64,000 nucleotides of DNA from Pelagomonas calceolata. Its lineage: Eukaryota. A program made the translations under genes and the position numbers. Each line of letters starts with the position of its first letter. The first letter of the stretch is position 1. Shown one piece after another: positions 1 to 64,000 of the stretch. Location of the stretch: the NCBI GenBank assembly GCA_918797485.1, contig CAKKNE010000001.1, forward strand, positions 6,200,001 to 6,264,000, written 5' to 3'. The notes below the pieces were generated by a model. The model saw only the letters and a list, made by a program, of their open reading frames with translations. It was not told the DNA's origin and did no database searches.

Positions 1-17
1 ACACTGCTACTGCACGC

Positions 18-755
18 ATGGACCTCTTCGGCTCAGACGACGACTCCGACGGCGAAGAAGTGCAGCGCCCCGGAGCGTGCGGTGTGCTGCAGTTTCACTC
101 CGGTACAGAGGATGAAATGCTGCGCGTCGTCGCGGCGGAAGCACAACGCGGCGACGCGAGCGACACGCTCGCAGTCATCGATCGCTTCTGCCGCATACGC
201 CACTGGATGATGCACGTCGGCGACGTGAAGGGGGCGATCCTTCGTGGCGCAGCAGCACGAGCGGCGCCGGGGCTCTGGGTCGAGCTCGGCGCCTACTGTG
301 GGTATTCGGCCGTACTGCTTGCGTCGCAGATGCAGAGCGGAACGCTAGTCTCGCTGGACACGGAAGCTCATTGCGTCAAATGGAGCCGACAACTCGTCGA
401 GCACGCGGGGCTCTCGGAAAGAGTCAAAGTGATGCAGTCGTCGCCGGACGAGACCGCGGCCGAAGCTCTCGCGCGAGAAATCCCGAGCCCGCGCATCCAG
501 CTCCTCTTCATCGACCACGCCAAGGACCGGTATCTCGCCGACCTCGTGGCGCTCGAGCCCTACTGCGCTGAAGGATGCGTCGTCGTCGCGGACAACGTGC
601 TCTGCTTCGACGGCGGCGCGAGCCTGAAACCTTATCTGGAGCACGTGAGAGACACGTCCCGCTACGCGTCGTCGACGCTGCACGAGGCGCCCGTGGAGTA
701 CTCGGACGGCGAGCCCGACGGCGTCGAGGTGTCGGTCTTTCGGGGCGTAACCTGA
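18..755 (+). CDS. Catechol O-methyltransferase-like SAM-dependent methyltransferase
   Basis: COMT-type motifs MMHVGDVKG, VELGAYCGYSA, LFIDHAKDRYL and VVADNV. Confidence 0.85.
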   Translation: MDLFGSDDDSDGEEVQRPGACGVLQFHSGTEDEMLRVVAAEAQRGDASDTLAVIDRFCRIRHWMMHVGDVKGAILRGAAARAAPGLWVELGAYCGYSAVLLASQMQSGTLVSLDTEAHCVKWSRQLVEHAGLSERVKVMQSSPDETAAEALAREIPSPRIQLLFIDHAKDRYLADLVALEPYCAEGCVVVADNVLCFDGGASLKPYLEHVRDTSRYASSTLHEAPVEYSDGEPDGVEVSVFRGVT

Positions 756-855
756 GAGCTTGTGTGTTCTAGCGTCGCCCACAGGAGGAGTGTTGGCCTT
801 CCACGGCGCAACATGAGCAATGAAATCGCCACCTAGTACCCTTACGCGAGAGAAG

Positions 856-2223
856 CTAGGCCGCGCGCTCCGGCGGCGACACCGCGGTCCGCGCCGCGGC
901 GAGCGGCGCCGCGCAGAAGACGCGCAGCGCGCCCGGGAAAATCTCGGCCTGGATCGCGCCCGACGGCACGGCTTCGCCGTCGAGGCCAGTCCGCGAGTCG
1001 TCGTCCGCCGCGGGCACGAGCCGCAGCGCGCGGCAGCGGTGGCTCTGGAAGCTCCGCTTGTGGATGTGCTTGCCGCCGTCCAATTTCAGGAAGCCGTCGA
1101 TCAGGTCGACGCGCGCCAGGAAGCCCGGCCGCAGCCGCGTGAAGACGAGGTGTATCGCACCATCGTCCAAACCCGCGGCCGGCGCCATGGGCGTCGTCTC
1201 GTCGACGTGGCTCACGTTGCACGCCATCATCAGCTGGTAGGTCGCGTCGCGGCGCTCCGTGCGCCAGGGCGGCGGCAGCGGCGCGCCGAGGGGCGGCAGG
1301 CGCGACGGCGCGAAGAGGCCGCCCTTGCGGGCCGGCTGCGTGCAGGGCAGCCACGATAACGTGGCGCGGTGGCGCTTCAGGCGCAAAATGTACCAGATGG
1401 CCGCGAGCGTCGTCCTCAAAGCCCCGAGCCAGCGGAAGCCCTCGCTCCCGAGGTCGACGTCGGCGACGAGGCCCCACTCCATCGCGAGAAAGGAAATGAA
1501 CGGTGGCCGCCTCTCGCCGAACTCGTACCTTACCAAGCCCATGGAACAGGAAAAGCCGCGCGCCACGTTGTAGGCGACGTCTACCGCACTTCCAATCACG
1601 TCGCCGCCGGCGCTCGCGACGGACGCGTGGCAGGCGTTGCCCGTGCCGCCGGGGCAGTGCGCCACTCTTATACTTCGAAGGCGCTGCTCCGGGTCCGCGA
1701 GCGTCGACGCGCCGTCGGCGAGGCCGCGGACGACCTCGGAAAGCGTGCCGTCGCCGCCCACCACGACCACCCCATCGTAGGTCACCTGCGGCGCCGCCGC
1801 GACCACACGGCACCGCTCCATGGCGTCGCCCTGAGCTTTCGTGACCACCACGTCGGCCTCGATGTTGGCCGCGTAGAAGACGGGCGCGACGTCCCGCTCG
1901 AAAACTTTTTGGGCCCGGCCCGTGCCGCCCGCCGGATTGACCACAACAAGCACCTTGTGGGGCGCGTCGGGGCTCAGCCGTTTTGAAAGTTGCGTCAGGT
2001 GCTTGGCCGTCGCGGCGCCGTCGCGGACGCGCAGCGTCCGCGTCCGCAGCACGCGCGCGCGCGTCGCGCACCAGCCGCTCTGGCGCGCGCACGTCGTGAC
2101 CTCAACACCACAATTGTCCGGCGTCGGCTGCGCCCTCAATATGTCGGCGACGTCGAGGCTCTCGCCGTCGACGGTCACCTCGTCGTCGCTGCCGATCTCG
2201 AGGAGCGCATCCTGGAGAGCCAT
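856..2223 (-). CDS. Sphingosine/long-chain-base kinase (DAGK catalytic family)
   Basis: VVVNPAGGTG, VVGGDGTLSEV, PGGTGNA, WGLVADVDLGSEGFRWLG and LDGE motifs; ATG at 2223 (MALQDALL). Confidence 0.85.
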   Translation of the reverse strand: MALQDALLEIGSDDEVTVDGESLDVADILRAQPTPDNCGVEVTTCARQSGWCATRARVLRTRTLRVRDGAATAKHLTQLSKRLSPDAPHKVLVVVNPAGGTGRAQKVFERDVAPVFYAANIEADVVVTKAQGDAMERCRVVAAAPQVTYDGVVVVGGDGTLSEVVRGLADGASTLADPEQRLRSIRVAHCPGGTGNACHASVASAGGDVIGSAVDVAYNVARGFSCSMGLVRYEFGERRPPFISFLAMEWGLVADVDLGSEGFRWLGALRTTLAAIWYILRLKRHRATLSWLPCTQPARKGGLFAPSRLPPLGAPLPPPWRTERRDATYQLMMACNVSHVDETTPMAPAAGLDDGAIHLVFTRLRPGFLARVDLIDGFLKLDGGKHIHKRSFQSHRCRALRLVPAADDDSRTGLDGEAVPSGAIQAEIFPGALRVFCAAPLAAARTAVSPPERAA

Positions 2224-2312
2224 CGTCGCTGGTGTGCCGTGACGGGCGCGGCGCGCGCGCAATTGGTTCGCTATCTTGCCGCGCGCAGCGCCAGCAGCTG
2301 CACTCTATCTAG

Positions 2313-2348
2313 CTACTGCTGCAGGGCCGACTACTGCTGCAGGGCCGA
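2313..2348. repeat. Perfect 18-bp tandem duplication (ctactgctgcagggccga x2) in a divergent intergenic region
   Basis: Read directly: units at 2313-2330 and 2331-2348. Confidence 0.9.
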
Positions 2349-2772
2349 CGTGCGAGTCTCTGAGCTCGAAGATCAATCAAAGGCGGACGTTTTGAGCAAC
2401 GTCTGCGCGCTTGAGGGCGACAGATGGGCGCTCTGTGCAGCGATCAGCGGCAGCCTCCGCTCAAAAGTGAGCACCAGCGGCTCCACAAAGCGATCGCTGC
2501 AAGGCACACAGGTCGCTGGATGAGTCCTCCGAGCGGTGCGTCACGTCTCCTTCCTGAATTCGAGCAGCGGGCTCATAGAAACGGGTTTTTGCCCAATCGA
2601 TCGTCGATGGGCGCAAAATCGAGCTAGCGATCGGCATTGATCACCCAAGCAACAATTTCTTAGCGCATTTGATTGCTGTCGCCCAGCGCTGCAGCGTCAG
2701 GCATCGCTTGCCGCACCAGCTCAGCGTAAAAAGCACTGCTGCAATTTGCTCAATTCACACCGCTGATAAAAG

Positions 2773-4509
2773 ATGGCAGCCAACATGGTCATTGACCAGG
2801 GAGCAGCGCCAGACGATGTACAGTACGGCGACGGCCAGCCACAGCTCGACAAGTTTCGCTTGCGCTGGGAGCTCGCGCGGCTCCCGGCGCTCGCGCCGCC
2901 GGCGGGGGAGGTGAGCTTCGACGACAAGCGCGCGCCGACGGAGCAGGGCCATTCATTAACGACGGGCACGTTCTGCTTCCTGCGGGGCCGCAGTGATGTC
3001 TCAAGGCTGAAGGCGCGTTTAGAAAGGGACGACGACTTCGTGTGGTCTGATGAGTACGCGACCGAGCACAACGTGACGCTGGCGCGGCCGTCGCACGACG
3101 GCTGGGGCATCCGGAAGCTGGCCTTTGTTTTTTGTGATGACTTCTTGCATAGGGTGTACCGGCTGCCGCTCTGGGAGGACCCGTCGTGGCGCGCACTCAT
3201 CGATCCTATATTGGAGTCCTGCGGCGTCCCTCGGGAGAGGATCATCCGTTGTTTATTAGCGTCGATGCCGCCGCGGACCGTCATCCCGCCGCACCACGAC
3301 AGCGGCTACTGGGTCCCGCGGTCGCGTCGATTACACTGCGCGATCAAAACCAATCCTGATGTCGTCTTCCTGGCTGGAAGAACGCTCGACGAGATGCACC
3401 GCATCGAGTTCAAGGAGGGCTGCGTCGTCGAGCTGAACAACCAGGCGAAGCACTACGTCGCGAACCTGAGCGACGAGTACCGAACTCATTTGATTTTTGA
3501 CTACGTTGATGACCGCGCGGAGCCCTACCTGCTACCGCCCGAGATGCCCGTGGTGCAGTTACGTACAGGCGACGAACTGCTGCAGACGCGGCGGAGCGTG
3601 GCGCTCGCGTCGGAGCGCGGGTCGGGCCCGCGCGCGCCGCACATCCTGATTATCGGGGCCCAGAAGGCGGGGACCACCTCCATGTTCGAGTACCTGAGCC
3701 AGCACCCTCTGATAAAACGGGGCGTGCGGCGCGAGACGCATTTTCTGGATTGGCGCTGGCCGGGCGACGACGACGCCGATTCTCTGTCAAGAAAGTGGCA
3801 CGAGACCTTTTTTGATGCGGAGGCGCACGCGCTGCATCCCGACTTGCGGGCCCTCGACTCGACGCCTTCGTATCTATTGCAGTCGAACCTCGCGATCCCA
3901 CGGTTGCAAAGGATGCGCAAGGACCTGCCCTTGATCGTCATGGTCCGCGACCCTGCCTTAAGAGCGGTGAGCCACCACGCCATGATCGCGGACAAGGCCG
4001 CGACGCCGCAACAGCGGAGAAGCAGGGGCACGGCCTGGCTCGGGAAATCGGTCCGCGAGGTCGCCGAGGCCGAGCTCGTCGAATTACTACGGGCCGGCGT
4101 CGTGCGGTGTGTTAAAGGAGAGGGCCTCGGCGGCGACTACGAGGTCGACGACGCGGCGTTCCGCGACTACATCACTCGTTTGCCGCTCGGCCACGGCGCG
4201 CACTCGCTCTTGTTGAGGGGGTTCTACGCGGCGCAGCTGCGGCCGTGGCGCGAGGCCTTTGGGGCCGAGCGCATCCTGGTGCTGCGGTGCGAGGACATGG
4301 TGACGTCCGAGGGCGCGGCGGCGGCCGTGGCACTGGCGCAGCGCCACGCGGGCCTGCGGGAGCATCCCCTCGACGACGCGAGGCCGCGGAACGCGCGGAG
4401 CTACGCGGGGCCGCCCGACGATCTTGTAGAGGACCTGCGGCGGTTCTTTTCAAGAGCGAACGCGGACTTGTACGAGATGCTCGGGTGGGGGGATGGGGAG
4501 CGGTGGTGA
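2773..4509 (+). CDS. AspH-like 2OG-Fe(II) hydroxylase fused to a PAPS-dependent sulfotransferase
   Basis: N-half IPPHHD...RLH...ELNNQAKHYVAN...RTHLIFD (HxD..H triad plus Arg). C-half IIGAQKAGTTS (5'-PSB), RETHFLD, STPSY, RDPALRAVS (3'-PB). Confidence 0.8.
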   Translation: MAANMVIDQGAAPDDVQYGDGQPQLDKFRLRWELARLPALAPPAGEVSFDDKRAPTEQGHSLTTGTFCFLRGRSDVSRLKARLERDDDFVWSDEYATEHNVTLARPSHDGWGIRKLAFVFCDDFLHRVYRLPLWEDPSWRALIDPILESCGVPRERIIRCLLASMPPRTVIPPHHDSGYWVPRSRRLHCAIKTNPDVVFLAGRTLDEMHRIEFKEGCVVELNNQAKHYVANLSDEYRTHLIFDYVDDRAEPYLLPPEMPVVQLRTGDELLQTRRSVALASERGSGPRAPHILIIGAQKAGTTSMFEYLSQHPLIKRGVRRETHFLDWRWPGDDDADSLSRKWHETFFDAEAHALHPDLRALDSTPSYLLQSNLAIPRLQRMRKDLPLIVMVRDPALRAVSHHAMIADKAATPQQRRSRGTAWLGKSVREVAEAELVELLRAGVVRCVKGEGLGGDYEVDDAAFRDYITRLPLGHGAHSLLLRGFYAAQLRPWREAFGAERILVLRCEDMVTSEGAAAAVALAQRHAGLREHPLDDARPRNARSYAGPPDDLVEDLRRFFSRANADLYEMLGWGDGERW

Positions 4510-4935
4510 GTTCGGACCTGCGGAGGTTTCGCGCGGGCGCGGGTGAAAGCGGTGGTAATTATATTATTGTGAGACTGGTAGTTCCGGAGCGATCCCGTCG
4601 TTCTGCGTCGTCGGCCTTCGTCTCGGCGCCTCTCCAAAAGTAAAAGTCAAGCCTTGCTCTCTTGGCCGACGCAGACGCCGAACAACTCGTGTACGCAAGC
4701 AGCGCTGCCAATAATTCTTCCGCAACGTCTCCAACTCGCCGCGCTTGCGGAACCGCAATACCGAAACAAATAACCCTTCTCGCGGCGCGTTTGCGGCACC
4801 GGGGGCCTGCAACACGTTGCTCCAGCAGAGTTTTCACGCGTGTCGCGTCATCAGAGATCGTCCGCCTGTCTCCACGCGTTACTGCGGCTGCCACAGCAAC
4901 GCAATCACCGCTCATTATCAACGCAGGTCAACTTC

Positions 4936-6051
4936 ATGTTGCCCACGCGCCGCCTCCTGTACACAACTCTCGCGCTCTCCGGAGGCACTCGCGCACTGAA
5001 ACCGCCGACGACGCGCGTAAGGACCATGAGCGCACTCGCGACAACCAACACCGTCGCCAACAAGGATGGTGCCTACGTGCGCCACGCGGCCAAGCACCGC
5101 ACCGACGCCGTCGAGGCTGAGGCAGGCCGCTACCACCTGCACGTCGCGCTCGCGTGCCCGTGGGCCGCCGGCGCTCTCTCCATGCTCTACCTCAAGGGCC
5201 TCGAGGACGCCATCTCGCTCTCGGTCGTGCACCCCACCTGGCAACGCACGCGCCCGGACGACCCGGAGGACCAGCACTGCGGCTGGGTCTACCGCGCGCC
5301 GGGCGACGCCCCGCTCTCGAACCCGCTCGGCCACGGCTCCTATGATTGTGACGACGCGTTGATTCCGGACCCGACCGGCGCGGCCTCCATCCGCGACGTC
5401 TACGCGAAAGCCGGCGACGCGAGCGGCCCGTTCACGACGCCGGCCCTCTTCGACAAGAAGACCGGGAAGCTCGTGTCGAACGAGTCGATGGACATCCTCA
5501 AGCTGCTGAACTCGGCCTTTGATAAAGTCGCGAAGCATCCCGAGCGGACCTTCTACCCCGGCGACTTAGCGGGTGACCTCCAGACGCTCAACGATGAGTT
5601 AGTTTATCCGAACGTAAACAATGGCGTCTACCGCTGCGGCTTCGCCAAGTCCCAAAAAGCCTACGACGCGGCCGTCGCGGGCTTATTCGAGGCGCTCGAA
5701 GATTTAGACAAGCGCCTCGCGTCCCAACGCTTCCTGGGCGGGGACAAGTTCTCGTGGCTGGACCTGCGGTTGTATCATACGCTCGTGCGCTTCGACCCGG
5801 TCTACGTCGTCTATTTCAAGACGAACGTCAAGCGCATTGCCGACTACCCGAACCTCGTAAACTTCGTGCGGGACGTCTACCAGTCCGTCGAACCGGTGCG
5901 CCGCGCGACGAATATCAAGCACATCAAGATGCACTACTACACATCGCACCCGGCGCTCAACACCTACGGCATCATCCCGGCCTCGATGGGGCCCGACCTC
6001 GAGGCGGAGCATGGCCGCGGCGCGGCCGACGGGGTTTACTTCACGCACTAG
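4936..6051 (+). CDS. Glutathionyl-hydroquinone reductase (YqjG/ECM4, GST Xi class) with an N-terminal leader
   Basis: GRYHLHVALACPWA, VSNESMDI, NNGVYRCGFA, TLVRFDPVY, HIKMHYYTSH. Confidence 0.9.
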   Translation: MLPTRRLLYTTLALSGGTRALKPPTTRVRTMSALATTNTVANKDGAYVRHAAKHRTDAVEAEAGRYHLHVALACPWAAGALSMLYLKGLEDAISLSVVHPTWQRTRPDDPEDQHCGWVYRAPGDAPLSNPLGHGSYDCDDALIPDPTGAASIRDVYAKAGDASGPFTTPALFDKKTGKLVSNESMDILKLLNSAFDKVAKHPERTFYPGDLAGDLQTLNDELVYPNVNNGVYRCGFAKSQKAYDAAVAGLFEALEDLDKRLASQRFLGGDKFSWLDLRLYHTLVRFDPVYVVYFKTNVKRIADYPNLVNFVRDVYQSVEPVRRATNIKHIKMHYYTSHPALNTYGIIPASMGPDLEAEHGRGAADGVYFTH

Positions 6052-6365
6052 CTTGCTAACTGTGTTTGTGATCTTATCTGATCTGGCGAGCGTCGAGACC
6101 TACGCCGCGTAGCAAGCGGAAAGGTCCCAACACCTAGCGGCAGTAAGACACTAGAAAGCACTCCCGGCAGACGTCCGCGGACGCCCGCTGTTTTCACGCG
6201 CGCCCACCTTTGCGCACACGGTTACGCTAGGAAAAGGCAGCTGACAGTCTTGTTATCGACGCGGCAGCTCAAAACCGCGCATCAGCCCAGCCGCACGAGT
6301 TTTTGGCCCGCCGCGCCCAAGGCCGCCTCCGCCGCCTCCGCCGCGCCCAAGGCCGCCCCTCCGCC

Positions 6366-6938
6366 ATGGCTACCACTTACAAGCCGCGCGGCGCAGCGTC
6401 CGCGAAAACGCCGCCGCCGCGCGATGCCCACAAAAAAACACGCAGGTACCTCAACACCGTCCGCTCGACGCTCGACGCCGCCCTCTGCCTGAGGAACTTC
6501 CCATCGCAACTCGTAGAAAGGCACAACAAGCCCGAGGTCGAGGTACGCGGCAGCAAGGAGCTACTCCTCAACCCGATCACGATCGCGCGCACGGACCAGG
6601 AGCGGTGCCTCATCGAGGGCTCGGTAAACTCGGTAAGGGTCTCGTTCGCGATCAAGCAGGCCGACGAGATCGAGAAGATCCTCTGCCACAAGTTCACGCG
6701 CTTCCTGGCGCAGCGGTCCGAGCAGTTCGTGATCATGCGGCGGAAGCCGTGCCCGGGCTACTCGATCTCGTTCCTCATCACGCATTCTCACCTGGAGCGG
6801 ATGTGGAAGGAGAAGCTCGTCGACTTCGTGATCACCTTCATGGAGGAGATCAACAAGGAGATCTCGGCGATGCGCATCGCGCTGAACGCGCGGGCGCGCG
6901 TCGTCGCGGAGACGTTCCTCCAGGACTTCGCGGCCTAG
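6366..6938 (+). CDS. ARPC4: Arp2/3 complex subunit 4; one predicted GC-AG intron at 6386-6445
   Basis: The spliced product [39 protein letters not shown]...[12 protein letters not shown] (170 aa) matches ARPC4. Confidence 0.93.
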
Positions 6939-6978
6939 GAGTGAGGGGCGGTTGCCTAAGTATGTGTGAAAATACATG

Positions 6979-6984
6979 TTACGT

Positions 6985-7015
<31 letters not shown>

Positions 7016-8508
7016 GGTTGGTTTTGTTGCTGCTCGGCGACGTCGTGGAGAACGACGTCGATCTGATCCCCGTCCAAGGTGAGGATCTCCGCGTCTAGAT
7101 CGGCCCGGTTGTTCGGCCGGTCGCGCATGAGCCGCTGGATATTTTCAGTCTCGCACTCCGCGGGGCGATCGAGCCGCTGCTGGATTCGTAGGGCCTCGGC
7201 CAAAAACTGGCGACTAGTCGCCTCGCTCCCGCCGAAGATGCTCGCGAGGAAGCCATGGACCTTGCCGAGATCTTTCAGCATCGTGGCTGCAAGCCGCGTC
7301 TCGCCCAAGCCTAGCTCTCGGATCTCCGCGAGCGCCTCGTGCGTCTTCGCGATGGACCGGCGCGCAAGACTTTGCACGGCTTCGAACGATTCGTGGTCGC
7401 GGAGATGCAGCGACCCCGCGGAGGCCTGACAGTACCACAATTCGGCCAGCCCGGCCGCCGCGCGGGCGCGCTGCTCGGCGTCGACGCCGTCAGCGCGTAC
7501 GGCCTCAAACGCGTCCGAGCCCTCCTGAAAGATTCTGCGCCAGTCCTCGTTCGAGTGGGACGCGCCCAAAGCCACGTGCTGCGCGCACAGTGCTGCGGCG
7601 CGGCCGTGAGCGAGGCGCGCTTCGGCGAGTTGATAGGGCAGCGGAGGGAGGCTGACTTCGGCCCAGCGCGCGTCGGCGGGTGCAGGGGCATCGCTCTCGT
7701 CTCCGTCAAACGCCACGAGCGCACGCACGGCGGCGCGGCCCTCGCGCAATGCCGTCGCAACACATTGCCCGTCGCCATCGGAAGCATAGACGTACGTAGA
7801 GGCGTAGAGCCGGTCCACGAGGAACGTCGATGTCTCGATGCGCAGCTGCGCGGCCCAGCGCGGCGCCAAGGCGTCCCGGCGGACACGCGGCGCCTCTCGC
7901 GGCGGCGGCGTCGGGCTGGGGTTGCGCCGCGTCCGGAGCCAGTCGACGACGCGGCGGAGGAGGCCTCCTCGGTCCGATGAAGCCGCGGCGTCATCGGCGG
8001 TCGACTCATCATCGGTAACGACGGAGTCGTCGTAGTCGTTGTCGGCGAGAGCCGCGCGCAGGAGCTCCGCCGCGACCTCCCACTTGCCGTCGCGACCGAG
8101 CCGTCGGGCCGCGGCGACGAGGCGCTGACGCGACACCAGTGGCGCGATCTCCACGAGCGCGCGCTCGACAAACACGAGGCCCGCTGTTAACATTTCGTAG
8201 GGAGGCCTTAGCCCTGTGAGTACGTAGCGGGCGATGTTACTGAGAGTAGGAAGGCTATCAGGTTGATCGGTCATGATATGTTCGGACAGGATTCTGGTCA
8301 TGGCAAACTGCGCCGCGTAGAGGGAGCGCCACGTTTCTTCGGCTGCGTAGAGCTCTATGTCGTCCCACGACCGCCGCAGCGCGCACCAGCACGCCGTCTC
8401 GGCGAGCGCTTGTGAGCCGCCGAGCGCGTGGCACGCGCTCCCGAGGTCGCGCGGCTCGAGGAAGCCCATCGCCTCGCCGGCGAGCTGTTCCGGTATTTCT
8501 GTGATCAT
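6979..8508 (-). CDS. Hypothetical protein with F-box-like N-terminus, helical/TPR-like C-half and poly-Asp tail
   Basis: MITEIPEQLAGEAMGFLEPRDL resembles an F-box; long ORF with coding-like composition. Confidence 0.55.
6985..7014. repeat. (GTC)n microsatellite encoding poly-Asp on the minus strand
   Basis: About 10 GTC units read directly. Confidence 0.9.
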
Positions 8509-8852
8509 TCTTTTTGACGCGGTCGGCCGGGACTCAATTCTGGCCTCTGAATCAGCCAGAGCTCTCCCGCTTATTTGACACTGCACACAGGCGCGTAGAC
8601 GTTCTCGTTTCGCAGACGTCGCCAGGGAGACTCGTGTCGACCTGTGCTTCTGCTTAGTTCAATCGACGCAGCGCTTAGCGGCGTGCTTTTGCCGATTTAT
8701 AGCGCAGCTAGCGTACTAACATACTAGACATGATGGGCAGCCTCGAGCCCTGCAGCGCCGCATCGATGCTCCGGGAGCTGCGGAGCTACACTCACGAGTA
8801 GTGGAAAGCATCGCCTCCCCCGTCCGGGGGCTGCCCGCCACGCATAGGAGCG

Positions 8853-10415
8853 ATGAATGGGCTGGCAGCCTGCCTACTGCTCTTGCACGCCACCGCCGCG
8901 CAGCAAGGCCTCCAAGTCCTGCACGATGCCCACTGCGTCGAGGCGAGAGCTAGCTTCCTGGGCGCCCACCTCCAGGAGACGAATGGCACGGCGCGAGTAG
9001 CTCTAGACCTGCAGCTGACGGCGCTCTCGACCTGCGACGAGCGCACAAAAGTCCTCGTCGACGCGTCGGCCGAGGACGCGCTGGCGGACGGCGACGATGG
9101 TTTGGAGGTCTGCGTCTTGTGGGTGTCCATGACGGGCGCCGAGCGGCGCACGAGCCGGTGCTACGGCGGAGGCCAGCCGGCGCGCGTCGAGTGGGACCTG
9201 ACGGCCGCGCTGAAGCAGCGCTACCGGCTCGTCGCGTGGCCGGCGCGCGGCGCGTGGCCCGGCGCGTTCGCCGGCGCGTCGCACACGTTGAGCTTCGACG
9301 CCGATTTAGGGGCGGCGGCGTTTCCACCTCCCCATCTGCTCTTCACGGGAACCGAGCACGGCGCGACGCTCGCCGGGCGGGAGCGGCGCGCCTGCGACGG
9401 GAGCCCGCTGCACCTCTACGCCGGCACGCAGCACCGCGACACGGACGAGAACTGGTATCATTTTACGTTTGGCATGCTGCTGCCGCTCGCCGCGCGCCTG
9501 AGCGAGCGCGACGACGCCTGCGCGGCCGTCGGACGACGACCGCCTCCGACGGTGCTCTACGTGCGGCGGTGCGGCTTCCGGCGCGCGCTCGTCGAGGCGG
9601 TCGGCACGGACGACTTTCGATTGGTGGATCTGTCCGGGAAGCCGCCACCTCAAAACATTTCGCTCGAAGTGCTGCCGCGCATGGACTACTGGAGCGACCA
9701 GGCCCACGCTTTGTTGGAACTCCTGGCGCGCGGCGAGCGGGGCCGCGCCTGGCTGCACGAGCGCTTTGCCGAGCCGACGGCGGGCGCCGCGTGCGTGTTC
9801 CAGACGCGGGCCGCGAGGCCGGGCCGGCGGCCGTTCGCCATCGCGAATTTCGAGGCGCTCGCCGAGGCCTACGGCTCAACCGGAAAGTGCGAGGTTACGC
9901 GCGTCGCGCCGGACCCGACGGGCCTGACGCTCGCCGAACAGATCCAGGCGCACGCCGATGCGAGCTTGCTCGTGGCGCCCCACGGTGTCGCCCTGTGCAG
10001 AAATCAAATTGTCGCGGCGCGTTTGCGTTTCCGCCACGGAATCATGACCTCCACGCCATCGACGCGACGCCGGCTCGATGGCGTGCCCCTGGGGGTCTCA
10101 CCACCCGATTCACTGGTTGATTTACGCACAGGCGCCGGTCTCGCGCACGCGGCCTGGCTCCCCGAGGGCGCCTGCGTCGTCGAGGTTTTGCCAAAGTCGA
10201 AGAGCGCCGACCGCCAGCTCCGCGGCGTCGCGGCCGCGTTCGGGCTCCGGACGGCGCGTATCTATCTGGACGACGACGGCGGCGGAGAAGTCGCGCTCGC
10301 GGCGCTCGTCGGCGCCGTTGAGGCCTGCGCGGCGCCGCCGAAGCCGGAATGGCAGCGGTCCGCCGACGCGCACCCGAACGACCTCGGGCGGCTCGTGGTG
10401 CCCGACGTAACTTGA
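8853..10415 (+). CDS. Glycosyltransferase family 61-like protein with signal peptide; introner intron at 9985-10131
   Basis: Signal peptide; NWYHF motif; removing the intron restores LVAPHGAGLAHAAWLPEGACVVEV (GT61 HGAGL motif). Confidence 0.75.
   Translation: MNGLAACLLLLHATAAQQGLQVLHDAHCVEARASFLGAHLQETNGTARVALDLQLTALSTCDERTKVLVDASAEDALADGDDGLEVCVLWVSMTGAERRTSRCYGGGQPARVEWDLTAALKQRYRLVAWPARGAWPGAFAGASHTLSFDADLGAAAFPPPHLLFTGTEHGATLAGRERRACDGSPLHLYAGTQHRDTDENWYHFTFGMLLPLAARLSERDDACAAVGRRPPPTVLYVRRCGFRRALVEAVGTDDFRLVDLSGKPPPQNISLEVLPRMDYWSDQAHALLELLARGERGRAWLHERFAEPTAGAACVFQTRAARPGRRPFAIANFEALAEAYGSTGKCEVTRVAPDPTGLTLAEQIQAHADASLLVAPHGVALCRNQIVAARLRFRHGIMTSTPSTRRRLDGVPLGVSPPDSLVDLRTGAGLAHAAWLPEGACVVEVLPKSKSADRQLRGVAAAFGLRTARIYLDDDGGGEVALAALVGAVEACAAPPKPEWQRSADAHPNDLGRLVVPDVT
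9985..10131 (+). mobile_element. Introner element, 147-nt GT-AG intron with a degenerate TSD
   Basis: TIRs ctgtgcagaaatca (9993) / tgatttacgcacag (to 10131); internal 11-bp-stem hairpin at 10052-10085; flanking 8-mers gtgtcgcc / gcgccggt. Confidence 0.85.
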
Positions 10416-10520
10416 TAGTCTGCTTTGCTTAGAGCAGCCGCGACCCGCCGCGGGCGCTGCGTAGCCCGCCCCGCCCCCGCCCTCGTACGCCGCCGCCCCG
10501 AGTATTAGCTAGTCTACTAC

Positions 10521-11444
10521 TCACAATTCCGGCTTACTCGCGGCCGCGCGCGCCCGATGCTCCTCCGGCGTGAGCATCGTCGTCTCCCAGGTTTTTTCGC
10601 CGAAGACCACTTTCCCGTTCGTAAAGTTCTGCCAGTGGCCGGGGTGGTTGCAAGAGATCGATATGCGCGGCTCCGAGCCAAAGGTCGGCAAGACGCCGTG
10701 CGGCAGCGTCGCGGGAAATATCACCAAATTCCCCGCGCGCGGCGCCTTGCGGTACGTCACGTCGAAGGGCGGCATGGGCCCGCGCGGGTCGTTGAGCGAC
10801 AGCGCGCCGCCGTCGCCCGGCACGCTCAAGTACAAAGTGCCGGCCACGGACGAGCCGGCGTGCGTGTGCACGTCGTGGTGCGTCGCGTTCGCCTGCACGG
10901 CCGCCCAGCAGTAGCCGTTGCCCCTCTGTACATTCGGGTGCTGGTCGATCGTCGTCCACTCGATCGCGGTGCCCGCGTCGTTCGGCCGCTGATATAATAG
11001 AGGAGGCATCTCCGCCTGCTTCACGTATTCGCGGACCGCAAACACAAAGGCCTGCCAGACCGTCTCCAACGTGCGCATGGGCACCGGCGTGACGCTCTGC
11101 CACGCGAAGAACTTCTCATTATACCTATCCAGGTCCGCCTGCGTCCAGGCCGTGTCCGTCGGGTTCGTCACCCGATCCTTCTGGCCCGCCGCCTGGAAGG
11201 CGTCCCAGGCCTCGAGCACGTCCTTCGCGAACATGCAGAGCTGCTCCTCGTTGAACAGGCCGTCGTACTCCATCACGGGCGTCGCCCACAGAAACTCCAT
11301 CTTGCCTTTCGCTTGCCACTCGCCTCGGGCTGGTCGCAGCGTGCTCGTGAGGGTGATTGCAGTGATGGCGTGGCGCCAGGCGCCGCTGGCTGCGTGTGCA
11401 AGTAGCAGCATGGCTAGCCCGATCCTAGCTGTGGTGCAACGCAT
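10521..11444 (-). CDS. 2OG-Fe(II) oxygenase (TIGR02466-like) with N-terminal hydrophobic leader
   Basis: HDVHTHAGSSVAGTLYL, DPR, GNLVIFPATLPHGV, RISIS; C-terminal KPEL may be ER-retention-like. Confidence 0.75.
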   Translation of the reverse strand: MRCTTARIGLAMLLLAHAASGAWRHAITAITLTSTLRPARGEWQAKGKMEFLWATPVMEYDGLFNEEQLCMFAKDVLEAWDAFQAAGQKDRVTNPTDTAWTQADLDRYNEKFFAWQSVTPVPMRTLETVWQAFVFAVREYVKQAEMPPLLYQRPNDAGTAIEWTTIDQHPNVQRGNGYCWAAVQANATHHDVHTHAGSSVAGTLYLSVPGDGGALSLNDPRGPMPPFDVTYRKAPRAGNLVIFPATLPHGVLPTFGSEPRISISCNHPGHWQNFTNGKVVFGEKTWETTMLTPEEHRARAAASKPEL

Positions 11445-11747
11445 TTCGTCGGATTTCTTTGTGCGCCACGCCAAAAGCACAGCCAAAGTGCTTCGTAAGA
11501 AGCTTGCAATTCCACTGGTGCGCCGCTGCGTCGCGTACGGAGCTGATTGCAGTCTAACTCGCGGGTTTCGACCTCCCTGCAGTCGCATGCGTTTTGCAGT
11601 CGCTGTGTGCCTACACGGGCCGCAATTTGCTAATTGAACACTTCTTGGTTAGTGCCAGCCGTCGCCTTGATCCCCGGCGCGACAGCGGCTGCGCACAGAG
11701 CAGGCCCCTAGCTGGCAGCACTGCTGCAGCGCTCTCCAGGCACAGCG

Positions 11748-12704
11748 ATGGCGCGGCGCACTGTTATACGCCTTGCATTGCTCCTCCGCGCTACGGCATA
11801 CCTTTCGCCGCGAACTAGAATGAGTCGGACAGCGACGCGCCGCCACAACGCCTGGCCCGACAAGCCGCCCGCGCATCGCGACGCGCCGCGCGACGCGCGC
11901 GACGACGAGTGGGCGGCTTTGCTGGAGGAATCACGCGCGAGCGACCCGCGCCTCGCGGGCCGGCCGGCGCCGCGCGTCGAGCGGTTCACGTACGCAGTCG
12001 ACGGCGCCGACGACCGGACGGCGACGTTCTACGGCGCCGCGTTTACGGCCGCCGACGCGACGCCGCGACCGGGCGTCGTGCTCTTCCACACGGCCGCGGG
12101 CCCGCGCGACCGCTTCGTCGAGTGGATGGCCGAGCGCCTCGTCGCGGCGGGCTACACGGCGGTCGTCGCGGACCTCTACGGCGACGCGTGGGGCAGCGGC
12201 TGGGACGCGGCCTGGGCCGCGGGGCCGCGCGAACAGCTGAAGGACCCGGCCGTCCTCGCGGAGCGCGCGCTCGCGGCGCTGCGGTGCGCGCAGGCGCGGC
12301 CGGACGTCGACGCGGCGCGCTGCGGCGCCCTGGGCTGGTGCTTGGGTGGGCGGGCGGCCGTCACGCTCGCGTCGATGCGCCCCGCGGGCCTGCGGGCGGC
12401 GGTGTCGTTCCACGGCGTCTTCGACGCCGAGTGTCTCCGGGAGGCGCTCCAGACGGACGAGCCGCCGCCGGGGCTGCTCCTGTGCCACGGGCTCGCGGAC
12501 CCCTTCGTGCCGGCGTTCGAGGCCACGGTGGCGGCGCTCGTGGAGCGCGGCCTGCCGACGTTCGCGAGCTGCTTCCCCTTCGCGAAGCACGGGTTCACGA
12601 ACCCGGCCCAGGCGCTGAATTCGGCGGACGCGTTCGCCTACGACGCCGTCGCCGCGGAGGCGGCGTGGAGGAGGGCGGAGGAGGAGCTCGAGCGTTTGTT
12701 GTGA
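11748..12704 (+). CDS. Dienelactone hydrolase family protein with N-terminal leader
   Basis: GWCLGG nucleophile motif, VSFHG, HGLADPFV, KHGFTNP, AAEAAW. Confidence 0.88.
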   Translation: MARRTVIRLALLLRATAYLSPRTRMSRTATRRHNAWPDKPPAHRDAPRDARDDEWAALLEESRASDPRLAGRPAPRVERFTYAVDGADDRTATFYGAAFTAADATPRPGVVLFHTAAGPRDRFVEWMAERLVAAGYTAVVADLYGDAWGSGWDAAWAAGPREQLKDPAVLAERALAALRCAQARPDVDAARCGALGWCLGGRAAVTLASMRPAGLRAAVSFHGVFDAECLREALQTDEPPPGLLLCHGLADPFVPAFEATVAALVERGLPTFASCFPFAKHGFTNPAQALNSADAFAYDAVAAEAAWRRAEEELERLL

Positions 12705-12766
12705 TCTTGTAAATACATCTTTCTAATACATCTTATACACTATATCTTTGCACATTCCCGGGCGAC

Positions 12767-13249
12767 TCACGCGAGGCCCGACCCGTCGAGGAGCGACGCC
12801 TCGAGGGGCGCCTCGACACCAGCGCGTTCTGGAGCGCAGCACGGCGGCGCGGCGGCGCGGTCGGTGCGGAAGAGGGCGTGCCCCAGGGCGACGCCGGTAA
12901 TCGCGGATATGAATAATTCGACGGCGTAGGTCATCGCCGCGAGCATCAAAAGGTAGCCGAGCGCCAGCTGGAGCCCATAGCCCATAGCAGCCTCGCAGCG
13001 GCCCGCGAGGCCCTTCTCGGCGCGTGACCGTCGGACGGCGACGAGCGCTTCCGCGCCGACGCCTAACGCGACGACACCGAGGCACGCGACGATAAATTTG
13101 GCCGCCGTGTCGAGTTTGAATGCGTTAATGTAAAGAGCGAGGCACGTGCTTTGTCGACTGAAGGCGCTCTGGAAACCGTTCATGTACATGGCGCCCGTCG
13201 CATCGCCGCAGAATCCGTCCACCGGACCATCGTCCATCTCCATCGGCAT
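12767..13249 (-). CDS. Ctr-family copper transporter
   Basis: Met-rich N-terminus (MPMEM..MYM), GYLLMLAAMTY (MxxxM), GVALG (GxxxG). Confidence 0.85.
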   Translation of the reverse strand: MPMEMDDGPVDGFCGDATGAMYMNGFQSAFSRQSTCLALYINAFKLDTAAKFIVACLGVVALGVGAEALVAVRRSRAEKGLAGRCEAAMGYGLQLALGYLLMLAAMTYAVELFISAITGVALGHALFRTDRAAAPPCCAPERAGVEAPLEASLLDGSGLA

Positions 13250-13740
13250 CTTTGATCGCATCTATTCACGTGCGCTGCGCTTGCTCTGCGAGGCCAGCCT
13301 ACCGAGTCAGCCTGTTTGTTAGGGTAAGCGTCTTGGTATTGCCACAGCTGTTGAAGGAGTCGAAACCAGACCCTGGGCCGTCCAAATCCAAGATGCGACT
13401 TGTTTACGCGCCAGTTACGCCGCGCTCGGCTCGGCACAAATCGCGACGTCTGCAGCTGGCGGGTTTCGGACCCGCCGCGAAGGAGCAATTTCTTCGTCGC
13501 ATGCCAAAACGATAGTGGTGCAACGCCTAGTGCGAAGTTTAAACGCAGAGAGAGCCCCCACAGGAAATCTCCTGGAGCACATTTTGTGCAACGCATCGCA
13601 TGGCATTTTTCACGCCGCCCGTGGACCCGCAGACTACGAAAGCCGCACGATCGTCTCCACTGCGTGGCCCCGGCTGCCCCCTCCCGGGAAACACCGTGTG
13701 TCACGCAGTACCTCTTGTGCCCTTAGGCAATCACAAGACA

Positions 13741-14001
13741 ATGACATCCAAGCAGCGCGAGTCGAAGAAGCGGGCCCGGAGGAAAGAAAACCAGAAGCCA
13801 AAGCCATCAGCGAAGCCGCCGACCAAGGCCGCTAGCGCAAAAAAAACGAAGCGCCGCTTGCAGTCGCTTCGGCGGCGCGCGGAGAGACAAGATCGGACGC
13901 CGAAGCTCACGCGTCGCGACGAGCACTCGTCCCTCGCCAAATCGCTTGGCGTCCGGTCGCTCGATCTCTTTCGCTCGTTCTGTCCGCACGAGAGTTTCTG
14001 A
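13741..14001 (+). CDS. Possible small basic (Lys/Arg-rich) protein
   Basis: ATG-started 86-aa ORF in an otherwise unexplained interval; no recognisable domain. Confidence 0.3.
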   Translation: MTSKQRESKKRARRKENQKPKPSAKPPTKAASAKKTKRRLQSLRRRAERQDRTPKLTRRDEHSSLAKSLGVRSLDLFRSFCPHESF

Positions 14002-14261
14002 GAACGCGCTTCTCTCGCAGGCCCGGCAGCCGTGAACTCGGATGTCGGCCCGCCGCGCTGTCGCGTTTCCCCGTCTCCCTCTTGTGTGTACCCCTTCCCC
14101 CAGACTAAGAATAAAAAACAACCCTATCTTTAGTAGACTAGGACTGCGTGCCGTTTCTAGAGCCCCTGCGACTCTAGCTCGACTGCTCTGCCGCTCGACA
14201 GCGCTGTGCTCGACAGCGTGTGATGCTGTGAGTTTATAAAGTGGCAGTCTCGCCGCCATCG

Positions 14262-14987
14262 ATGCGACCCTGCGCGCTGTTCTGCCTCCTGGCACCACCG
14301 ACCATGGCCTGGCAGCATCTCAAGGAGATCAAAGACCCGCAGACCTACGAAGCGCTGCTGTACGAACCGCAGGGGAGCGGCCCGTGGCCTCTGCTACTGT
14401 ACCTGCACGGCGCCGGCGAATCCGGCAGCAACGTGGCCGATCTCATATCGGAAGGCGCCACCGGCACGCCTCCGGTGGCGCTGGAGAAGGGTAACGCCAT
14501 CGAAGCGCTGTCGACGCAATTCGTCGTGGTTGCCCCACAGACGAGTCGCGGCTGGGCTCCCGACGAAGTCGCGGCATTCGTCAAATTCCTGCAGGGGCGG
14601 CTGTCGCTGGACGCGTCGCGGCTCTACGTGACAGGTCACAGCATGGGTGGCTCCGGCGCACTCCACGCCGCGACGACTGGCGTCTTCGCCGCCTGTGCAG
14701 CGGTGGCGCCGGCGGGCGGCGCGCGGCCGCGAGACCTGATGCAGGTGCCCGTGTGGGCGTTCCACGGCCGCAACGACGTCATCGTGCCCGCGGCCATCTC
14801 GGAGCGGCTCATCACCGCGATGCACCGCGCCGGGGCGAGTCCCGACCAGGCGCGATTGACTCTCTACGACGAAGCCCCGACGCCGCCCGGCTGGCCAAGT
14901 TCGGTCGGCCACGCGTCGACGATCCCCGCCTACTCGGATCCGGAGCTGTATGGTTGGTTGCTGCGTCATACGAAGTCCGCAGTGTAA
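14262..14987 (+). CDS. Alpha/beta-hydrolase (predicted esterase/peptidase) with signal peptide
   Basis: LLYLHGAGESG, YVTGHSMGG (GxSxG), WAFHGRNDVIV, GH. Confidence 0.85.
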   Translation: MRPCALFCLLAPPTMAWQHLKEIKDPQTYEALLYEPQGSGPWPLLLYLHGAGESGSNVADLISEGATGTPPVALEKGNAIEALSTQFVVVAPQTSRGWAPDEVAAFVKFLQGRLSLDASRLYVTGHSMGGSGALHAATTGVFAACAAVAPAGGARPRDLMQVPVWAFHGRNDVIVPAAISERLITAMHRAGASPDQARLTLYDEAPTPPGWPSSVGHASTIPAYSDPELYGWLLRHTKSAV

Positions 14988-15375
14988 TTTCATCTTGTTT
15001 GTATGTCCTTTGCTGGCATCGGCGCGTCGCGGCTCCGCACGCCCGCGAATGCCCCAAAAAACGAGATAGCGAAAGACGACCAACCCCGCTCGGTGCAGCC
15101 GGCCCGTAGGAGAGTTCCCCGGGCCAATTTCGTTTATTGATGTAGGCTAGCCAAACTAGGGCAAGGCCACGGAGCATCCAGCCAGCGTGGACGGTGCGTT
15201 GCGTCGAACGCTCACGACTACGCGCCAAGGACACAGCGGCTGCTACGGCAACGCGAATCTGTACAAATACCTTACACTGGGCGGGCTGAGCTTTGACGCT
15301 GTCTAAAATCGCTTGCATCGCTCAGCAAAAAGTTGTGACATCACGCTGCTACCATCGCCCAGACGCGCCGCCGCG

Positions 15376-16320
15376 ATGAAATCCCCCCTCCAAAAAACGC
15401 GAGCAGCCCTGAAAAGGAGCCGGCAGAACCTCGCCAAGCTCGCAGCCTCGAAGCGAGACGCCACGAGCGGCCTGCCCGTCTTCGAGGCCGACACGTACGC
15501 GCGGTCGCCGTCCGAGTCGTCTCTGACAAAAGCCAAGCGCAGCGACTACAACCTCAAGGAGCTGTCCGAGTCGTCCGAGTCGTCCGACGAGGAGGCCGGC
15601 CCGCGTTTGCCCCGCAAGGCCGACGCCAAGGGCCGGCGGTCCTGGGCGCTCGTGCTCGTCGCGGCGGCGTGCCTCGGCGGCGCCGGCTACGCGGCGACGC
15701 GCTCGGCGAAGCCGACGCCGGTCCTCCACGCGGACCGCTCGCTGCGCACGGCGACGGACCTCTTCCGGAAAGCCGCGACGGCCGACGGCCTCCGGAGCGC
15801 CGAGTTCACGCGCGCGACCGACGCTCTCAATCCGTTTCTCGAGGCGCTCCACCTGGGCCTCGCGCCGCTCGTGCGCGTTAACGTGGTCAAGCTGCAGAAC
15901 GCCGGCGCCGAGAAGACGCAGGACTCGATAGAAACGCTGGTCCGGGCCGAGCGGCGCGCGGGAACCGACGACGAGGACGCGTCCGTTTCCGTCGCGGTCC
16001 TCTGGAACGGGCGCATCCTCCGGCTCTGCGAGCGGCTGATCCGCGACGTCGTCAAATCGGACGCGCCCATGCCGCAGCTGGCGCACCGCGCGTACAAGAC
16101 GACGCTCGAGCCGCACCACAACTGGATCATGCGGTCGGGCGCGCGCGCGCTGCTGCGCCTGACGCCGGACCGGCGGACGCTCTTCGAGACGCGGCTCGGT
16201 TATGAGGCAGACGGCCCGGCGCTCCGGGCGGACCTCGAGGCCTTCGCGGCCGCGGTGCGCGCGTGCGTCGACCGCCTGGACGCGCTTTATCGAGAGGCGG
16301 ACAGCCGGGAGCGGCTTTGA
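15376..16320 (+). CDS. Glycolipid transfer protein (GLTP) domain protein with an upstream TM segment
   Basis: NVVKL, VLWNGRILR, AYKTTLEPHHNWIMR GLTP motifs; hydrophobic WALVLVAAACLGGAGY. Confidence 0.75.
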   Translation: MKSPLQKTRAALKRSRQNLAKLAASKRDATSGLPVFEADTYARSPSESSLTKAKRSDYNLKELSESSESSDEEAGPRLPRKADAKGRRSWALVLVAAACLGGAGYAATRSAKPTPVLHADRSLRTATDLFRKAATADGLRSAEFTRATDALNPFLEALHLGLAPLVRVNVVKLQNAGAEKTQDSIETLVRAERRAGTDDEDASVSVAVLWNGRILRLCERLIRDVVKSDAPMPQLAHRAYKTTLEPHHNWIMRSGARALLRLTPDRRTLFETRLGYEADGPALRADLEAFAAAVRACVDRLDALYREADSRERL

Positions 16321-16437
16321 TCACCTACCACGCCATGTGAAAGAAGTGTAATCTGTTTTAATCGAACGTCTGCTCGACGGCGTAGGGGAGAAGATCAGCG
16401 TACAGGTACTTAGTGAGTATTCATGCGAACCCTCAGT

Positions 16438-16965
16438 CTAGCACTGAGCCTCGACGGCCTCGAGCGCGTCGACGAAGCTCGAGGCCTCGAAGGCCTTCCC
16501 GTCGAGCGCGCAGCCGGCCGTCGCGAGCGTCAGCGACGTCTTCGCGGTCATGAGCCGCTTGGACGCCTTCGTGTACTTTGTCTCGAAGGCGAAGTAGGGC
16601 GAGTGCTCCGTCGGCATCCAGCCCTCGAGCTCGTCGTCCTCGACGCCGTAGATGGCCTGCTTGTACTTGTTGCTGAGGTCGCAGAGCGAGAAGCCGAGGT
16701 TGAAGTCGTTTTGTTGGAGGAACACCGACGCCGGGCCCTTGGTCAGCTGCTGCGAGTGCACGAGCCCGCCGGGGTTCGTCACGCGGATGCTCAGCGCGCC
16801 GGCGCCGTCGGACTCGAGCGCGATGGCGTGGCCCGCCGCGAAGGCGTAATTTAAAGCCGGGAACGAGCGCTTCGCGTCGGCCGTGTTTCTGAGAGAGTCG
16901 GGCAGGTCGAGCGTCGTCTCGTTGTCCTCCAGGCCTACTATTCTCGGGGCGACGGCTGTTGCCAT
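16438..16965 (-). CDS. Hypothetical protein (175 aa)
   Basis: ATG start in an A-rich context and strong GC3 codon bias; no family recognised. Confidence 0.6.
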   Translation of the reverse strand: MATAVAPRIVGLEDNETTLDLPDSLRNTADAKRSFPALNYAFAAGHAIALESDGAGALSIRVTNPGGLVHSQQLTKGPASVFLQQNDFNLGFSLCDLSNKYKQAIYGVEDDELEGWMPTEHSPYFAFETKYTKASKRLMTAKTSLTLATAGCALDGKAFEASSFVDALEAVEAQC

Positions 16966-17205
16966 TTTGTTTTTGCGCCTTGTGAGAAGCGGTGAGAGCC
17001 TGTTGGGCTTTGCGAGAGCTTTTTGAAGCTTCTAGGGCGAATTGACCCGTGAAAATGCTGTGGGGGCAGCGCTATGACACAAGTAATACTCCCCTGCAGC
17101 ACAACGTGTCGGCGATGTCTAGTCGCGCAGTTACAGCGCGATATTGTCGAGTCTTCTGCCCCTACTATACCCGCACGAAACTGAACACGAACTCTTAGAG
17201 GAGTC

Positions 17206-17670
17206 CTACCACGACAGCGCCGCCAGCCCGGCGGCGGCCAAGGTCGACCCGCCCATGACGAGGTACGACGACTTCTCGGCGTCCTTGTTGTTGAGCATCG
17301 TCTCCGGCTTGCGGTCCCAGAGCGTGTGGCGCAGCGCGCCGGCGTAGTGGTACGTCAGCGGGAAGGCGACGATGAATTTCACGGGGTAGCACGACACCGC
17401 CGTCGCGAGCGCGGCCATGTCGACGCCGGCGAGCGAGCCCGCGGCGACGCCGCCGACGCCGACGCTCAGGAGGACGCCCGTCACGCGCTGCGTGATCGAG
17501 CTGATGGCGACGGCCGGGAAGGCGTAGGTCGTCACGTGCGGGCTCATGGGCCTTCCTAATTTTTCTTGGCGCTCGGTGTACTTCGGCCGCGGCGTCGGGA
17601 TCGCGCTGAACGCGGCGCTCTGGGCTCGCAGCGGCTGCGCCAGGCGCGCGAGGGTCGTGCGGAGGGCCAT
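17206..17670 (-). CDS. SDHC: Succinate dehydrogenase cytochrome b560 subunit
   Basis: Mitochondrial presequence MALRTTLARL; RPMSPHVTTY, SSITQRVTG, YHYAGALRHTLWD. Confidence 0.92.
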   Translation of the reverse strand: MALRTTLARLAQPLRAQSAAFSAIPTPRPKYTERQEKLGRPMSPHVTTYAFPAVAISSITQRVTGVLLSVGVGGVAAGSLAGVDMAALATAVSCYPVKFIVAFPLTYHYAGALRHTLWDRKPETMLNNKDAEKSSYLVMGGSTLAAAGLAALSW

Positions 17671-18100
17671 CTGTCTGGAAGGAGGACCGTGTTTCAACCG
17701 ATTAAAACCCAGCGAGGCGCCTCTTGCACGCAGAAACACGGCTGAGGGCACTGAGGGCTATTTCTCCGCCGCGAGGGCCTGGGAGACAATATGGACTTCG
17801 GTGAGGCTTGAAACTACCCGGGCGTCGATGAAACACACGCTTGCGTGTTCTGGAAGTTCGCAGCGGCGACGTCTAGCGCAGGCAAAAGTGGTGGAACAAG
17901 TAATGATCTAGGTAATGACACTAGCCGCATTTTTCACGAGTCTTCCACCCCCCCACGCCTCGGCCAAACAAGGAGAATGATGCTACGGGCAAAATCCCGG
18001 AAGCCCCCCATTTTACAAACCATGAGAGGAGGAGGTCCGCTAGCTAGGCAGCCCAGCCAATCGCAAAGCATGATGGAACGATGAAAGAGATGCAGTTACA

Positions 18101-21100
18101 ATGATGCGACTAGCAGCATTCGTCGCAGTAGCGCTCGCAGCGGAGGAGCTTCCGCGCTACGCGACCACTAAAAGCCCAAACCAGCCACCCAGCATAAGCT
18201 ACTCCGGGCCGAAGGTAGCGGTGGACGAGGGCGAACGCTTTGACCTGAATATTGATGTAAGCGACGCCGACGTCGACGAGGACTACGCGGGGCAGCTCGA
18301 CGTCGTTTGTGCGGGCGGCCGCCTCGACGTCTCAAGCAAAGCGGGCCTCCGTTTCAGGGACGCCGCCGACGGCGTCGCGTTCCGCGGGCCCCAGGCCTTC
18401 GTGCGGAAGGCGCTCCAGCCATTAGTCTACACGGCGCCTTCGAAAGGGCGGGGCGGAGATGCAACAATACGATGCACGGTCGACGACCTCGGGTACTCCG
18501 GCGTGGGCGGGCCGCGCAACGCCACGGTCGCTATTCCAATCACCATAAAAAACGTGAACGACGCACCCATCATCAACGCGCCGGCGATGCTCGAGGTCCG
18601 CGGCGAGGAGCCTTTACCAATCTCCATGGTGGATCCGGACAGCGACGTGCTTTCCTTGACCCTCCGGGCGTCGCACGGCGCGCTGCGGTGGGCGGGCGGC
18701 GACGCGGCTTCGGTGCTGGAGGCGTCGGGGTCCTCTGATAGGCTCGCCGAGAGGCTCCTCAGTTTAACGTACGTGCCGCCCCCGGGATACGACGGCCTCG
18801 CGACCGTCAGTGTAACAGCAGACGACCGCGAGGCCCAGACGAGCATGACGATCGCGCTGCGCGTGCGAAGAGACGACGCCAAGCCGGTCCTCAGTTTACA
18901 AGCTATCAAAGCGAGAAGGGGCGAGCCCACAAAAGTGCTGCGCGCCACGGTCGAGGGCGACGCGGACGCGGTCCTGCAAGTTAAAGTTGTGGCCGATAAT
19001 GGCGCATTGACGCTGCCGGAGGCGCCGCCCGGGGCCTACGTGCGCACCCGCAGTGGCACAGAGGTCGCGTTCGACGCGGGGCCGGGAGCCGTCGCCAGCA
19101 CGCTCGCCGCGACGACGTACGACGGCGACGCGGGTGTGATCCGCGTGAGCATTGACGGGGATGAAACGTCGGTCAATATAGAAATTGAGGAGAAGGAGGA
19201 GGCCGTCACGCTCGTCCGCGACGAGCCGATCGTCATCGCGCACTTGAAGACCAATGGAGCCATCAAAACGGAGGAGGACACGAACGCGACCTTCGCCATC
19301 ACACTCGTCGCGAAAGGAAGCACTATTCACGAGGTCGAGGTGACCGGGAACCGGCTGGGTGTCGTGGACTTCGGCCGCGAGGAACACGGGAACATACATA
19401 AGCGGACGCGGCGCGGCGTCTGGGTCCGCGGCAACGCGACGATGGTCAACGACGTGCTCACGTCGTTGGTCTTCGCGCCGGCTGCTGATAGGCACGGCAC
19501 CGCGTACGTCGACCTCAGTCTTGATGGTGTCACAACAACACCGCTCCCGTGCGTCGTGCGCGCCGTCGCCGACCCTTTGGTGGTTGCGTGGGGCGAGGCC
19601 GTGCCCGGGGACTTCCTGCCTCCTCTGATGATCGACGACGCCGACGACGCCGACGGCCTCTTCGAGGTTCTTTTGAAGGGCGACGTCGAGGCGCCCGCCG
19701 TGCCCGGCGTTTACCAATCCAAAACCGAGGCCGGCCTCTTACTAAAAGGCGGCCTGGCGCGGCTGCCCCTCGACCGCCTCACGGGAAAGGGAAGGGTCGA
19801 GGCGACGGTCGCGTGCGGGGACCGCTCGTCAAAAGCGACGCTCGTCGCGCACGCGTCGTCATCCAAGGCGACGGCCCACGCGTTCGACGACGGCGGCGCC
19901 GCGGTGGTTGTTGGAAGCGAGGACGAGAGTCTCGCGTTGGACCTGCGCCTCCGGGCCGGCGGCGACCCGACCGCGGGCCTCGAGGTCGTTATTGAAGCGG
20001 GCGTCGGGTCCCTGACGGTTGTCAATAAACCGCCCGGCGTCGACGTTGTCGATGACGAGTACGTCACGCTCCGCGCGAGCGCGGCGGACCTCAATACGGG
20101 GTTAAAAGCTTTACGTTACGCGCCCCCGGAGGACTGGCACGGCACGGACCTCGTGAATGCAACCCTTAAAGACCTCAAGGGCAACTACATCAGCGCGCGC
20201 TCGCTGCTGGTGACGATCGACGCTGTGGACGACGCGCCGCGGATCACGACAAACAACTTTCAAGCTTCAACGCCGTCGACGCGCCTCGACGACGCGATTT
20301 CTGTGGAGGACGTCGACGACGGCGGCCTCGTCCGCGTCGCCCTGACCCCGAAGCTCGGCTCTTTGACGCTCAAGCGGCCGGCGCTCGCTGGCGTGACGAT
20401 AGAAGAGGGCGCGGGGTTAATAATCCTGGGCGCCGCGGACCGCGTCTCGGACGCGCTGCGGCGCATCGACTACGTCTATCCGCGCGCGACGTCGGAAGAT
20501 GACTTGATTGCGATACGGGCCGCCGACGTCGACGGCCAGCTGGCCGAGGGGCTCTTTTCCGTTGATGAAGTTGTGGTCCGGCGCCCGGATCAAATTAATG
20601 GGCGGCCCGTACTCACGTTGGAGCGGTCATCTATAAAAGCGACGGAGGGGGACCGCGTGGCGCTGCCGCGGTGCGTCGTCGATGATCATGAGGCCGCGGC
20701 CTTCTCTCAAACGGTGCACGTGGTGCTCCACGCCATGCAATCAAACGCGCGCTTCCTGGTCGTAGACACGGAGGGCGTCGAGGTACTGAATGAAGACAAC
20801 GTGCTGCGGCTGACGGGCACGCCCGCGCTCCTCACAGAAGTGCTCGACCGTGTGTCGGTGGCCTACCCCGCCGCGTGGTGCGGCGCCGACGTCGTGACCT
20901 ACGCCGCTTCGGATGGCGAGGGCCTGCGCGCGCGCAACGCGACGGTCGCCGTCTCCCTTGAAGCCGCGAACGACGCCCCTTTGGTAACGTTGGAGGCGTC
21001 CGACGCCACGGCGAGCGTCGGCGACGCCGTCGTCGTTGCAGCGACGTTCTCAGATAACGACGCGAACGGCTGCGGCGACGCTATCATTAAAGCGACGTAC

Positions 21101-24100
21101 ACCGTCGTGCCCCCGGATGCTGCTTCCCTCGAGGTCGACGCGCGCGGTCTCGCCGTGCACGTGACGCGCGACGACGAGAGCGTCGTGGTCGCGGGCCACC
21201 CCGCGAGCCTCTCCTCCACAAAAGTTTCGGCTGTGCCCGCCAAAGAGGGCCGTTTTGTGGTTGAGGTCGCGGCAGCAGACTCCGAGGCGGTAGCTAAAAC
21301 AAAGCGCTTCGTCGTGACGGCGAACCGGCGGTCGTCGCCAGCCAAGCGCCGTCTTGAGGCGGCGCCCGCCTTCACGGGGTCGCTGGCCACGACGTTCACC
21401 GTATCACAAGGAACCGTCGTGCACCTCGAGGCGTCGGCGGGGACGTTCGAGGGCCCCGGAGCTAAAGGCGCCGGGGCGACGTCCACGGACCTGGGCTCAT
21501 TACGCTACGTCCCGCCCGGCGAGAGTACGGGCGTGGCCCTCCTGCGGGCGTCGCTCGATTCAGTAACCTGGGTCGAGGCCGCCGCGCGGTACGCGCCGCA
21601 AACGGGCGCGCCTTTTTCAATCGAGGCGGCGGTGGCATCCGTCACCACGGACGTCGGCGTGGCGGTGGCGCTGGACTTCACGCTGCGCGGCGGCGGCGAG
21701 TTCGTCGAGGTCGCTTTGGCCGGCGACGGCGTCCTGAGCGTGTCGCCGCACGCCGGCGCGCGCGTCACCGAGAACGCGACGCGCATCGCGGGGATGCCCG
21801 CGGCCGTCGCGGCGACGCTCTCTACTCTGAAGTTCGCACCGGCGACGGCGGGCCCCTCGAAGGTGTCGGCCGCGGTCGGCGACGTCGAGGCATCTATTGA
21901 CGTGCGCGCCGCGGCGCCGCCCCCGCGCATGAAAGCGAAGCACGACGGTGCGACGCGTCTCGCCGAGGACACGCCGGCCAACGTGACGGCGCTGTTCGAG
22001 TTGGTCGATGTAGGTTACGCGCTGCCCGTCGCCGTCCGGGTGACCGCGGCCCACGGAACGATGACCGAGACCATCGTCAAGGGAACTATTGATGCCGTGC
22101 GAGCGGCGCTCTCTACCTTGGAGTACGTCCCGCCGCCGGACTTCGTCGGCGTCGATGTTGTCGAGGCGGCCGTCGCGCTGTCGGAGGGCGTCTGGGGCGA
22201 GGCCGCGCGCACCGTCGTCCAGGTCACGCCCGTCGGCGACGCGCCTATTGTAACGATGGACGCCGAGATGACGGTCGCGGGCGTTGCGCCCGTCTCACTG
22301 CATATAGAGGTGGCCGACGCCGACCGCGACGACGAGCTCGAAGTTGTCGTCGTCGCATCGAACGGCACCGTCTCCTTGTCAAACCACGCCGCCGTGGCGG
22401 CCGGCGCGACCGTGATCGACGGCCCGGATGCGGCCTGGACCGCGCTGCCACAGTGCGGCGGCGAACCCGTTAATGGTTCACAGGTGCGCCTCGCGGGCGA
22501 CGCGGCGCGGCTGCGGCGGGCGCTCGCGGCGGTGACCTACGCGCCGCCATCGTCCGTGGGCATGGATGATGTCCGAGTCATCGTCCGAGACGGCGAGGGG
22601 CGCTGCGCGTCCGCGTCGGCGGACGTCCGGATCACGGCCGCGGCGTCTTCATCATCAACCGTTTCGCACGAGGGCGACGTGTTCATGGAGCTGCTTGAAG
22701 ATACGACGGGAACGCTGCCTCCACTCCAGCTGGAAGGCGCCGGCGCGCTCAACGTTTCGGTCGAGGCGTCGTGCGGCGGCATTTTTGAGCTCGAGGCCGG
22801 CGACGACGTCCGGGTTTGGAGTGAAGGCGCGGCGCTGGGGTTCGAGGCCTCTAACTCAAAAGCCGCCGCGGCCGCGCTCGCGCGCGTCGCGTTCACGCCC
22901 CCTCACAATTTTTACGGCGGCTGGGGCGCGGAGACCTTCGAGGACGCGCGGTCCGACGCCATCAAACGGTTCTGCCGCAGTCTGCGGGAGGACCCGCCGT
23001 CCTTCGCTTTGAAAGTGCGTTCGTCGGGCGATATGGGCTGGACCTCGAAGACGCTCCGCCTGAACGTCCTGCCGCAGAACGACCCGCCCATCTTAACAAT
23101 AGACGGCGCCACGACGGCGGTCGCCGCGGACGCGGACGGGGCCGCGCCCTGGTCGCGCGTCGGGGCAGGCATATCGGTGAGCGACGCGGACGCGGGCCTC
23201 CTCGACGTGCGCGTCGCATCCAAAAAAGGTGCGCTGCGCCTGTCGCCGGCGGCGACGGGCGTCGAAGTCCTGGCGACGCCCTCCACCGAGGTGAGCCTGC
23301 GCGGCCCGCCGCGGGCCGTCGAGCGAGCCTTGCGGGCCGCGCTCGAGTTCCGGCCCGCGGCGCCGGGCGTCTCGACTCTGAACGTCACGGCGCGCGACGG
23401 CGGCGGCTGCGGCGCCGGCCCCGAGGGTATTGCGGAGGCCCAGCTGTCCGTGCGCGCCGCGGGGTCGCGCGTGGGCCTGGCCTGGGCGCCGGGCCAGGTC
23501 AACGCGACGACGGCGGACGTCGTGTCGGTCGCGCCGCGACTCTACGCGAACGGGACCCTCGCGACAAGCGCGGAAGGCGCGGTGCGGCTGGAGGTCCAGG
23601 CCACGAACGGGCGCGTGGCCCTCGGCGAGGACCGGGTCAGGTTCCGGGAGCCGCCTGTCAAGTTCCGGCTCGACGTCGAGAGCGGCCCCGCCGCGCAGAT
23701 GGAGGGCGTTGCCGAGGTCTGGACCGTCTCGACGAGGGCCGACCATGTGTTCGGCCGCCAGCGCATCAAGGTCGAGGCGGCGGCGTCGGGCGACGCCGCC
23801 GAGGCCCTCGGGACGGTCGCGCTCGAGATTGGTTTGACGCACCGCAACCGGACGAGCGCCGCGTTCTTCGAGCTCGGTAGTACTGCTGAGGCGGCCCGGA
23901 CGAACCTGTTGGACGCGCTGGGCGAGGTTGTTACATTAGGCCGCGTGGACGTTTCCGTCGAGTTCTTCGGGGCGTCGAAACCGGGCTTCGGCGCCGCCGA
24001 GATCGAGGTGACGACCTTCCAGAACGAGCCTCTCCCTCTCTTGGACATCTCCGTGGACCGCTGCGGGCCGACGGTCGAGGACGGGACCCTGGTCGAGGGC

Positions 24101-27100
24101 GTGTCGCGGGCGTCGAGTTGCACCGCGCGCGTCGCCGAGATCCAAAAAGCCACGACGACGCCCGACGTCCAGCGCATCTCCATCCGCGCGAACCACACGT
24201 TTGAGGGCGGCACCTTTACGCTCACGTACCGGTCGCCGACGCGGTACGATAAACCGACGTATGCGGACGGCGACTTCGAGACGCGGCCTTTACAATACAA
24301 CGCGACGATCTACGAAGTGCGGGACGCGCTCGAGCAGCTGCCCGGCGTGGGATTGGTCGACGTCCAGCGCATCGCGCGCGACGCGCGCATACCCCTCGCG
24401 AACTACTTCTGGTGCACCGCGCGCGAGAACACGGACGCGCCGACGCTGACGGCGGCGCCCACGTTCAACACGCTGGAACCGTCGGCCAAGCCCTCCCAGA
24501 AACCGTCGCACTCTCAAGCGCCGACGTACCGCACGCTCCAGCCGACCCCGGGCCCGTCGGAGACGCCCACGTCGCTGCCCACGCAGCTCCCTTCGCCTCT
24601 ACCGACGGAGCTGGACGTGGACTGCGACTTCTACGCCGTGGAGAACGCCTGGCAGGTCACGTTCTGGACCGTCGAGGGGCGCGCGCCGCTGCTCGTGGTC
24701 AAGCACACCGAGGGGGCTTCGGAAGAGGGCTACGAACGGTGCCCCGAGTGCGAATACGCTACGAAAGGTGCCCCGAGGGACGCCGTGGGCCCCTTCTACC
24801 ACGAGCGCTACAAGAACGTCAGCGCGACGAACACGCTGTGCTGCCAGAAACTCCGGCCCGCCTGGGACGCGCGCATCGCCGCGGAGGCCGGCGTCGAGCG
24901 GGCCGTCGTCGTGAAGACGCAGGAGGCCTCAATACCGCTCGGGGGCGAGCTCGCGCTGCGCTGGGGCGACCGCACCACTTCCTATGTGTCGGCGACGCGC
25001 GCGCCGGCCGGCCACCTCAAGAGCGCCCTCGAGGCGCTGGACCCCTCGACGCGCGGCGGCATCAAAGTGGAAAGGCTGTCGCGGACGGCCGAGGGCGCGG
25101 CGGCGTGGAGCCTGACCTTCGCGAGCCGCTTCGGGGCCGTCGGACCCATAGGCGTCGACGAAACGAGGTTAGAGGGCGGCCGGGCCGTCGCGCGCCTCGA
25201 CACGCGGGGCCGGGCGCCGCGCGACGTGGGCGTCTATGCCCTGCGCGTGTCCCAGGGCATGGCCCAGGACGGGTTCAGCGCGGCGACGCAGCCCATCTCG
25301 GCGTCGGCGGCGCCGGCGGACGTGGCGGCGGCGCTCGCGGCCGCGGCGGAGGCGGCCGGGATTGCCTCGTTCAACGCGACGGTCGAAACGGCTCCGAAGC
25401 TACGGGCCGCGACGCTGGCGGGGTATGTGGTCGAAATAGGCGGTGGGGATGGCGAGCGCCCCGTGGTAGCTGTCGAGAGCACGCGGGGCCTGCGGAAGGG
25501 CGTCGACGTCGTGCTCACGGCAAGTGACGGTTGGCCGCAACGGGCCTACGCCGTCGCCGTCGACGCGCGCGTACCCGATCCTATCACGGAAGTGCAGCTC
25601 CTAAGGTGTGCGCGGTCGCACGCGGACTCTGAGGATGAGACCTTCACGTTGACGTTCCAGGGCCTCGAGAGCCCTCCCATCAAGTTGGGCGCGGCGCCGA
25701 CGCCGGCCGTACTCCCGGCCTGCCTGGGAACCCTACCTGCCTGCCGGGGCGACGGGTCGACGCTCCTGGAAATCCTCCAGGGTTGGCTCGTGGGCGAGGG
25801 CGTCATTGACACTAAGGACGGCGTCGCTGTCGAGGGGGGCGATCGGCTCTGCGCCGGCCCCATCAACTGTCTCACAAATGAATGCACCAAGGCCCAGAAC
25901 GCGACGCTCTACGGGGGCTGGGGCCTGCGCGCGCCGGCCGAGACGCGGATCCGCGTGCCGGGCCTGGCGGGCGACGTCGAGCCCTTCGCGGCGCGGACGA
26001 CATACACGTCCCTGAATCCGTGGAACCGCGGGCCGGGCCTCACGAACGGCACCTTTGTGACGATTACGGAGGAGCTCCGGGGCCTCGCGCCGCTCGTGGC
26101 CGAGGTCCAGACCGTCGAAACGTCCGCGACCCCGACCGAGGCGCCCACCTTCGAGACGGAGGCGCCGACGTTCGAAACGGAGGCGCCGACCTACGGAACG
26201 GGCGTGCCTTCGCAGCAACCGACCGTGATGGACACTTCAGGAATCCACGGCGTCTTCCGCCTGGGGTTCCGGGGCGCCGCGACGATTCCGCTGCCGCACG
26301 ACGCCTCGGCGCGACAGATGGAGGACGCGCTCAACGCGCTCGGCACGAACGTGACCGTGACGCGCGTCGCGCTTGGTACGAACAGCTACCGCTGGCGCGT
26401 GACCTTTGCGGCGGGCGGCGGCGACCTGCCCCTCCTCTCGAACCCGTCGGCGACCTGTGGCGACTCCGGCGCGGAGGAGTGCCACCTGCGCGTCGGCGAG
26501 GCGTTTTCGTCCTTAGTGGAGCCGCCGTACGGCCGGCCCGCCTCCGTCACGATCACTGAGGTGCGACGCGGCGCAGCGTCGGTCTGGGGCTCGTTCCGCC
26601 TGCGGGCGACGCCGCCGTTCCGGCGCGGCGCCGCGACGTCGGACCTCAGGGTGGACGTGGGGCCCGTGGCCCTGGAGGCGTCTCTGAGAAGGCTGCCCGG
26701 CTGCGCGGCGGCGACCGTCTCCATGAGAAACGCGTCGTACTGGGTCGTCGACGGCCTCGACGACGGCGTGGCCCTCGCGGTAGACGCGGATCAACTCAAA
26801 AGTAGCGTCGACTGCGCGACGTGCACCGAAAGTACCTGGGCCGGCTGCGCGGATTGTATCGATCCCACGGTCAACGTGCGCCGGCTCGTTGATCATGCCG
26901 TCGTGACGGGCGCGCCGGACGCCGTCGCGGCCGTCCTCTCGAAGGCGACGTACGTCCCCGAGGTCGCTTCGGTGAAAGGCGGCCTCGGGCGCGTCGCCTA
27001 CGAGGTGACGAGCGGTGAAGCCTCCTCAAAAGTCGAGGGGCGCGTGTTCGTCGAGGCGACGGCGACGCCGCCGTCGCTCGAGGCGCCCGCGGTCGCGTTC

Positions 27101-30100
27101 GCTGACGAGGGGCGCCGCGCGCCCATCGACGGCATCGCAACGCGTGGGACGCGGGCGGCCGTCACCCTCGAGGCGGACGGCGGTATTTTATCAGTAGCGC
27201 CCGTGCGAGGCGCCGCCGTGGCCGAGGACGGCCCGAGCGTATCTATCAATGGGCCCTCCGACCGAGTCAACGCCGCCCTGGCGACGTTGACCTACGAGGC
27301 GCCTCCTTCATATCATTCCGACCGCCTCGCCAGGGAAGTGCAGGTGGTCCGGGCCTACGCGCCGCCCTCCCTTTTTATGTTTGCCGTGCGGACCTGGGCC
27401 ACGGGCAACGCGTTGGTTGACGGGACCTTCACGCTTCGTTTGAACTGCGACTACCTGATCGACGACGTGAAGGAGGCCATCATCCTTCATCATGGAACCA
27501 AGAACGGCAGCCGCTTCGATCCCGTGCACCCGAACGCGTCGATGGGCCTCGCCGGCGTCTACGCGCGCGTCGAGCGGCGCCTCGCGAACCGGACCGTCGA
27601 CATTACTATCGACGCGGACGCCGCGGCGCGCGGTGCGGGCGCCGCGCGGGACGCCGGCGGGGACGCGGAGGATATCAGAAGAGGCGATGGCGGCAACAAG
27701 CACAACGTCTCGTTCGAGGGCAAGCTGCGCGAGGGGTTCGATGCCTGCGCGCGCGACGCGTTGACCGTGGCCGGCGCCCAGGCCGAGTTCGACGACTGGC
27801 TCGTGGCGAAGCCGAATGTGACGAGCTTCTTCGGGCAGGTGCTCGGCGTGAGCGTTATTCGGGCCCCCGTCGACATGGACGCGTGCGTGCGGCGCGGCCT
27901 CCAGCACGCGTGCGGCTACGACTGGGAGGTGACCGTCGCCGGCGCACCATCAAGCTTCCGGGCGCCCGCCGTAGTGCGGGACGGGAGCAATAAACCAGTT
28001 GGCATGACCGTGAAACAAAAGTTCGCGGCGTCGTGCGGGGCGGGAGAGTGCAACCTCGCCATGGCCGCCGACGCGACGAGCGACGTGTCCGTGCGGACGA
28101 CGCGCCGGAGCGTCGCCGCCGCCAGCGAGCTGACGCTGGCCTTCGCGGGCGCCTCGACGCCGCCGCTGCGCGCGGATGCGAGCGCTTCTGTTATTGAAGC
28201 GGCGCTCGGCGCGCTGCCGACGGTCACGGGCGTGCGCGTGGCCCGGGACGACGAAGCCGCGCGCCGCGACGGCGGCCGTGCCTGGGCTGTGGAATTCGAC
28301 CACCTCGGGCCCCAACCGTTGCTGCGAGCGACGGCGACGGGCGGCGCGGCCGTCGTCGTGTCGCGCAAGCGCGCGGGCGCGGCAACTTTTAAAAGAATCA
28401 CGGCGCGCGTCGAGGGCGGCAACGCGGAGGTTATCGAGGTGGTGGTCCGGCCCAAGGTCAAGGCGCCCAAGCTGCGCCTCGCCGCTGCAGAGGTCGTGGC
28501 GGGTCGTGAGGATGAGGTGGTCGCGGGTCTGTTCGGCGGCGTCGAGGTGGAGGCGGCTGGCGTCGTGGCCGTCGAGGCGGCGTGCGAGCGGGGACCTTGT
28601 GCGTTCCTGGTGCCCACGCACGACGGCGTCGAGGCCGTCTTGGCGGCAAACTCGGTGCGCCTGCGCGGCGTTGGTCCGAGCATTCAGAGGGTGCTGCGGA
28701 ATACTTCACTGATACCGGGTGCTGATGTTGATGGTGTTGATGTCGCGGTGCTCTCGGTGGCCGAGGGCAACAGCGTGTCGCGCGCGTTCTTGCTCGAGGC
28801 CGTCAACGACGCGCCCTCGATCGACGCGGGGCCATTAGGCGAGCACCTGGAGCTGCCGCGGCGGCGGGTCCTGCTCAACGGGTTCGTTGTGAGTGACGTG
28901 GACGATGACACGTTGCTGCTCACGCTGGCGGCCGCGCGCGGCACGCTGACCATGGCGCGGGCGGCAAGGCGAACGCTTGCTCGGTGGAGTGCGGGCGACG
29001 GCGACGGCCAGCACGCAAAACTCGAGGCGCGCGGCGCCGTTGAGGCATGGAACAATGCGCTAAATTACGTGGAGTACGAACCGCCCGCCGACGACGTCGA
29101 TGACGTCGTCACGCTGACGGCGGCCGACAATGCTTCGTCAGTGACACAGACAGTCTCCATCAGCGTCACGGGCGCGGCCTCTTGCGCCGCCCGCATGCTT
29201 CTCAAGGCGCAGCGAAAGTTCGCGGCGCTCGTGCGCCCAGACGCCGTGGGGGCAGCTCTCGAGGCTAAGGTAGTGACGGAGGGCGCTGTGGTGTCGCTGG
29301 ACTTCTCGCTCGACGCGCCCTGTGGGAGGCAAGCGCGGTTTGTGGCCGTCGTTGCGCCCGAGAGCGGCCGCGTACGCCCGGCGGACGCCGTCGATTTGAG
29401 CTTCGCTAGCTTCGATGATCTTGCGAAGGGTGCGATGCGGATAGAGGCGGAAACGGCCGGCGCACTCGAGAAGGCGCTCGGGCTGCTCGTCTACGAGCCG
29501 CCGCGCGACGTCGACGGCATGGTGTCCATGACGGTCGCCGTCGAGGCGACGGGCGGCGACGCGACGGGCGTGCTCGAAACGGAGTGGTGGTTCCGTATTG
29601 AATCAAGGGATGACGCGCCTACTGTAAGTGTGGATGTCTTCGACGACACCTTAATAGTGGACGCGGTCGTCGCGCGCGCCGGCGCTTCTACGGACGTCGT
29701 CGCGGCCGAGGCGGCGTCGACGACTGGTCCCGCGTTCGCCAAGGGCGCCTGGAGCGTCGAGGACGAGGCGGACTTTGTCAGCGTGGCCGTGGAGGTCGCG
29801 GGCGACGTGGCGCTCTTCCTGAGCGTCGAGGAGGGCTGCCGGCGGGACGCCTGCGGCGCTTTGCATTTTGGGAATGGGACAAGGAGCGGCAGATCGTTTT
29901 CCTTCGCGGCGAGTCCGTCCGACGCGATGAAGGCTCTGGACGCGCTGCGCGTCGTGGCCGTCGCCGACGACTGCTGGCGCGCGCGCGACGACGCCGCGGC
30001 CGACAAAGCCAGGGCGGGCGCGCTGACCGTCTCCGTCGAAGACGCGGGCGGGCAGCGGGCGACGCGGACCGTGCAAATTTCCGCGCGGCCACCGCGGCCA

Positions 30101-30388
30101 GGCGCGCTTTCTGTGGCGGCCTCGGGCGGCGTGGTGGATGTAGCCGAGGACGGCCGCGCGTTGATCAGCGGCGTCAGCGTCGCCGGCGGGCTCGGGACGG
30201 TCGATGGGTGTGGGGACAACGAGGTGGTGACGGTGCAGATCTCGGCGCGGTCCGGCCGTGTCGGCTCCGTGGGGAACTTCGTGGGCGTCGTCGTGGACCG
30301 CGTCGGTTCTGCGCTGCGCTTGCGCGGGCCGCGGAAGGCGGTTCAGGGGGTTCTTGATTCTTCGTTGCCCTCGGTGGCGACGTCGTAA
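18101..30388 (+). CDS. Giant (4095 aa) secreted adhesin-like protein with cadherin/Ig-like repeats, EVQ-type repeats and Pro/Thr stalks
   Basis: Signal peptide; repeated (V/A)NDAP/DDAP motifs preceded by L.Y.PP.D..G; central EVQ...GTF.L.F...DASA..ALEAL...W.VTF modules; uninterrupted 12.3-kb ORF. Confidence 0.8.
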   Translation: MMRLAAFVAVALAAEELPRYATTKSPNQPPSISYSGPKVAVDEGERFDLNIDVSDADVDEDYAGQLDVVCAGGRLDVSSKAGLRFRDAADGVAFRGPQAFVRKALQPLVYTAPSKGRGGDATIRCTVDDLGYSGVGGPRNATVAIPITIKNVNDAPIINAPAMLEVRGEEPLPISMVDPDSDVLSLTLRASHGALRWAGGDAASVLEASGSSDRLAERLLSLTYVPPPGYDGLATVSVTADDREAQTSMTIALRVRRDDAKPVLSLQAIKARRGEPTKVLRATVEGDADAVLQVKVVADNGALTLPEAPPGAYVRTRSGTEVAFDAGPGAVASTLAATTYDGDAGVIRVSIDGDETSVNIEIEEKEEAVTLVRDEPIVIAHLKTNGAIKTEEDTNATFAITLVAKGSTIHEVEVTGNRLGVVDFGREEHGNIHKRTRRGVWVRGNATMVNDVLTSLVFAPAADRHGTAYVDLSLDGVTTTPLPCVVRAVADPLVVAWGEAVPGDFLPPLMIDDADDADGLFEVLLKGDVEAPAVPGVYQSKTEAGLLLKGGLARLPLDRLTGKGRVEATVACGDRSSKATLVAHASSSKATAHAFDDGGAAVVVGSEDESLALDLRLRAGGDPTAGLEVVIEAGVGSLTVVNKPPGVDVVDDEYVTLRASAADLNTGLKALRYAPPEDWHGTDLVNATLKDLKGNYISARSLLVTIDAVDDAPRITTNNFQASTPSTRLDDAISVEDVDDGGLVRVALTPKLGSLTLKRPALAGVTIEEGAGLIILGAADRVSDALRRIDYVYPRATSEDDLIAIRAADVDGQLAEGLFSVDEVVVRRPDQINGRPVLTLERSSIKATEGDRVALPRCVVDDHEAAAFSQTVHVVLHAMQSNARFLVVDTEGVEVLNEDNVLRLTGTPALLTEVLDRVSVAYPAAWCGADVVTYAASDGEGLRARNATVAVSLEAANDAPLVTLEASDATASVGDAVVVAATFSDNDANGCGDAIIKATYTVVPPDAASLEVDARGLAVHVTRDDESVVVAGHPASLSSTKVSAVPAKEGRFVVEVAAADSEAVAKTKRFVVTANRRSSPAKRRLEAAPAFTGSLATTFTVSQGTVVHLEASAGTFEGPGAKGAGATSTDLGSLRYVPPGESTGVALLRASLDSVTWVEAAARYAPQTGAPFSIEAAVASVTTDVGVAVALDFTLRGGGEFVEVALAGDGVLSVSPHAGARVTENATRIAGMPAAVAATLSTLKFAPATAGPSKVSAAVGDVEASIDVRAAAPPPRMKAKHDGATRLAEDTPANVTALFELVDVGYALPVAVRVTAAHGTMTETIVKGTIDAVRAALSTLEYVPPPDFVGVDVVEAAVALSEGVWGEAARTVVQVTPVGDAPIVTMDAEMTVAGVAPVSLHIEVADADRDDELEVVVVASNGTVSLSNHAAVAAGATVIDGPDAAWTALPQCGGEPVNGSQVRLAGDAARLRRALAAVTYAPPSSVGMDDVRVIVRDGEGRCASASADVRITAAASSSSTVSHEGDVFMELLEDTTGTLPPLQLEGAGALNVSVEASCGGIFELEAGDDVRVWSEGAALGFEASNSKAAAAALARVAFTPPHNFYGGWGAETFEDARSDAIKRFCRSLREDPPSFALKVRSSGDMGWTSKTLRLNVLPQNDPPILTIDGATTAVAADADGAAPWSRVGAGISVSDADAGLLDVRVASKKGALRLSPAATGVEVLATPSTEVSLRGPPRAVERALRAALEFRPAAPGVSTLNVTARDGGGCGAGPEGIAEAQLSVRAAGSRVGLAWAPGQVNATTADVVSVAPRLYANGTLATSAEGAVRLEVQATNGRVALGEDRVRFREPPVKFRLDVESGPAAQMEGVAEVWTVSTRADHVFGRQRIKVEAAASGDAAEALGTVALEIGLTHRNRTSAAFFELGSTAEAARTNLLDALGEVVTLGRVDVSVEFFGASKPGFGAAEIEVTTFQNEPLPLLDISVDRCGPTVEDGTLVEGVSRASSCTARVAEIQKATTTPDVQRISIRANHTFEGGTFTLTYRSPTRYDKPTYADGDFETRPLQYNATIYEVRDALEQLPGVGLVDVQRIARDARIPLANYFWCTARENTDAPTLTAAPTFNTLEPSAKPSQKPSHSQAPTYRTLQPTPGPSETPTSLPTQLPSPLPTELDVDCDFYAVENAWQVTFWTVEGRAPLLVVKHTEGASEEGYERCPECEYATKGAPRDAVGPFYHERYKNVSATNTLCCQKLRPAWDARIAAEAGVERAVVVKTQEASIPLGGELALRWGDRTTSYVSATRAPAGHLKSALEALDPSTRGGIKVERLSRTAEGAAAWSLTFASRFGAVGPIGVDETRLEGGRAVARLDTRGRAPRDVGVYALRVSQGMAQDGFSAATQPISASAAPADVAAALAAAAEAAGIASFNATVETAPKLRAATLAGYVVEIGGGDGERPVVAVESTRGLRKGVDVVLTASDGWPQRAYAVAVDARVPDPITEVQLLRCARSHADSEDETFTLTFQGLESPPIKLGAAPTPAVLPACLGTLPACRGDGSTLLEILQGWLVGEGVIDTKDGVAVEGGDRLCAGPINCLTNECTKAQNATLYGGWGLRAPAETRIRVPGLAGDVEPFAARTTYTSLNPWNRGPGLTNGTFVTITEELRGLAPLVAEVQTVETSATPTEAPTFETEAPTFETEAPTYGTGVPSQQPTVMDTSGIHGVFRLGFRGAATIPLPHDASARQMEDALNALGTNVTVTRVALGTNSYRWRVTFAAGGGDLPLLSNPSATCGDSGAEECHLRVGEAFSSLVEPPYGRPASVTITEVRRGAASVWGSFRLRATPPFRRGAATSDLRVDVGPVALEASLRRLPGCAAATVSMRNASYWVVDGLDDGVALAVDADQLKSSVDCATCTESTWAGCADCIDPTVNVRRLVDHAVVTGAPDAVAAVLSKATYVPEVASVKGGLGRVAYEVTSGEASSKVEGRVFVEATATPPSLEAPAVAFADEGRRAPIDGIATRGTRAAVTLEADGGILSVAPVRGAAVAEDGPSVSINGPSDRVNAALATLTYEAPPSYHSDRLAREVQVVRAYAPPSLFMFAVRTWATGNALVDGTFTLRLNCDYLIDDVKEAIILHHGTKNGSRFDPVHPNASMGLAGVYARVERRLANRTVDITIDADAAARGAGAARDAGGDAEDIRRGDGGNKHNVSFEGKLREGFDACARDALTVAGAQAEFDDWLVAKPNVTSFFGQVLGVSVIRAPVDMDACVRRGLQHACGYDWEVTVAGAPSSFRAPAVVRDGSNKPVGMTVKQKFAASCGAGECNLAMAADATSDVSVRTTRRSVAAASELTLAFAGASTPPLRADASASVIEAALGALPTVTGVRVARDDEAARRDGGRAWAVEFDHLGPQPLLRATATGGAAVVVSRKRAGAATFKRITARVEGGNAEVIEVVVRPKVKAPKLRLAAAEVVAGREDEVVAGLFGGVEVEAAGVVAVEAACERGPCAFLVPTHDGVEAVLAANSVRLRGVGPSIQRVLRNTSLIPGADVDGVDVAVLSVAEGNSVSRAFLLEAVNDAPSIDAGPLGEHLELPRRRVLLNGFVVSDVDDDTLLLTLAAARGTLTMARAARRTLARWSAGDGDGQHAKLEARGAVEAWNNALNYVEYEPPADDVDDVVTLTAADNASSVTQTVSISVTGAASCAARMLLKAQRKFAALVRPDAVGAALEAKVVTEGAVVSLDFSLDAPCGRQARFVAVVAPESGRVRPADAVDLSFASFDDLAKGAMRIEAETAGALEKALGLLVYEPPRDVDGMVSMTVAVEATGGDATGVLETEWWFRIESRDDAPTVSVDVFDDTLIVDAVVARAGASTDVVAAEAASTTGPAFAKGAWSVEDEADFVSVAVEVAGDVALFLSVEEGCRRDACGALHFGNGTRSGRSFSFAASPSDAMKALDALRVVAVADDCWRARDDAAADKARAGALTVSVEDAGGQRATRTVQISARPPRPGALSVAASGGVVDVAEDGRALISGVSVAGGLGTVDGCGDNEVVTVQISARSGRVGSVGNFVGVVVDRVGSALRLRGPRKAVQGVLDSSLPSVATS
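26137..26192 (+). repeat. 21-bp coding tandem repeat (TEAPTFE x~3)
   Basis: gaggcgcc(c/g)ac units at 21-bp spacing. Confidence 0.8.
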
Positions 30389-30692
30389 CTAGTTTATGCT
30401 TGTATCTATGCAAATAGCTATAGTCAATTCGGGTTGCGGGGGCGCGCGCAAGGGTTGACGGGGGAGCTAGTATCTATTGTGTCTCAGTAGGAGACGGGTT
30501 TTCAAGGGCGTTTCGCGTCTGCTTGGGAGTCTCCTGCAATCGGTTTACCGATACTCTCTCGATTCCGTCGATTCCGAGACGCCGAGTCTATCTTGAGCAG
30601 CACTCACTGCTCGAAACCCAGTGGACCAAACTCCTGGCCACACGAGTCACTGTGCCTCATCGGCTTACAAAGCTTACTCAGGTCCCACACCA

Positions 30693-31244
30693 ATGGCTCA
30701 CTCATTGTCCAGCGTCGTCGCGGCGCTGTGCCTGACGCTCGGCGGCGCGTTCGGCCCGTTCGCGAAGTGCGACGGGACGTGCTACGAGAACCGCTGTGAC
30801 AACTGCATGGACGCCCCTCCCGCCAACTGCCCGCCAAGTCCGCTTTGTCCTTCTCCAACGATTTGTCCGCGGTTCTACAAGATCACCGATAAGGGCACTT
30901 TCGCGTGCTTCCCGGAAGACGGTAAGGCGTGCGGCTCATGTTCCCGCGTCGGGGACCAGGGCTACCTCTTCGAGCAGTTCAGCTTTCCGAACCCGTGGCA
31001 GACCTGCGTGATAGACCCGTTCTCGTCTATCGACCCGTACCGGCCGCAGCAGTATTGGATCTTCGACGCGGATCCGGACACGAAGGTCGTCCACTACAGA
31101 TACTACACGGACCCGGACTGCACGATCCCGGATCTGACGCACGCCTTAGACGACCCGTACGCCACGGGGCCCTGCGTGCCGATGAAGGATTGCACCTTCG
31201 AGCCCGATTGCTTCTGCCTCTCGCATCTGACGAGCTTTCTCTAG
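30693..31244 (+). CDS. Cysteine-rich secreted protein
   Basis: Signal peptide MAHSLSSVVAALCLTLGGAFG; many Cys in 183 aa. Confidence 0.65.
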   Translation: MAHSLSSVVAALCLTLGGAFGPFAKCDGTCYENRCDNCMDAPPANCPPSPLCPSPTICPRFYKITDKGTFACFPEDGKACGSCSRVGDQGYLFEQFSFPNPWQTCVIDPFSSIDPYRPQQYWIFDADPDTKVVHYRYYTDPDCTIPDLTHALDDPYATGPCVPMKDCTFEPDCFCLSHLTSFL

Positions 31245-31317
31245 CTCCTGTCCGCGACCCCGTTCCCCTACCGTGTAAAATAGCTCTACTCCAAAAAATC
31301 CGAAAAACGATTACATA

Positions 31318-31962
31318 TCACAATGCCTGGAGCCGCGCCTTCATCGTGTCCAGGTCGTCGTCGGCTTCCGCGGGCTCCACGGCCTGCTGTTCGGGCAGCG
31401 TCTCCGGCGCGTCGGTCTGGCCCTTGAAGAGGTCGCCGGCCAGCTCCTCGACGACCTTGTTGACCTGCAGCTCGGTCTCCTCCTCGACGTCGTCGCCGTC
31501 GAGCTCGTCGAGCGCGTCGCCGACCACCTCCTCGATCAACCCGCTCCGCTCCATCTCGCGCTGCATCTCCATCATCGTCTTCTGGAGCTCCGGCAGCTTG
31601 ACCAATTTGTTCATGCAGCGCATCACCTCCGTCGACTTCTTCATGCAGCCCGCGGCGCGCACCATGGCCGCCTGCGTCTGGAGCTGCATGTTCACGGAGT
31701 TGATCTGGGCCTTCGCCATGAGCATCCGGTTCCGCGCCGCGCGCGTCCGCACGATCTCGCGCGCGACGATCTTGCACGCGTCCTGGCGGCCTTCCTTCCC
31801 GTATTTCCGGCACTCGTCGCGCGACTTCCGCTCCATCTGCTCGAGCTTCGAGATCTCGCGGTCCATCGCGCGCTGCTCTTTCCTTAATTCGCGGCGCCAT
31901 TTTTTCATCTCCTCCTGCGGGTCCTTGGCCTTCTGCAGGCCTAGACGCTCGAGGAACCTCAT
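31318..31962 (-). CDS. VPS24: ESCRT-III subunit Vps24/CHMP3
   Basis: Snf7-family helical protein: KWRRELRKEQRAMDREI, AQINSVNMQL, MKKSTEVMRCMNKLVKLPEL, MKARLQAL tail. Confidence 0.9.
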   Translation of the reverse strand: MRFLERLGLQKAKDPQEEMKKWRRELRKEQRAMDREISKLEQMERKSRDECRKYGKEGRQDACKIVAREIVRTRAARNRMLMAKAQINSVNMQLQTQAAMVRAAGCMKKSTEVMRCMNKLVKLPELQKTMMEMQREMERSGLIEEVVGDALDELDGDDVEEETELQVNKVVEELAGDLFKGQTDAPETLPEQQAVEPAEADDDLDTMKARLQAL

Positions 31963-32258
31963 GTTGCTTCTTGTTTCGCTGCGTGCGATCGATTTGGGCT
32001 ACCGCGCGGTCGTCCGGAGCCGAAGGCGGCTGTGGAACTTTATTGCTTAGACCTTAGGGATGGTGCTGACTGCTCGTAGCTACCAAAGCGGCCTTTTCTC
32101 GCCTGGATGCGATTGATGGGCTCGCGTGTTGCTCACAGCGTTAGTTTCAGTAAGTATAACGCGCCCAGCAGGACTGCGGCCGATTTTTGTTGTGTTTGCT
32201 AGTGTGTTACAGTCCGCTAGCTACACCGTTTTGCCACGGCTTTTTGATACAGCCCAGC

Positions 32259-32990
32259 ATGCTTCGAGCCTCAGCATTCGTCGTATTTACATGCGCTGCG
32301 TCCCTGAAACCAGCGGTGCGGCGTGGTAGTGCATCCCTGGGCAGCTTGGGTGCAAGCCCAGCTCAGCAGCCGGCCGCTCTAGCGCTACGTCGAGCGCTCG
32401 GCGCCTTCGCCGCGGCGGCGGCACTATCTCAACCATACGCTGCCAGCGCAAAACCGCTCGACGACGTTTTGCAAGCCGCGGCGACGCTCGACGCGTTGTC
32501 GCTGTCCGACAGGGCTTGCGCCCAAACGGTGCTGAGCGGCGCACCGTTCACCGACGCATCCCTGCCGACGAAGGGCGGCAACGTGCCACCGTCAGAAGTT
32601 CCGTTTATTCCCGGACTATACTATCCGAAGTCGCTCTTCGCCGCGAACTACGAGCGACCGCTCCCGACGATCGGCAACGCATTACGGAAGAACATGGACA
32701 ACGCCGGCCGGGAATTGCAATTCGCAAAGCCCAAGGCGACGATGGACGACGACGTGTTCGTCAAACGCGCGAAGACGGAGGCGGCTTTGAGCATGGACTA
32801 TCTGGACTTGCTCCGGAACGAGTGGCTGGACGCGGTCCAGCAGCTCGAGTCGGACCTTGATGATGTAGGATATGATTCCAAAACCGCGGCCGCGGATCTC
32901 GACGTGGCGCGGCGCGGCGCGAAAAAGTGGCTCGAGGCGGCGCGGGCGCCGGCGGCGCCTAGCGTCGGTGCGCTTTGTGCGACGCGGTAG
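32259..32990 (+). CDS. Hypothetical protein, probably plastid/thylakoid-lumen targeted
   Basis: Signal-like N-terminus followed by RR-hydrophobic-AxA (LRRALGAFAAAAALSQPYAASA). Confidence 0.5.
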   Translation: MLRASAFVVFTCAASLKPAVRRGSASLGSLGASPAQQPAALALRRALGAFAAAAALSQPYAASAKPLDDVLQAAATLDALSLSDRACAQTVLSGAPFTDASLPTKGGNVPPSEVPFIPGLYYPKSLFAANYERPLPTIGNALRKNMDNAGRELQFAKPKATMDDDVFVKRAKTEAALSMDYLDLLRNEWLDAVQQLESDLDDVGYDSKTAAADLDVARRGAKKWLEAARAPAAPSVGALCATR

Positions 32991-33455
32991 CTCTCTGGTC
33001 TCTCTGTGATAGATATCTAACTTGTTGTGCCTCGAAGTCACTTGTCTCCTCTTTCTATTTTCGTGCGGGTTTACATAAACCCGCACACTGAAAGCTCGCG
33101 CGGAACGAGTGCTACGAGACGAGCGGGGAGACCTGTACGGAGAGATCGCAACCCGGCGCTACCGTACAAAAAGCCTCTAGCCTCCTCCTCTGCGCCCTAA
33201 ATCCCGCCGCCTTACACGCACTTGCGAAGCCGCACTCACCCTTTCGTGGGCCTGAGGTGCTTCTCGCAACCACTCGCCTTGATACAAGCGGCAGCGATTC
33301 ACCGCGCCGCCCTATAGCGAGCTCAGCAGCTTTCCGGTGACCCGCGCGCCGTGAGCCCGCGCGGCGCGATACTGCCGTAGAGTACCCGTTGAGCAGAACA
33401 GCTTTCCGACCACTCGTTGAGCCAGCAGCTTTCCGGTCTAGACCGCCTAAGCACC

Positions 33456-34097
33456 ATGACGCAAGCCGACGGCATGGCCGCGATGACCAAGATCATCAAC
33501 ACGCTCATGCAGAGGCCGGACAGCGTGCCCTTCCGCGAGCCCGTGGACTGGCGGGGCCTGGGCCTTTATGATTATCCCCAAGTCATCGCGAAGCCCATGG
33601 ACCTGACGACGGTCAAGCAGACGATCGAGCGCCAGGGCTACAAGAGCGTGAACGACTGCGCGGACGACATCCGACTGATCTGGAACAACTGCAAGAAGTA
33701 CAACCAGGACGGTTCTGATTTCTACAACCTCGCCGACGGCTTCTCGAAGCGATTCGAGGAGCGCTTCTCGAAGGTCAAGGCCGAGAACCCGGCCCTGGAC
33801 GAGGAGGAGCTGACCCACGCCCCTGATTTGGAAGAGAAGACGCGCTTCAGCCACAACATCTACCGCATCAAGCAGGAGGAGTTGGGCGTGTTGGTGGAGA
33901 AGCTCGACGCGAAGTGCCCCGACGCGATCGACAAGAGCACGTCCGACGACGAGATCGAGATCAACATCGACCAGATCGACCCGCGCACCTTCCACGACTT
34001 AGATAGATACGTGCGCCAGTGCCTCTCGCAGTCGAACCCGAAGAAGAAGAAGGCCGCGGGCGGCGCCGAGCCCAAGGCGAAGAAGCAGAAGGCCTAG
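33456..34097 (+). CDS. Single-bromodomain plus ET (NET) domain protein, BET/GTE-like
   Basis: PFREPVDW..LGLYDY..VIAKPMDL..IWNNCKKYN; ET domain with EEK..., DEIEINIDQID. Confidence 0.92.
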   Translation: MTQADGMAAMTKIINTLMQRPDSVPFREPVDWRGLGLYDYPQVIAKPMDLTTVKQTIERQGYKSVNDCADDIRLIWNNCKKYNQDGSDFYNLADGFSKRFEERFSKVKAENPALDEEELTHAPDLEEKTRFSHNIYRIKQEELGVLVEKLDAKCPDAIDKSTSDDEIEINIDQIDPRTFHDLDRYVRQCLSQSNPKKKKAAGGAEPKAKKQKA

Positions 34098-34482
34098 GGT
34101 CGTCTTCACTAGGGCGTAACGTCCGGGACCAACGAGTCGTCGTCGCGTCGCCTCGATGGCGTGGGGGCTGACACTCCACGTCTGGGGCCTTCCCGCGTCG
34201 TTGCGCCTGTCGTCACCGCACCCACGTCTGCTCGACGGCGTCTCGAGTACGCCTATAGATCCCTCCCCCGCGCGACGCGAGCTCGTACGCCGAATTTTCG
34301 GACGGGGTTCAAAGCGGCAGCATGGAGGCGCACGGGAGTGCGCTGAGGAACCAAATTCCCTGCCACCAAAGCGTTGCCCGGGTAGCGCGTGGAACCCTGC
34401 CCCCGGCGCGAAGCGTCCTGCAGAAGGCGGGGCTGCCCCAAACCACCCCAGCACCATTGCTCTCTTCCGGGCCGCCAGGAAG

Positions 34483-35658
34483 ATGAGCAGCCAGCCCGGC
34501 GAGGCGACGACCTTCGCGGAGCTCGTGGTCATCCACGCCAGCGACCACGGCGCGGCCACGGGCAGCGCCGACGCGCGCGGCTGGCGGCCGGCCATGGAGG
34601 ACGCCGTCGTCGTCTCCCGCGACGCGGTGCCCGGCGCCGTGACGCTGGCCGTTTTTGATGGGCACGGCGGCGTCGACGTCGCGAAAGCCGGCGCCGCGGC
34701 GCTCGGGCCGAAGCTCAAGGAATTGTCAAAGAGCCTGCCGCCCTCGGAGTACCTGGCCTCGGTCTTTCCTTTAATTGACTTCGCCATCAAGGAAAAGGAC
34801 GGCGCGAAGTTCGAGGCCATGGGGTCGACGGCCGTCTGCGTCGTCGTCACGGCCGACGAGATCGCCTGCGGCTGGCTCGGCGACTCGAAGGCGCTGCTGG
34901 GCACGGCCCAGAGCGTCGAGGCGCTGAGCACGGACCACAAGCCCACGGACGCCGGCGAGAAGGCGCGCATCGCCGCCGCGGACGGCCACGTGCTGCGCGG
35001 CCGCGTCAACGGCGTGCTCGCCGTCTCGCGGGCGCTCGGCGACTACCTCTACAAGCAGAAGGCCGGCGCGCCGCCCGAGGGGCAGCTCGTGAGCTGCGCG
35101 CCGGACGTGACGACGCGGAAGCGCGATCCCGGCGGCGACGATTTCCTGGTGTTGGCCTGCGACGGCCTCTGGGAGAAGATGACAATCGAGCAGGCAAGGG
35201 CACTGGTGCGGTGTGCCTGGCAGATGGGGTACAAGGGGCCGTCCGACTTGGCGAAGCGCCTCGTGGAGTACGCGCTCATGGCCGGGAGCACGGACAACAT
35301 CACGTGCGTCGTCCACGTCCTCGACTCGAAGCGGCTCGATCTGCTCTCGGAGGCGGACGCTCGGGCGGGCTGCGAGGCTGCTGAAATATGCTATCCCGCG
35401 TGCTGTTGCGTCCGCGCCGTGCTGCCCCTGCGGCGGCGGGACGTGCAACAGTACGACGATGGGCGCATGGCATCTCTATTGGATGCGGTGGGCTTGGGCC
35501 GCCACGCGCCCGCCTTCGCCGCGCAGCAGGTGAACGGCGAATGCTTCGTCGAGGTCGTCGAGCGCGAGTTCGTCGAGGACCTGGACATGCCCGCCGGCGA
35601 CGCGGCCTTCCTCGCGCTCTGCAACGAGTGGTGGGAGCGCACGGCCGCCTGGCCCTGA
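34483..35658 (+). CDS. Protein phosphatase 2C with a C-terminal SAM-like domain
   Basis: GWRPAMEDA, VFDGHGG, GSTA, LGDS, DHKP, LAVSRALGD, LACDGLW, STDNIT; tail LDAVGLGRHAPAFAAQQVNG. Confidence 0.88.
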   Translation: MSSQPGEATTFAELVVIHASDHGAATGSADARGWRPAMEDAVVVSRDAVPGAVTLAVFDGHGGVDVAKAGAAALGPKLKELSKSLPPSEYLASVFPLIDFAIKEKDGAKFEAMGSTAVCVVVTADEIACGWLGDSKALLGTAQSVEALSTDHKPTDAGEKARIAAADGHVLRGRVNGVLAVSRALGDYLYKQKAGAPPEGQLVSCAPDVTTRKRDPGGDDFLVLACDGLWEKMTIEQARALVRCAWQMGYKGPSDLAKRLVEYALMAGSTDNITCVVHVLDSKRLDLLSEADARAGCEAAEICYPACCCVRAVLPLRRRDVQQYDDGRMASLLDAVGLGRHAPAFAAQQVNGECFVEVVEREFVEDLDMPAGDAAFLALCNEWWERTAAWP

Positions 35659-35716
35659 GGACCTCTGTGTCCGAGAAACCTTCCCCCATCTTTGCCTTCT
35701 CGCGTAAAACACATGA

Positions 35717-37573
35717 CTAGTTACTGGAAGACACCTCCCGCAGCGCGGCGGCGGCGGCCTCGTTCGGCGGCAGGCCGGCCGCGACGTGGCGCTTGAAGGC
35801 TGCTGCGACGCGCGCTTGCTGGTCCGAGGCCGCGGTGCGCGGCGCGGAAGGCGTCGAGGCCGCCTCGCGCGGCGCGAACGGCGCCGGGCGCGGCGGCGGC
35901 GGCTGGGCCTCGCGCGCGTCCGAGAGCGCGTTGACGACGCGCAGGAGCCGCCCGTTGTACTTGTCGAGCAGCGACACGGACAGCGCGGCGTCATCCCCAA
36001 AGCCCATCTGGGCGAGCTCGGCGAGCTGCGACGAGTAGCGCTGCGCCGCGTGCGCCGCGAGCTGGTTCGAGAGGCCCCTCCCTACAAGATCGCGGAATAA
36101 CGCGGCCTTCTCGGCTCCATCTAAATCGCGGCGCTCAGCCTCGATCTTCGTGGCCTCGTCGAGCTCCATCGCGCCGTCGTCATTACGGGCGTTGCGCTCG
36201 CGCGCCGCCTCGGCGTCCGCGAAGGCGGCGGCCCGCGCCCAGACGTCCTCCGTGCTATGTTGCTTTGGCGACTCCGGGTCCTCATTGGCATCATCGATCG
36301 CGAGCGGCTCGACCAACAGAGCGACGGCGCCGCCCCGCGCGTCGACGAGGCCCGTGTCCTCGAGAGAACCCGCCAGCGCATCTCTCGAAAGAGCCAGCCG
36401 CGGGTAGCTGCTCACGAGGCGCCAGTCACGCGCGTCGAGCGGGAACTTGGCCGCGTCGTCGGCCTCGGCGTCGACGAGCCACTTTAAGACGTCGGCACTT
36501 TCATTGGTTTTGGCCGTGGCCTCGCTCCGCGAGCCGTCCCGGAAGCGCAGCCGCACGCGCACGGGCGCGCCGTCCGCGGGTATCTCCCTCGATTCCAGGG
36601 CCGCGCGCGCCGCGGCCGCGCGCCGGCGCCTCTCTTCAATCAACCGCTGCTCCCTTTCAGATTGCGCCTGCGCCTTCCTTAGTCTTTCCTCGACGACCAT
36701 CGGCGGGAGCACGTCGACGCTTAAATCCGTCGACAGGACGCACAACGCCCGCTCCGGCCGCAAGGCCGCGACCACGAGCCGCACGGTCCGGTCGTCGTGG
36801 CTCACGGCGATCCAGTCCCCGAGCGTCAGGCAGCAGTGCCGGCCCCGCCCCAGCTCCTTCGTGAGGACGGCCCCTAAGTCGACGGCCGCCTCGTCGGCGC
36901 CGCCGTGATGAAAACCCTCGGCGACGGGCCGCAGCGCGCAGGAGCTCTCCTTCGGCGTCGGGAGCCGCACGGCGCGGCATCTCACTCGCAATTCGCCCTT
37001 GGCGAGCCGCTCCGCGACCTCGGGCACGCCCCGCACCAGACTGAGCATGGTCTTAGGCGGCACGCCGACGTGGCCGTCGGGCGCCGCGAAATCTAGGACG
37101 CCCGCGTGCGTCGCCGTCGCCGAGACGCGCAGCTCATCCTCCCGGGCCTCCTCCGGGAGCAAAAAGCGCGGGTCCGTCGGCACGCCCCTGACGACATCGT
37201 CGGCGTCGACCAGCTCGAGCTCGAGCGTCAGCGCCGTCGCGTCCTGGAGCAGGCCGGCGCTCGTGAGCTCGCTGAGCGAACTGTCCGGCAGGCGCACGCG
37301 GTCGCCGTCGCGCGGCTCGGCCACGCAGCGGTAGGTCCGGCGCCACGTCAGGCCGCCCGTCAAGCGCGCGTCTTCGCGCTGGGCCTCCGCGCGCCGCTCC
37401 TCCTCTTGCTCTCGCTCGGCGCGGCGCTTCGCCAGCGCCTCGCGCTGCGCGGCTTGCTGGTCAGCGTAGCGTTGGGCGGCGGCGGCCTCCTGCTCCTGCT
37501 CGCGCTTTTTCGCGGCGATCCTTGCTTGGCGCTCCCTTTCTAGCTTCCTCTCTCGCGCTGAGAAGTCGTCCAT
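35717..37573 (-). CDS. UFD1-like + UBX-like + UBA-like multidomain protein (putative Cdc48/p97 cofactor)
   Basis: GDRVRLPDSSL..THAGVLDFAAPDG (UFD1), VRLRFRDGSR..LVSSYPR (UBX), QLAELAQMGFGD..LLDKYNG (UBA). Confidence 0.75.
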   Translation of the reverse strand: MDDFSARERKLERERQARIAAKKREQEQEAAAAQRYADQQAAQREALAKRRAEREQEEERRAEAQREDARLTGGLTWRRTYRCVAEPRDGDRVRLPDSSLSELTSAGLLQDATALTLELELVDADDVVRGVPTDPRFLLPEEAREDELRVSATATHAGVLDFAAPDGHVGVPPKTMLSLVRGVPEVAERLAKGELRVRCRAVRLPTPKESSCALRPVAEGFHHGGADEAAVDLGAVLTKELGRGRHCCLTLGDWIAVSHDDRTVRLVVAALRPERALCVLSTDLSVDVLPPMVVEERLRKAQAQSEREQRLIEERRRRAAAARAALESREIPADGAPVRVRLRFRDGSRSEATAKTNESADVLKWLVDAEADDAAKFPLDARDWRLVSSYPRLALSRDALAGSLEDTGLVDARGGAVALLVEPLAIDDANEDPESPKQHSTEDVWARAAAFADAEAARERNARNDDGAMELDEATKIEAERRDLDGAEKAALFRDLVGRGLSNQLAAHAAQRYSSQLAELAQMGFGDDAALSVSLLDKYNGRLLRVVNALSDAREAQPPPPRPAPFAPREAASTPSAPRTAASDQQARVAAAFKRHVAAGLPPNEAAAAALREVSSSN

Positions 37574-37804
37574 TTTGTAAACTGGTTGTACGGTGTCTCT
37601 TTAAGGCCGGTCTTCGATTGTGCGACGCCGCGGCACCTCTTTTGGAGAGATGCGGACGCGCGTTACGTCAGTAGAGCTCCACGCGGCCCGTGAGCGGCCG
37701 TGGAGTACGAGCGGCCTCGTCAAAGCTAGTGTGTCTAAGCGACGCTAGCCCCTGCTGCCCCGCAGGCCGGCCAGCCATCGTGGCGCATCAGTGCCTTTCA
37801 GTTG

Positions 37805-37975
37805 ATGCAACAGCACCTAGCGAAGTTGGCGTTCGCGGCATCGCTGTCGCTCGCCGGCGCGGCCATCTACTACAGCCACTGGGCCCAAGTCGAGGACAAG
37901 CGCCTGATGCACCAGGCCGTCATCCGGGATAAAGCAAGGCTCAAGCAGCTCAAGCGCCAGCAGCAAGAGAAATGA
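37805..37975 (+). CDS. PET117: Cytochrome c oxidase assembly factor PET117 (56 aa, absent from the ORF track)
   Basis: Manual translation MQQHLAKLAFAASLSLAGAAIYYSHWAQVEDKRLMHQAVIRDKARLKQLKRQQQEK*: a TM helix followed by the H..Q..D...M...V.RD..R PET117 pattern. Confidence 0.8.
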   Translation: MQQHLAKLAFAASLSLAGAAIYYSHWAQVEDKRLMHQAVIRDKARLKQLKRQQQEK

Positions 37976-38394
37976 GTAGAACGCTCGACGCCGGCGAGGA
38001 CCGGCTGATCGTGGACGCGTTCGACCGCGCGTGCGCCGCGTACCCGCGCGCGTACGGCGGCGACGCGATCGTCGACGGCGTCGCCGCGGGCTCGGACGAC
38101 AGCGACGACGCGCTGCTGGGCGGCGCCGCGGCGGCCGAGCCACCTGCGGCGGCGCTGGCGATGCCGCCGGCAGAGGGCTTCGTGCCGCCGGCGGCTGCGC
38201 CGGCGGCCGCGCCTCCGCCGGCGGCCGCGGCGGCGCCGCCAACGCCCGCAGACGCCGCGACGCCCGTCGGGCTGCCGACGCCGCCGCTGGGCGACACGTA
38301 CGGCGACCTCCTGCGCTCGTGGTACTACGCGGGGTACTACTCCGGCCTGCACGAGGCGCGGCAACGCGCTGCTGCGGCGGCGCGTTCCGATTGA
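37972..38394 (+). CDS. SMN: Survival motor neuron (SMN)-like protein without Tudor domain
   Basis: N-terminal EDRLIVDAFDRA (Gemin2-binding-like), Pro-rich linker, YG-box LLRSWYYAGYYSGL. Confidence 0.8.
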   Translation: MSRTLDAGEDRLIVDAFDRACAAYPRAYGGDAIVDGVAAGSDDSDDALLGGAAAAEPPAAALAMPPAEGFVPPAAAPAAAPPPAAAAAPPTPADAATPVGLPTPPLGDTYGDLLRSWYYAGYYSGLHEARQRAAAAARSD

Positions 38395-38861
38395 TACATG
38401 TAATACTGTCAACTACCCTATTTTTGTAGTCAATTACTTCTATCAATTACTAGCTTCCGAGCTCCCAGAAACCCGCACGCAACGGACCCGTGCGAGCTGC
38501 CCCTCTGGACCCTGGAGCGGGTCGAAGCGCGCCTCCGGACCCCTCGAACGGCTGGCGCAGGACGAGACGGGCTCCTCATCGATAGGCAGCTTAGCGCCGC
38601 CGCCGTAAAAGTGGGGGGACGAGGCCTAAGCACTAAGCACGCGCGCGGGCAAGCCAGGCAGTTCACGCCACGTCCGCGGGCAGCAGCGGCGTCCAGCGGC
38701 AGGCTCTCGCAGCCCACACGGGCTAGCTTGCAAGGGCAGCCACCAAAGAGAGAGTACTTAAGCGGTCACGAACGCTAGACTAACCCTTGCGTCGGCGAAG
38801 CTGCGTACGCGGAGAAACGCTCAAAGGGGAACACCCTAAGAACGCCACCAAAAGGACCACG

Positions 38862-41128
38862 ATGGAGGAGATCGACGACATCGTGACGGACATCGCCCAG
38901 GGCTGCGCCGGCAAGGGCCAGCGCGTGCCCAAGGTCTTGGCTGCCTTCATCGCGCGGACAATCCTCGAGTCGGACCCCGTGCTCTTCTCGCCCGAGAAGG
39001 AGTTGAGTAATGAGGGCATCGAGACGCTGGTGCGCATGGGCATCGCGCGGTGCTGCCAGAAGGACGACCCTGCCCTAGAAACGATCAAGATGCAGGTCAC
39101 TTTTGATTCGACCTATGTAAGGTACTGTGTGCAAATCAACCGTGTGTCGGTGCCGGGTGCACGATAATTCTTCACTAAGTCATTCCTCGGCGATGACGCG
39201 GCCGTCCTGGCTCGGTCGAGCGGCGAGGAACCGGCATTGCCACGCCATCGAGCAGGCGTCGCGTCGATGGCGTGGAGGACGACGCGGCGATTCAGCACGA
39301 ATGCGCCGTAAAATCTTTGATTTCCACACAGGTAAGGTACGAGGAGGAGCTCGCGCAGTCGAACGAAGCTCGCGCCAATAAGACCAAGGACCTCATAAGG
39401 AGCATCATCGGAGTACGACCGAAAGGCGGCACGGACTTCGAGACGCTGACGGCGCTATACAGGCAAATCTTTTCGTACCTCCAATTCGTAAGTCGGGGCC
39501 AGGGCGGCTTAGATGGGAAAGGTTTGTCTCAGGCGGACCCGGCGGCCGTGGAACGCGCCGTGGAGCGCGAGCTCGCCGCTGCCTTAGAAAGCGTCTTCCC
39601 GCGGATTGGTCTGAAGTCTTTCGTGCTGTTGGGCGCCGAGGAGAAGCGGCTCCAGTTGGAAGAGTTGGCGCGCATAGTCACGGGCATCCGCCTGTTTAAC
39701 CGGGAGCAGGGCAAGGGCGGCGCCGGGCTAGATCACGTCGAGGACGCCGTCGCCACCACCGTCTCTGACTTGAGGGAGGCCCTCGACGCCGAGGTCGCCG
39801 AGCAGCACGAGGTCTGCACGCGCTACCAAGAAACATTAGTGTACTGCCACCTGCGCAAGCCCGACGAGGCGACGGCCGAGAATTTGGAGAGATGGGCGCA
39901 GGAACTGGCCAACCGAAGGCAGTACTGCGCGTATTTAGCGTCTTTGGCAGAAGACGCGGCGGCGAGCGCGCGGCGCGTGGCGGCGCAGCGCGACGCCTTC
40001 GCGTCGGAGATGGATGAATTGCAGGGCATGGTCGGCGGGCGCGCGGCGGTGCCCAAGGAGCACGTCTATCCCAAGTTTGATGCGGTCGCCGCGGCCTGGT
40101 TCGCGCTCGACGAAGAATTGCGAGTCGTCGAGTCGCGGGTCGCCGTGCTCGAGGAGCTGCACGCGTTCCGCGAGTCGTACGCGGCGACGCTCGGGCCGCA
40201 TTCTGCAGTGTCGCGGCAGGCAAGGTTAGAAGGCCCGCCGATCCAGGACGAGGCGGCGCCGTCGCCCGACAAGCCCGAGGACAAGCCCGAGGAGGACCCT
40301 GAGGACTTCGACGACCTGCCCCAGGGCGACGAGGGCGGGCCCGTGCGGCTGTCCGTCGAGACGACGCCCGAGTTCATGCAGCTGCCGCTCGAGTATCAAG
40401 GTTTCTGTGGCTGGACATGCGCAAACAAAGGGGGCCTGCTGCTGCCGGGCAAGCCCGGGCTGGGCGTCGTGCGGTACCGCGGCGCGCACTACGTCTTCGC
40501 GTCGGCCGAGGCGCTGCGGGACTTCTTCAAGGACCCCGAGGGCGCGCGACAGGGTGTGGTTGCTGCGGCTACCAAACGGCCCGAGTTGGTCCATTTGCTG
40601 CGGTTGCAGGACCAGTACCCGGGGACCAGCATCGCGAAGATCCTCGCGGCCGCCGCGTCGAAGCGGGCGGCGTCGCGCGGCGGCGTCGAGGGGCAGCGCA
40701 CGGCGCAGGGCGGCGCCGCCGCGGCGCTGCTGGCGCCGCCGGTGATGAAGGACGCCGCCTGCGAGACGCCGCTCCACTTTGTGGAGAAGAACATGGACCC
40801 CTCCTACGAGTTCAACGAGTGGGCGCTGCGGCGGCGAGCCCTGCGGCTCGCCGCGCTCAAAAAGTCGGCGACGACGTCTTGCCAAACGGACGCGTCCTCC
40901 TACCGCCGGGACAACGCGTCCCAGGTCTTCCTGCCGAAGATATCCTCGACGCAGACGCGAAAAGAATCCGGGACGCAGCCGCCCTTACGTATTCAATACC
41001 TCCAGGGCATCCGCGGCGGCGCGAACAAGCATTTGGCGGAGGTCTCAAAGGTGCCACCCCTGCCCGTCGGCCGCGTGGAGCTCTTCTACGAACACCCGTT
41101 CCGGGGGAGCGAGGACCAGGCGCACTAG
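38862..41128 (+). CDS. CFAP206: Cilia- and flagella-associated protein 206; introner intron at 39117-39331
   Basis: The spliced junction FDSTY|VRYEEE joins two ORFs; AALESVFP, LEYQGFC, GLLLPG, ETPLHF, YEFNEWALRR motifs. Confidence 0.88.
39117..39331 (+). mobile_element. Introner element, 215-nt GT-AG intron with a perfect 8-bp TSD
   Basis: TSD gtaaggta at 39117-39124 and 39332-39339; TIRs ctgtgtgcaaatca / tgatttccacacag; hairpin at 39241-39274. Confidence 0.95.
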
Positions 41129-41340
41129 CGGTAACTTACTGCATTTCTATTGTTACGGTGCTAGGACTAGTTGGCGGAGCCCCCGGGGGGGGGAGACACC
41201 GCCGATTCATTAATTACTGCATCATAATAGTAGAAAAATCGAAAGATTAAACGGCGCCGCGGCCGTTTCCGACAAGTTTTCCGACGAGCCGCTGGGGTTA
41301 AACTCCGGTGGGAGTCCCGCGGCTGCGCTCCGCGAGCGCT

Positions 41341-42087
41341 CTACTCCTTCTTCGCGTAGACCGTCGACGCGAAGGGTCCGACGGCCTGGAGCATGTCCTC
41401 GACCGCGACGCCCTGCTGGATCAGGTAGACCATGAGCATGTTATTGGCGTGGATTTGCCCGGCGAAGAAGAGGATCTCTCCGTACATCTCCTTGGTGACG
41501 CCCATGCTCTCCAGGTGCGCTGCCTCGCGTTCCAGCAGCAGACCCTTGTGGCAGATCGCGTACTTCGTGGCGATCGCGATCGTGCGCGCTCGCTCATTCT
41601 GGGTCGGAAGGCCGCCGTCCACGATCAGCTTGACATCCTCCTGAGATAAAGGACCGCCCATGGCAGGGCCACTGCCCATGGCGTGGAACGAGAGACACAT
41701 CTCGCAGTTGTTCGCGGCGCTGACCACGGTGTAGATGATCTGCTTCTCGGGATCGGTAATGTAAGTCATCGGGTACGAGTCAAGGAGCTTCTCCTTGTCC
41801 GTGAAGAGCTTGACCATCGCCGGCGTGAATTGCGGCATGGACCAGAGGGCGAGCGGAGGCATGCCTCCCACCTCCGTCGCATACTTCAGGGCATCAGCCT
41901 TCTGCTCCTCCGTCGGCACCTGCGTGCAAATTAACCAGTGTCTGCGCCTTCGCGTAGCAGCGTAGAGCCGGCGCTGCCAGGTGGCAGTCGGCTCGAAGTA
42001 AATATTGATGACCGCGCGGATCGCTACGACAATGGAGCCGTCGTCGTTGTAGCCGGGCAGCTTCGCAAGCTCTTCGAGAGATGACAT
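41341..42087 (-). CDS. AhpD/carboxymuconolactone-decarboxylase-like protein; predicted intron at 41920-41994
   Basis: EKQIIYTVVSAANNCEMCLSFH (AhpD-type CxxC..H); ATG at 42087. Confidence 0.75.
   Translation of the reverse strand: MSSLEELAKLPGYNDDGSIVVAIRAVINIYFEPTATWQRRLYAATRRRRHWLICTQVPTEEQKADALKYATEVGGMPPLALWSMPQFTPAMVKLFTDKEKLLDSYPMTYITDPEKQIIYTVVSAANNCEMCLSFHAMGSGPAMGGPLSQEDVKLIVDGGLPTQNERARTIAIATKYAICHKGLLLEREAAHLESMGVTKEMYGEILFFAGQIHANNMLMVYLIQQGVAVEDMLQAVGPFASTVYAKKE
41920..41994 (-). mobile_element. Degenerate introner, 75-nt predicted GA-AG intron
   Basis: 3' end cactggttaatttgcacgcag matches the family TIR; flanking 8-mers gagccgac / gtgccgac (7/8); the other TIR is not recognisable. 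Confidence 0.7.
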
Positions 42088-42440
42088 GGTTCGCGTGGGC
42101 AGCTTTTTTGGTCTTGTTGGGGGGAGCAATCGATTCTCTGTGAGAGGCTGCCAAAGCTGACGTGGCAGGTGATGTTCCGGAGGGTTGCACGGCCTCCTGG
42201 AACCATCAATCAACACAAAAACTGCGTGGGGCGTCTTTTTTTCTTGCTAGTGTCTTACAGGCCGCTAGCGCGGATTTCTAAACTCGAGCCAGGCCAGCTC
42301 ACAGAGATGGCTCGCTAGCATCCATTCTTGGCTGAGATAGTTCGTTTATTGCGGTCGCGCCACGAGCAGTACAGCAAGTTGGAGCGACATCCAACAGCTG
42401 TAGATAGCCTCAGCAGCATCAGCAGCATCAGCAGCTAAGG

Positions 42441-45400
42441 ATGCGCGTCCCATTTCGCAAGCTGCGCAACCTCGCGAAGACTACAGAGGCCTTGGTGGTC
42501 TCCGCCTGGCTCACGAGGCAAGGCCATCCGCCGTCGCGACGGCTCGTGCTGCCAGAACAACTCACCGCGTCGCTCGCCCTGCCCGAGCCGGCCGCGGCGA
42601 TCGACGAAGGCGCGTGGCGCGCGGCCGAGACGATCGAGGCGCTCGAGGGCCTCACGTTCGGCGAAGCGATCGCGCCGCCGTCGACGATCGAATGCTTCGA
42701 TATCAGTCATTTTTGCGGGCTGCAGACCGTGGGCGCGTCGTCGGCCTTTGACCGCGGCGTGCTGGCGCCGGACCGCTACGGCTGGTACTCTCTCAGCGAC
42801 GGCCCGCCGGACGACCCGGCCGCCATCGCCAGGTCCGTGACCCAACGTCTCGAGGAGACGGACCCGCCGGACCTGTTTGTCCTCGACGGCGGTATCGCCC
42901 AGCTCAACGCCGCCACGCGCGCCGTCGCCGCGGCCGGCGCCTCGACGCGCTGTATCTCGCTCGCCAAGCGCGAGGAGCTCATCTACGGCGCTGGGCCGAC
43001 GCCTCTCGCGCTGCCGCGGCACTCGCCGACGCTCACGCTGCTACGACGTCTCCGAGACGAGGCGCACGCGGCGGCCCTGTTGGCGCACCGCCGCGCCCGC
43101 GGTCGCGCGGGCGAGACGACGTTTGCGTCGGTGCTCGACGAAGCGCCCCTCGATCCCGACGCGAAGCGAAGCCTCCGCGCCGCCTTTACGTCCGCGGCGG
43201 ACCTGCGCGAGGCGCCAATTGACGCGCTCCGCGACATCATCGGCGACGACGCCGCCGCCGTCCAGTCGTGGCTCGCCGCGCCGGCCGCAACTCAGCAAGC
43301 CGAAAATTTCGACGACCTCGCTGCGCTCGTCGTCGGCAAGGGCGGCGCCGTCGACGCCGTCGCCGCGGACGGCCGGCGCCGCGCGTCCTCGGCCGTGGTC
43401 GACGCTGCCGCCGAGGCGCAGGCGCGGCGGTGGTGGCAGCCGCGGCGGGCCCTGCGCCTCGAGACCGCGGACCCTATACATCTCGCGCGGCTCCTCGAGG
43501 CCGCCTCTGAAGGCACCGGGCTCGACGACGCCCTGCTGTCGTGGACGCGGCCGTCGCACACGGAGGAGCGTCCCGTCGTCGCGGCTTCGACGCCTCTCCC
43601 GGCCAATCAGATGATGAAGCGCGCCGGCCCGGCGTTCGAGCCGACGCCCGGGACGTTCCAGATGCGCTCGCCCTACGAGCCGCGCGGCGACCAGCCGACG
43701 GCGATCGCGCACCTCGTCAAGGGCTTAGGACGAGGGACGCCGCGCGTAGTGCTCGCCGGCGCGACGGGCACGGGCAAGACCTTCGTCCTCGCCCACGCCA
43801 TCGAAGCTTTATCAAAGCCGACCCTCGTCCTCGCGCCGAACAAGGTCCTGGCGGCGCAGCTCTGGTCCGAGCTCCATTCGCTCTTCCCGGACAACTGCGT
43901 CAAGTTCTTCTGCTCGCACTTTGACTTCTACCGGCCCGAGTCCTACTCTAGGGCTACGGACAACTACGTCGAGAAGCGGTCGGCGACGAACAGCCGCATC
44001 GACGCCCTGCGCCACGACGCGACGCGGTCCCTGCTCGAAAGGCGCGACACGATCGTCGTCGCCACCGTGTCGTGCATCTACGGTCTAGGGATGCCCGCGG
44101 AGTACGTGGAATCTGCAGTCCCTTTGCAGGAGGGCCAGCCCTGGGCCTCGCCGGCGGCGCTCGCCGACACGATAGCTAGTTTACGATACGCGCCCGGCAG
44201 CAGCGACCGCGGTTCTTATTCACTCGCCGAGAATGATGGCGCCGTGACGCTCTCCGTCGGGCTCGTCGTCGACGACTTGCGCCTCGATGTGCGCTTAGTA
44301 AGTGACGATACCTGGACGATCGAGTCGCTCGCCCTCGTCGGCGAGGACACTTCTTCAACGGTCGACGCGTACGTGCTCTACCCGGCGTCGCACCACGCGG
44401 CGACGCCGGAGGAGATCGAGCGGGCCTGCGACGATATAGAAATTGAGCTCGTGCAGGAGCTGGAGCGGCACCTCGCCGCGGGTCGCTGGCGCGAGGCGGA
44501 ACGCTTGCGACGCCGCGTTGCCGACGACGTGGCCATGCTGCGGGCGGAAGGCTGGTGTGCGGGCGCCGAGAACTACGCGCGGCATCTGAGCGGTCGCGCC
44601 GAGCACGAGGCGCCCGCGACGCTGATCGATTATTTTCCCGACGACGACTGGCTGCTTGTTGTTGATGAGGCTCATGTAGCAGTCCCGCAGCTCCGCGGCA
44701 TGCACGCCGGCGACCGCGCGCGGAAGTCTTCGCTGGTGGAGAACGGGTTCCGGCTGAAATCCGCCCTGGACAACCGCCCGCTCACGGCGTCGGAGTTCTG
44801 GGCGCGCGTGCCGCAAGCCGTGCTTGCGACGGCCACGCCGTCCGAGGACGTGCTCGACATGTGCGATCGAAGCCCAGAGAACGTCGCGTCATTAGTGGTG
44901 CGGCCCACGGGCGTCGTCGATCCGTCAGTTACGGTCGTCAACGCTTCTAAGGCGGGCGGGCTCGAGGACCACCTCCTCGCGGCCGTTTCCAACGCGGAGG
45001 GACGGGCACTCGTGACTTGTTTGACCAAACGTTCCGCCGAGGCGCTGGCGGACTTTTTGACGAGCCACGGCATTCCCGCGGCGTGGCTCCACGCGGACTT
45101 GGATAGCCAGAAGCGGTTGAAGGTCTTGGACGCGCTGCGCCGTGGCGACCTGAAGGCCGTCGTGGGCTGCAATTTATTGAGAGAAGGACTTGATTTGCCC
45201 CAGGTCTCGCTCGTGGCGATCGTCGGCGCGGAGAAGCGCGGTTATCTGCGGAGCGCCACATCTTTAATTCAGACCATTGGTCGGGCGGCGCGGCACGTCA
45301 ATGGGGAAGTACTGTTGTATACGGACGACGGCTTCGTGAGCGATTCGATGCGGGAAGCGATTGAAGAGACGAATAGGCGTCGCTCAATTCAGCTGCGCTA

Positions 45401-45776
45401 CAACGAAGACAACGGCGTGACGCCGCGGGGCGCGGCCGCGGCGGGTGGCGACGCGAACGACGCCCTCGCGGAGCTGCTCGGTCCCTCGCGCGGCGGTCCG
45501 GGAGGAGGAGGCGCGATGCGCGAGCTGCCGGTCTTCGAAGACCCCACGGACGAGGCGCTCCACGTCGCACTCCGCGAGTGGCGCAAGGCGACGGCCGCGG
45601 CCAACCGAAAGCGCCCCTTCCGCGTCTTCCCCGAACGCACGCTGCAAGACCTCGTCGCAAAGAAGCCCACGACCACCTCCGAGTTGAAGGAGGTCTGGGG
45701 CCTCGGGCCGGCGCGGCTGGCGCGGCACGGCGACGAGGTGCTGGCGGTGGTGCGGGAGTACGTGGTGTCGCGTTGA
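42441..45776 (+). CDS. UvrC (RNase H-like nuclease + HhH)-UvrB helicase-HRDC fusion protein
   Basis: UvrC: IECFDISH, DD, PDLFVLDGG..QL, SLAKREE, LRDEAH. UvrB: PRGDQPTAI, GATGTGKT, APNKVLAAQL, FDFYRPESY, DEAH, NLLREGLDLPQVSLV, LIQTIGRAAR, ETNRRR. HRDC: LREWRK..PFRVF..TL..L..P...L..V.G.G. Confidence 0.92.
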   Translation: MRVPFRKLRNLAKTTEALVVSAWLTRQGHPPSRRLVLPEQLTASLALPEPAAAIDEGAWRAAETIEALEGLTFGEAIAPPSTIECFDISHFCGLQTVGASSAFDRGVLAPDRYGWYSLSDGPPDDPAAIARSVTQRLEETDPPDLFVLDGGIAQLNAATRAVAAAGASTRCISLAKREELIYGAGPTPLALPRHSPTLTLLRRLRDEAHAAALLAHRRARGRAGETTFASVLDEAPLDPDAKRSLRAAFTSAADLREAPIDALRDIIGDDAAAVQSWLAAPAATQQAENFDDLAALVVGKGGAVDAVAADGRRRASSAVVDAAAEAQARRWWQPRRALRLETADPIHLARLLEAASEGTGLDDALLSWTRPSHTEERPVVAASTPLPANQMMKRAGPAFEPTPGTFQMRSPYEPRGDQPTAIAHLVKGLGRGTPRVVLAGATGTGKTFVLAHAIEALSKPTLVLAPNKVLAAQLWSELHSLFPDNCVKFFCSHFDFYRPESYSRATDNYVEKRSATNSRIDALRHDATRSLLERRDTIVVATVSCIYGLGMPAEYVESAVPLQEGQPWASPAALADTIASLRYAPGSSDRGSYSLAENDGAVTLSVGLVVDDLRLDVRLVSDDTWTIESLALVGEDTSSTVDAYVLYPASHHAATPEEIERACDDIEIELVQELERHLAAGRWREAERLRRRVADDVAMLRAEGWCAGAENYARHLSGRAEHEAPATLIDYFPDDDWLLVVDEAHVAVPQLRGMHAGDRARKSSLVENGFRLKSALDNRPLTASEFWARVPQAVLATATPSEDVLDMCDRSPENVASLVVRPTGVVDPSVTVVNASKAGGLEDHLLAAVSNAEGRALVTCLTKRSAEALADFLTSHGIPAAWLHADLDSQKRLKVLDALRRGDLKAVVGCNLLREGLDLPQVSLVAIVGAEKRGYLRSATSLIQTIGRAARHVNGEVLLYTDDGFVSDSMREAIEETNRRRSIQLRYNEDNGVTPRGAAAAGGDANDALAELLGPSRGGPGGGGAMRELPVFEDPTDEALHVALREWRKATAAANRKRPFRVFPERTLQDLVAKKPTTTSELKEVWGLGPARLARHGDEVLAVVREYVVSR

Positions 45777-45843
45777 TTATTCACGCGCCGCGCGTTTTGT
45801 TTGTGTTTTAGATGTGTTAATACTACTAATCGGGAGGACACAC

Positions 45844-46612
45844 TCACGCGACGCGGGCCTTCTTGGCCTTGGCGCGCATGTCGTCCAGCGTCTCGTCGTC
45901 GGGGTCTTCGCCGCCGCCGAGCTCGTGGAGGACAGAGGAGGCAGCAGAGACGCGCCGCCCGGCGGCGGGCTCGTCCGGTGGGGCGAACGTCGGGATCATC
46001 AACTTCTCCTTGGCCGGCGCCGGCGCCTTGCGCTTGGGCGGGTCCGAGCCGCGAAAGTCGACGGCGGGCTCGAGCGGCGCCGCGCGCGGCGGCGAGACGC
46101 GCGCGACGGACGGCTCGTAGAACTCGCGGCGGAACTTGACGCAGAGGTCGCTGGCCTTGCCCGCGAAGAGCACGTCGACCTCCTTCGCGAGCTCGTCCTT
46201 GGCCGCGGGGTCCTTGGCCGACCTGCGCGTCACGCCGTCGACGCGAGACGAAGGCGGACAGTTCGACGCCGCACGACAACTTGGCGTAGACGGCGAGCGC
46301 CCGCGTGAAGTTGTCGTAGACGCGCGTCCCGCGGGGGAAGCGGCCGGCCACGAGCGCGATGAAAGACCTCGCGTCGCTCGCCCGCTGCGCGGCGACCAGG
46401 CGGTAGTGCTCTGACGGGCTCGGCGGCGCGATGCCGGCGGCGGCGTGGGCGGCCGACGGGCTTGGCGGCGAGGCCGCGGCGAGGGCGGCGGCCTGGGCGG
46501 CGCGCCGCGGGCTCACCACATCCACGGCGCCGAGCAACGCCGCGAGCGGGAGCGAGTCAGCCCGCGCCGCGAGTGGAAGCGAGTCGGCCCGTGAGAGCGG
46601 GAGCGTGTCCAT
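45844..46612 (-). CDS. Small protein with one PAH (paired amphipathic helix)-like domain; GT-AG intron at 46223-46274
   Basis: Spliced DARSFIALVAGRF..VYDNFTRAL..ELAKEVDVLFAG..DLCVKF resembles a Sin3 PAH repeat; the 52-nt intron joins two ORFs. Confidence 0.65.
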
Positions 46613-48455
46613 TGTTGCAAGCAGAGTCTGTAGTCGCGCTGGAGTGAGCGCGCGGGAGAATTATTTGCAAGGAAATGAGCGCGAGGAGCGACACGAGCGC
46701 GCGGAGGCGACAGGAGTGATATGCGGTGAATACCTAACGACTCTCAAGCCGCTTGAGCTAGGTAACCGCGTGTTTGACTCGATGACCGCGCACATTTAAG
46801 CTAGCTAGCGGCTGTGTAAGACACTAGGGATGCCTTGCAAGCCCGATCAAAACGCGGCATGCAGTCGTTCGAGTGCCGTTCGGTTCGCTAATGGTCCAAA
46901 GAGATCAATGGGACACGTACTGGGGGTCGAAAAGGGAATTTTTTTAATTCGCGGCGACGATGCCACGATAGGCCCACGGCGGCCGCGGCGGTTTAATCCT
47001 GTCAATCCCTGCCGAAGAGGTGTCCCTGGGGTCGCCTAGGGTCGGTACTATACACGTGCAAGCGCCTACACCGCACGCGCCGCCGCTTCCAGCATTTTCA
47101 ACCGAATTCTCTCAGCAGCCCACGCAGTGCTAGTAGGATTTGCCGAGGTCTCGCTTCCAGGGCTCTTGGAGAGCACTAGACTGCCGCATCGATGGCGTAT
47201 GCGGCACAGGCGACTACCCGCCACCAGACCTACCCCGAGAGGCCTCCAGGAGCCGATCTGCATCCGAAAAAAGTGTGCAATTTGGACCCGATCGCGCCCC
47301 GTTCCCGTCAAAAACGCTAATTATCCGAGGCCCCCCAGTAGTCGCCGTAGCGGTCTCGTCGGACCCTATACTACCCAACCGATAGTCAACTACGAGTATA
47401 TGACATCTATACCGCGAGAAGGGTACTTTGGGCTGCCCACGCTCGGGACGTGAACATCTTGATCTGGACCTCGCGCAAGTCGATCGATCATGGAAAAAAT
47501 GATTGTGCCACGGTCCATGGTGATGGTACACGGGCTGATGGTCGCAGGTCCATGTAATTTGCCCGTTTTGTGCGAGATCGTGCGGCCGCGAGTTGGACGA
47601 GGCGCGCCGAGTTTTCCGAATAAGTAATCCTATGTAGTAGACGTTCAGGCCGGTTATCTGGCCCGTCTGGTAACCGAAGCGCCTGAAACGCGAATTTATT
47701 TTACAACTCACCGGTCTGGGGCCTTTCTGGTGCTCCGTCTCCGCACCGTCGTCCGCGGAGAACGGGCAAGTCGGTCGATCGTGAATAGAACAACGGCGTT
47801 TTGGTTCTTCTGGGTGGTGGCGTCGCTGATACTCGCAAGTGTAGGCTTCGAGCCATTTTCGCATAAACGCGGGGGCGCGAAGTCTCCGTTTCGGGCGGCT
47901 CTAACGGGGCATCTAATCGTGCTCGCTGTCGTTCTGGTGGATATGATGGACTCTACCACTAACAAAAGGAAGGAAACGAACATAAACTCGGGAGTTGTCT
48001 AGTAGAATTCTTCTCCCGCCCTCCGAGCGCGGGCCGTCGGCTCCGGTTCCGTCAATTATGTATGAAAACTGGGCTGGAGTTGATATAATGTACCAATCGG
48101 ACGGTAGAAGCCGGCATTAATCGCTGGTGCACTTTGGCGAGCCGTAAGTCTCATCCGCGAATGTCGCGGGCGGTGCCTTCCGGGAGGCGCGAAGGTATGT
48201 TCCCAGGCCGCTACTCTGAAATATTTGGTCTCGGCGAACGACTAGGATGTATTCTGAATCTCGGTCATTCTTTTGACGCTATCGAGGCGTATCTTTGAAT
48301 TTGCTAGAGACCTTGATACGCTAGGTTGATTAACCGGTTTGCGGAGAGCACAGCTCGGAGAGAGGCTGCCCGAATTGCTCCATCGTCGCGCGGCGCAGAA
48401 GGAAGCGGCTTCCCGCGGTCGCGCCATCGCCCTCGCACGGTTTCCGAGCACCGCT

Positions 48456-49361
48456 ATGCGCTTGCTCCCTCTCCTCATGATCTACTGCGCCTGGGCCCTG
48501 CCCGGCCAGTACAAGAAGCGGCGCCGGCGCAAGAAGAAGAAGCAGAAACCAGAAAGAGTGCAGATCCACCAGGCCGACCTCTGCACGGGCTGCCTCAGCT
48601 TCGTCGAGGACTACCAGAAGACGCTCTCGGCAATCTACGAGGCGGGCGCGATGGACGGCCGGCGGGAGGAGGACCACATCCTGCCGGAGGAGATCAAGCG
48701 CGCGATGACGGCGCGCGAGACGCACTACTCGGACGAAATCAAGCAGGCGGGCCGCTACCTGCGCCAGGAGGCCCTGCACCGCGTTTAGACCTGTGTGGAA
48801 ATCGAGCAGTGAGGTAGATTCAATGCGGCGATGGCGGGGCGCCGCGAATTTTGATTTCCACACCAGGTACAGACGAGCTACCACCTCGACGTCGAGTCGA
48901 AGCAGCAGCTCGACGAGAAGGCACTGGTTTTGGCGCGCAAAAAGTCGCTCTGCGTCGACGACCTCGAGGCGTGCCAACCGTTCGACGTCGACAAGCCGGC
49001 GCCCACCGATAGTTGCGAAGCGTGCCGCGCGCTCGTCCCCGACTTGGAATTTGTGGCGAAGCGCGCGGGCCTGCACACGGCCGCGGGCGCGTCCAAGACC
49101 CGCGAGTGGCTCCGCGAGGCGCTCGGCGGCGTGTGCGACGACGCGCCCTTCCGCCACCCGCGGCCGCTCGCCGTCGAGACCTTCTGCGTGGAGCTCTTCG
49201 ACGAGCACGAGGATGACGTCGTGGCGGCCGTGGACTCGTTCTACGCCGCCGTCCGCGCGCTGGAGATCCCGTCCTTGGATTTGGAGGCGTCGATCTGCGT
49301 CGAGGTCGCCGGCGCGTGCGCGGCCGACGCGGTCAAGGACGCGCGGGCGGCGGAGCTGTGA
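48456..49361 (+). CDS. Secreted protein with two saposin-B-like Cys-patterned domains; introner intron at 48783-48866
   Basis: Signal peptide; LCTGCLSFV and CEACRALV...VCDD...FCVEL...ICVEVAGAC; C-terminal AAEL. Confidence 0.65.
48783..48866 (+). mobile_element. Short introner, 84-nt GT-AG intron
   Basis: TIRs ctgtgtggaaatc (48791) / gatttccacaccag (to 48866); flanks gtttagac / gtacagac (6/8); removal fuses two ORFs in frame. Confidence 0.88.
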
Positions 49362-49440
49362 TTGATAAGAGGTGTTGTTTTAGGCATCCCGAGAGAGGTT
49401 AGAAGCGAGTTACCCTACTGCGAGTACGGCGGAGAGCGCT

Positions 49441-50480
49441 CTACGGTTCGAGCTTCTTCAGGTTGTGCTGCTTGAACTGGTTCGTGATGAAGATCCGTCC
49501 CTCGTGGAAGAGCGTCAGCGAGACGATGGCCTTGGCGATGCCGATGCCCTGGCCGCGGAAAATGCCGGCGAGGCCGAACTTGGCCATGTCCGTACTGAGC
49601 TCCTTGAGCGCCGCCACCGTGGAGATGCTGTTGCCCTTGAGCGAGTTCGTCTGCATGATCACTTCCAGTCTCGACAGGGGATTCGTGACGAAGACGTAGA
49701 TCGGCGAGACGACCGCCGACGCGACGAGGTTCGTCGCCGTGCCCGACAGCGCGCCCGTGGCGCCGACCTGCTTCTGGACGTACTTTTGCAGCCGCGGCTG
49801 GCCGACGAGGCCGAGCATCGCCGACGCGAGCGAGTGGCCCATGAGCGGGATGGTGCCGCGGAAAAGGGGCGCGAAGTTCTTCGCGGCCGACTCGCGCAAG
49901 ATTTCCATGACGGGTTTGGAGGTCCCGGTCTGCTTAAAGTAGGCGCGCTGCTGCTTCTCGACGAGCCGCACGGGATTGATAAACGGCGCGCTGCAGATCG
50001 ACGCGCACGTCGCCGCCGCGAAGCCCGGCGTGCCCTCGCCCACAAAGTGCGAGTAGCCCAGCAGGAAGCCGAATTTGGGGACGCGCTTCAGCAAGACGCC
50101 GATGAGCCGCGGCCAGAGGCCGGACAGCGACGCGCTGAGCGGGTTCTTTTTGAAGGCGGCGTTGGCCTCGGCCTGGGCGGCCTTCGGGCTCACGGTGTTG
50201 CCCTCGAGGTCCTTGGCCTATATGCGATAACGGTTGACGGCGCGTTAAATTCCCGACGGACGCGGCGGCCGCGCGTATTGCTGCACGAGCTGGCGGTACG
50301 CGGTGACGGGGTTGTCGCCGACGGTTTGTATGGCGGAACCGCCAAGGTATGCGCACCTACATTAGACGTATTGTCGCCGACGCGCGTTTCGATTGGACAC
50401 AGATGAAAATGCATATTTTGGAACGGCGAGACGCCATTCTTGCCGACCTGGTAGTAGCTCTGGTCAAATAAGAAGCTCAT
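49441..50480 (-). CDS. Mitochondrial carrier family (SLC25) protein with divergent signature motifs; two predicted GC-AG introns (50357-50412, 50218-50274)
   Basis: Spliced length 308 aa; three repeats NPVTAYRQ / NPVRLVEK / NPLSRLEV, each followed by LSGL / LFRG / IFRG. Confidence 0.8.
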
Positions 50481-50865
50481 TGTCGCTTTTGCGGCGCCCG
50501 GCTTGCACGCCTGCGTCGCTACGGCCCGGCAAATCCCGTCCGACGTGGGCTAAACCCGTGCGAATTGATCCGTACTAAGAGCGTCCCATTGCCTCTCAGA
50601 GAGATCTTAAGGTTCGAAAGGCGATCATCGCACTGCGCAAGCAGGCCTCGACAACCCGGAGAACATCGGTGAGAGATCCGGCTTTGTTGGCAGTCTGCGC
50701 GACGCGGCAACGCGTTGTCCAGCCTACAGGCCTCGCGCAGTGCTTCTTTGCAATCGCATTAGTCGCCACGCGCAGCGTGCTTCGCGTCCGTACGCCAGGG
50801 CGGCTGTTCGAAGCCCACAAAGCCAATCAAGGCTTTTGGCCACGCGCGACCGCACTACGTGAAGC

Positions 50866-51204
50866 ATGCGTCGCCTCCTCGCACTCCTTGCGGTCGCGCT
50901 ACACACCGCTGCGGCCTTCGCGCCGCGGCCCAGCAGCATGCCGGCTGTCGTCAGGACGGCGTCGTCGAAGAAGGTCGACGTTGAGACCCCGGCGTGGCAC
51001 GTGGCCACGACCAACGCCTGGAAGCGCCTCCTGACCAAGCAAATGGGCAAGCGCGAGTTCGTCGGCTCGCGCGCCAAGCGCATCGCCATGAAGGTGAACC
51101 CGCTGACGCAGTGCGTCACGGACGAGGAGTGCCTCCTCGAGATCGAGGAGTCGGGCGAGTTCTTCGAGGAGCCGCCGCTCGACCGGGCGGAGACGCTGTC
51201 CTGA
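50866..51204 (+). CDS. Small putatively plastid-targeted protein
   Basis: Signal peptide ending in AAA-FAP (ASAFAP-type), basic transit region, acidic C-terminus with CVTDEEC. Confidence 0.6.
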   Translation: MRRLLALLAVALHTAAAFAPRPSSMPAVVRTASSKKVDVETPAWHVATTNAWKRLLTKQMGKREFVGSRAKRIAMKVNPLTQCVTDEECLLEIEESGEFFEEPPLDRAETLS

Positions 51205-51300
51205 GTCATTGGCCGTCCGCGCGCGACGCCGCCCCCTAGGGGATGCGCCTAAGAGCGGAATCGAATCTTCTCTATGATTACTACCAAACAAAGCGGCAGG

Positions 51301-52362
51301 TCATGTCGGCGCGCGCAGCAAGTCGCCGACGAGGCGGTCCGTCAGGTCGATGACCTCGAAGACGTCGTTCTTCGGCAGCCTGCGTGAACCCCATACGCCA
51401 TCGCCGCGCAAAAAAAAACAGGACGCCGCAGAAACGCACCGGTCCGTCGTCGTCGGGATCGAGTTCGTCACGTAGAACTTCGAGAAGACGTCGCGGTCGC
51501 CGCCCCTGGCGAACCGCCTCCAGGCGTCCCGCGGGAAGACCCCGTGGGCCACGAAGGCCGACACGCTCGCCGCGCCGAGCTCGAGCAGCTTCGCGCCGCA
51601 CTCGTACAACGTGCCGCCCGTCTGCACCAAGTCGTCGATGACGATGACGCGCCGGCCCGTGGCGTCGCCGTCCTGCACCGTGACGACGCGCTTGTCGCCG
51701 TCCCGCACCTTGCCGCAGACGATGATGGCGTAGCGGTCGGCGTCGAACATGTGCTTGAAGCGCTTGGCGGCGCCGTCGTCGGGGAACGCGACGGCGTCGA
51801 CGCCGGCCGGGCCGAGCAGCGGCAGCAAGCACGGGATCGTCGTGTGGAGCGACGCGAGCGTCGCGCCCGATAAATAAAAACGGTTCTGCAGCGTGTGGAT
51901 GTCGTAGGTCATGAGCCGCGTCGGCCGGCCGCACGACGGCAGCGTCGAGAACATCTGCGCGTAGGTGTTGGCCGTGGCGACCTCGCCCTCGGTCACGACG
52001 CGCTCCATCGTGCCGACAGGGTAGAACGGCAAAACCACAGTCAGCGACTCGATGAACGACTGCAGCAGCACGATCATGACCTGGAACTGCGACCACGTCA
52101 CGTCGTTGTTGTGGAAGCTGCACAAGAGCACGACGTGTTCCCCCGCGAGCTCGTTCGTCGGCGTGTAGCCGCCGATGATGATTTTGTCCGTGCCGTCGGG
52201 GAACTTGCCCCACGTCGTCGGGTGGAACTTGAAGCGGTCCGGGTGCTCGGCCGCCATGCGGCGCGCCATCGGCTCGCAGGCCTCGGCGGCCAGGAGCTGC
52301 CGGATGGCGCGCTTGTTCGGGTTGCTGTAGGCGCGCGGGCGATTACTTGTGTATTCGGCCAT
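51301..52362 (-). CDS. Ribose-phosphate pyrophosphokinase (class II/PRS4-like); in-frame GT-AG intron at 51380-51439
   Basis: WGKFPDG, LPFYPVGTMERV, DIHTLQ, AFPDDGAAKRF, VIVIDDLVQTGGTL, VTNSIP. Confidence 0.92.
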   Translation of the reverse strand: MAEYTSNRPRAYSNPNKRAIRQLLAAEACEPMARRMAAEHPDRFKFHPTTWGKFPDGTDKIIIGGYTPTNELAGEHVVLLCSFHNNDVTWSQFQVMIVLLQSFIESLTVVLPFYPVGTMERVVTEGEVATANTYAQMFSTLPSCGRPTRLMTYDIHTLQNRFYLSGATLASLHTTIPCLLPLLGPAGVDAVAFPDDGAAKRFKHMFDADRYAIIVCGKVRDGDKRVVTVQDGDATGRRVIVIDDLVQTGGTLYECGAKLLELGAASVSAFVAHGVFPRDAWRRFARGGDRDVFSKFYVTNSIPTTTDRCVSAASCFFLRGDGVWGSRRLPKNDVFEVIDLTDRLVGDLLRAPT

Positions 52363-52868
52363 TCTCGCGCGTATATTCGATAGTTCTCGCGCTCAGACTG
52401 CTTGGGCCGCAACCCCCCCCTCCAAGCTCTTACCCTCTGGACTGCTGAACAGAGCTTTTCAGCAAGGCAGCGTTTTTTGTGCTGTGGAGAGCGTTTTACG
52501 AATGCAGTTGCTCGCCCAAGCTCTCTGGTGCGTGTCGTCTACTGTTGGCGCGTCCCGCGAGACTGCTTTGGGTACAAAATGCACTCAACGCCGCGTTTGA
52601 GGCCGATACGCTCCCGGTGTCGGCTAGTGTGTTACTGACGCTAGCAACGTCACCGAGCGCAGCAGCCAAAAATCACTCTCCTGCGGGCGCACAATTACCG
52701 AATCACAAATTCGCGAACGCAGGACAACCCAGCGAACAACCCACGAGCCAACGAGAACGCAACTCGTGACGCCGACGCCAAAAGTGGCACAGCAAGGCTG
52801 CAGCGTTTTGTCGCCCATACGTACGCGGTTCGCCGGACGCCTGTAAAGCGGAACGTAACACAAAAAAC

Positions 52869-54095
52869 ATGGCCTCGACGATCACCTACGAGGTGCGCGT
52901 CCTGCGCCACGTCCTCGAGAGCTGCGACTGGCTCGCGTCGCGCGGGCGCGACGGCCTCGCGAAGCTCAAGGAGATGGCGCGGGAGACGAAGTGGCACGAC
53001 GGCGACGCGCGCCACGAGCGCGTCGCGCTGCCCGAGAACTGGAGCCGCGCGATCCCGCTCCACGGCGCCGTCATGAACGGCCACTACCAATCGACCTTGC
53101 CTTACTTGGTCGAGACGCTCGGCGCGCCGGTGGGCGGCGTCTGCCCGCGCGACGGCAACACGCCCTGCCACACGGCGGTCGTCTGGGGCCATTTACACGT
53201 CGTCGCTTATTTATTAGCAAGGGGCGCGAGGCACGACGCCAAAAACGACCACGGTTTTGATCTGGCGGCGCTGGCGCGACGGCGCCAGGAGCGCCTCGAG
53301 CGGGGCTCGGACATCGATCGAGCGTACTACACGCGGAACGGCGTGCCGCTGCAGGCCCTGATCGAGGAGGGCGCGCGGCTGACGCGACTGCTCGAGGGCG
53401 TCGCGCGGGCGGGCGGCTGGGACGCCTGGGCGCGGCCGCGCGCGACGCGGAGCAAGGTCGTCGCCGTGGCGGCGCCCTGGCTCCGGGCGAACGGACTGCG
53501 GCGCGACCTCGCGGCGCTCCGCGCGAACTGCAAAGGGATGGAGAAATTGGAGGTCGTGCCGGAGAAGCCGCGGCGGCGGCGGCGCGAACGGAGGGACAAG
53601 GTCGACAAGCGCATGGCGCTGGCCGGCCCCGCGGCCGTGGCGGCGGCGCGCGCGGCCGTCGCCGCGGCGGACCCTTCGCTGCCGGACGCGCTCTTCAAGG
53701 CGGATCTCGGCGGCGAGCAGTTCGCGCGCGCGCTGCGCTGGCTCGGCGCGGCGACCGTCGACGACGCGCGGGATTTAGATAGGACGGAGGTCGCGCGCGT
53801 CGACGGCCTGACGAGTGCCGAGCGGCGCAAGCTGTGGCTGTTTGTCGCGGGTGCCATATCGAAGCGCGACGACGCCGTCGCGGCGGCCGAGCGCGCGGCC
53901 CTCGAGGACGCGGCCGAGCCGCCGCCGCCGGTTCGCGTCGACGCAAAGGTCGCGCTGGCGCTGCTGGAGGCGATGCCCGAGGGGCCCGTGAGCGTCATCG
54001 CCCGCTTTGCCTACGCCGCAAGGGTGCCGGTGATCGACACACGGCCGGTCACGGACGATGCGGTGCTCGCCGCGGTGCGAATAATGAAGATGTAA
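52869..54095 (+). CDS. Ankyrin-repeat protein
   Basis: PLHGAVMNGH and GNTPCHTAVVWGHLHVVAYLLARGA. Confidence 0.7.
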   Translation: MASTITYEVRVLRHVLESCDWLASRGRDGLAKLKEMARETKWHDGDARHERVALPENWSRAIPLHGAVMNGHYQSTLPYLVETLGAPVGGVCPRDGNTPCHTAVVWGHLHVVAYLLARGARHDAKNDHGFDLAALARRRQERLERGSDIDRAYYTRNGVPLQALIEEGARLTRLLEGVARAGGWDAWARPRATRSKVVAVAAPWLRANGLRRDLAALRANCKGMEKLEVVPEKPRRRRRERRDKVDKRMALAGPAAVAAARAAVAAADPSLPDALFKADLGGEQFARALRWLGAATVDDARDLDRTEVARVDGLTSAERRKLWLFVAGAISKRDDAVAAAERAALEDAAEPPPPVRVDAKVALALLEAMPEGPVSVIARFAYAARVPVIDTRPVTDDAVLAAVRIMKM

Positions 54096-54141
54096 ATTAT
54101 GGATGAAACACACACACAACACGCTTAGGCACCCCCACAAA

Positions 54142-55125
54142 TCACGACCGCCGCTTCACGTAGAGCGCGGGCTTGTAGTCCTCGAGGTAGGCCTCGATGA
54201 CGCCGTGCTTGTAGGACTTGGTCTTCTTCCGGATGTACATGGCCCAGTCGTAGGCCGTGTGCTTGTGCTTGTCCTTGGCCTTGATGGACGCGCCCGTCTC
54301 GAGGATGGCCTTGACGCACTCGAGGTGGCCCGCGTACGCCGCGTAGATGAGCGGCGTCCAGCCGCCTCTATCTTTAGCTTCGGGGTCGCCGCCCTGCTCG
54401 AGGAGCACCTCCAGCAGGTCCGCGTCTCCCCCCAAACAGGCCAGGTGCACGGGCGTGATGCCCTGCATGTTTTTTTTGTCGATGTTCGCGTGGCGCGAGT
54501 GCAAATCCAGGATCGAGCCGCTCATCTTGTTCTGGGCCGCGCCCATCATCGGCGACGCGCCCGTCAGCCGGCCCCGGTGGCTCTTGTAGTCCTCGCCGCG
54601 ATCCGGGTTCGCTTCCAACCCGAGCAGGATCTCGACCATGTCCTCGCGCTCCTCCTTGATGGCCAGCGACAACGGCGTGCGCCCGAACTCGTCGTACTCG
54701 TTCATGATCTTCGCGGCGTAGCCCTGGAACTCCTCCTTGCTATTCCCGCCCTCGCCCTGGTGCCGCGTCCTTTCCACCCCAGCTTTCTTGCCGATGTTCT
54801 TCTCGTCCTTCTCCTGCGCCGCCATCATAATATCCACAATTCTGTTCTTGTCGCAGTCGACGACGGCCTCGTGGAGCGTCTTCCAGTAGCAGCACCCAAA
54901 GTACTTCCGCGTCCGGACGCAGCAGCGCGGCCGCCAGCTCTTCTTCTTCTTCTTCGGCTCGGGCTGGGCCTCGAAGGCGGCCATCGCGTCGGCGATCTCC
55001 TTCTTGCGGATGGCGTCCCGCCGGGCCTTGAGGTCGCGCTTCCTCGCCTCGGCGATCGTGATCTCGTTGCCATCCCTATCCTCGATCTGCGTCGCGAGGA
55101 TGTCCCACTCGTCGGGGTTCACCAT
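54142..55125 (-). CDS. Ankyrin-repeat protein
   Basis: GRTPLSLA, GITPVHLACLGG, GWTPLIYAAYAGHLECVKAILETGA. Confidence 0.85.
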   Translation of the reverse strand: MVNPDEWDILATQIEDRDGNEITIAEARKRDLKARRDAIRKKEIADAMAAFEAQPEPKKKKKSWRPRCCVRTRKYFGCCYWKTLHEAVVDCDKNRIVDIMMAAQEKDEKNIGKKAGVERTRHQGEGGNSKEEFQGYAAKIMNEYDEFGRTPLSLAIKEEREDMVEILLGLEANPDRGEDYKSHRGRLTGASPMMGAAQNKMSGSILDLHSRHANIDKKNMQGITPVHLACLGGDADLLEVLLEQGGDPEAKDRGGWTPLIYAAYAGHLECVKAILETGASIKAKDKHKHTAYDWAMYIRKKTKSYKHGVIEAYLEDYKPALYVKRRS

Positions 55126-55471
55126 CTTGTTGTCGTGTCGGGCTGCCCCGAGCGCGCTCGGAACTCACGTGTCGTCGGCGCTGGGCTCTTGTCCAAGGTG
55201 TCTAGGCTGCCCGGCGCTCTTGGAACGAAGTTTGAGCCGCGGGCCGCGGGCAGCAAGGCTTCGGGACCACGATGGGTCCTACGCGCCACTGCTGGGCCCC
55301 GGGACAGCGCGGATAGGAGCTGTTTTTGCCCTGCCGTAGCGCGAGCTGGGCCTGGACCCGCACGGTACGGGCTAGCGACGGCTCGCGCGTACATACTACG
55401 AAAGAGCCAGATAAGTTCAGAAATAAAAAAGACACATACGACACACCCTAGAAGAAGAAGGAAGCAGACCG

Positions 55472-55834
55472 TCACCGCGTCCGCGTCTGCGCGACCTTGG
55501 CCTCGATCCGCTTCTGCGCCGCCTCGAACTGCCGCACGGTCTTGTCGAGGCACTCCCGGCCCACAACCAACATTTTCGCGACCATGAGCGGGTCCGGCTC
55601 GTCGCGCGCCTGCTCGAACTCCTTCCGCGTCGACCGTCTCAAAACAACGTTCCAGGGCTCGCCGTTCTGGTCGGCCCAGTGGAAGTGGCGCGCGGCGCGC
55701 AGGCAGTCGCGGTAGAGCGACAGCGCCTCGGGCGACGGCGGCCGCTTTCTGAGGCCGCCGAGCTGGCGCGTCGGCGGCCGCGGCGCGGCGCGGGCTGTGT
55801 CCTTGCGTACGCGTCGCAGGGCTCGAGCCAGCAT
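55472..55834 (-). CDS. Mitochondrial LYR-motif protein
   Basis: Basic presequence; LSLYRDCLRAARHF...RKEFE. Confidence 0.8.
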   Translation of the reverse strand: MLARALRRVRKDTARAAPRPPTRQLGGLRKRPPSPEALSLYRDCLRAARHFHWADQNGEPWNVVLRRSTRKEFEQARDEPDPLMVAKMLVVGRECLDKTVRQFEAAQKRIEAKVAQTRTR

Positions 55835-56209
55835 GCTACCGGTCCTCAGCGACGTCCGAATCGATCGCTGCTCCTCGTGAGACGTCTGCAGCCTCTCACA
55901 GCAGAGGCATGCTTGGGAGCTTGTGGTGCTGCGGCGATACGGATGCTCCGGTTGCCAGCGACGGTACGTATGGGAGGTAGTGCTGGTTTACAGCGGCTTT
56001 ACGTACGCACACTGTCTGCGGCGTCCGCGCTGTACACTTCGTGCGGGTTGCTCTCTTTTGGTGCGAGCAAAAAAGCAAGCGCGGGCGTGGTTTCTAAGTT
56101 AGCAAAGGCTCTAAAGACGACGCCTATTATTGACGCAATCGGAAACGCATCGGTATTAGAGCGCTAACTTAGCTGCACTAGCAAGAGAGCACTTGCATTT
56201 TGGGAGAGC

Positions 56210-56785
56210 ATGATGCTCCGCCGCACCACACGCAGCGTAGCACTCCTCCTGTCCATCCGCAGCGGTGGCGCATTCACTCGCAGCAGTCCGCTGCCTCTGC
56301 GCTGTCGCGCCCTCGCGACCGCGTCGGGCGCGGACGACGCCGGAGGCCGCGCGGGGGGCCGACGACGGAGGCCAGCCGGCGGTGGACGACGACGAAGGCC
56401 GTCCACGAACCAACGCGCGCCGCAAGCTGGAGATGCGCCCTCCGCAGCCGCGCAGAAGCGGTCCGCGGTGCCCCTCGGCGCTGTGGTGGACGTCGTTCAG
56501 AAGGAAGACCAGCCGACCGGAAAGAAGACGCGGGGCACCGTTGCGCGGCACCTGACGCGGGCCGCCCAGCACCCGCGAGGCATCAAGGTGCTGCTCGCGG
56601 AGGAGGTCGTGGGCCGCGTCGTAGAGGTGTTAGAGACGCCGGAGGTGTCCGACGACGACCTCGCTGCCTTCGCGCGCGTCTCGAACCCGCAGCGGGGGCG
56701 AGGAGGAGGCCGAGGACGACGACGACGCGGCGGCGGCGGTGGCGGCGACGAGGCGCCGCGGCGCGTCGCAAGCTTTACCGGGTAG
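56210..56785 (+). CDS. YwbE/DUF2196-family domain protein with an N-terminal leader and Arg/Gly-rich tail
   Basis: VDVVQKEDQPTGKKTRGTV..HLT...HPRGIKV.L...VGRV. Confidence 0.75.
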   Translation: MMLRRTTRSVALLLSIRSGGAFTRSSPLPLRCRALATASGADDAGGRAGGRRRRPAGGGRRRRPSTNQRAPQAGDAPSAAAQKRSAVPLGAVVDVVQKEDQPTGKKTRGTVARHLTRAAQHPRGIKVLLAEEVVGRVVEVLETPEVSDDDLAAFARVSNPQRGRGGGRGRRRRGGGGGGDEAPRRVASFTG

Positions 56786-56790
56786 AGGTC

Positions 56791-57607
56791 CTATTGTTGT
56801 TTACTCACGTCCTCGCTTTTCGCGAACGCGGCAAAGTCTGGGACGCCGTAGAGCTCGGCGAGCAGCGCGTCGACGCGCGTCAGCGTGAGCTTTGCCGCGG
56901 ACGTGGCGAGCCTGCGCGGCGATTCGTCAAAGCAGAAGAGCGGTCTACAACGCAGACAAACGCGCTCGACCTGCTCCTCGCGGGACGGCGGCGGCGGCGC
57001 GGCGGGCGGCGGCGGTGGCGGCTCGAGCCCCGGCGCGACCGGCTCGTTCGACATGTCGGGTCCCACGAATTGCGGCGGCGGCGACGGCGGCCTCCTGCGA
57101 ACTGCCGTAAAGCGCGGCGGAAATATGCGCGACGCACCTATTATCGAACACCTGAAGCTGCCCGCCATCCATTGCAATTTCCCCGCCCAGCAGCCTTGCG
57201 CGTGCGCCTGCGTCGGACGGCGTCAGCCGACGAGAGCTACTAAAAAATGACGCGGCGGGCGCACGAGCCATTGATGCAGTCGCGGGCTTCGGCGGTGGCG
57301 GTGGTCCGCGCCGCCGTCCGCGGTCTCTCCCTCGTCTGTCGTTGTTGTTGCGTCCGCCGCCTCCTATGGGAACGAAAGACTCGCGGGCGAGCGAGAAAAC
57401 AAATTAATGAGCCAGGCACGTCGTCGCGCCGTGATCTCTTCGTCTCCGTCGATCATAGCTCCTTGACCTTGACCGGCTGCGGCCGCGCCGCCGGCCGCGG
57501 CTCCGAGACCTTGACCGTCGTCGATCCTCGTGCCGGCGCTCGCCACCACCGCTGGAGCGGTGGTCGCGCCGGTCGTCGCGGCGATCACGATCACCGTAAC
57601 GACCCAT
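56791..57607 (-). CDS. RS/RD-rich protein with 3 predicted introns (57364-57429 GC-AG, 57208-57264, 57095-57137)
   Basis: Manual splicing gives an open 216-aa frame from MGRYGDRDRR..RSRSRSR to ..SEDVSKQQ. Confidence 0.6.
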
Positions 57608-57830
57608 TTTGCAGCCCAGGTGAAGCGGAATGGCTCCAAATGCGCGAGCCCAAATCGATAATGCTAGCGTTGTATAGACGCACTAGAGGAGGCCTGAAGG
57701 CTGACCCCGCACCTTTCCGACGCGCGGTATACGTGCTGTTTGCAAATAGAAGCCCGCGGCTTCGGGCTGGCGGCCAGCGTGCTGCCAGTGTCGTCGTTTG
57801 GCCCTTGCTGGAGGCTGCCCAAACGCCACG

Positions 57831-59708
57831 ATGAGGGCCGCATTGTACAACGAAAGTCGCGCGCTGCGCCTCGCGAACCAGGCCGACTCGCGGCGAAGCG
57901 CGGCCTGCCTGCCGCGGGGCTGCGACTTCGGGACGGAGGACCGAGCAACCGAAAGCGGGGCGCTGCCGCGGCGCGCGGGGCGACCGCGACCGGCGGGTCG
58001 CAGCATCGATGCCGACGACGGCGTGCCGGCGGCGTACCTGCGGCCGGCGGGTCGGAGGGCTCCGGTCGTCGACGACGCGCGAGACGACGACATCGTCATT
58101 ATTGTGAGAGGCGGCCGGCGGCGCGAAGCTGCCGCTGAGCAGCGCGTAGTCTACGTCGACCAGGGTCCCTCGACGAGGTACGACGAGAGGTACGCCGACG
58201 ACGAGGATTTCGTCGACGCGCGTGAGCCGGTCCCGCCGCGACGCTGGGACCTGCCGCGCCGCGACGTGGCGCCGCCGGCGTTCTTCCCGGCGCCGATCCG
58301 CGACGACCGCAAGGCTGTCGCGTGGGAAGTACCGACTTCCACGGAGCAGCGCGCGCGGACGGCGTTCGGCGCCGGCCGACGCCTCGCGCGAGCGCGCGGT
58401 CGGCCCGCGGAGGAACCGCTGCCTGCGCCGCCACCAAAGGCACTGCCACCAACGCCACCGACGGCACAGACGCCGCCGGATTCGTCCAGCAGCGACGACG
58501 AGCCCGCCACCTTGAACGAAAGCGACGTCTTCGAGGCGACGGCGGGCGCGATCCGCGAAGTTGATGCCTTGCGCGCCGCGGCCATCGACGGGTCTCTGAC
58601 GCTGAAGATGACGCGCGCTGCCGTCGTAGACAGACTCAAATTGGGCGCGGGCGGCGACAGGCTCCTGAAGAGGACCTACAAGGAGTGCATGAAGGCCGCG
58701 ATGCTCGAGGTCGCGGGAGCGTTGCAGCTGGACCAGTCCCCTGCTGTGCACGACGCGATGTCGCAGCTGGGGGCGATCTTGAATGTGTCCGAGCGGCCGG
58801 CCGAGGCCGCCGCGGTGGACCTGGCGCTCTTGGACGAAATTCGCGAAGAGCGATCCGAGCAACCTGCCGTCACGGTGGACCTCGCCGCCGACGACGAGTC
58901 GGCGCCGTCGAGCAGCACGCCCTCCGTGACGTCGGCCTCGCCGCCAGCGTACCCTGAGGAGCCGTTCTCGCCGGCGTGGGCGGACTTGACGCTGGCGGCG
59001 CCGGCCGTTCCCGTCGGCCTGGGACCCCTCCCGCCGGACTCGGCCCTGGCGGCGCGGGCGGCGATGCCAACGAGCTCGTCCTCGTCCTCATCCGACGACG
59101 ACATGCCCTCGCTGTCGAGCAGCGTGGCGTCGCCAGCGCCCGCAGCTGCGTCCCCGGCCGGAGCCCCGACGTCGGACCACGCACGATGCCGGACCACGCC
59201 CGATCCAGCGGGGGCCCTGCAGTTCGAAGCGACGCCGACGTCAGCCGCGGCGGCGGAGCTGGAACACTCGCCGGCGTCCGTGACGACGCCATCGTCGACG
59301 CTGTCCTTTGCCACGCCGGTCGCAGGATCGCCGGGCCGCGGGACGCAGACGCAGCGCGCGGCCACCACGTCGCCTGTACGCGGGACGCAGACTGAAACGC
59401 CACGACACGCGGCGGCGACGTGCGGCACGCAGACGCCGCCGCCTCAGGTCTACGTCGCCTCGCCGGAGAGCGTCATGCGGAGCGTCGCGGCGGCGTCGGC
59501 GCGGCCGCGCGCGGTCGAATTGGAGAAGTCGATGCGAGAATTGGATCTCCTTGTTGGCGAATTGGAACGCGCCGCCACGCGGGCCTCGCCCGCGACGACG
59601 GCGTCTCCGATTCTGTCGCCGCCCTCGGACGCGCAGATTGAGGAGCGGCTTTCTTCCGCGCGACGGCATCGCGCTGAAGCTGTCGCGACTAAGGATACTG
59701 GTTTGTAA
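57831..59708 (+). CDS. Hypothetical low-complexity Pro/Ser/Thr-rich protein
   Basis: 625-aa ORF with (G)TQT repeats and a short central helical region; no family recognised. Confidence 0.55.
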   Translation: MRAALYNESRALRLANQADSRRSAACLPRGCDFGTEDRATESGALPRRAGRPRPAGRSIDADDGVPAAYLRPAGRRAPVVDDARDDDIVIIVRGGRRREAAAEQRVVYVDQGPSTRYDERYADDEDFVDAREPVPPRRWDLPRRDVAPPAFFPAPIRDDRKAVAWEVPTSTEQRARTAFGAGRRLARARGRPAEEPLPAPPPKALPPTPPTAQTPPDSSSSDDEPATLNESDVFEATAGAIREVDALRAAAIDGSLTLKMTRAAVVDRLKLGAGGDRLLKRTYKECMKAAMLEVAGALQLDQSPAVHDAMSQLGAILNVSERPAEAAAVDLALLDEIREERSEQPAVTVDLAADDESAPSSSTPSVTSASPPAYPEEPFSPAWADLTLAAPAVPVGLGPLPPDSALAARAAMPTSSSSSSSDDDMPSLSSSVASPAPAAASPAGAPTSDHARCRTTPDPAGALQFEATPTSAAAAELEHSPASVTTPSSTLSFATPVAGSPGRGTQTQRAATTSPVRGTQTETPRHAAATCGTQTPPPQVYVASPESVMRSVAAASARPRAVELEKSMRELDLLVGELERAATRASPATTASPILSPPSDAQIEERLSSARRHRAEAVATKDTGL

Positions 59709-59727
59709 GTTTAAACACACTTAGTCC

Positions 59728-62700
59728 CTAGAGAGGGTTCGTCGTCGGCGGGTACCGGCGAAGCAGGTCCTCCTTGGCGAGGCGGACCCAGTCCTCGAGC
59801 TCGAGCGTCTCCAACAGCTCCGCCTTGGCGTCGTGGAGCGCCTGATTACAAGTACCGTCCAATTTGGCAACCTTCAACCGCGCCCGGATCGCGGCGAGGG
59901 CGGCGCCGGGGCGGCCGCGGTTCGCGTCGCGCCGCGCGTGCGCGAGCACGTAGGTGTCCCTATCGTCGTCCTCCGCGAACGTGGTGACCTCCGGAGCCCA
60001 GCGATCGAGCTCGTCGACGGCGTCGTCCGACGAGAGCGCCATCGCCCGATAGAGAAGCGCGTGCCTCAGCGCGGCGCGCTGCTCGTCCATGTCGTCGCCC
60101 CGCTTTTTCGCGGCCGCGCCGTCGCGGGGTTCTTTCCGGCCAAAGTAAGACGCGACGGCGTCCGCATCCACGTCTCCCAGGATCGCATCCGCGGCGGCGA
60201 CGACTCTATTCGCTGCGTCGGCCTTGTCGGTGGCCTTGTTGAGACGTGCCACGGCATCGTCGAGAATTTCTCGGAGGAAGGGAAGGTGGCTCGGGTGCTC
60301 GGTCCTGATTGAGGCCGCGAGAGCGTCGAATCGGCTCGGCGGATCCGTGCCCCGCAACGCCTTCAAAGCAGAAATCTGGGCGTCGCGGACGGCCTCGGTC
60401 AGCGCCTCCGCGTCCTTCTCCTCGTCGGACTTTTCCTCGTCGTCATCCGTCGCGTCGTCTTTCTTCTCAGGCGTCGCGGGCGGCGGCGGCTCGTACGCCA
60501 GCGGCACGTGCACGCGATCGTCGTCGAGTTCCTTGTCCAGCACGAGCGAGCCCACGAGCGTGTCGCCGCGCTCAACCCACGCGGGCAGCTTTCCGTCGGG
60601 GCGGCGGACGTAGATGGCGCGCCGCGCGTCCTTGCGGAGGAAGCCATCTTTGAGCGCCTCGCCGCCGACGGTCGCCGTGCCGCGATCCTTGACGATCGGA
60701 CACGTCATCGGATCCTTGAGGTTGAAACGCAAGCGCGCGGGGAGATCCTTCATGTCCTCGAGCGCGGCCCGGTCCGTGTGGCGCAACAATACCTCGAGGG
60801 CGTACTTGCCCGCGCGGAGCGACAGCGGCTTGGCGTCGTGAATGAGACCGCCGTGCGCCAGAATCTGCCCGTTCTGATCCTTGACGCGCCAGATCGCGCC
60901 GTCGATCGGCGAATCGTAGAGTTGCTTATGGAGCGCGGACAGCTGCGGCACGACCGTGTGCCCGACCGAAGCGTCGTCCGCATTGGCGGCTTTGAGTTCG
61001 AAATCGTAGGTCAGCAAAGCTTCGTGCACAAGCGCCGCCGGCGCTGCCGGGTCCGCGCGCAGCTCGGCGTCGGACGGCGGGAGTGCGTCCAGGACGGCCG
61101 AGCCGGCGCGGACGAGAGACTTCGTCGGGCGCAGCGCGCGGTCGACGGCTTTTAGCGACGCCTCGGCGTCGATGGTCTCGGATCGGAGCGGCGCTCCCAC
61201 TTCCAGGCGACCGTACTCGTCCGCGGCGCCGATGCGGACGCCGACCGACGAGTCGCCGGCGCCGGCGGCTCCGAGCTGCTCCCCGAGCCCGTACGAGTGG
61301 AACTCGACCTCCATGTCCAGCGGCACGTCGTCGACCGGATTGCTCATCCACCCCAATGCCACGCAGAGCTCGAGCGTCGCGCCGCCTTGGCACGGGACGA
61401 TGATGGTCTTCTCATCATCAGGCCGGAGCATCGGGTACTCCTTCGTCTGAGACTCCGTGTTTGGCAGATCGCCGCGCGCAGAAGGTACGGCGTGAAAGGT
61501 CACCGCGTGGGGGCCCTTTGGCAGCGCGCCCGTCTTCAGCTTGACCTTGGCAAACTCCGCACCACTAGGCGCGCGCACGAAGCGGCGCTCCGGCACGCCG
61601 CCTCGCAGCGAGAGCGCGTACGATTCGTCCGCGCTCGTCCCTTTGAGGCCGTTGTGCGGCACAATCGCGGTGACGGGAAGCGTGAAGAGCGGGCCGCGGG
61701 TCGGGTCGGTCGCGTCGCGTCCTTCGACCCGCGTAAAGTGCGCGCCCGGCGGCAGACTAGCAGCATCGATCTTGATCTGGAACGATTGCGGCCGCGCCGC
61801 GACGCCTGACTGCAGCACGAGGCTCGCGGGCGTCGTGACCCAGTCCGCGGCGCAGCTCAGCGCCACGTCGACGTCGAGCTTCAGCACCTCCTCGACCTCG
61901 GCTTCGTCGCGGCTCGTCGCGTGCGCGAAGCGAGGCTTGACCTGGACACCAACCACACCGCCGCCGCCCGCCGCCGGCGACAGGACTTGGCCCGCATCTC
62001 TCAAGTAGACGCCGCGCGCGTCGCCCTGGGACGGCACCGTGACGTCAAAGGCGAGGTCGTGGGCCGTTTTTCCCGCGTGGGTCTCCAGATACGTCACCGC
62101 TGCTGGCGCGTCGATGAGTCCAAAGCCCTGGGCGAACGGGTCCGCCGACGGCACCGGCTTGCAGGTCGACTCCAGCGCGCGCCGGAGCGCCGGCGGCGAG
62201 GGCCGGTCCTCGCGCGCGAGGGCCGACAGTACGCAGGCCGCGACGCCGCAGGCGTTCGGCGAGGACATGGAAGTGCCGTGGTACTGCGCTCGGCCGGCGA
62301 GCATGTGGCGCGGTATCGGAGCGATGGCGCCGCCAGGCGCGCAGAGCGTCGGAATCCACCCGTCGGGCGTCGGCCCGCGGCTCGAGAACGTGTAGCTCGT
62401 GGCCGGGACGTCTCCCTCGAGCATCGAGTACTGCTCGCGCATCATGGCCGGGGAGACGTAAGCACCAACAGTGATGGGCGCCGTGAGGCACCCCGGCGCG
62501 CCGAGCGACGACAGCGCCGGGCCGTCGTTACCCGCCGACGTGAACACGGTCATGCTCCACTTCCGCACGGCGTCGTCGAACGTCTCGGCGACGCGTCCAG
62601 ACGTAGACTCGTAAAAGGGTTCCCCGTATGACAAGTTGATGAGGTCGACGCCGTACCGCTTGCAGGCCGCGAGCGCGCGGACGAGACCGGTGCCCGTTTC

Positions 62701-63708
62701 CGCGCTCCCGAGGCGGCCGTCGCCAATCTTTAGAGCGAGGATCTGGCAGCCGGGCGCGACGCCGTCCGCCGCGTCGTCCTCGGCTTCGAAATTGGCGGCT
62801 ACGATGCCCGCCACGTGCGTGCCGTGACTCCCAGCATCGCACACGATCGAAAGCGCGCCGCCGTCGTCGAGGTCGCCAATCTGGAGGCAGAACGTGCAGG
62901 CGCTGCCGAAGCCAAACGTGCCGAGCTGGCGCTCGACCCCGAACGGCGCCATGGGGCTAGAGTCGGTGAGGTCTCCGGTTCCTTCCGCGTCGACCACCGC
63001 GCGCCAGCCGTTGTCGTCCCGGAACGCGACGACGTCGATCAGGGGCCCAGCGTCGTCGTAGTCGTCCTTCAGCAACGCGTCCAGCTCTTTCAGGCGCGCC
63101 TCGAGCTCCGTCTTCTTCGCCTTTTTTGCCGCGGCGGTCGCGTTGGCGCGCCCGCCCCAGACGAGCTCGTCCTCCGGCGATGGCGTCCAGTTCTCGGCGG
63201 CGTCGAGGTCGCGCTGCATCCGGGTCGCCGCCGCGCGATGCGTCGCCTCGAAGAGCTCCTTTCGCTCAGCCAGGACGCGCTCGCGCGTCGATCCCGGCAA
63301 CAACGTCCATAAAGGAGCCGCGCCGACTCGGAATTCGTCGACAGAATCCGCCCAGGCGCCGAGCGTGAGCGTCGCGCCGGACGCGCCTTCGAGAGTTGTT
63401 CCGTCCTTTTTCCGGGAGACGCTCATGTCGATATCGCCACCGCCCGTGCAGTCCAGAAAATCAACATACTTCGGTTGGCCCGTCGATGTGGTTTGCAGGC
63501 CGGCCGCCGCCAGGTCGCAGCCCGTGTCGAGCACCGCGACGAGCACGCCGCGGCCGTCGGCGTCCGGGTTCGTGTCTCGAAGATACGAGACGCCCGTCTC
63601 GTCCTTTGGCAGCGTCGATGCTTGCATGCGAGTTCTTGCATGACGGACGCGTCTAGGTGAAAAACAGGTTGTGCTTGCCAGCAGTGCCGACAGCACGCAC
63701 CACTGCAT
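59728..63708 (-). CDS. TPP2: Tripeptidyl-peptidase II (subtilisin S8) with a putative bipartite plastid leader; alternative ATG at 63738
   Basis: LPKDETG, VAVLDTG, SHGTHVAGI, KIGDGRLGSAETG, INLSYGE, SAGNDGPALS, GTSMSSPNACG. Confidence 0.93.
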   Translation of the reverse strand: MQWCVLSALLASTTCFSPRRVRHARTRMQASTLPKDETGVSYLRDTNPDADGRGVLVAVLDTGCDLAAAGLQTTSTGQPKYVDFLDCTGGGDIDMSVSRKKDGTTLEGASGATLTLGAWADSVDEFRVGAAPLWTLLPGSTRERVLAERKELFEATHRAAATRMQRDLDAAENWTPSPEDELVWGGRANATAAAKKAKKTELEARLKELDALLKDDYDDAGPLIDVVAFRDDNGWRAVVDAEGTGDLTDSSPMAPFGVERQLGTFGFGSACTFCLQIGDLDDGGALSIVCDAGSHGTHVAGIVAANFEAEDDAADGVAPGCQILALKIGDGRLGSAETGTGLVRALAACKRYGVDLINLSYGEPFYESTSGRVAETFDDAVRKWSMTVFTSAGNDGPALSSLGAPGCLTAPITVGAYVSPAMMREQYSMLEGDVPATSYTFSSRGPTPDGWIPTLCAPGGAIAPIPRHMLAGRAQYHGTSMSSPNACGVAACVLSALAREDRPSPPALRRALESTCKPVPSADPFAQGFGLIDAPAAVTYLETHAGKTAHDLAFDVTVPSQGDARGVYLRDAGQVLSPAAGGGGVVGVQVKPRFAHATSRDEAEVEEVLKLDVDVALSCAADWVTTPASLVLQSGVAARPQSFQIKIDAASLPPGAHFTRVEGRDATDPTRGPLFTLPVTAIVPHNGLKGTSADESYALSLRGGVPERRFVRAPSGAEFAKVKLKTGALPKGPHAVTFHAVPSARGDLPNTESQTKEYPMLRPDDEKTIIVPCQGGATLELCVALGWMSNPVDDVPLDMEVEFHSYGLGEQLGAAGAGDSSVGVRIGAADEYGRLEVGAPLRSETIDAEASLKAVDRALRPTKSLVRAGSAVLDALPPSDAELRADPAAPAALVHEALLTYDFELKAANADDASVGHTVVPQLSALHKQLYDSPIDGAIWRVKDQNGQILAHGGLIHDAKPLSLRAGKYALEVLLRHTDRAALEDMKDLPARLRFNLKDPMTCPIVKDRGTATVGGEALKDGFLRKDARRAIYVRRPDGKLPAWVERGDTLVGSLVLDKELDDDRVHVPLAYEPPPPATPEKKDDATDDDEEKSDEEKDAEALTEAVRDAQISALKALRGTDPPSRFDALAASIRTEHPSHLPFLREILDDAVARLNKATDKADAANRVVAAADAILGDVDADAVASYFGRKEPRDGAAAKKRGDDMDEQRAALRHALLYRAMALSSDDAVDELDRWAPEVTTFAEDDDRDTYVLAHARRDANRGRPGAALAAIRARLKVAKLDGTCNQALHDAKAELLETLELEDWVRLAKEDLLRRYPPTTNPL

Positions 63709-63865
63709 CGTTCGTTGCACCGGTGCTTCTGTTGGCATAAATAACTGACAACTGACGATGTCTCGCGGTCCGTGCTAGCTCTACCGCAGCGCTTGGCTCG
63801 AGCTCGTGCTCTGCTGACAGGGAGAGCAAGGTCAGTTTTTGCGGTGTTTCGCCCTCCAAATCAGC

Positions 63866-64000
63866 ATGTCGCTGCTAAAACGCCTCACCCTGCTATGCGC
63901 AGCCCAAAGCACCACCGCACTCGTGCTCAACACCCTCAAATCAGCCACAGTCCTCAACCCTGCCACTGGCACACCAACACCGCTGCTCGACGGCCTCGCG
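63866..64000 (+). CDS. 5' part of a gene with a signal-like N-terminus, truncated by the window edge
   Basis: Open frame MSLLKRLTLLCAAQSTTALVLNTLKSATVLNPATG... runs to the window end. Confidence 0.5.
   Translation, partial: MSLLKRLTLLCAAQSTTALVLNTLKSATVLNPATGTPTPLLDGLA

What the first reader, a model, noticed from the sequence alone, without database searches (positions are those of the whole stretch)
42441..45776. Single-chain UvrC-nuclease/UvrB-helicase/HRDC protein: a rewired bacterial-type excision-repair enzyme in an alga
Seen: one continuous 1111-aa ORF among eukaryotic genes. It carries the UvrC C-terminal RNase H-like domain (~42680-43100) with all expected catalytic-type residues (FDISH Asp, DD, DGG Asp, RDEAH His), a degenerate HhH, a UvrB core (~43655-45425; Walker A GATGTGKT, beta-hairpin HFDFYRPESY, DEAH, QTIGRAAR) and a RecQ-type HRDC (~45545-45765). 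Established: in bacteria UvrB and UvrC are separate proteins that dock through UVR coiled-coils, UvrC's GIY-YIG domain makes the 3' cut, and UvrA loads UvrB via UvrB domain 2. Here the GIY-YIG and both UVR docking domains are not recognisable, domain 2 looks highly diverged, and HRDC replaces the UvrB tail. Inference: a tethered, possibly UvrA-independent helicase-nickase that makes only the 5'-type incision, perhaps in an organelle (basic N-terminus). I do not know of this architecture being characterised.
Basis: partly seen in the sequence, partly recalled or inferred. Interest (0 to 1): 0.9.

Follow-up and report, generated by a model that had tools for sequence, protein, structure and literature searches.

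The report
Algal fused UvrC–UvrB DNA repair enzyme
This alga carries one transcribed gene that joins half of the bacterial repair nuclease UvrC to the repair helicase UvrB and a RecQ-type DNA-binding domain; the UvrC–UvrB fusion also occurs in other pelagophytes, haptophytes and a green alga, and it likely cuts DNA once beside damage without the bacterial damage sensor UvrA.

Summary
[quoted passage not shown] Pfam finds no GIY-YIG or UVR domain. It is transcribed, and one RNA-like contig spans the junction.

The three-domain protein recurs in Aureococcus, Prymnesium and Diacronema. The green alga Cymbomonas has the UvrC–UvrB join. It was in 0 of 60 bacterial genomes. The UvrB half falls inside Cyanobacteriota (100/99).

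The nuclease catalytic residues are kept in every algal sequence covering them. UvrA-contact residues of UvrB domain 2 are largely lost. The best reading, inferred, is a UvrA-independent helicase-nickase that makes the 5' cut on pre-nicked or opened DNA.

The organelle location is not supported here: there is no signal peptide, and the basic N-terminus is conserved core. Whether the genome has UvrA could not be tested. Ten full-text searches found no description. Verdict: new variant of a known kind.

The parts
42298..42440 (+). 5' untranslated region; in-frame stop at 42405-42407, so no N-terminal extension
   Evidence: contigs of X4, X8 and X10 (three studies) all begin at 42298 with no gaps; sequence; relative L001 also has an in-frame stop just upstream
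42441..45776 (+). single ORF, 1111 aa: UvrC C-half, linker, UvrB core, HRDC
   Evidence: exact sequence is already a gene model in NCBI/UniRef
42453..42518 (+). conserved basic N-terminal helix (residues 5-26, R.LR..A...E.LV.S.W); possibly a remnant of UvrC's central domain
   Evidence: hhalign places it on the UvrC central domain only with low confidence and not when tested alone
42675..43076 (+). UvrC RNase H-like 5' endonuclease domain; D87 (42699), D125 (42813), D149 (42885), K176 (42966), H209 (43065)
43116..43274 (+). degenerate (HhH)2, glycine hairpins lost (intact in Cymbomonas P0211 and in P0213)
43275..43550 (+). predicted helical linker conserved among the algal fusions (RRWW motif at 43425-43436); no known family found
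   Evidence: Atlas feature search gave no usable hit
43650..45434 (+). UvrB core: Walker A 43758-43781, beta-hairpin 43911-43988, domain 2 44106-44384, DEAH 44664-44675, motif VI 45270-45293; no C-terminal UVR domain
45552..45752 (+). HRDC domain; the three solved relatives found are all bacterial RecQ HRDC domains

Best explanation
The gene encodes one chain that holds a UvrC 5' nuclease domain, a UvrB helicase core and an HRDC domain, and it likely works as a UvrA-independent helicase-nickase that makes a single cut on the 5' side of a lesion in DNA that is already nicked or opened. Inferred steps: (1) UvrB loads at a nick, gap, bubble or stalled fork rather than being delivered by UvrA. (2) Its ATP motor and beta-hairpin clamp one strand and move a short way until they stall at damage or a blocked end. 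(3) The tethered RNase H-like domain cuts 5' of that point, and the covalent link replaces the lost UVR docking coils. (4) HRDC supplies DNA grip lost from the HhH and the nuclease surface. The other end of the patch would come from a pre-existing break or another nuclease. The UvrB half likely came from the cyanobacterial ancestor of plastids and fused once in algae. The compartment in this species is open (mitochondrion or nucleus more likely than plastid).
For: One ORF, conserved: all three domains in the window protein, P0001, P0002, P0003, P0005 and P0356; UvrC-half and UvrB start in one frame also in P0208, P0211 (Cymbomonas) and intron-bearing locus L002. Catalytic residues: D125, D149, K176 and H209 kept in 9 of 9 algal sequences, D87 in 8 of 8 that cover it. 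Motor: conserved bacterial columns kept at 27-33 of 38, 19-21 of 22 and 64-69 of 86, against 7-13 of 21 in domain 2 (4 algae vs 73 bacteria); UvrB-HRDC model pLDDT 90.7 with TM about 0.9 to solved UvrB. The R183 equivalent is lost in 3 of 4 algae and the E215 motif in 4 of 4, while DNA-binding R190 is kept in 4 of 4 (roles from PMC3458569 passages). Deinococcus UvrC-C, nearly the same fragment, does not cut intact damaged DNA but cuts 3'-incised DNA robustly (PMC10085695 section 22). UvrBC finds lesions without UvrA but incises only after a 3' nick or in a bubble (PMC5814901 passages). Origin: algal UvrB inside Cyanobacteriota at 100/99; 4 signature columns shared with cyanobacteria, 0 with other bacteria; grouping with two Alphaproteobacteria rejected at p-AU 0.039.
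Against: No activity has been measured. UvrA and a stand-alone GIY-YIG partner could not be searched for. The UvrC-C experiment included UvrA and UvrB, so it does not show UvrA independence. Basic residues around the nuclease site are lost (the R after the catalytic H in 9 of 9; YRR second R in 9 of 9), which could mean weak or no cutting. The hairpin keeps only 8-10 of 16 conserved columns, so lesion sensing may have changed. PolyA reads show zero depth at 43070-43443 in 4 of 4 runs of one sample, and only 1 of 4 laid contig sets bridges it. Some Aureococcus and metagenome models are split (P0150, P0004, P0180/P0194). Algal branches are long and differ in composition; the sister position to oxygenic cyanobacteria has only 80/86 support and the UvrC half is unplaced.
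Confidence: 0.5

Rival explanations
1. A damage-independent, structure-selective helicase-nuclease for stalled forks, D-loops or recombination junctions, working like archaeal Hef (SF2 helicase plus nuclease) rather than as an excision-repair enzyme.
For: Hairpin Y92 and Y93 equivalents, 99-100% conserved in 73 bacteria, are changed in 4 of 4 algae; that such changes relax damage discrimination is recalled, with only the paper's title seen. HRDC is of RecQ type. Damage-independent UvrBC cutting is described in PMC7835731; Hef's fork role in PMC7690668.
Against: The Y95/Y96, P98, E99 base of the hairpin is kept and the whole UvrB fold is retained. UvrB is only a weak helicase (PMC7835731).
Confidence: 0.22
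2. Ordinary three-part excision repair with the parts repackaged: a separate UvrA loads the fusion and a separate GIY-YIG (Cho-like) nuclease makes the 3' cut.
For: Domain 2 is predicted to keep its fold; the pavlovophyte proteins keep R194 and Cymbomonas may keep R183; the genome could not be searched.
Against: UvrA-contact residues are lost in the window protein and in Aureococcus; domain 2 is only 37-38% identical between these two pelagophytes against 69-74% in the motor.
Confidence: 0.13
3. The nuclease domain binds metal or DNA but no longer cuts efficiently; the protein acts mainly as a DNA-binding ATPase or scaffold.
For: Loss of basic surface residues and of the HhH glycine hairpins.
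Against: The catalytic set is invariant across pelagophytes, haptophytes and a green alga; loss of (HhH)2 only partly impairs the 5' cut in Deinococcus.
Confidence: 0.12
4. Artefact: two adjacent genes read as one, a misassembly, or bacterial contamination.
For: Read gap at 43070-43443; split gene models in some assemblies.
Against: The gap is 75-78% GC and the equally GC-rich neighbour at 45875-46622 also has zero reads; an X4 contig spans 42298-44642 with 0 differences; same junction in distant algae, one with introns; GC3 0.84 like the neighbours; three DNA runs hold 0.99 of the sampled words but may be the source of the window.
Confidence: 0.03

Closest known systems
Bacterial UvrB (TIGR00631; PDB 6o8e, 2fdc, 3uwx)
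   Same: SF2 motor motifs, beta-hairpin, domains 1a/1b/2/3; 43-48% identity, TM about 0.9
   Different: no C-terminal UVR domain; UvrA-contact surface of domain 2 changed; hairpin partly changed; fused to a nuclease and an HRDC
Bacterial UvrC C-terminal half (PF08459; PDB 2nrt, 8b0q)
   Same: RNase H-like domain with DDH triad, second Asp and Lys, followed by an HhH-like region
   Different: no GIY-YIG, Cys-rich or UVR region; basic DNA-binding patches lost; HhH degenerate outside the green-algal type
UvrA-independent UvrBC complex (PMC5814901)
   Same: UvrB plus UvrC acting without UvrA on nicked or bubble DNA
   Different: there two proteins, both nucleases present and a minor route; here one chain with one nuclease
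Archaeal Hef / XPB-Bax1 helicase-nucleases (PMC7690668 passages)
   Same: SF2 helicase coupled to a nuclease (Hef's single-chain layout is recalled)
   Different: unrelated nuclease fold and helicase family; analogy only, not homology
Separate nuclear UvrB and UvrC genes of the red alga Cyanidioschyzon (earlier AI notes)
   Same: reported cyanobacterial-type uvr genes in an algal nucleus
   Different: reported as separate genes, UvrC intact and probably plastid-targeted; not checked here

Membership tests
UvrB (equivalog TIGR00631) | SF2 motifs I, II and VI and overall UvrB fold | tested here: met
UvrB (equivalog TIGR00631) | score above the curated cut-off | tested here: not met
   655.9 bits vs 750.1
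UvrB (equivalog TIGR00631) | C-terminal UVR coiled-coil for UvrC docking | tested here: not met
   no PF02151; HRDC instead
UvrB (equivalog TIGR00631) | domain 2 with UvrA-binding surface | tested here: inconclusive
   fold predicted intact; 7 of 21 conserved columns kept, R183 and E215 equivalents lost in the window protein; binding not tested
UvrB (equivalog TIGR00631) | damage-sensing beta-hairpin | tested here: inconclusive
   present, 8 of 16 conserved columns kept
UvrC (equivalog TIGR00194) | N-terminal GIY-YIG nuclease and UVR domain | tested here: not met
   no upstream exon
UvrC (equivalog TIGR00194) | RNase H-like domain with DDH triad | tested here: met
   D87, D149, H209
UvrC (equivalog TIGR00194) | C-terminal (HhH)2 with glycine hairpins | tested here: not met
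   aligns by position, but hairpins lost and no Pfam HHH hit in the window protein; met in P0211 and P0213
UvrABC excision system | UvrA encoded in the same genome | not testable with these tools
   no genome held
UvrABC excision system | dual incision releasing a 12-13-mer | not testable with these tools
   needs an assay; only one nuclease domain is present
RecQ helicases | RecQ helicase core with HRDC | tested here: not met
   only HRDC matches; recQ 71 bits vs cut-off 640; core is UvrB
Plastid-targeted proteins of complex algae | N-terminal signal peptide plus transit peptide | tested here: not met
   window N-terminus: best 9-residue hydropathy -0.38, 5 basic residues in 15, in-frame stop upstream; simple hydropathy only, no predictor available; P0005 and P0356 do have a hydrophobic N-terminus (2.76, 3.11)

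The most novel reading that the evidence does not exclude
Algae turned the cyanobacterial UvrABC machine into a single-chain repair nuclease that needs neither UvrA nor the 3' nuclease. It arose once, is still present in a green alga with an intact HhH, passed into pelagophytes and haptophytes where the HhH decayed and HRDC provides the grip, and it gives an organelle genome a form of excision repair that organelles are said to lack.
Probability: 0.3. Interest if true: 0.9.

Novelty: new variant of a known kind. Interest (0 to 1): 0.72.

Why it matters
A 2020 review states that nucleotide excision repair seems absent from organelles and that flowering plants have no UvrA, UvrB or UvrC homologues (PMC6981420 passage). 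A conserved, transcribed algal enzyme built from UvrB and half of UvrC makes it directly testable how marine algae repair bulky damage, and in which compartment. It is also a natural test of whether UvrB plus the 5' nuclease suffices without UvrA. Its spread (a green alga, pelagophytes, haptophytes) fits reported pelagophyte-to-haptophyte gene transfer (PMC5462543 passages). Databases label relatives 'Type III restriction enzyme', 'DNA helicase' or hypothetical, so the architecture is hidden by annotation.

Tried and rejected
Upstream GIY-YIG exon: rejected. The divergent gene starts about 180 bases upstream of the first transcribed base, + strand reads there are near zero, and no joint enters the ORF. 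A 3-read non-canonical skip 42582-42934 in 1 of 4 runs was set aside.

Basic N-terminus as transit peptide: not supported, because the motif is conserved and lies within about 25 residues of the first Met in the 7 pelagophyte- and prymnesiophyte-type proteins examined. Most of these are automatic gene calls that could miss an upstream exon.

Viral carrier: 164 pattern matches in viral contigs, 0 confirmed.

Bacterial fusion: 0 of 60 genomes from four phyla; of loci L001-L184 only eukaryotic L002 had both halves in one frame. The metagenome scan read only 4 of 64 parts.

Origin of the UvrC half: unresolved. The algae form one clade (100/100) that is unplaced; grouping with oxygenic cyanobacteria is not rejected, p-AU 0.36.

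Structure: the full-length model from 5 sequences was poor (pLDDT 56) and says nothing on domain packing. The linker stays without a fold assignment: the Atlas gave no usable hit and the VIA fold comparisons never ran.

Trees: one search had a mis-cut Diacronema row, fixed. 41 of 77 rows were used, 36 of 52, and 30 rows; redundant or long-branch rows were left out.

Papers: PMC2676014 and PMC1783470 are not held, so the roles of the lost basic nuclease residues are recalled. Supplements of PMC5462543 could not be read and may list this gene. PMC11985968, PMC3985635 and PMC1564403 passages held nothing on this fusion.
Full report
1. Observation. The window holds one 1111-aa ORF at 42441-45776 (+). 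Pfam gives UvrC_RNaseH 79-212, helicase families 412-504 and 849-952, UvrB 966-997 and HRDC 1038-1104, with no GIY-YIG or UVR family. NCBIfam and solved structures agree. Against a profile of 78 bacterial UvrC proteins the N-half covers positions ~375-608 of 610. About 90 conserved linker residues follow, then UvrB from its first strand. The neighbours are eukaryotic and GC3 matches theirs. The nearest named relative is Aureococcus (54-58%), so the host is pelagophyte-like by inference.

2. One gene. Four polyA runs of one sample show + strand RNA over the ORF and no canonical splice joint in it. Depth is zero at 43070-43443 in 4 of 4 runs, which counts against a single transcript. That stretch is 75-78% GC, however, and the equally GC-rich neighbour also has no reads. 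A contig of run X4 spans 42298-44642 with no differences. X4 is only guessed to be RNA, but it stops at the neighbour's intron and has no depth at 46623-46800. X8 and X10 break in the GC-rich stretch at different places. Contigs of three studies start at 42298, and an in-frame stop lies at 42405, so there is no upstream exon or extension in the main transcript.

3. Distribution. All three domains occur in P0001 and P0002 (Aureococcus), P0003 (Prymnesium parvum), P0005 (Diacronema lutheri) and unnamed P0356. The UvrC-to-UvrB join is also in P0208, in intron-bearing locus L002 and in P0211 of the green alga Cymbomonas tetramitiformis. The Cymbomonas model stops inside UvrB, so HRDC is untested there. 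It was found in 0 of 60 bacterial genomes from four phyla and in no viral contig. Some models are split (P0150, P0004, P0180/P0194); they look frameshifted, which I did not check at DNA level. These searches cannot show absence from other algae.

4. What is kept and lost. Nuclease: D125, D149, K176 and H209 are kept in 9 of 9 algal sequences and D87 in 8 of 8 that cover it. The arginine after the catalytic His is lost in 9 of 9 and the YRR patch almost wholly. The HhH glycine hairpins are intact in P0211 and P0213 and degenerate in the rest. Helicase: of columns at least 85% conserved in 73 bacteria, four algae keep 27-33 of 38, 19-21 of 22 and 64-69 of 86 in motor regions, 8-10 of 16 in the hairpin and 7-13 of 21 in domain 2. 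The R183 equivalent is lost in 3 of 4 and the E215 motif in 4 of 4, while R190 stays in 4 of 4 (numbering from the 2fdc alignment). PMC3458569 names R183 and E215 among UvrA contacts and R190 as a DNA contact (passages). The UvrB-HRDC model is confident (pLDDT 90.7) and matches solved UvrB at TM about 0.9, but its alignment was mostly bacterial.

5. Origin. In a 41-row tree the algal UvrB clade lies inside Cyanobacteriota (100/99) and is sister to 11 rows that include the named oxygenic cyanobacteria (80/86). Four signature columns are shared with cyanobacteria and none with other bacteria. A clade with two Alphaproteobacteria is marginally rejected (p-AU 0.039). In a shorter 30-row tree Cymbomonas is sister to the pelagophyte and haptophyte rows (94/94), which suggests a single fusion. 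Branches are long, and the haptophyte rows do not form one clade. The UvrC half is unplaced. The pelagophyte-haptophyte sharing fits the transfer described in PMC5462543 (passages).

6. Mechanism (inferred). In Deinococcus the isolated UvrC C-half does not cut intact damaged DNA but cuts 3'-incised DNA robustly, with UvrA and UvrB present (PMC10085695, section 22 and passages). UvrBC finds lesions without UvrA but incises only after a 3' nick or in a bubble (PMC5814901 passages). The fusion keeps these parts and drops the UvrA interface, the docking coils and the 3' nuclease. I therefore favour a UvrA-independent helicase-nickase that cuts once, 5' of damage at a nick, gap, bubble or fork (0.5). 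Rivals: a lesion-independent fork or junction nuclease like Hef (0.22), repackaged UvrABC with unseen partners (0.13), a non-cutting scaffold (0.12), artefact (0.03). Shown: architecture, transcription, conservation pattern and tree position. Not shown: activity, substrate, absence of UvrA, location.

7. Location. The window protein has no hydrophobic leader and starts at the conserved motif, as do the Aureococcus and prymnesiophyte-type proteins. Two pavlovophyte-type proteins have signal-like leaders. Plastid import is plausible for those two but not evident here. A basic, acid-free start fits mitochondria or the nucleus. No targeting predictor was available.

8. Novelty. Ten full-text searches returned no listing that describes this fusion; most hits were seen as listings only, PMC12972064 among them, and subscription journals are not covered. 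The protein is already a gene model in NCBI/UniRef, and relatives carry generic names. It fails defining features of both UvrB and UvrC as families, so it is filed as a new variant of the Uvr excision machinery. PMC6981420 (one passage) says NER seems absent from organelles, which is the standing question this gene bears on. Two earlier AI notes report separate UvrB and UvrC genes in a red alga; I did not check them.

Noticed in passing
window 6142-6154 (-), 32199-32211 (+), 42247-42259 (+), 46815-46827 (-): A dispersed motif of about 25 bases (CTAGTGTCTTAC...CCGCTAG core): 4 matches, 0 in 100 shuffles. One copy lies in the divergent promoter of this gene and is kept in relative L001; other contigs carry similar ends. 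Possible promoter element or small repeat.
   Followed up: partly
window 41341-42116 (-): Strongly transcribed divergent neighbour with a weak CMD/AhpD-like match (E 1.6e-4), a 108-base intron at about 41918-42025 and a sharp 5' end at 42116.
   Followed up: partly
window 42307-42318 (+): Three-codon upstream ORF in the 5' UTR; L001 has an ATG nearby but in a different context.
   Followed up: no
window 18101-30388 (+): 4095-aa ORF with a signal-like start and only a Big_9 Ig-like match (E 2e-8); possible giant surface protein.
   Followed up: no
P0213 (ENA, 461-kb contig): Unnamed UvrC C-half with the algal-type active-site changes and an intact HhH like Cymbomonas; the model ends before any UvrB.
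   Followed up: partly
L018, L036, L040, L054, L058, L075, L078: 7 of 78 bacterial-type metagenome uvrC loci have a uvrB match within about 6 kb upstream; where both are on one strand the order is uvrB then uvrC, the reverse of the algal fusion.
   Followed up: no
L036:5656-6681: UvrC-like match inside a 1115-aa stop-to-stop frame, much longer than usual UvrC; not examined.
   Followed up: no
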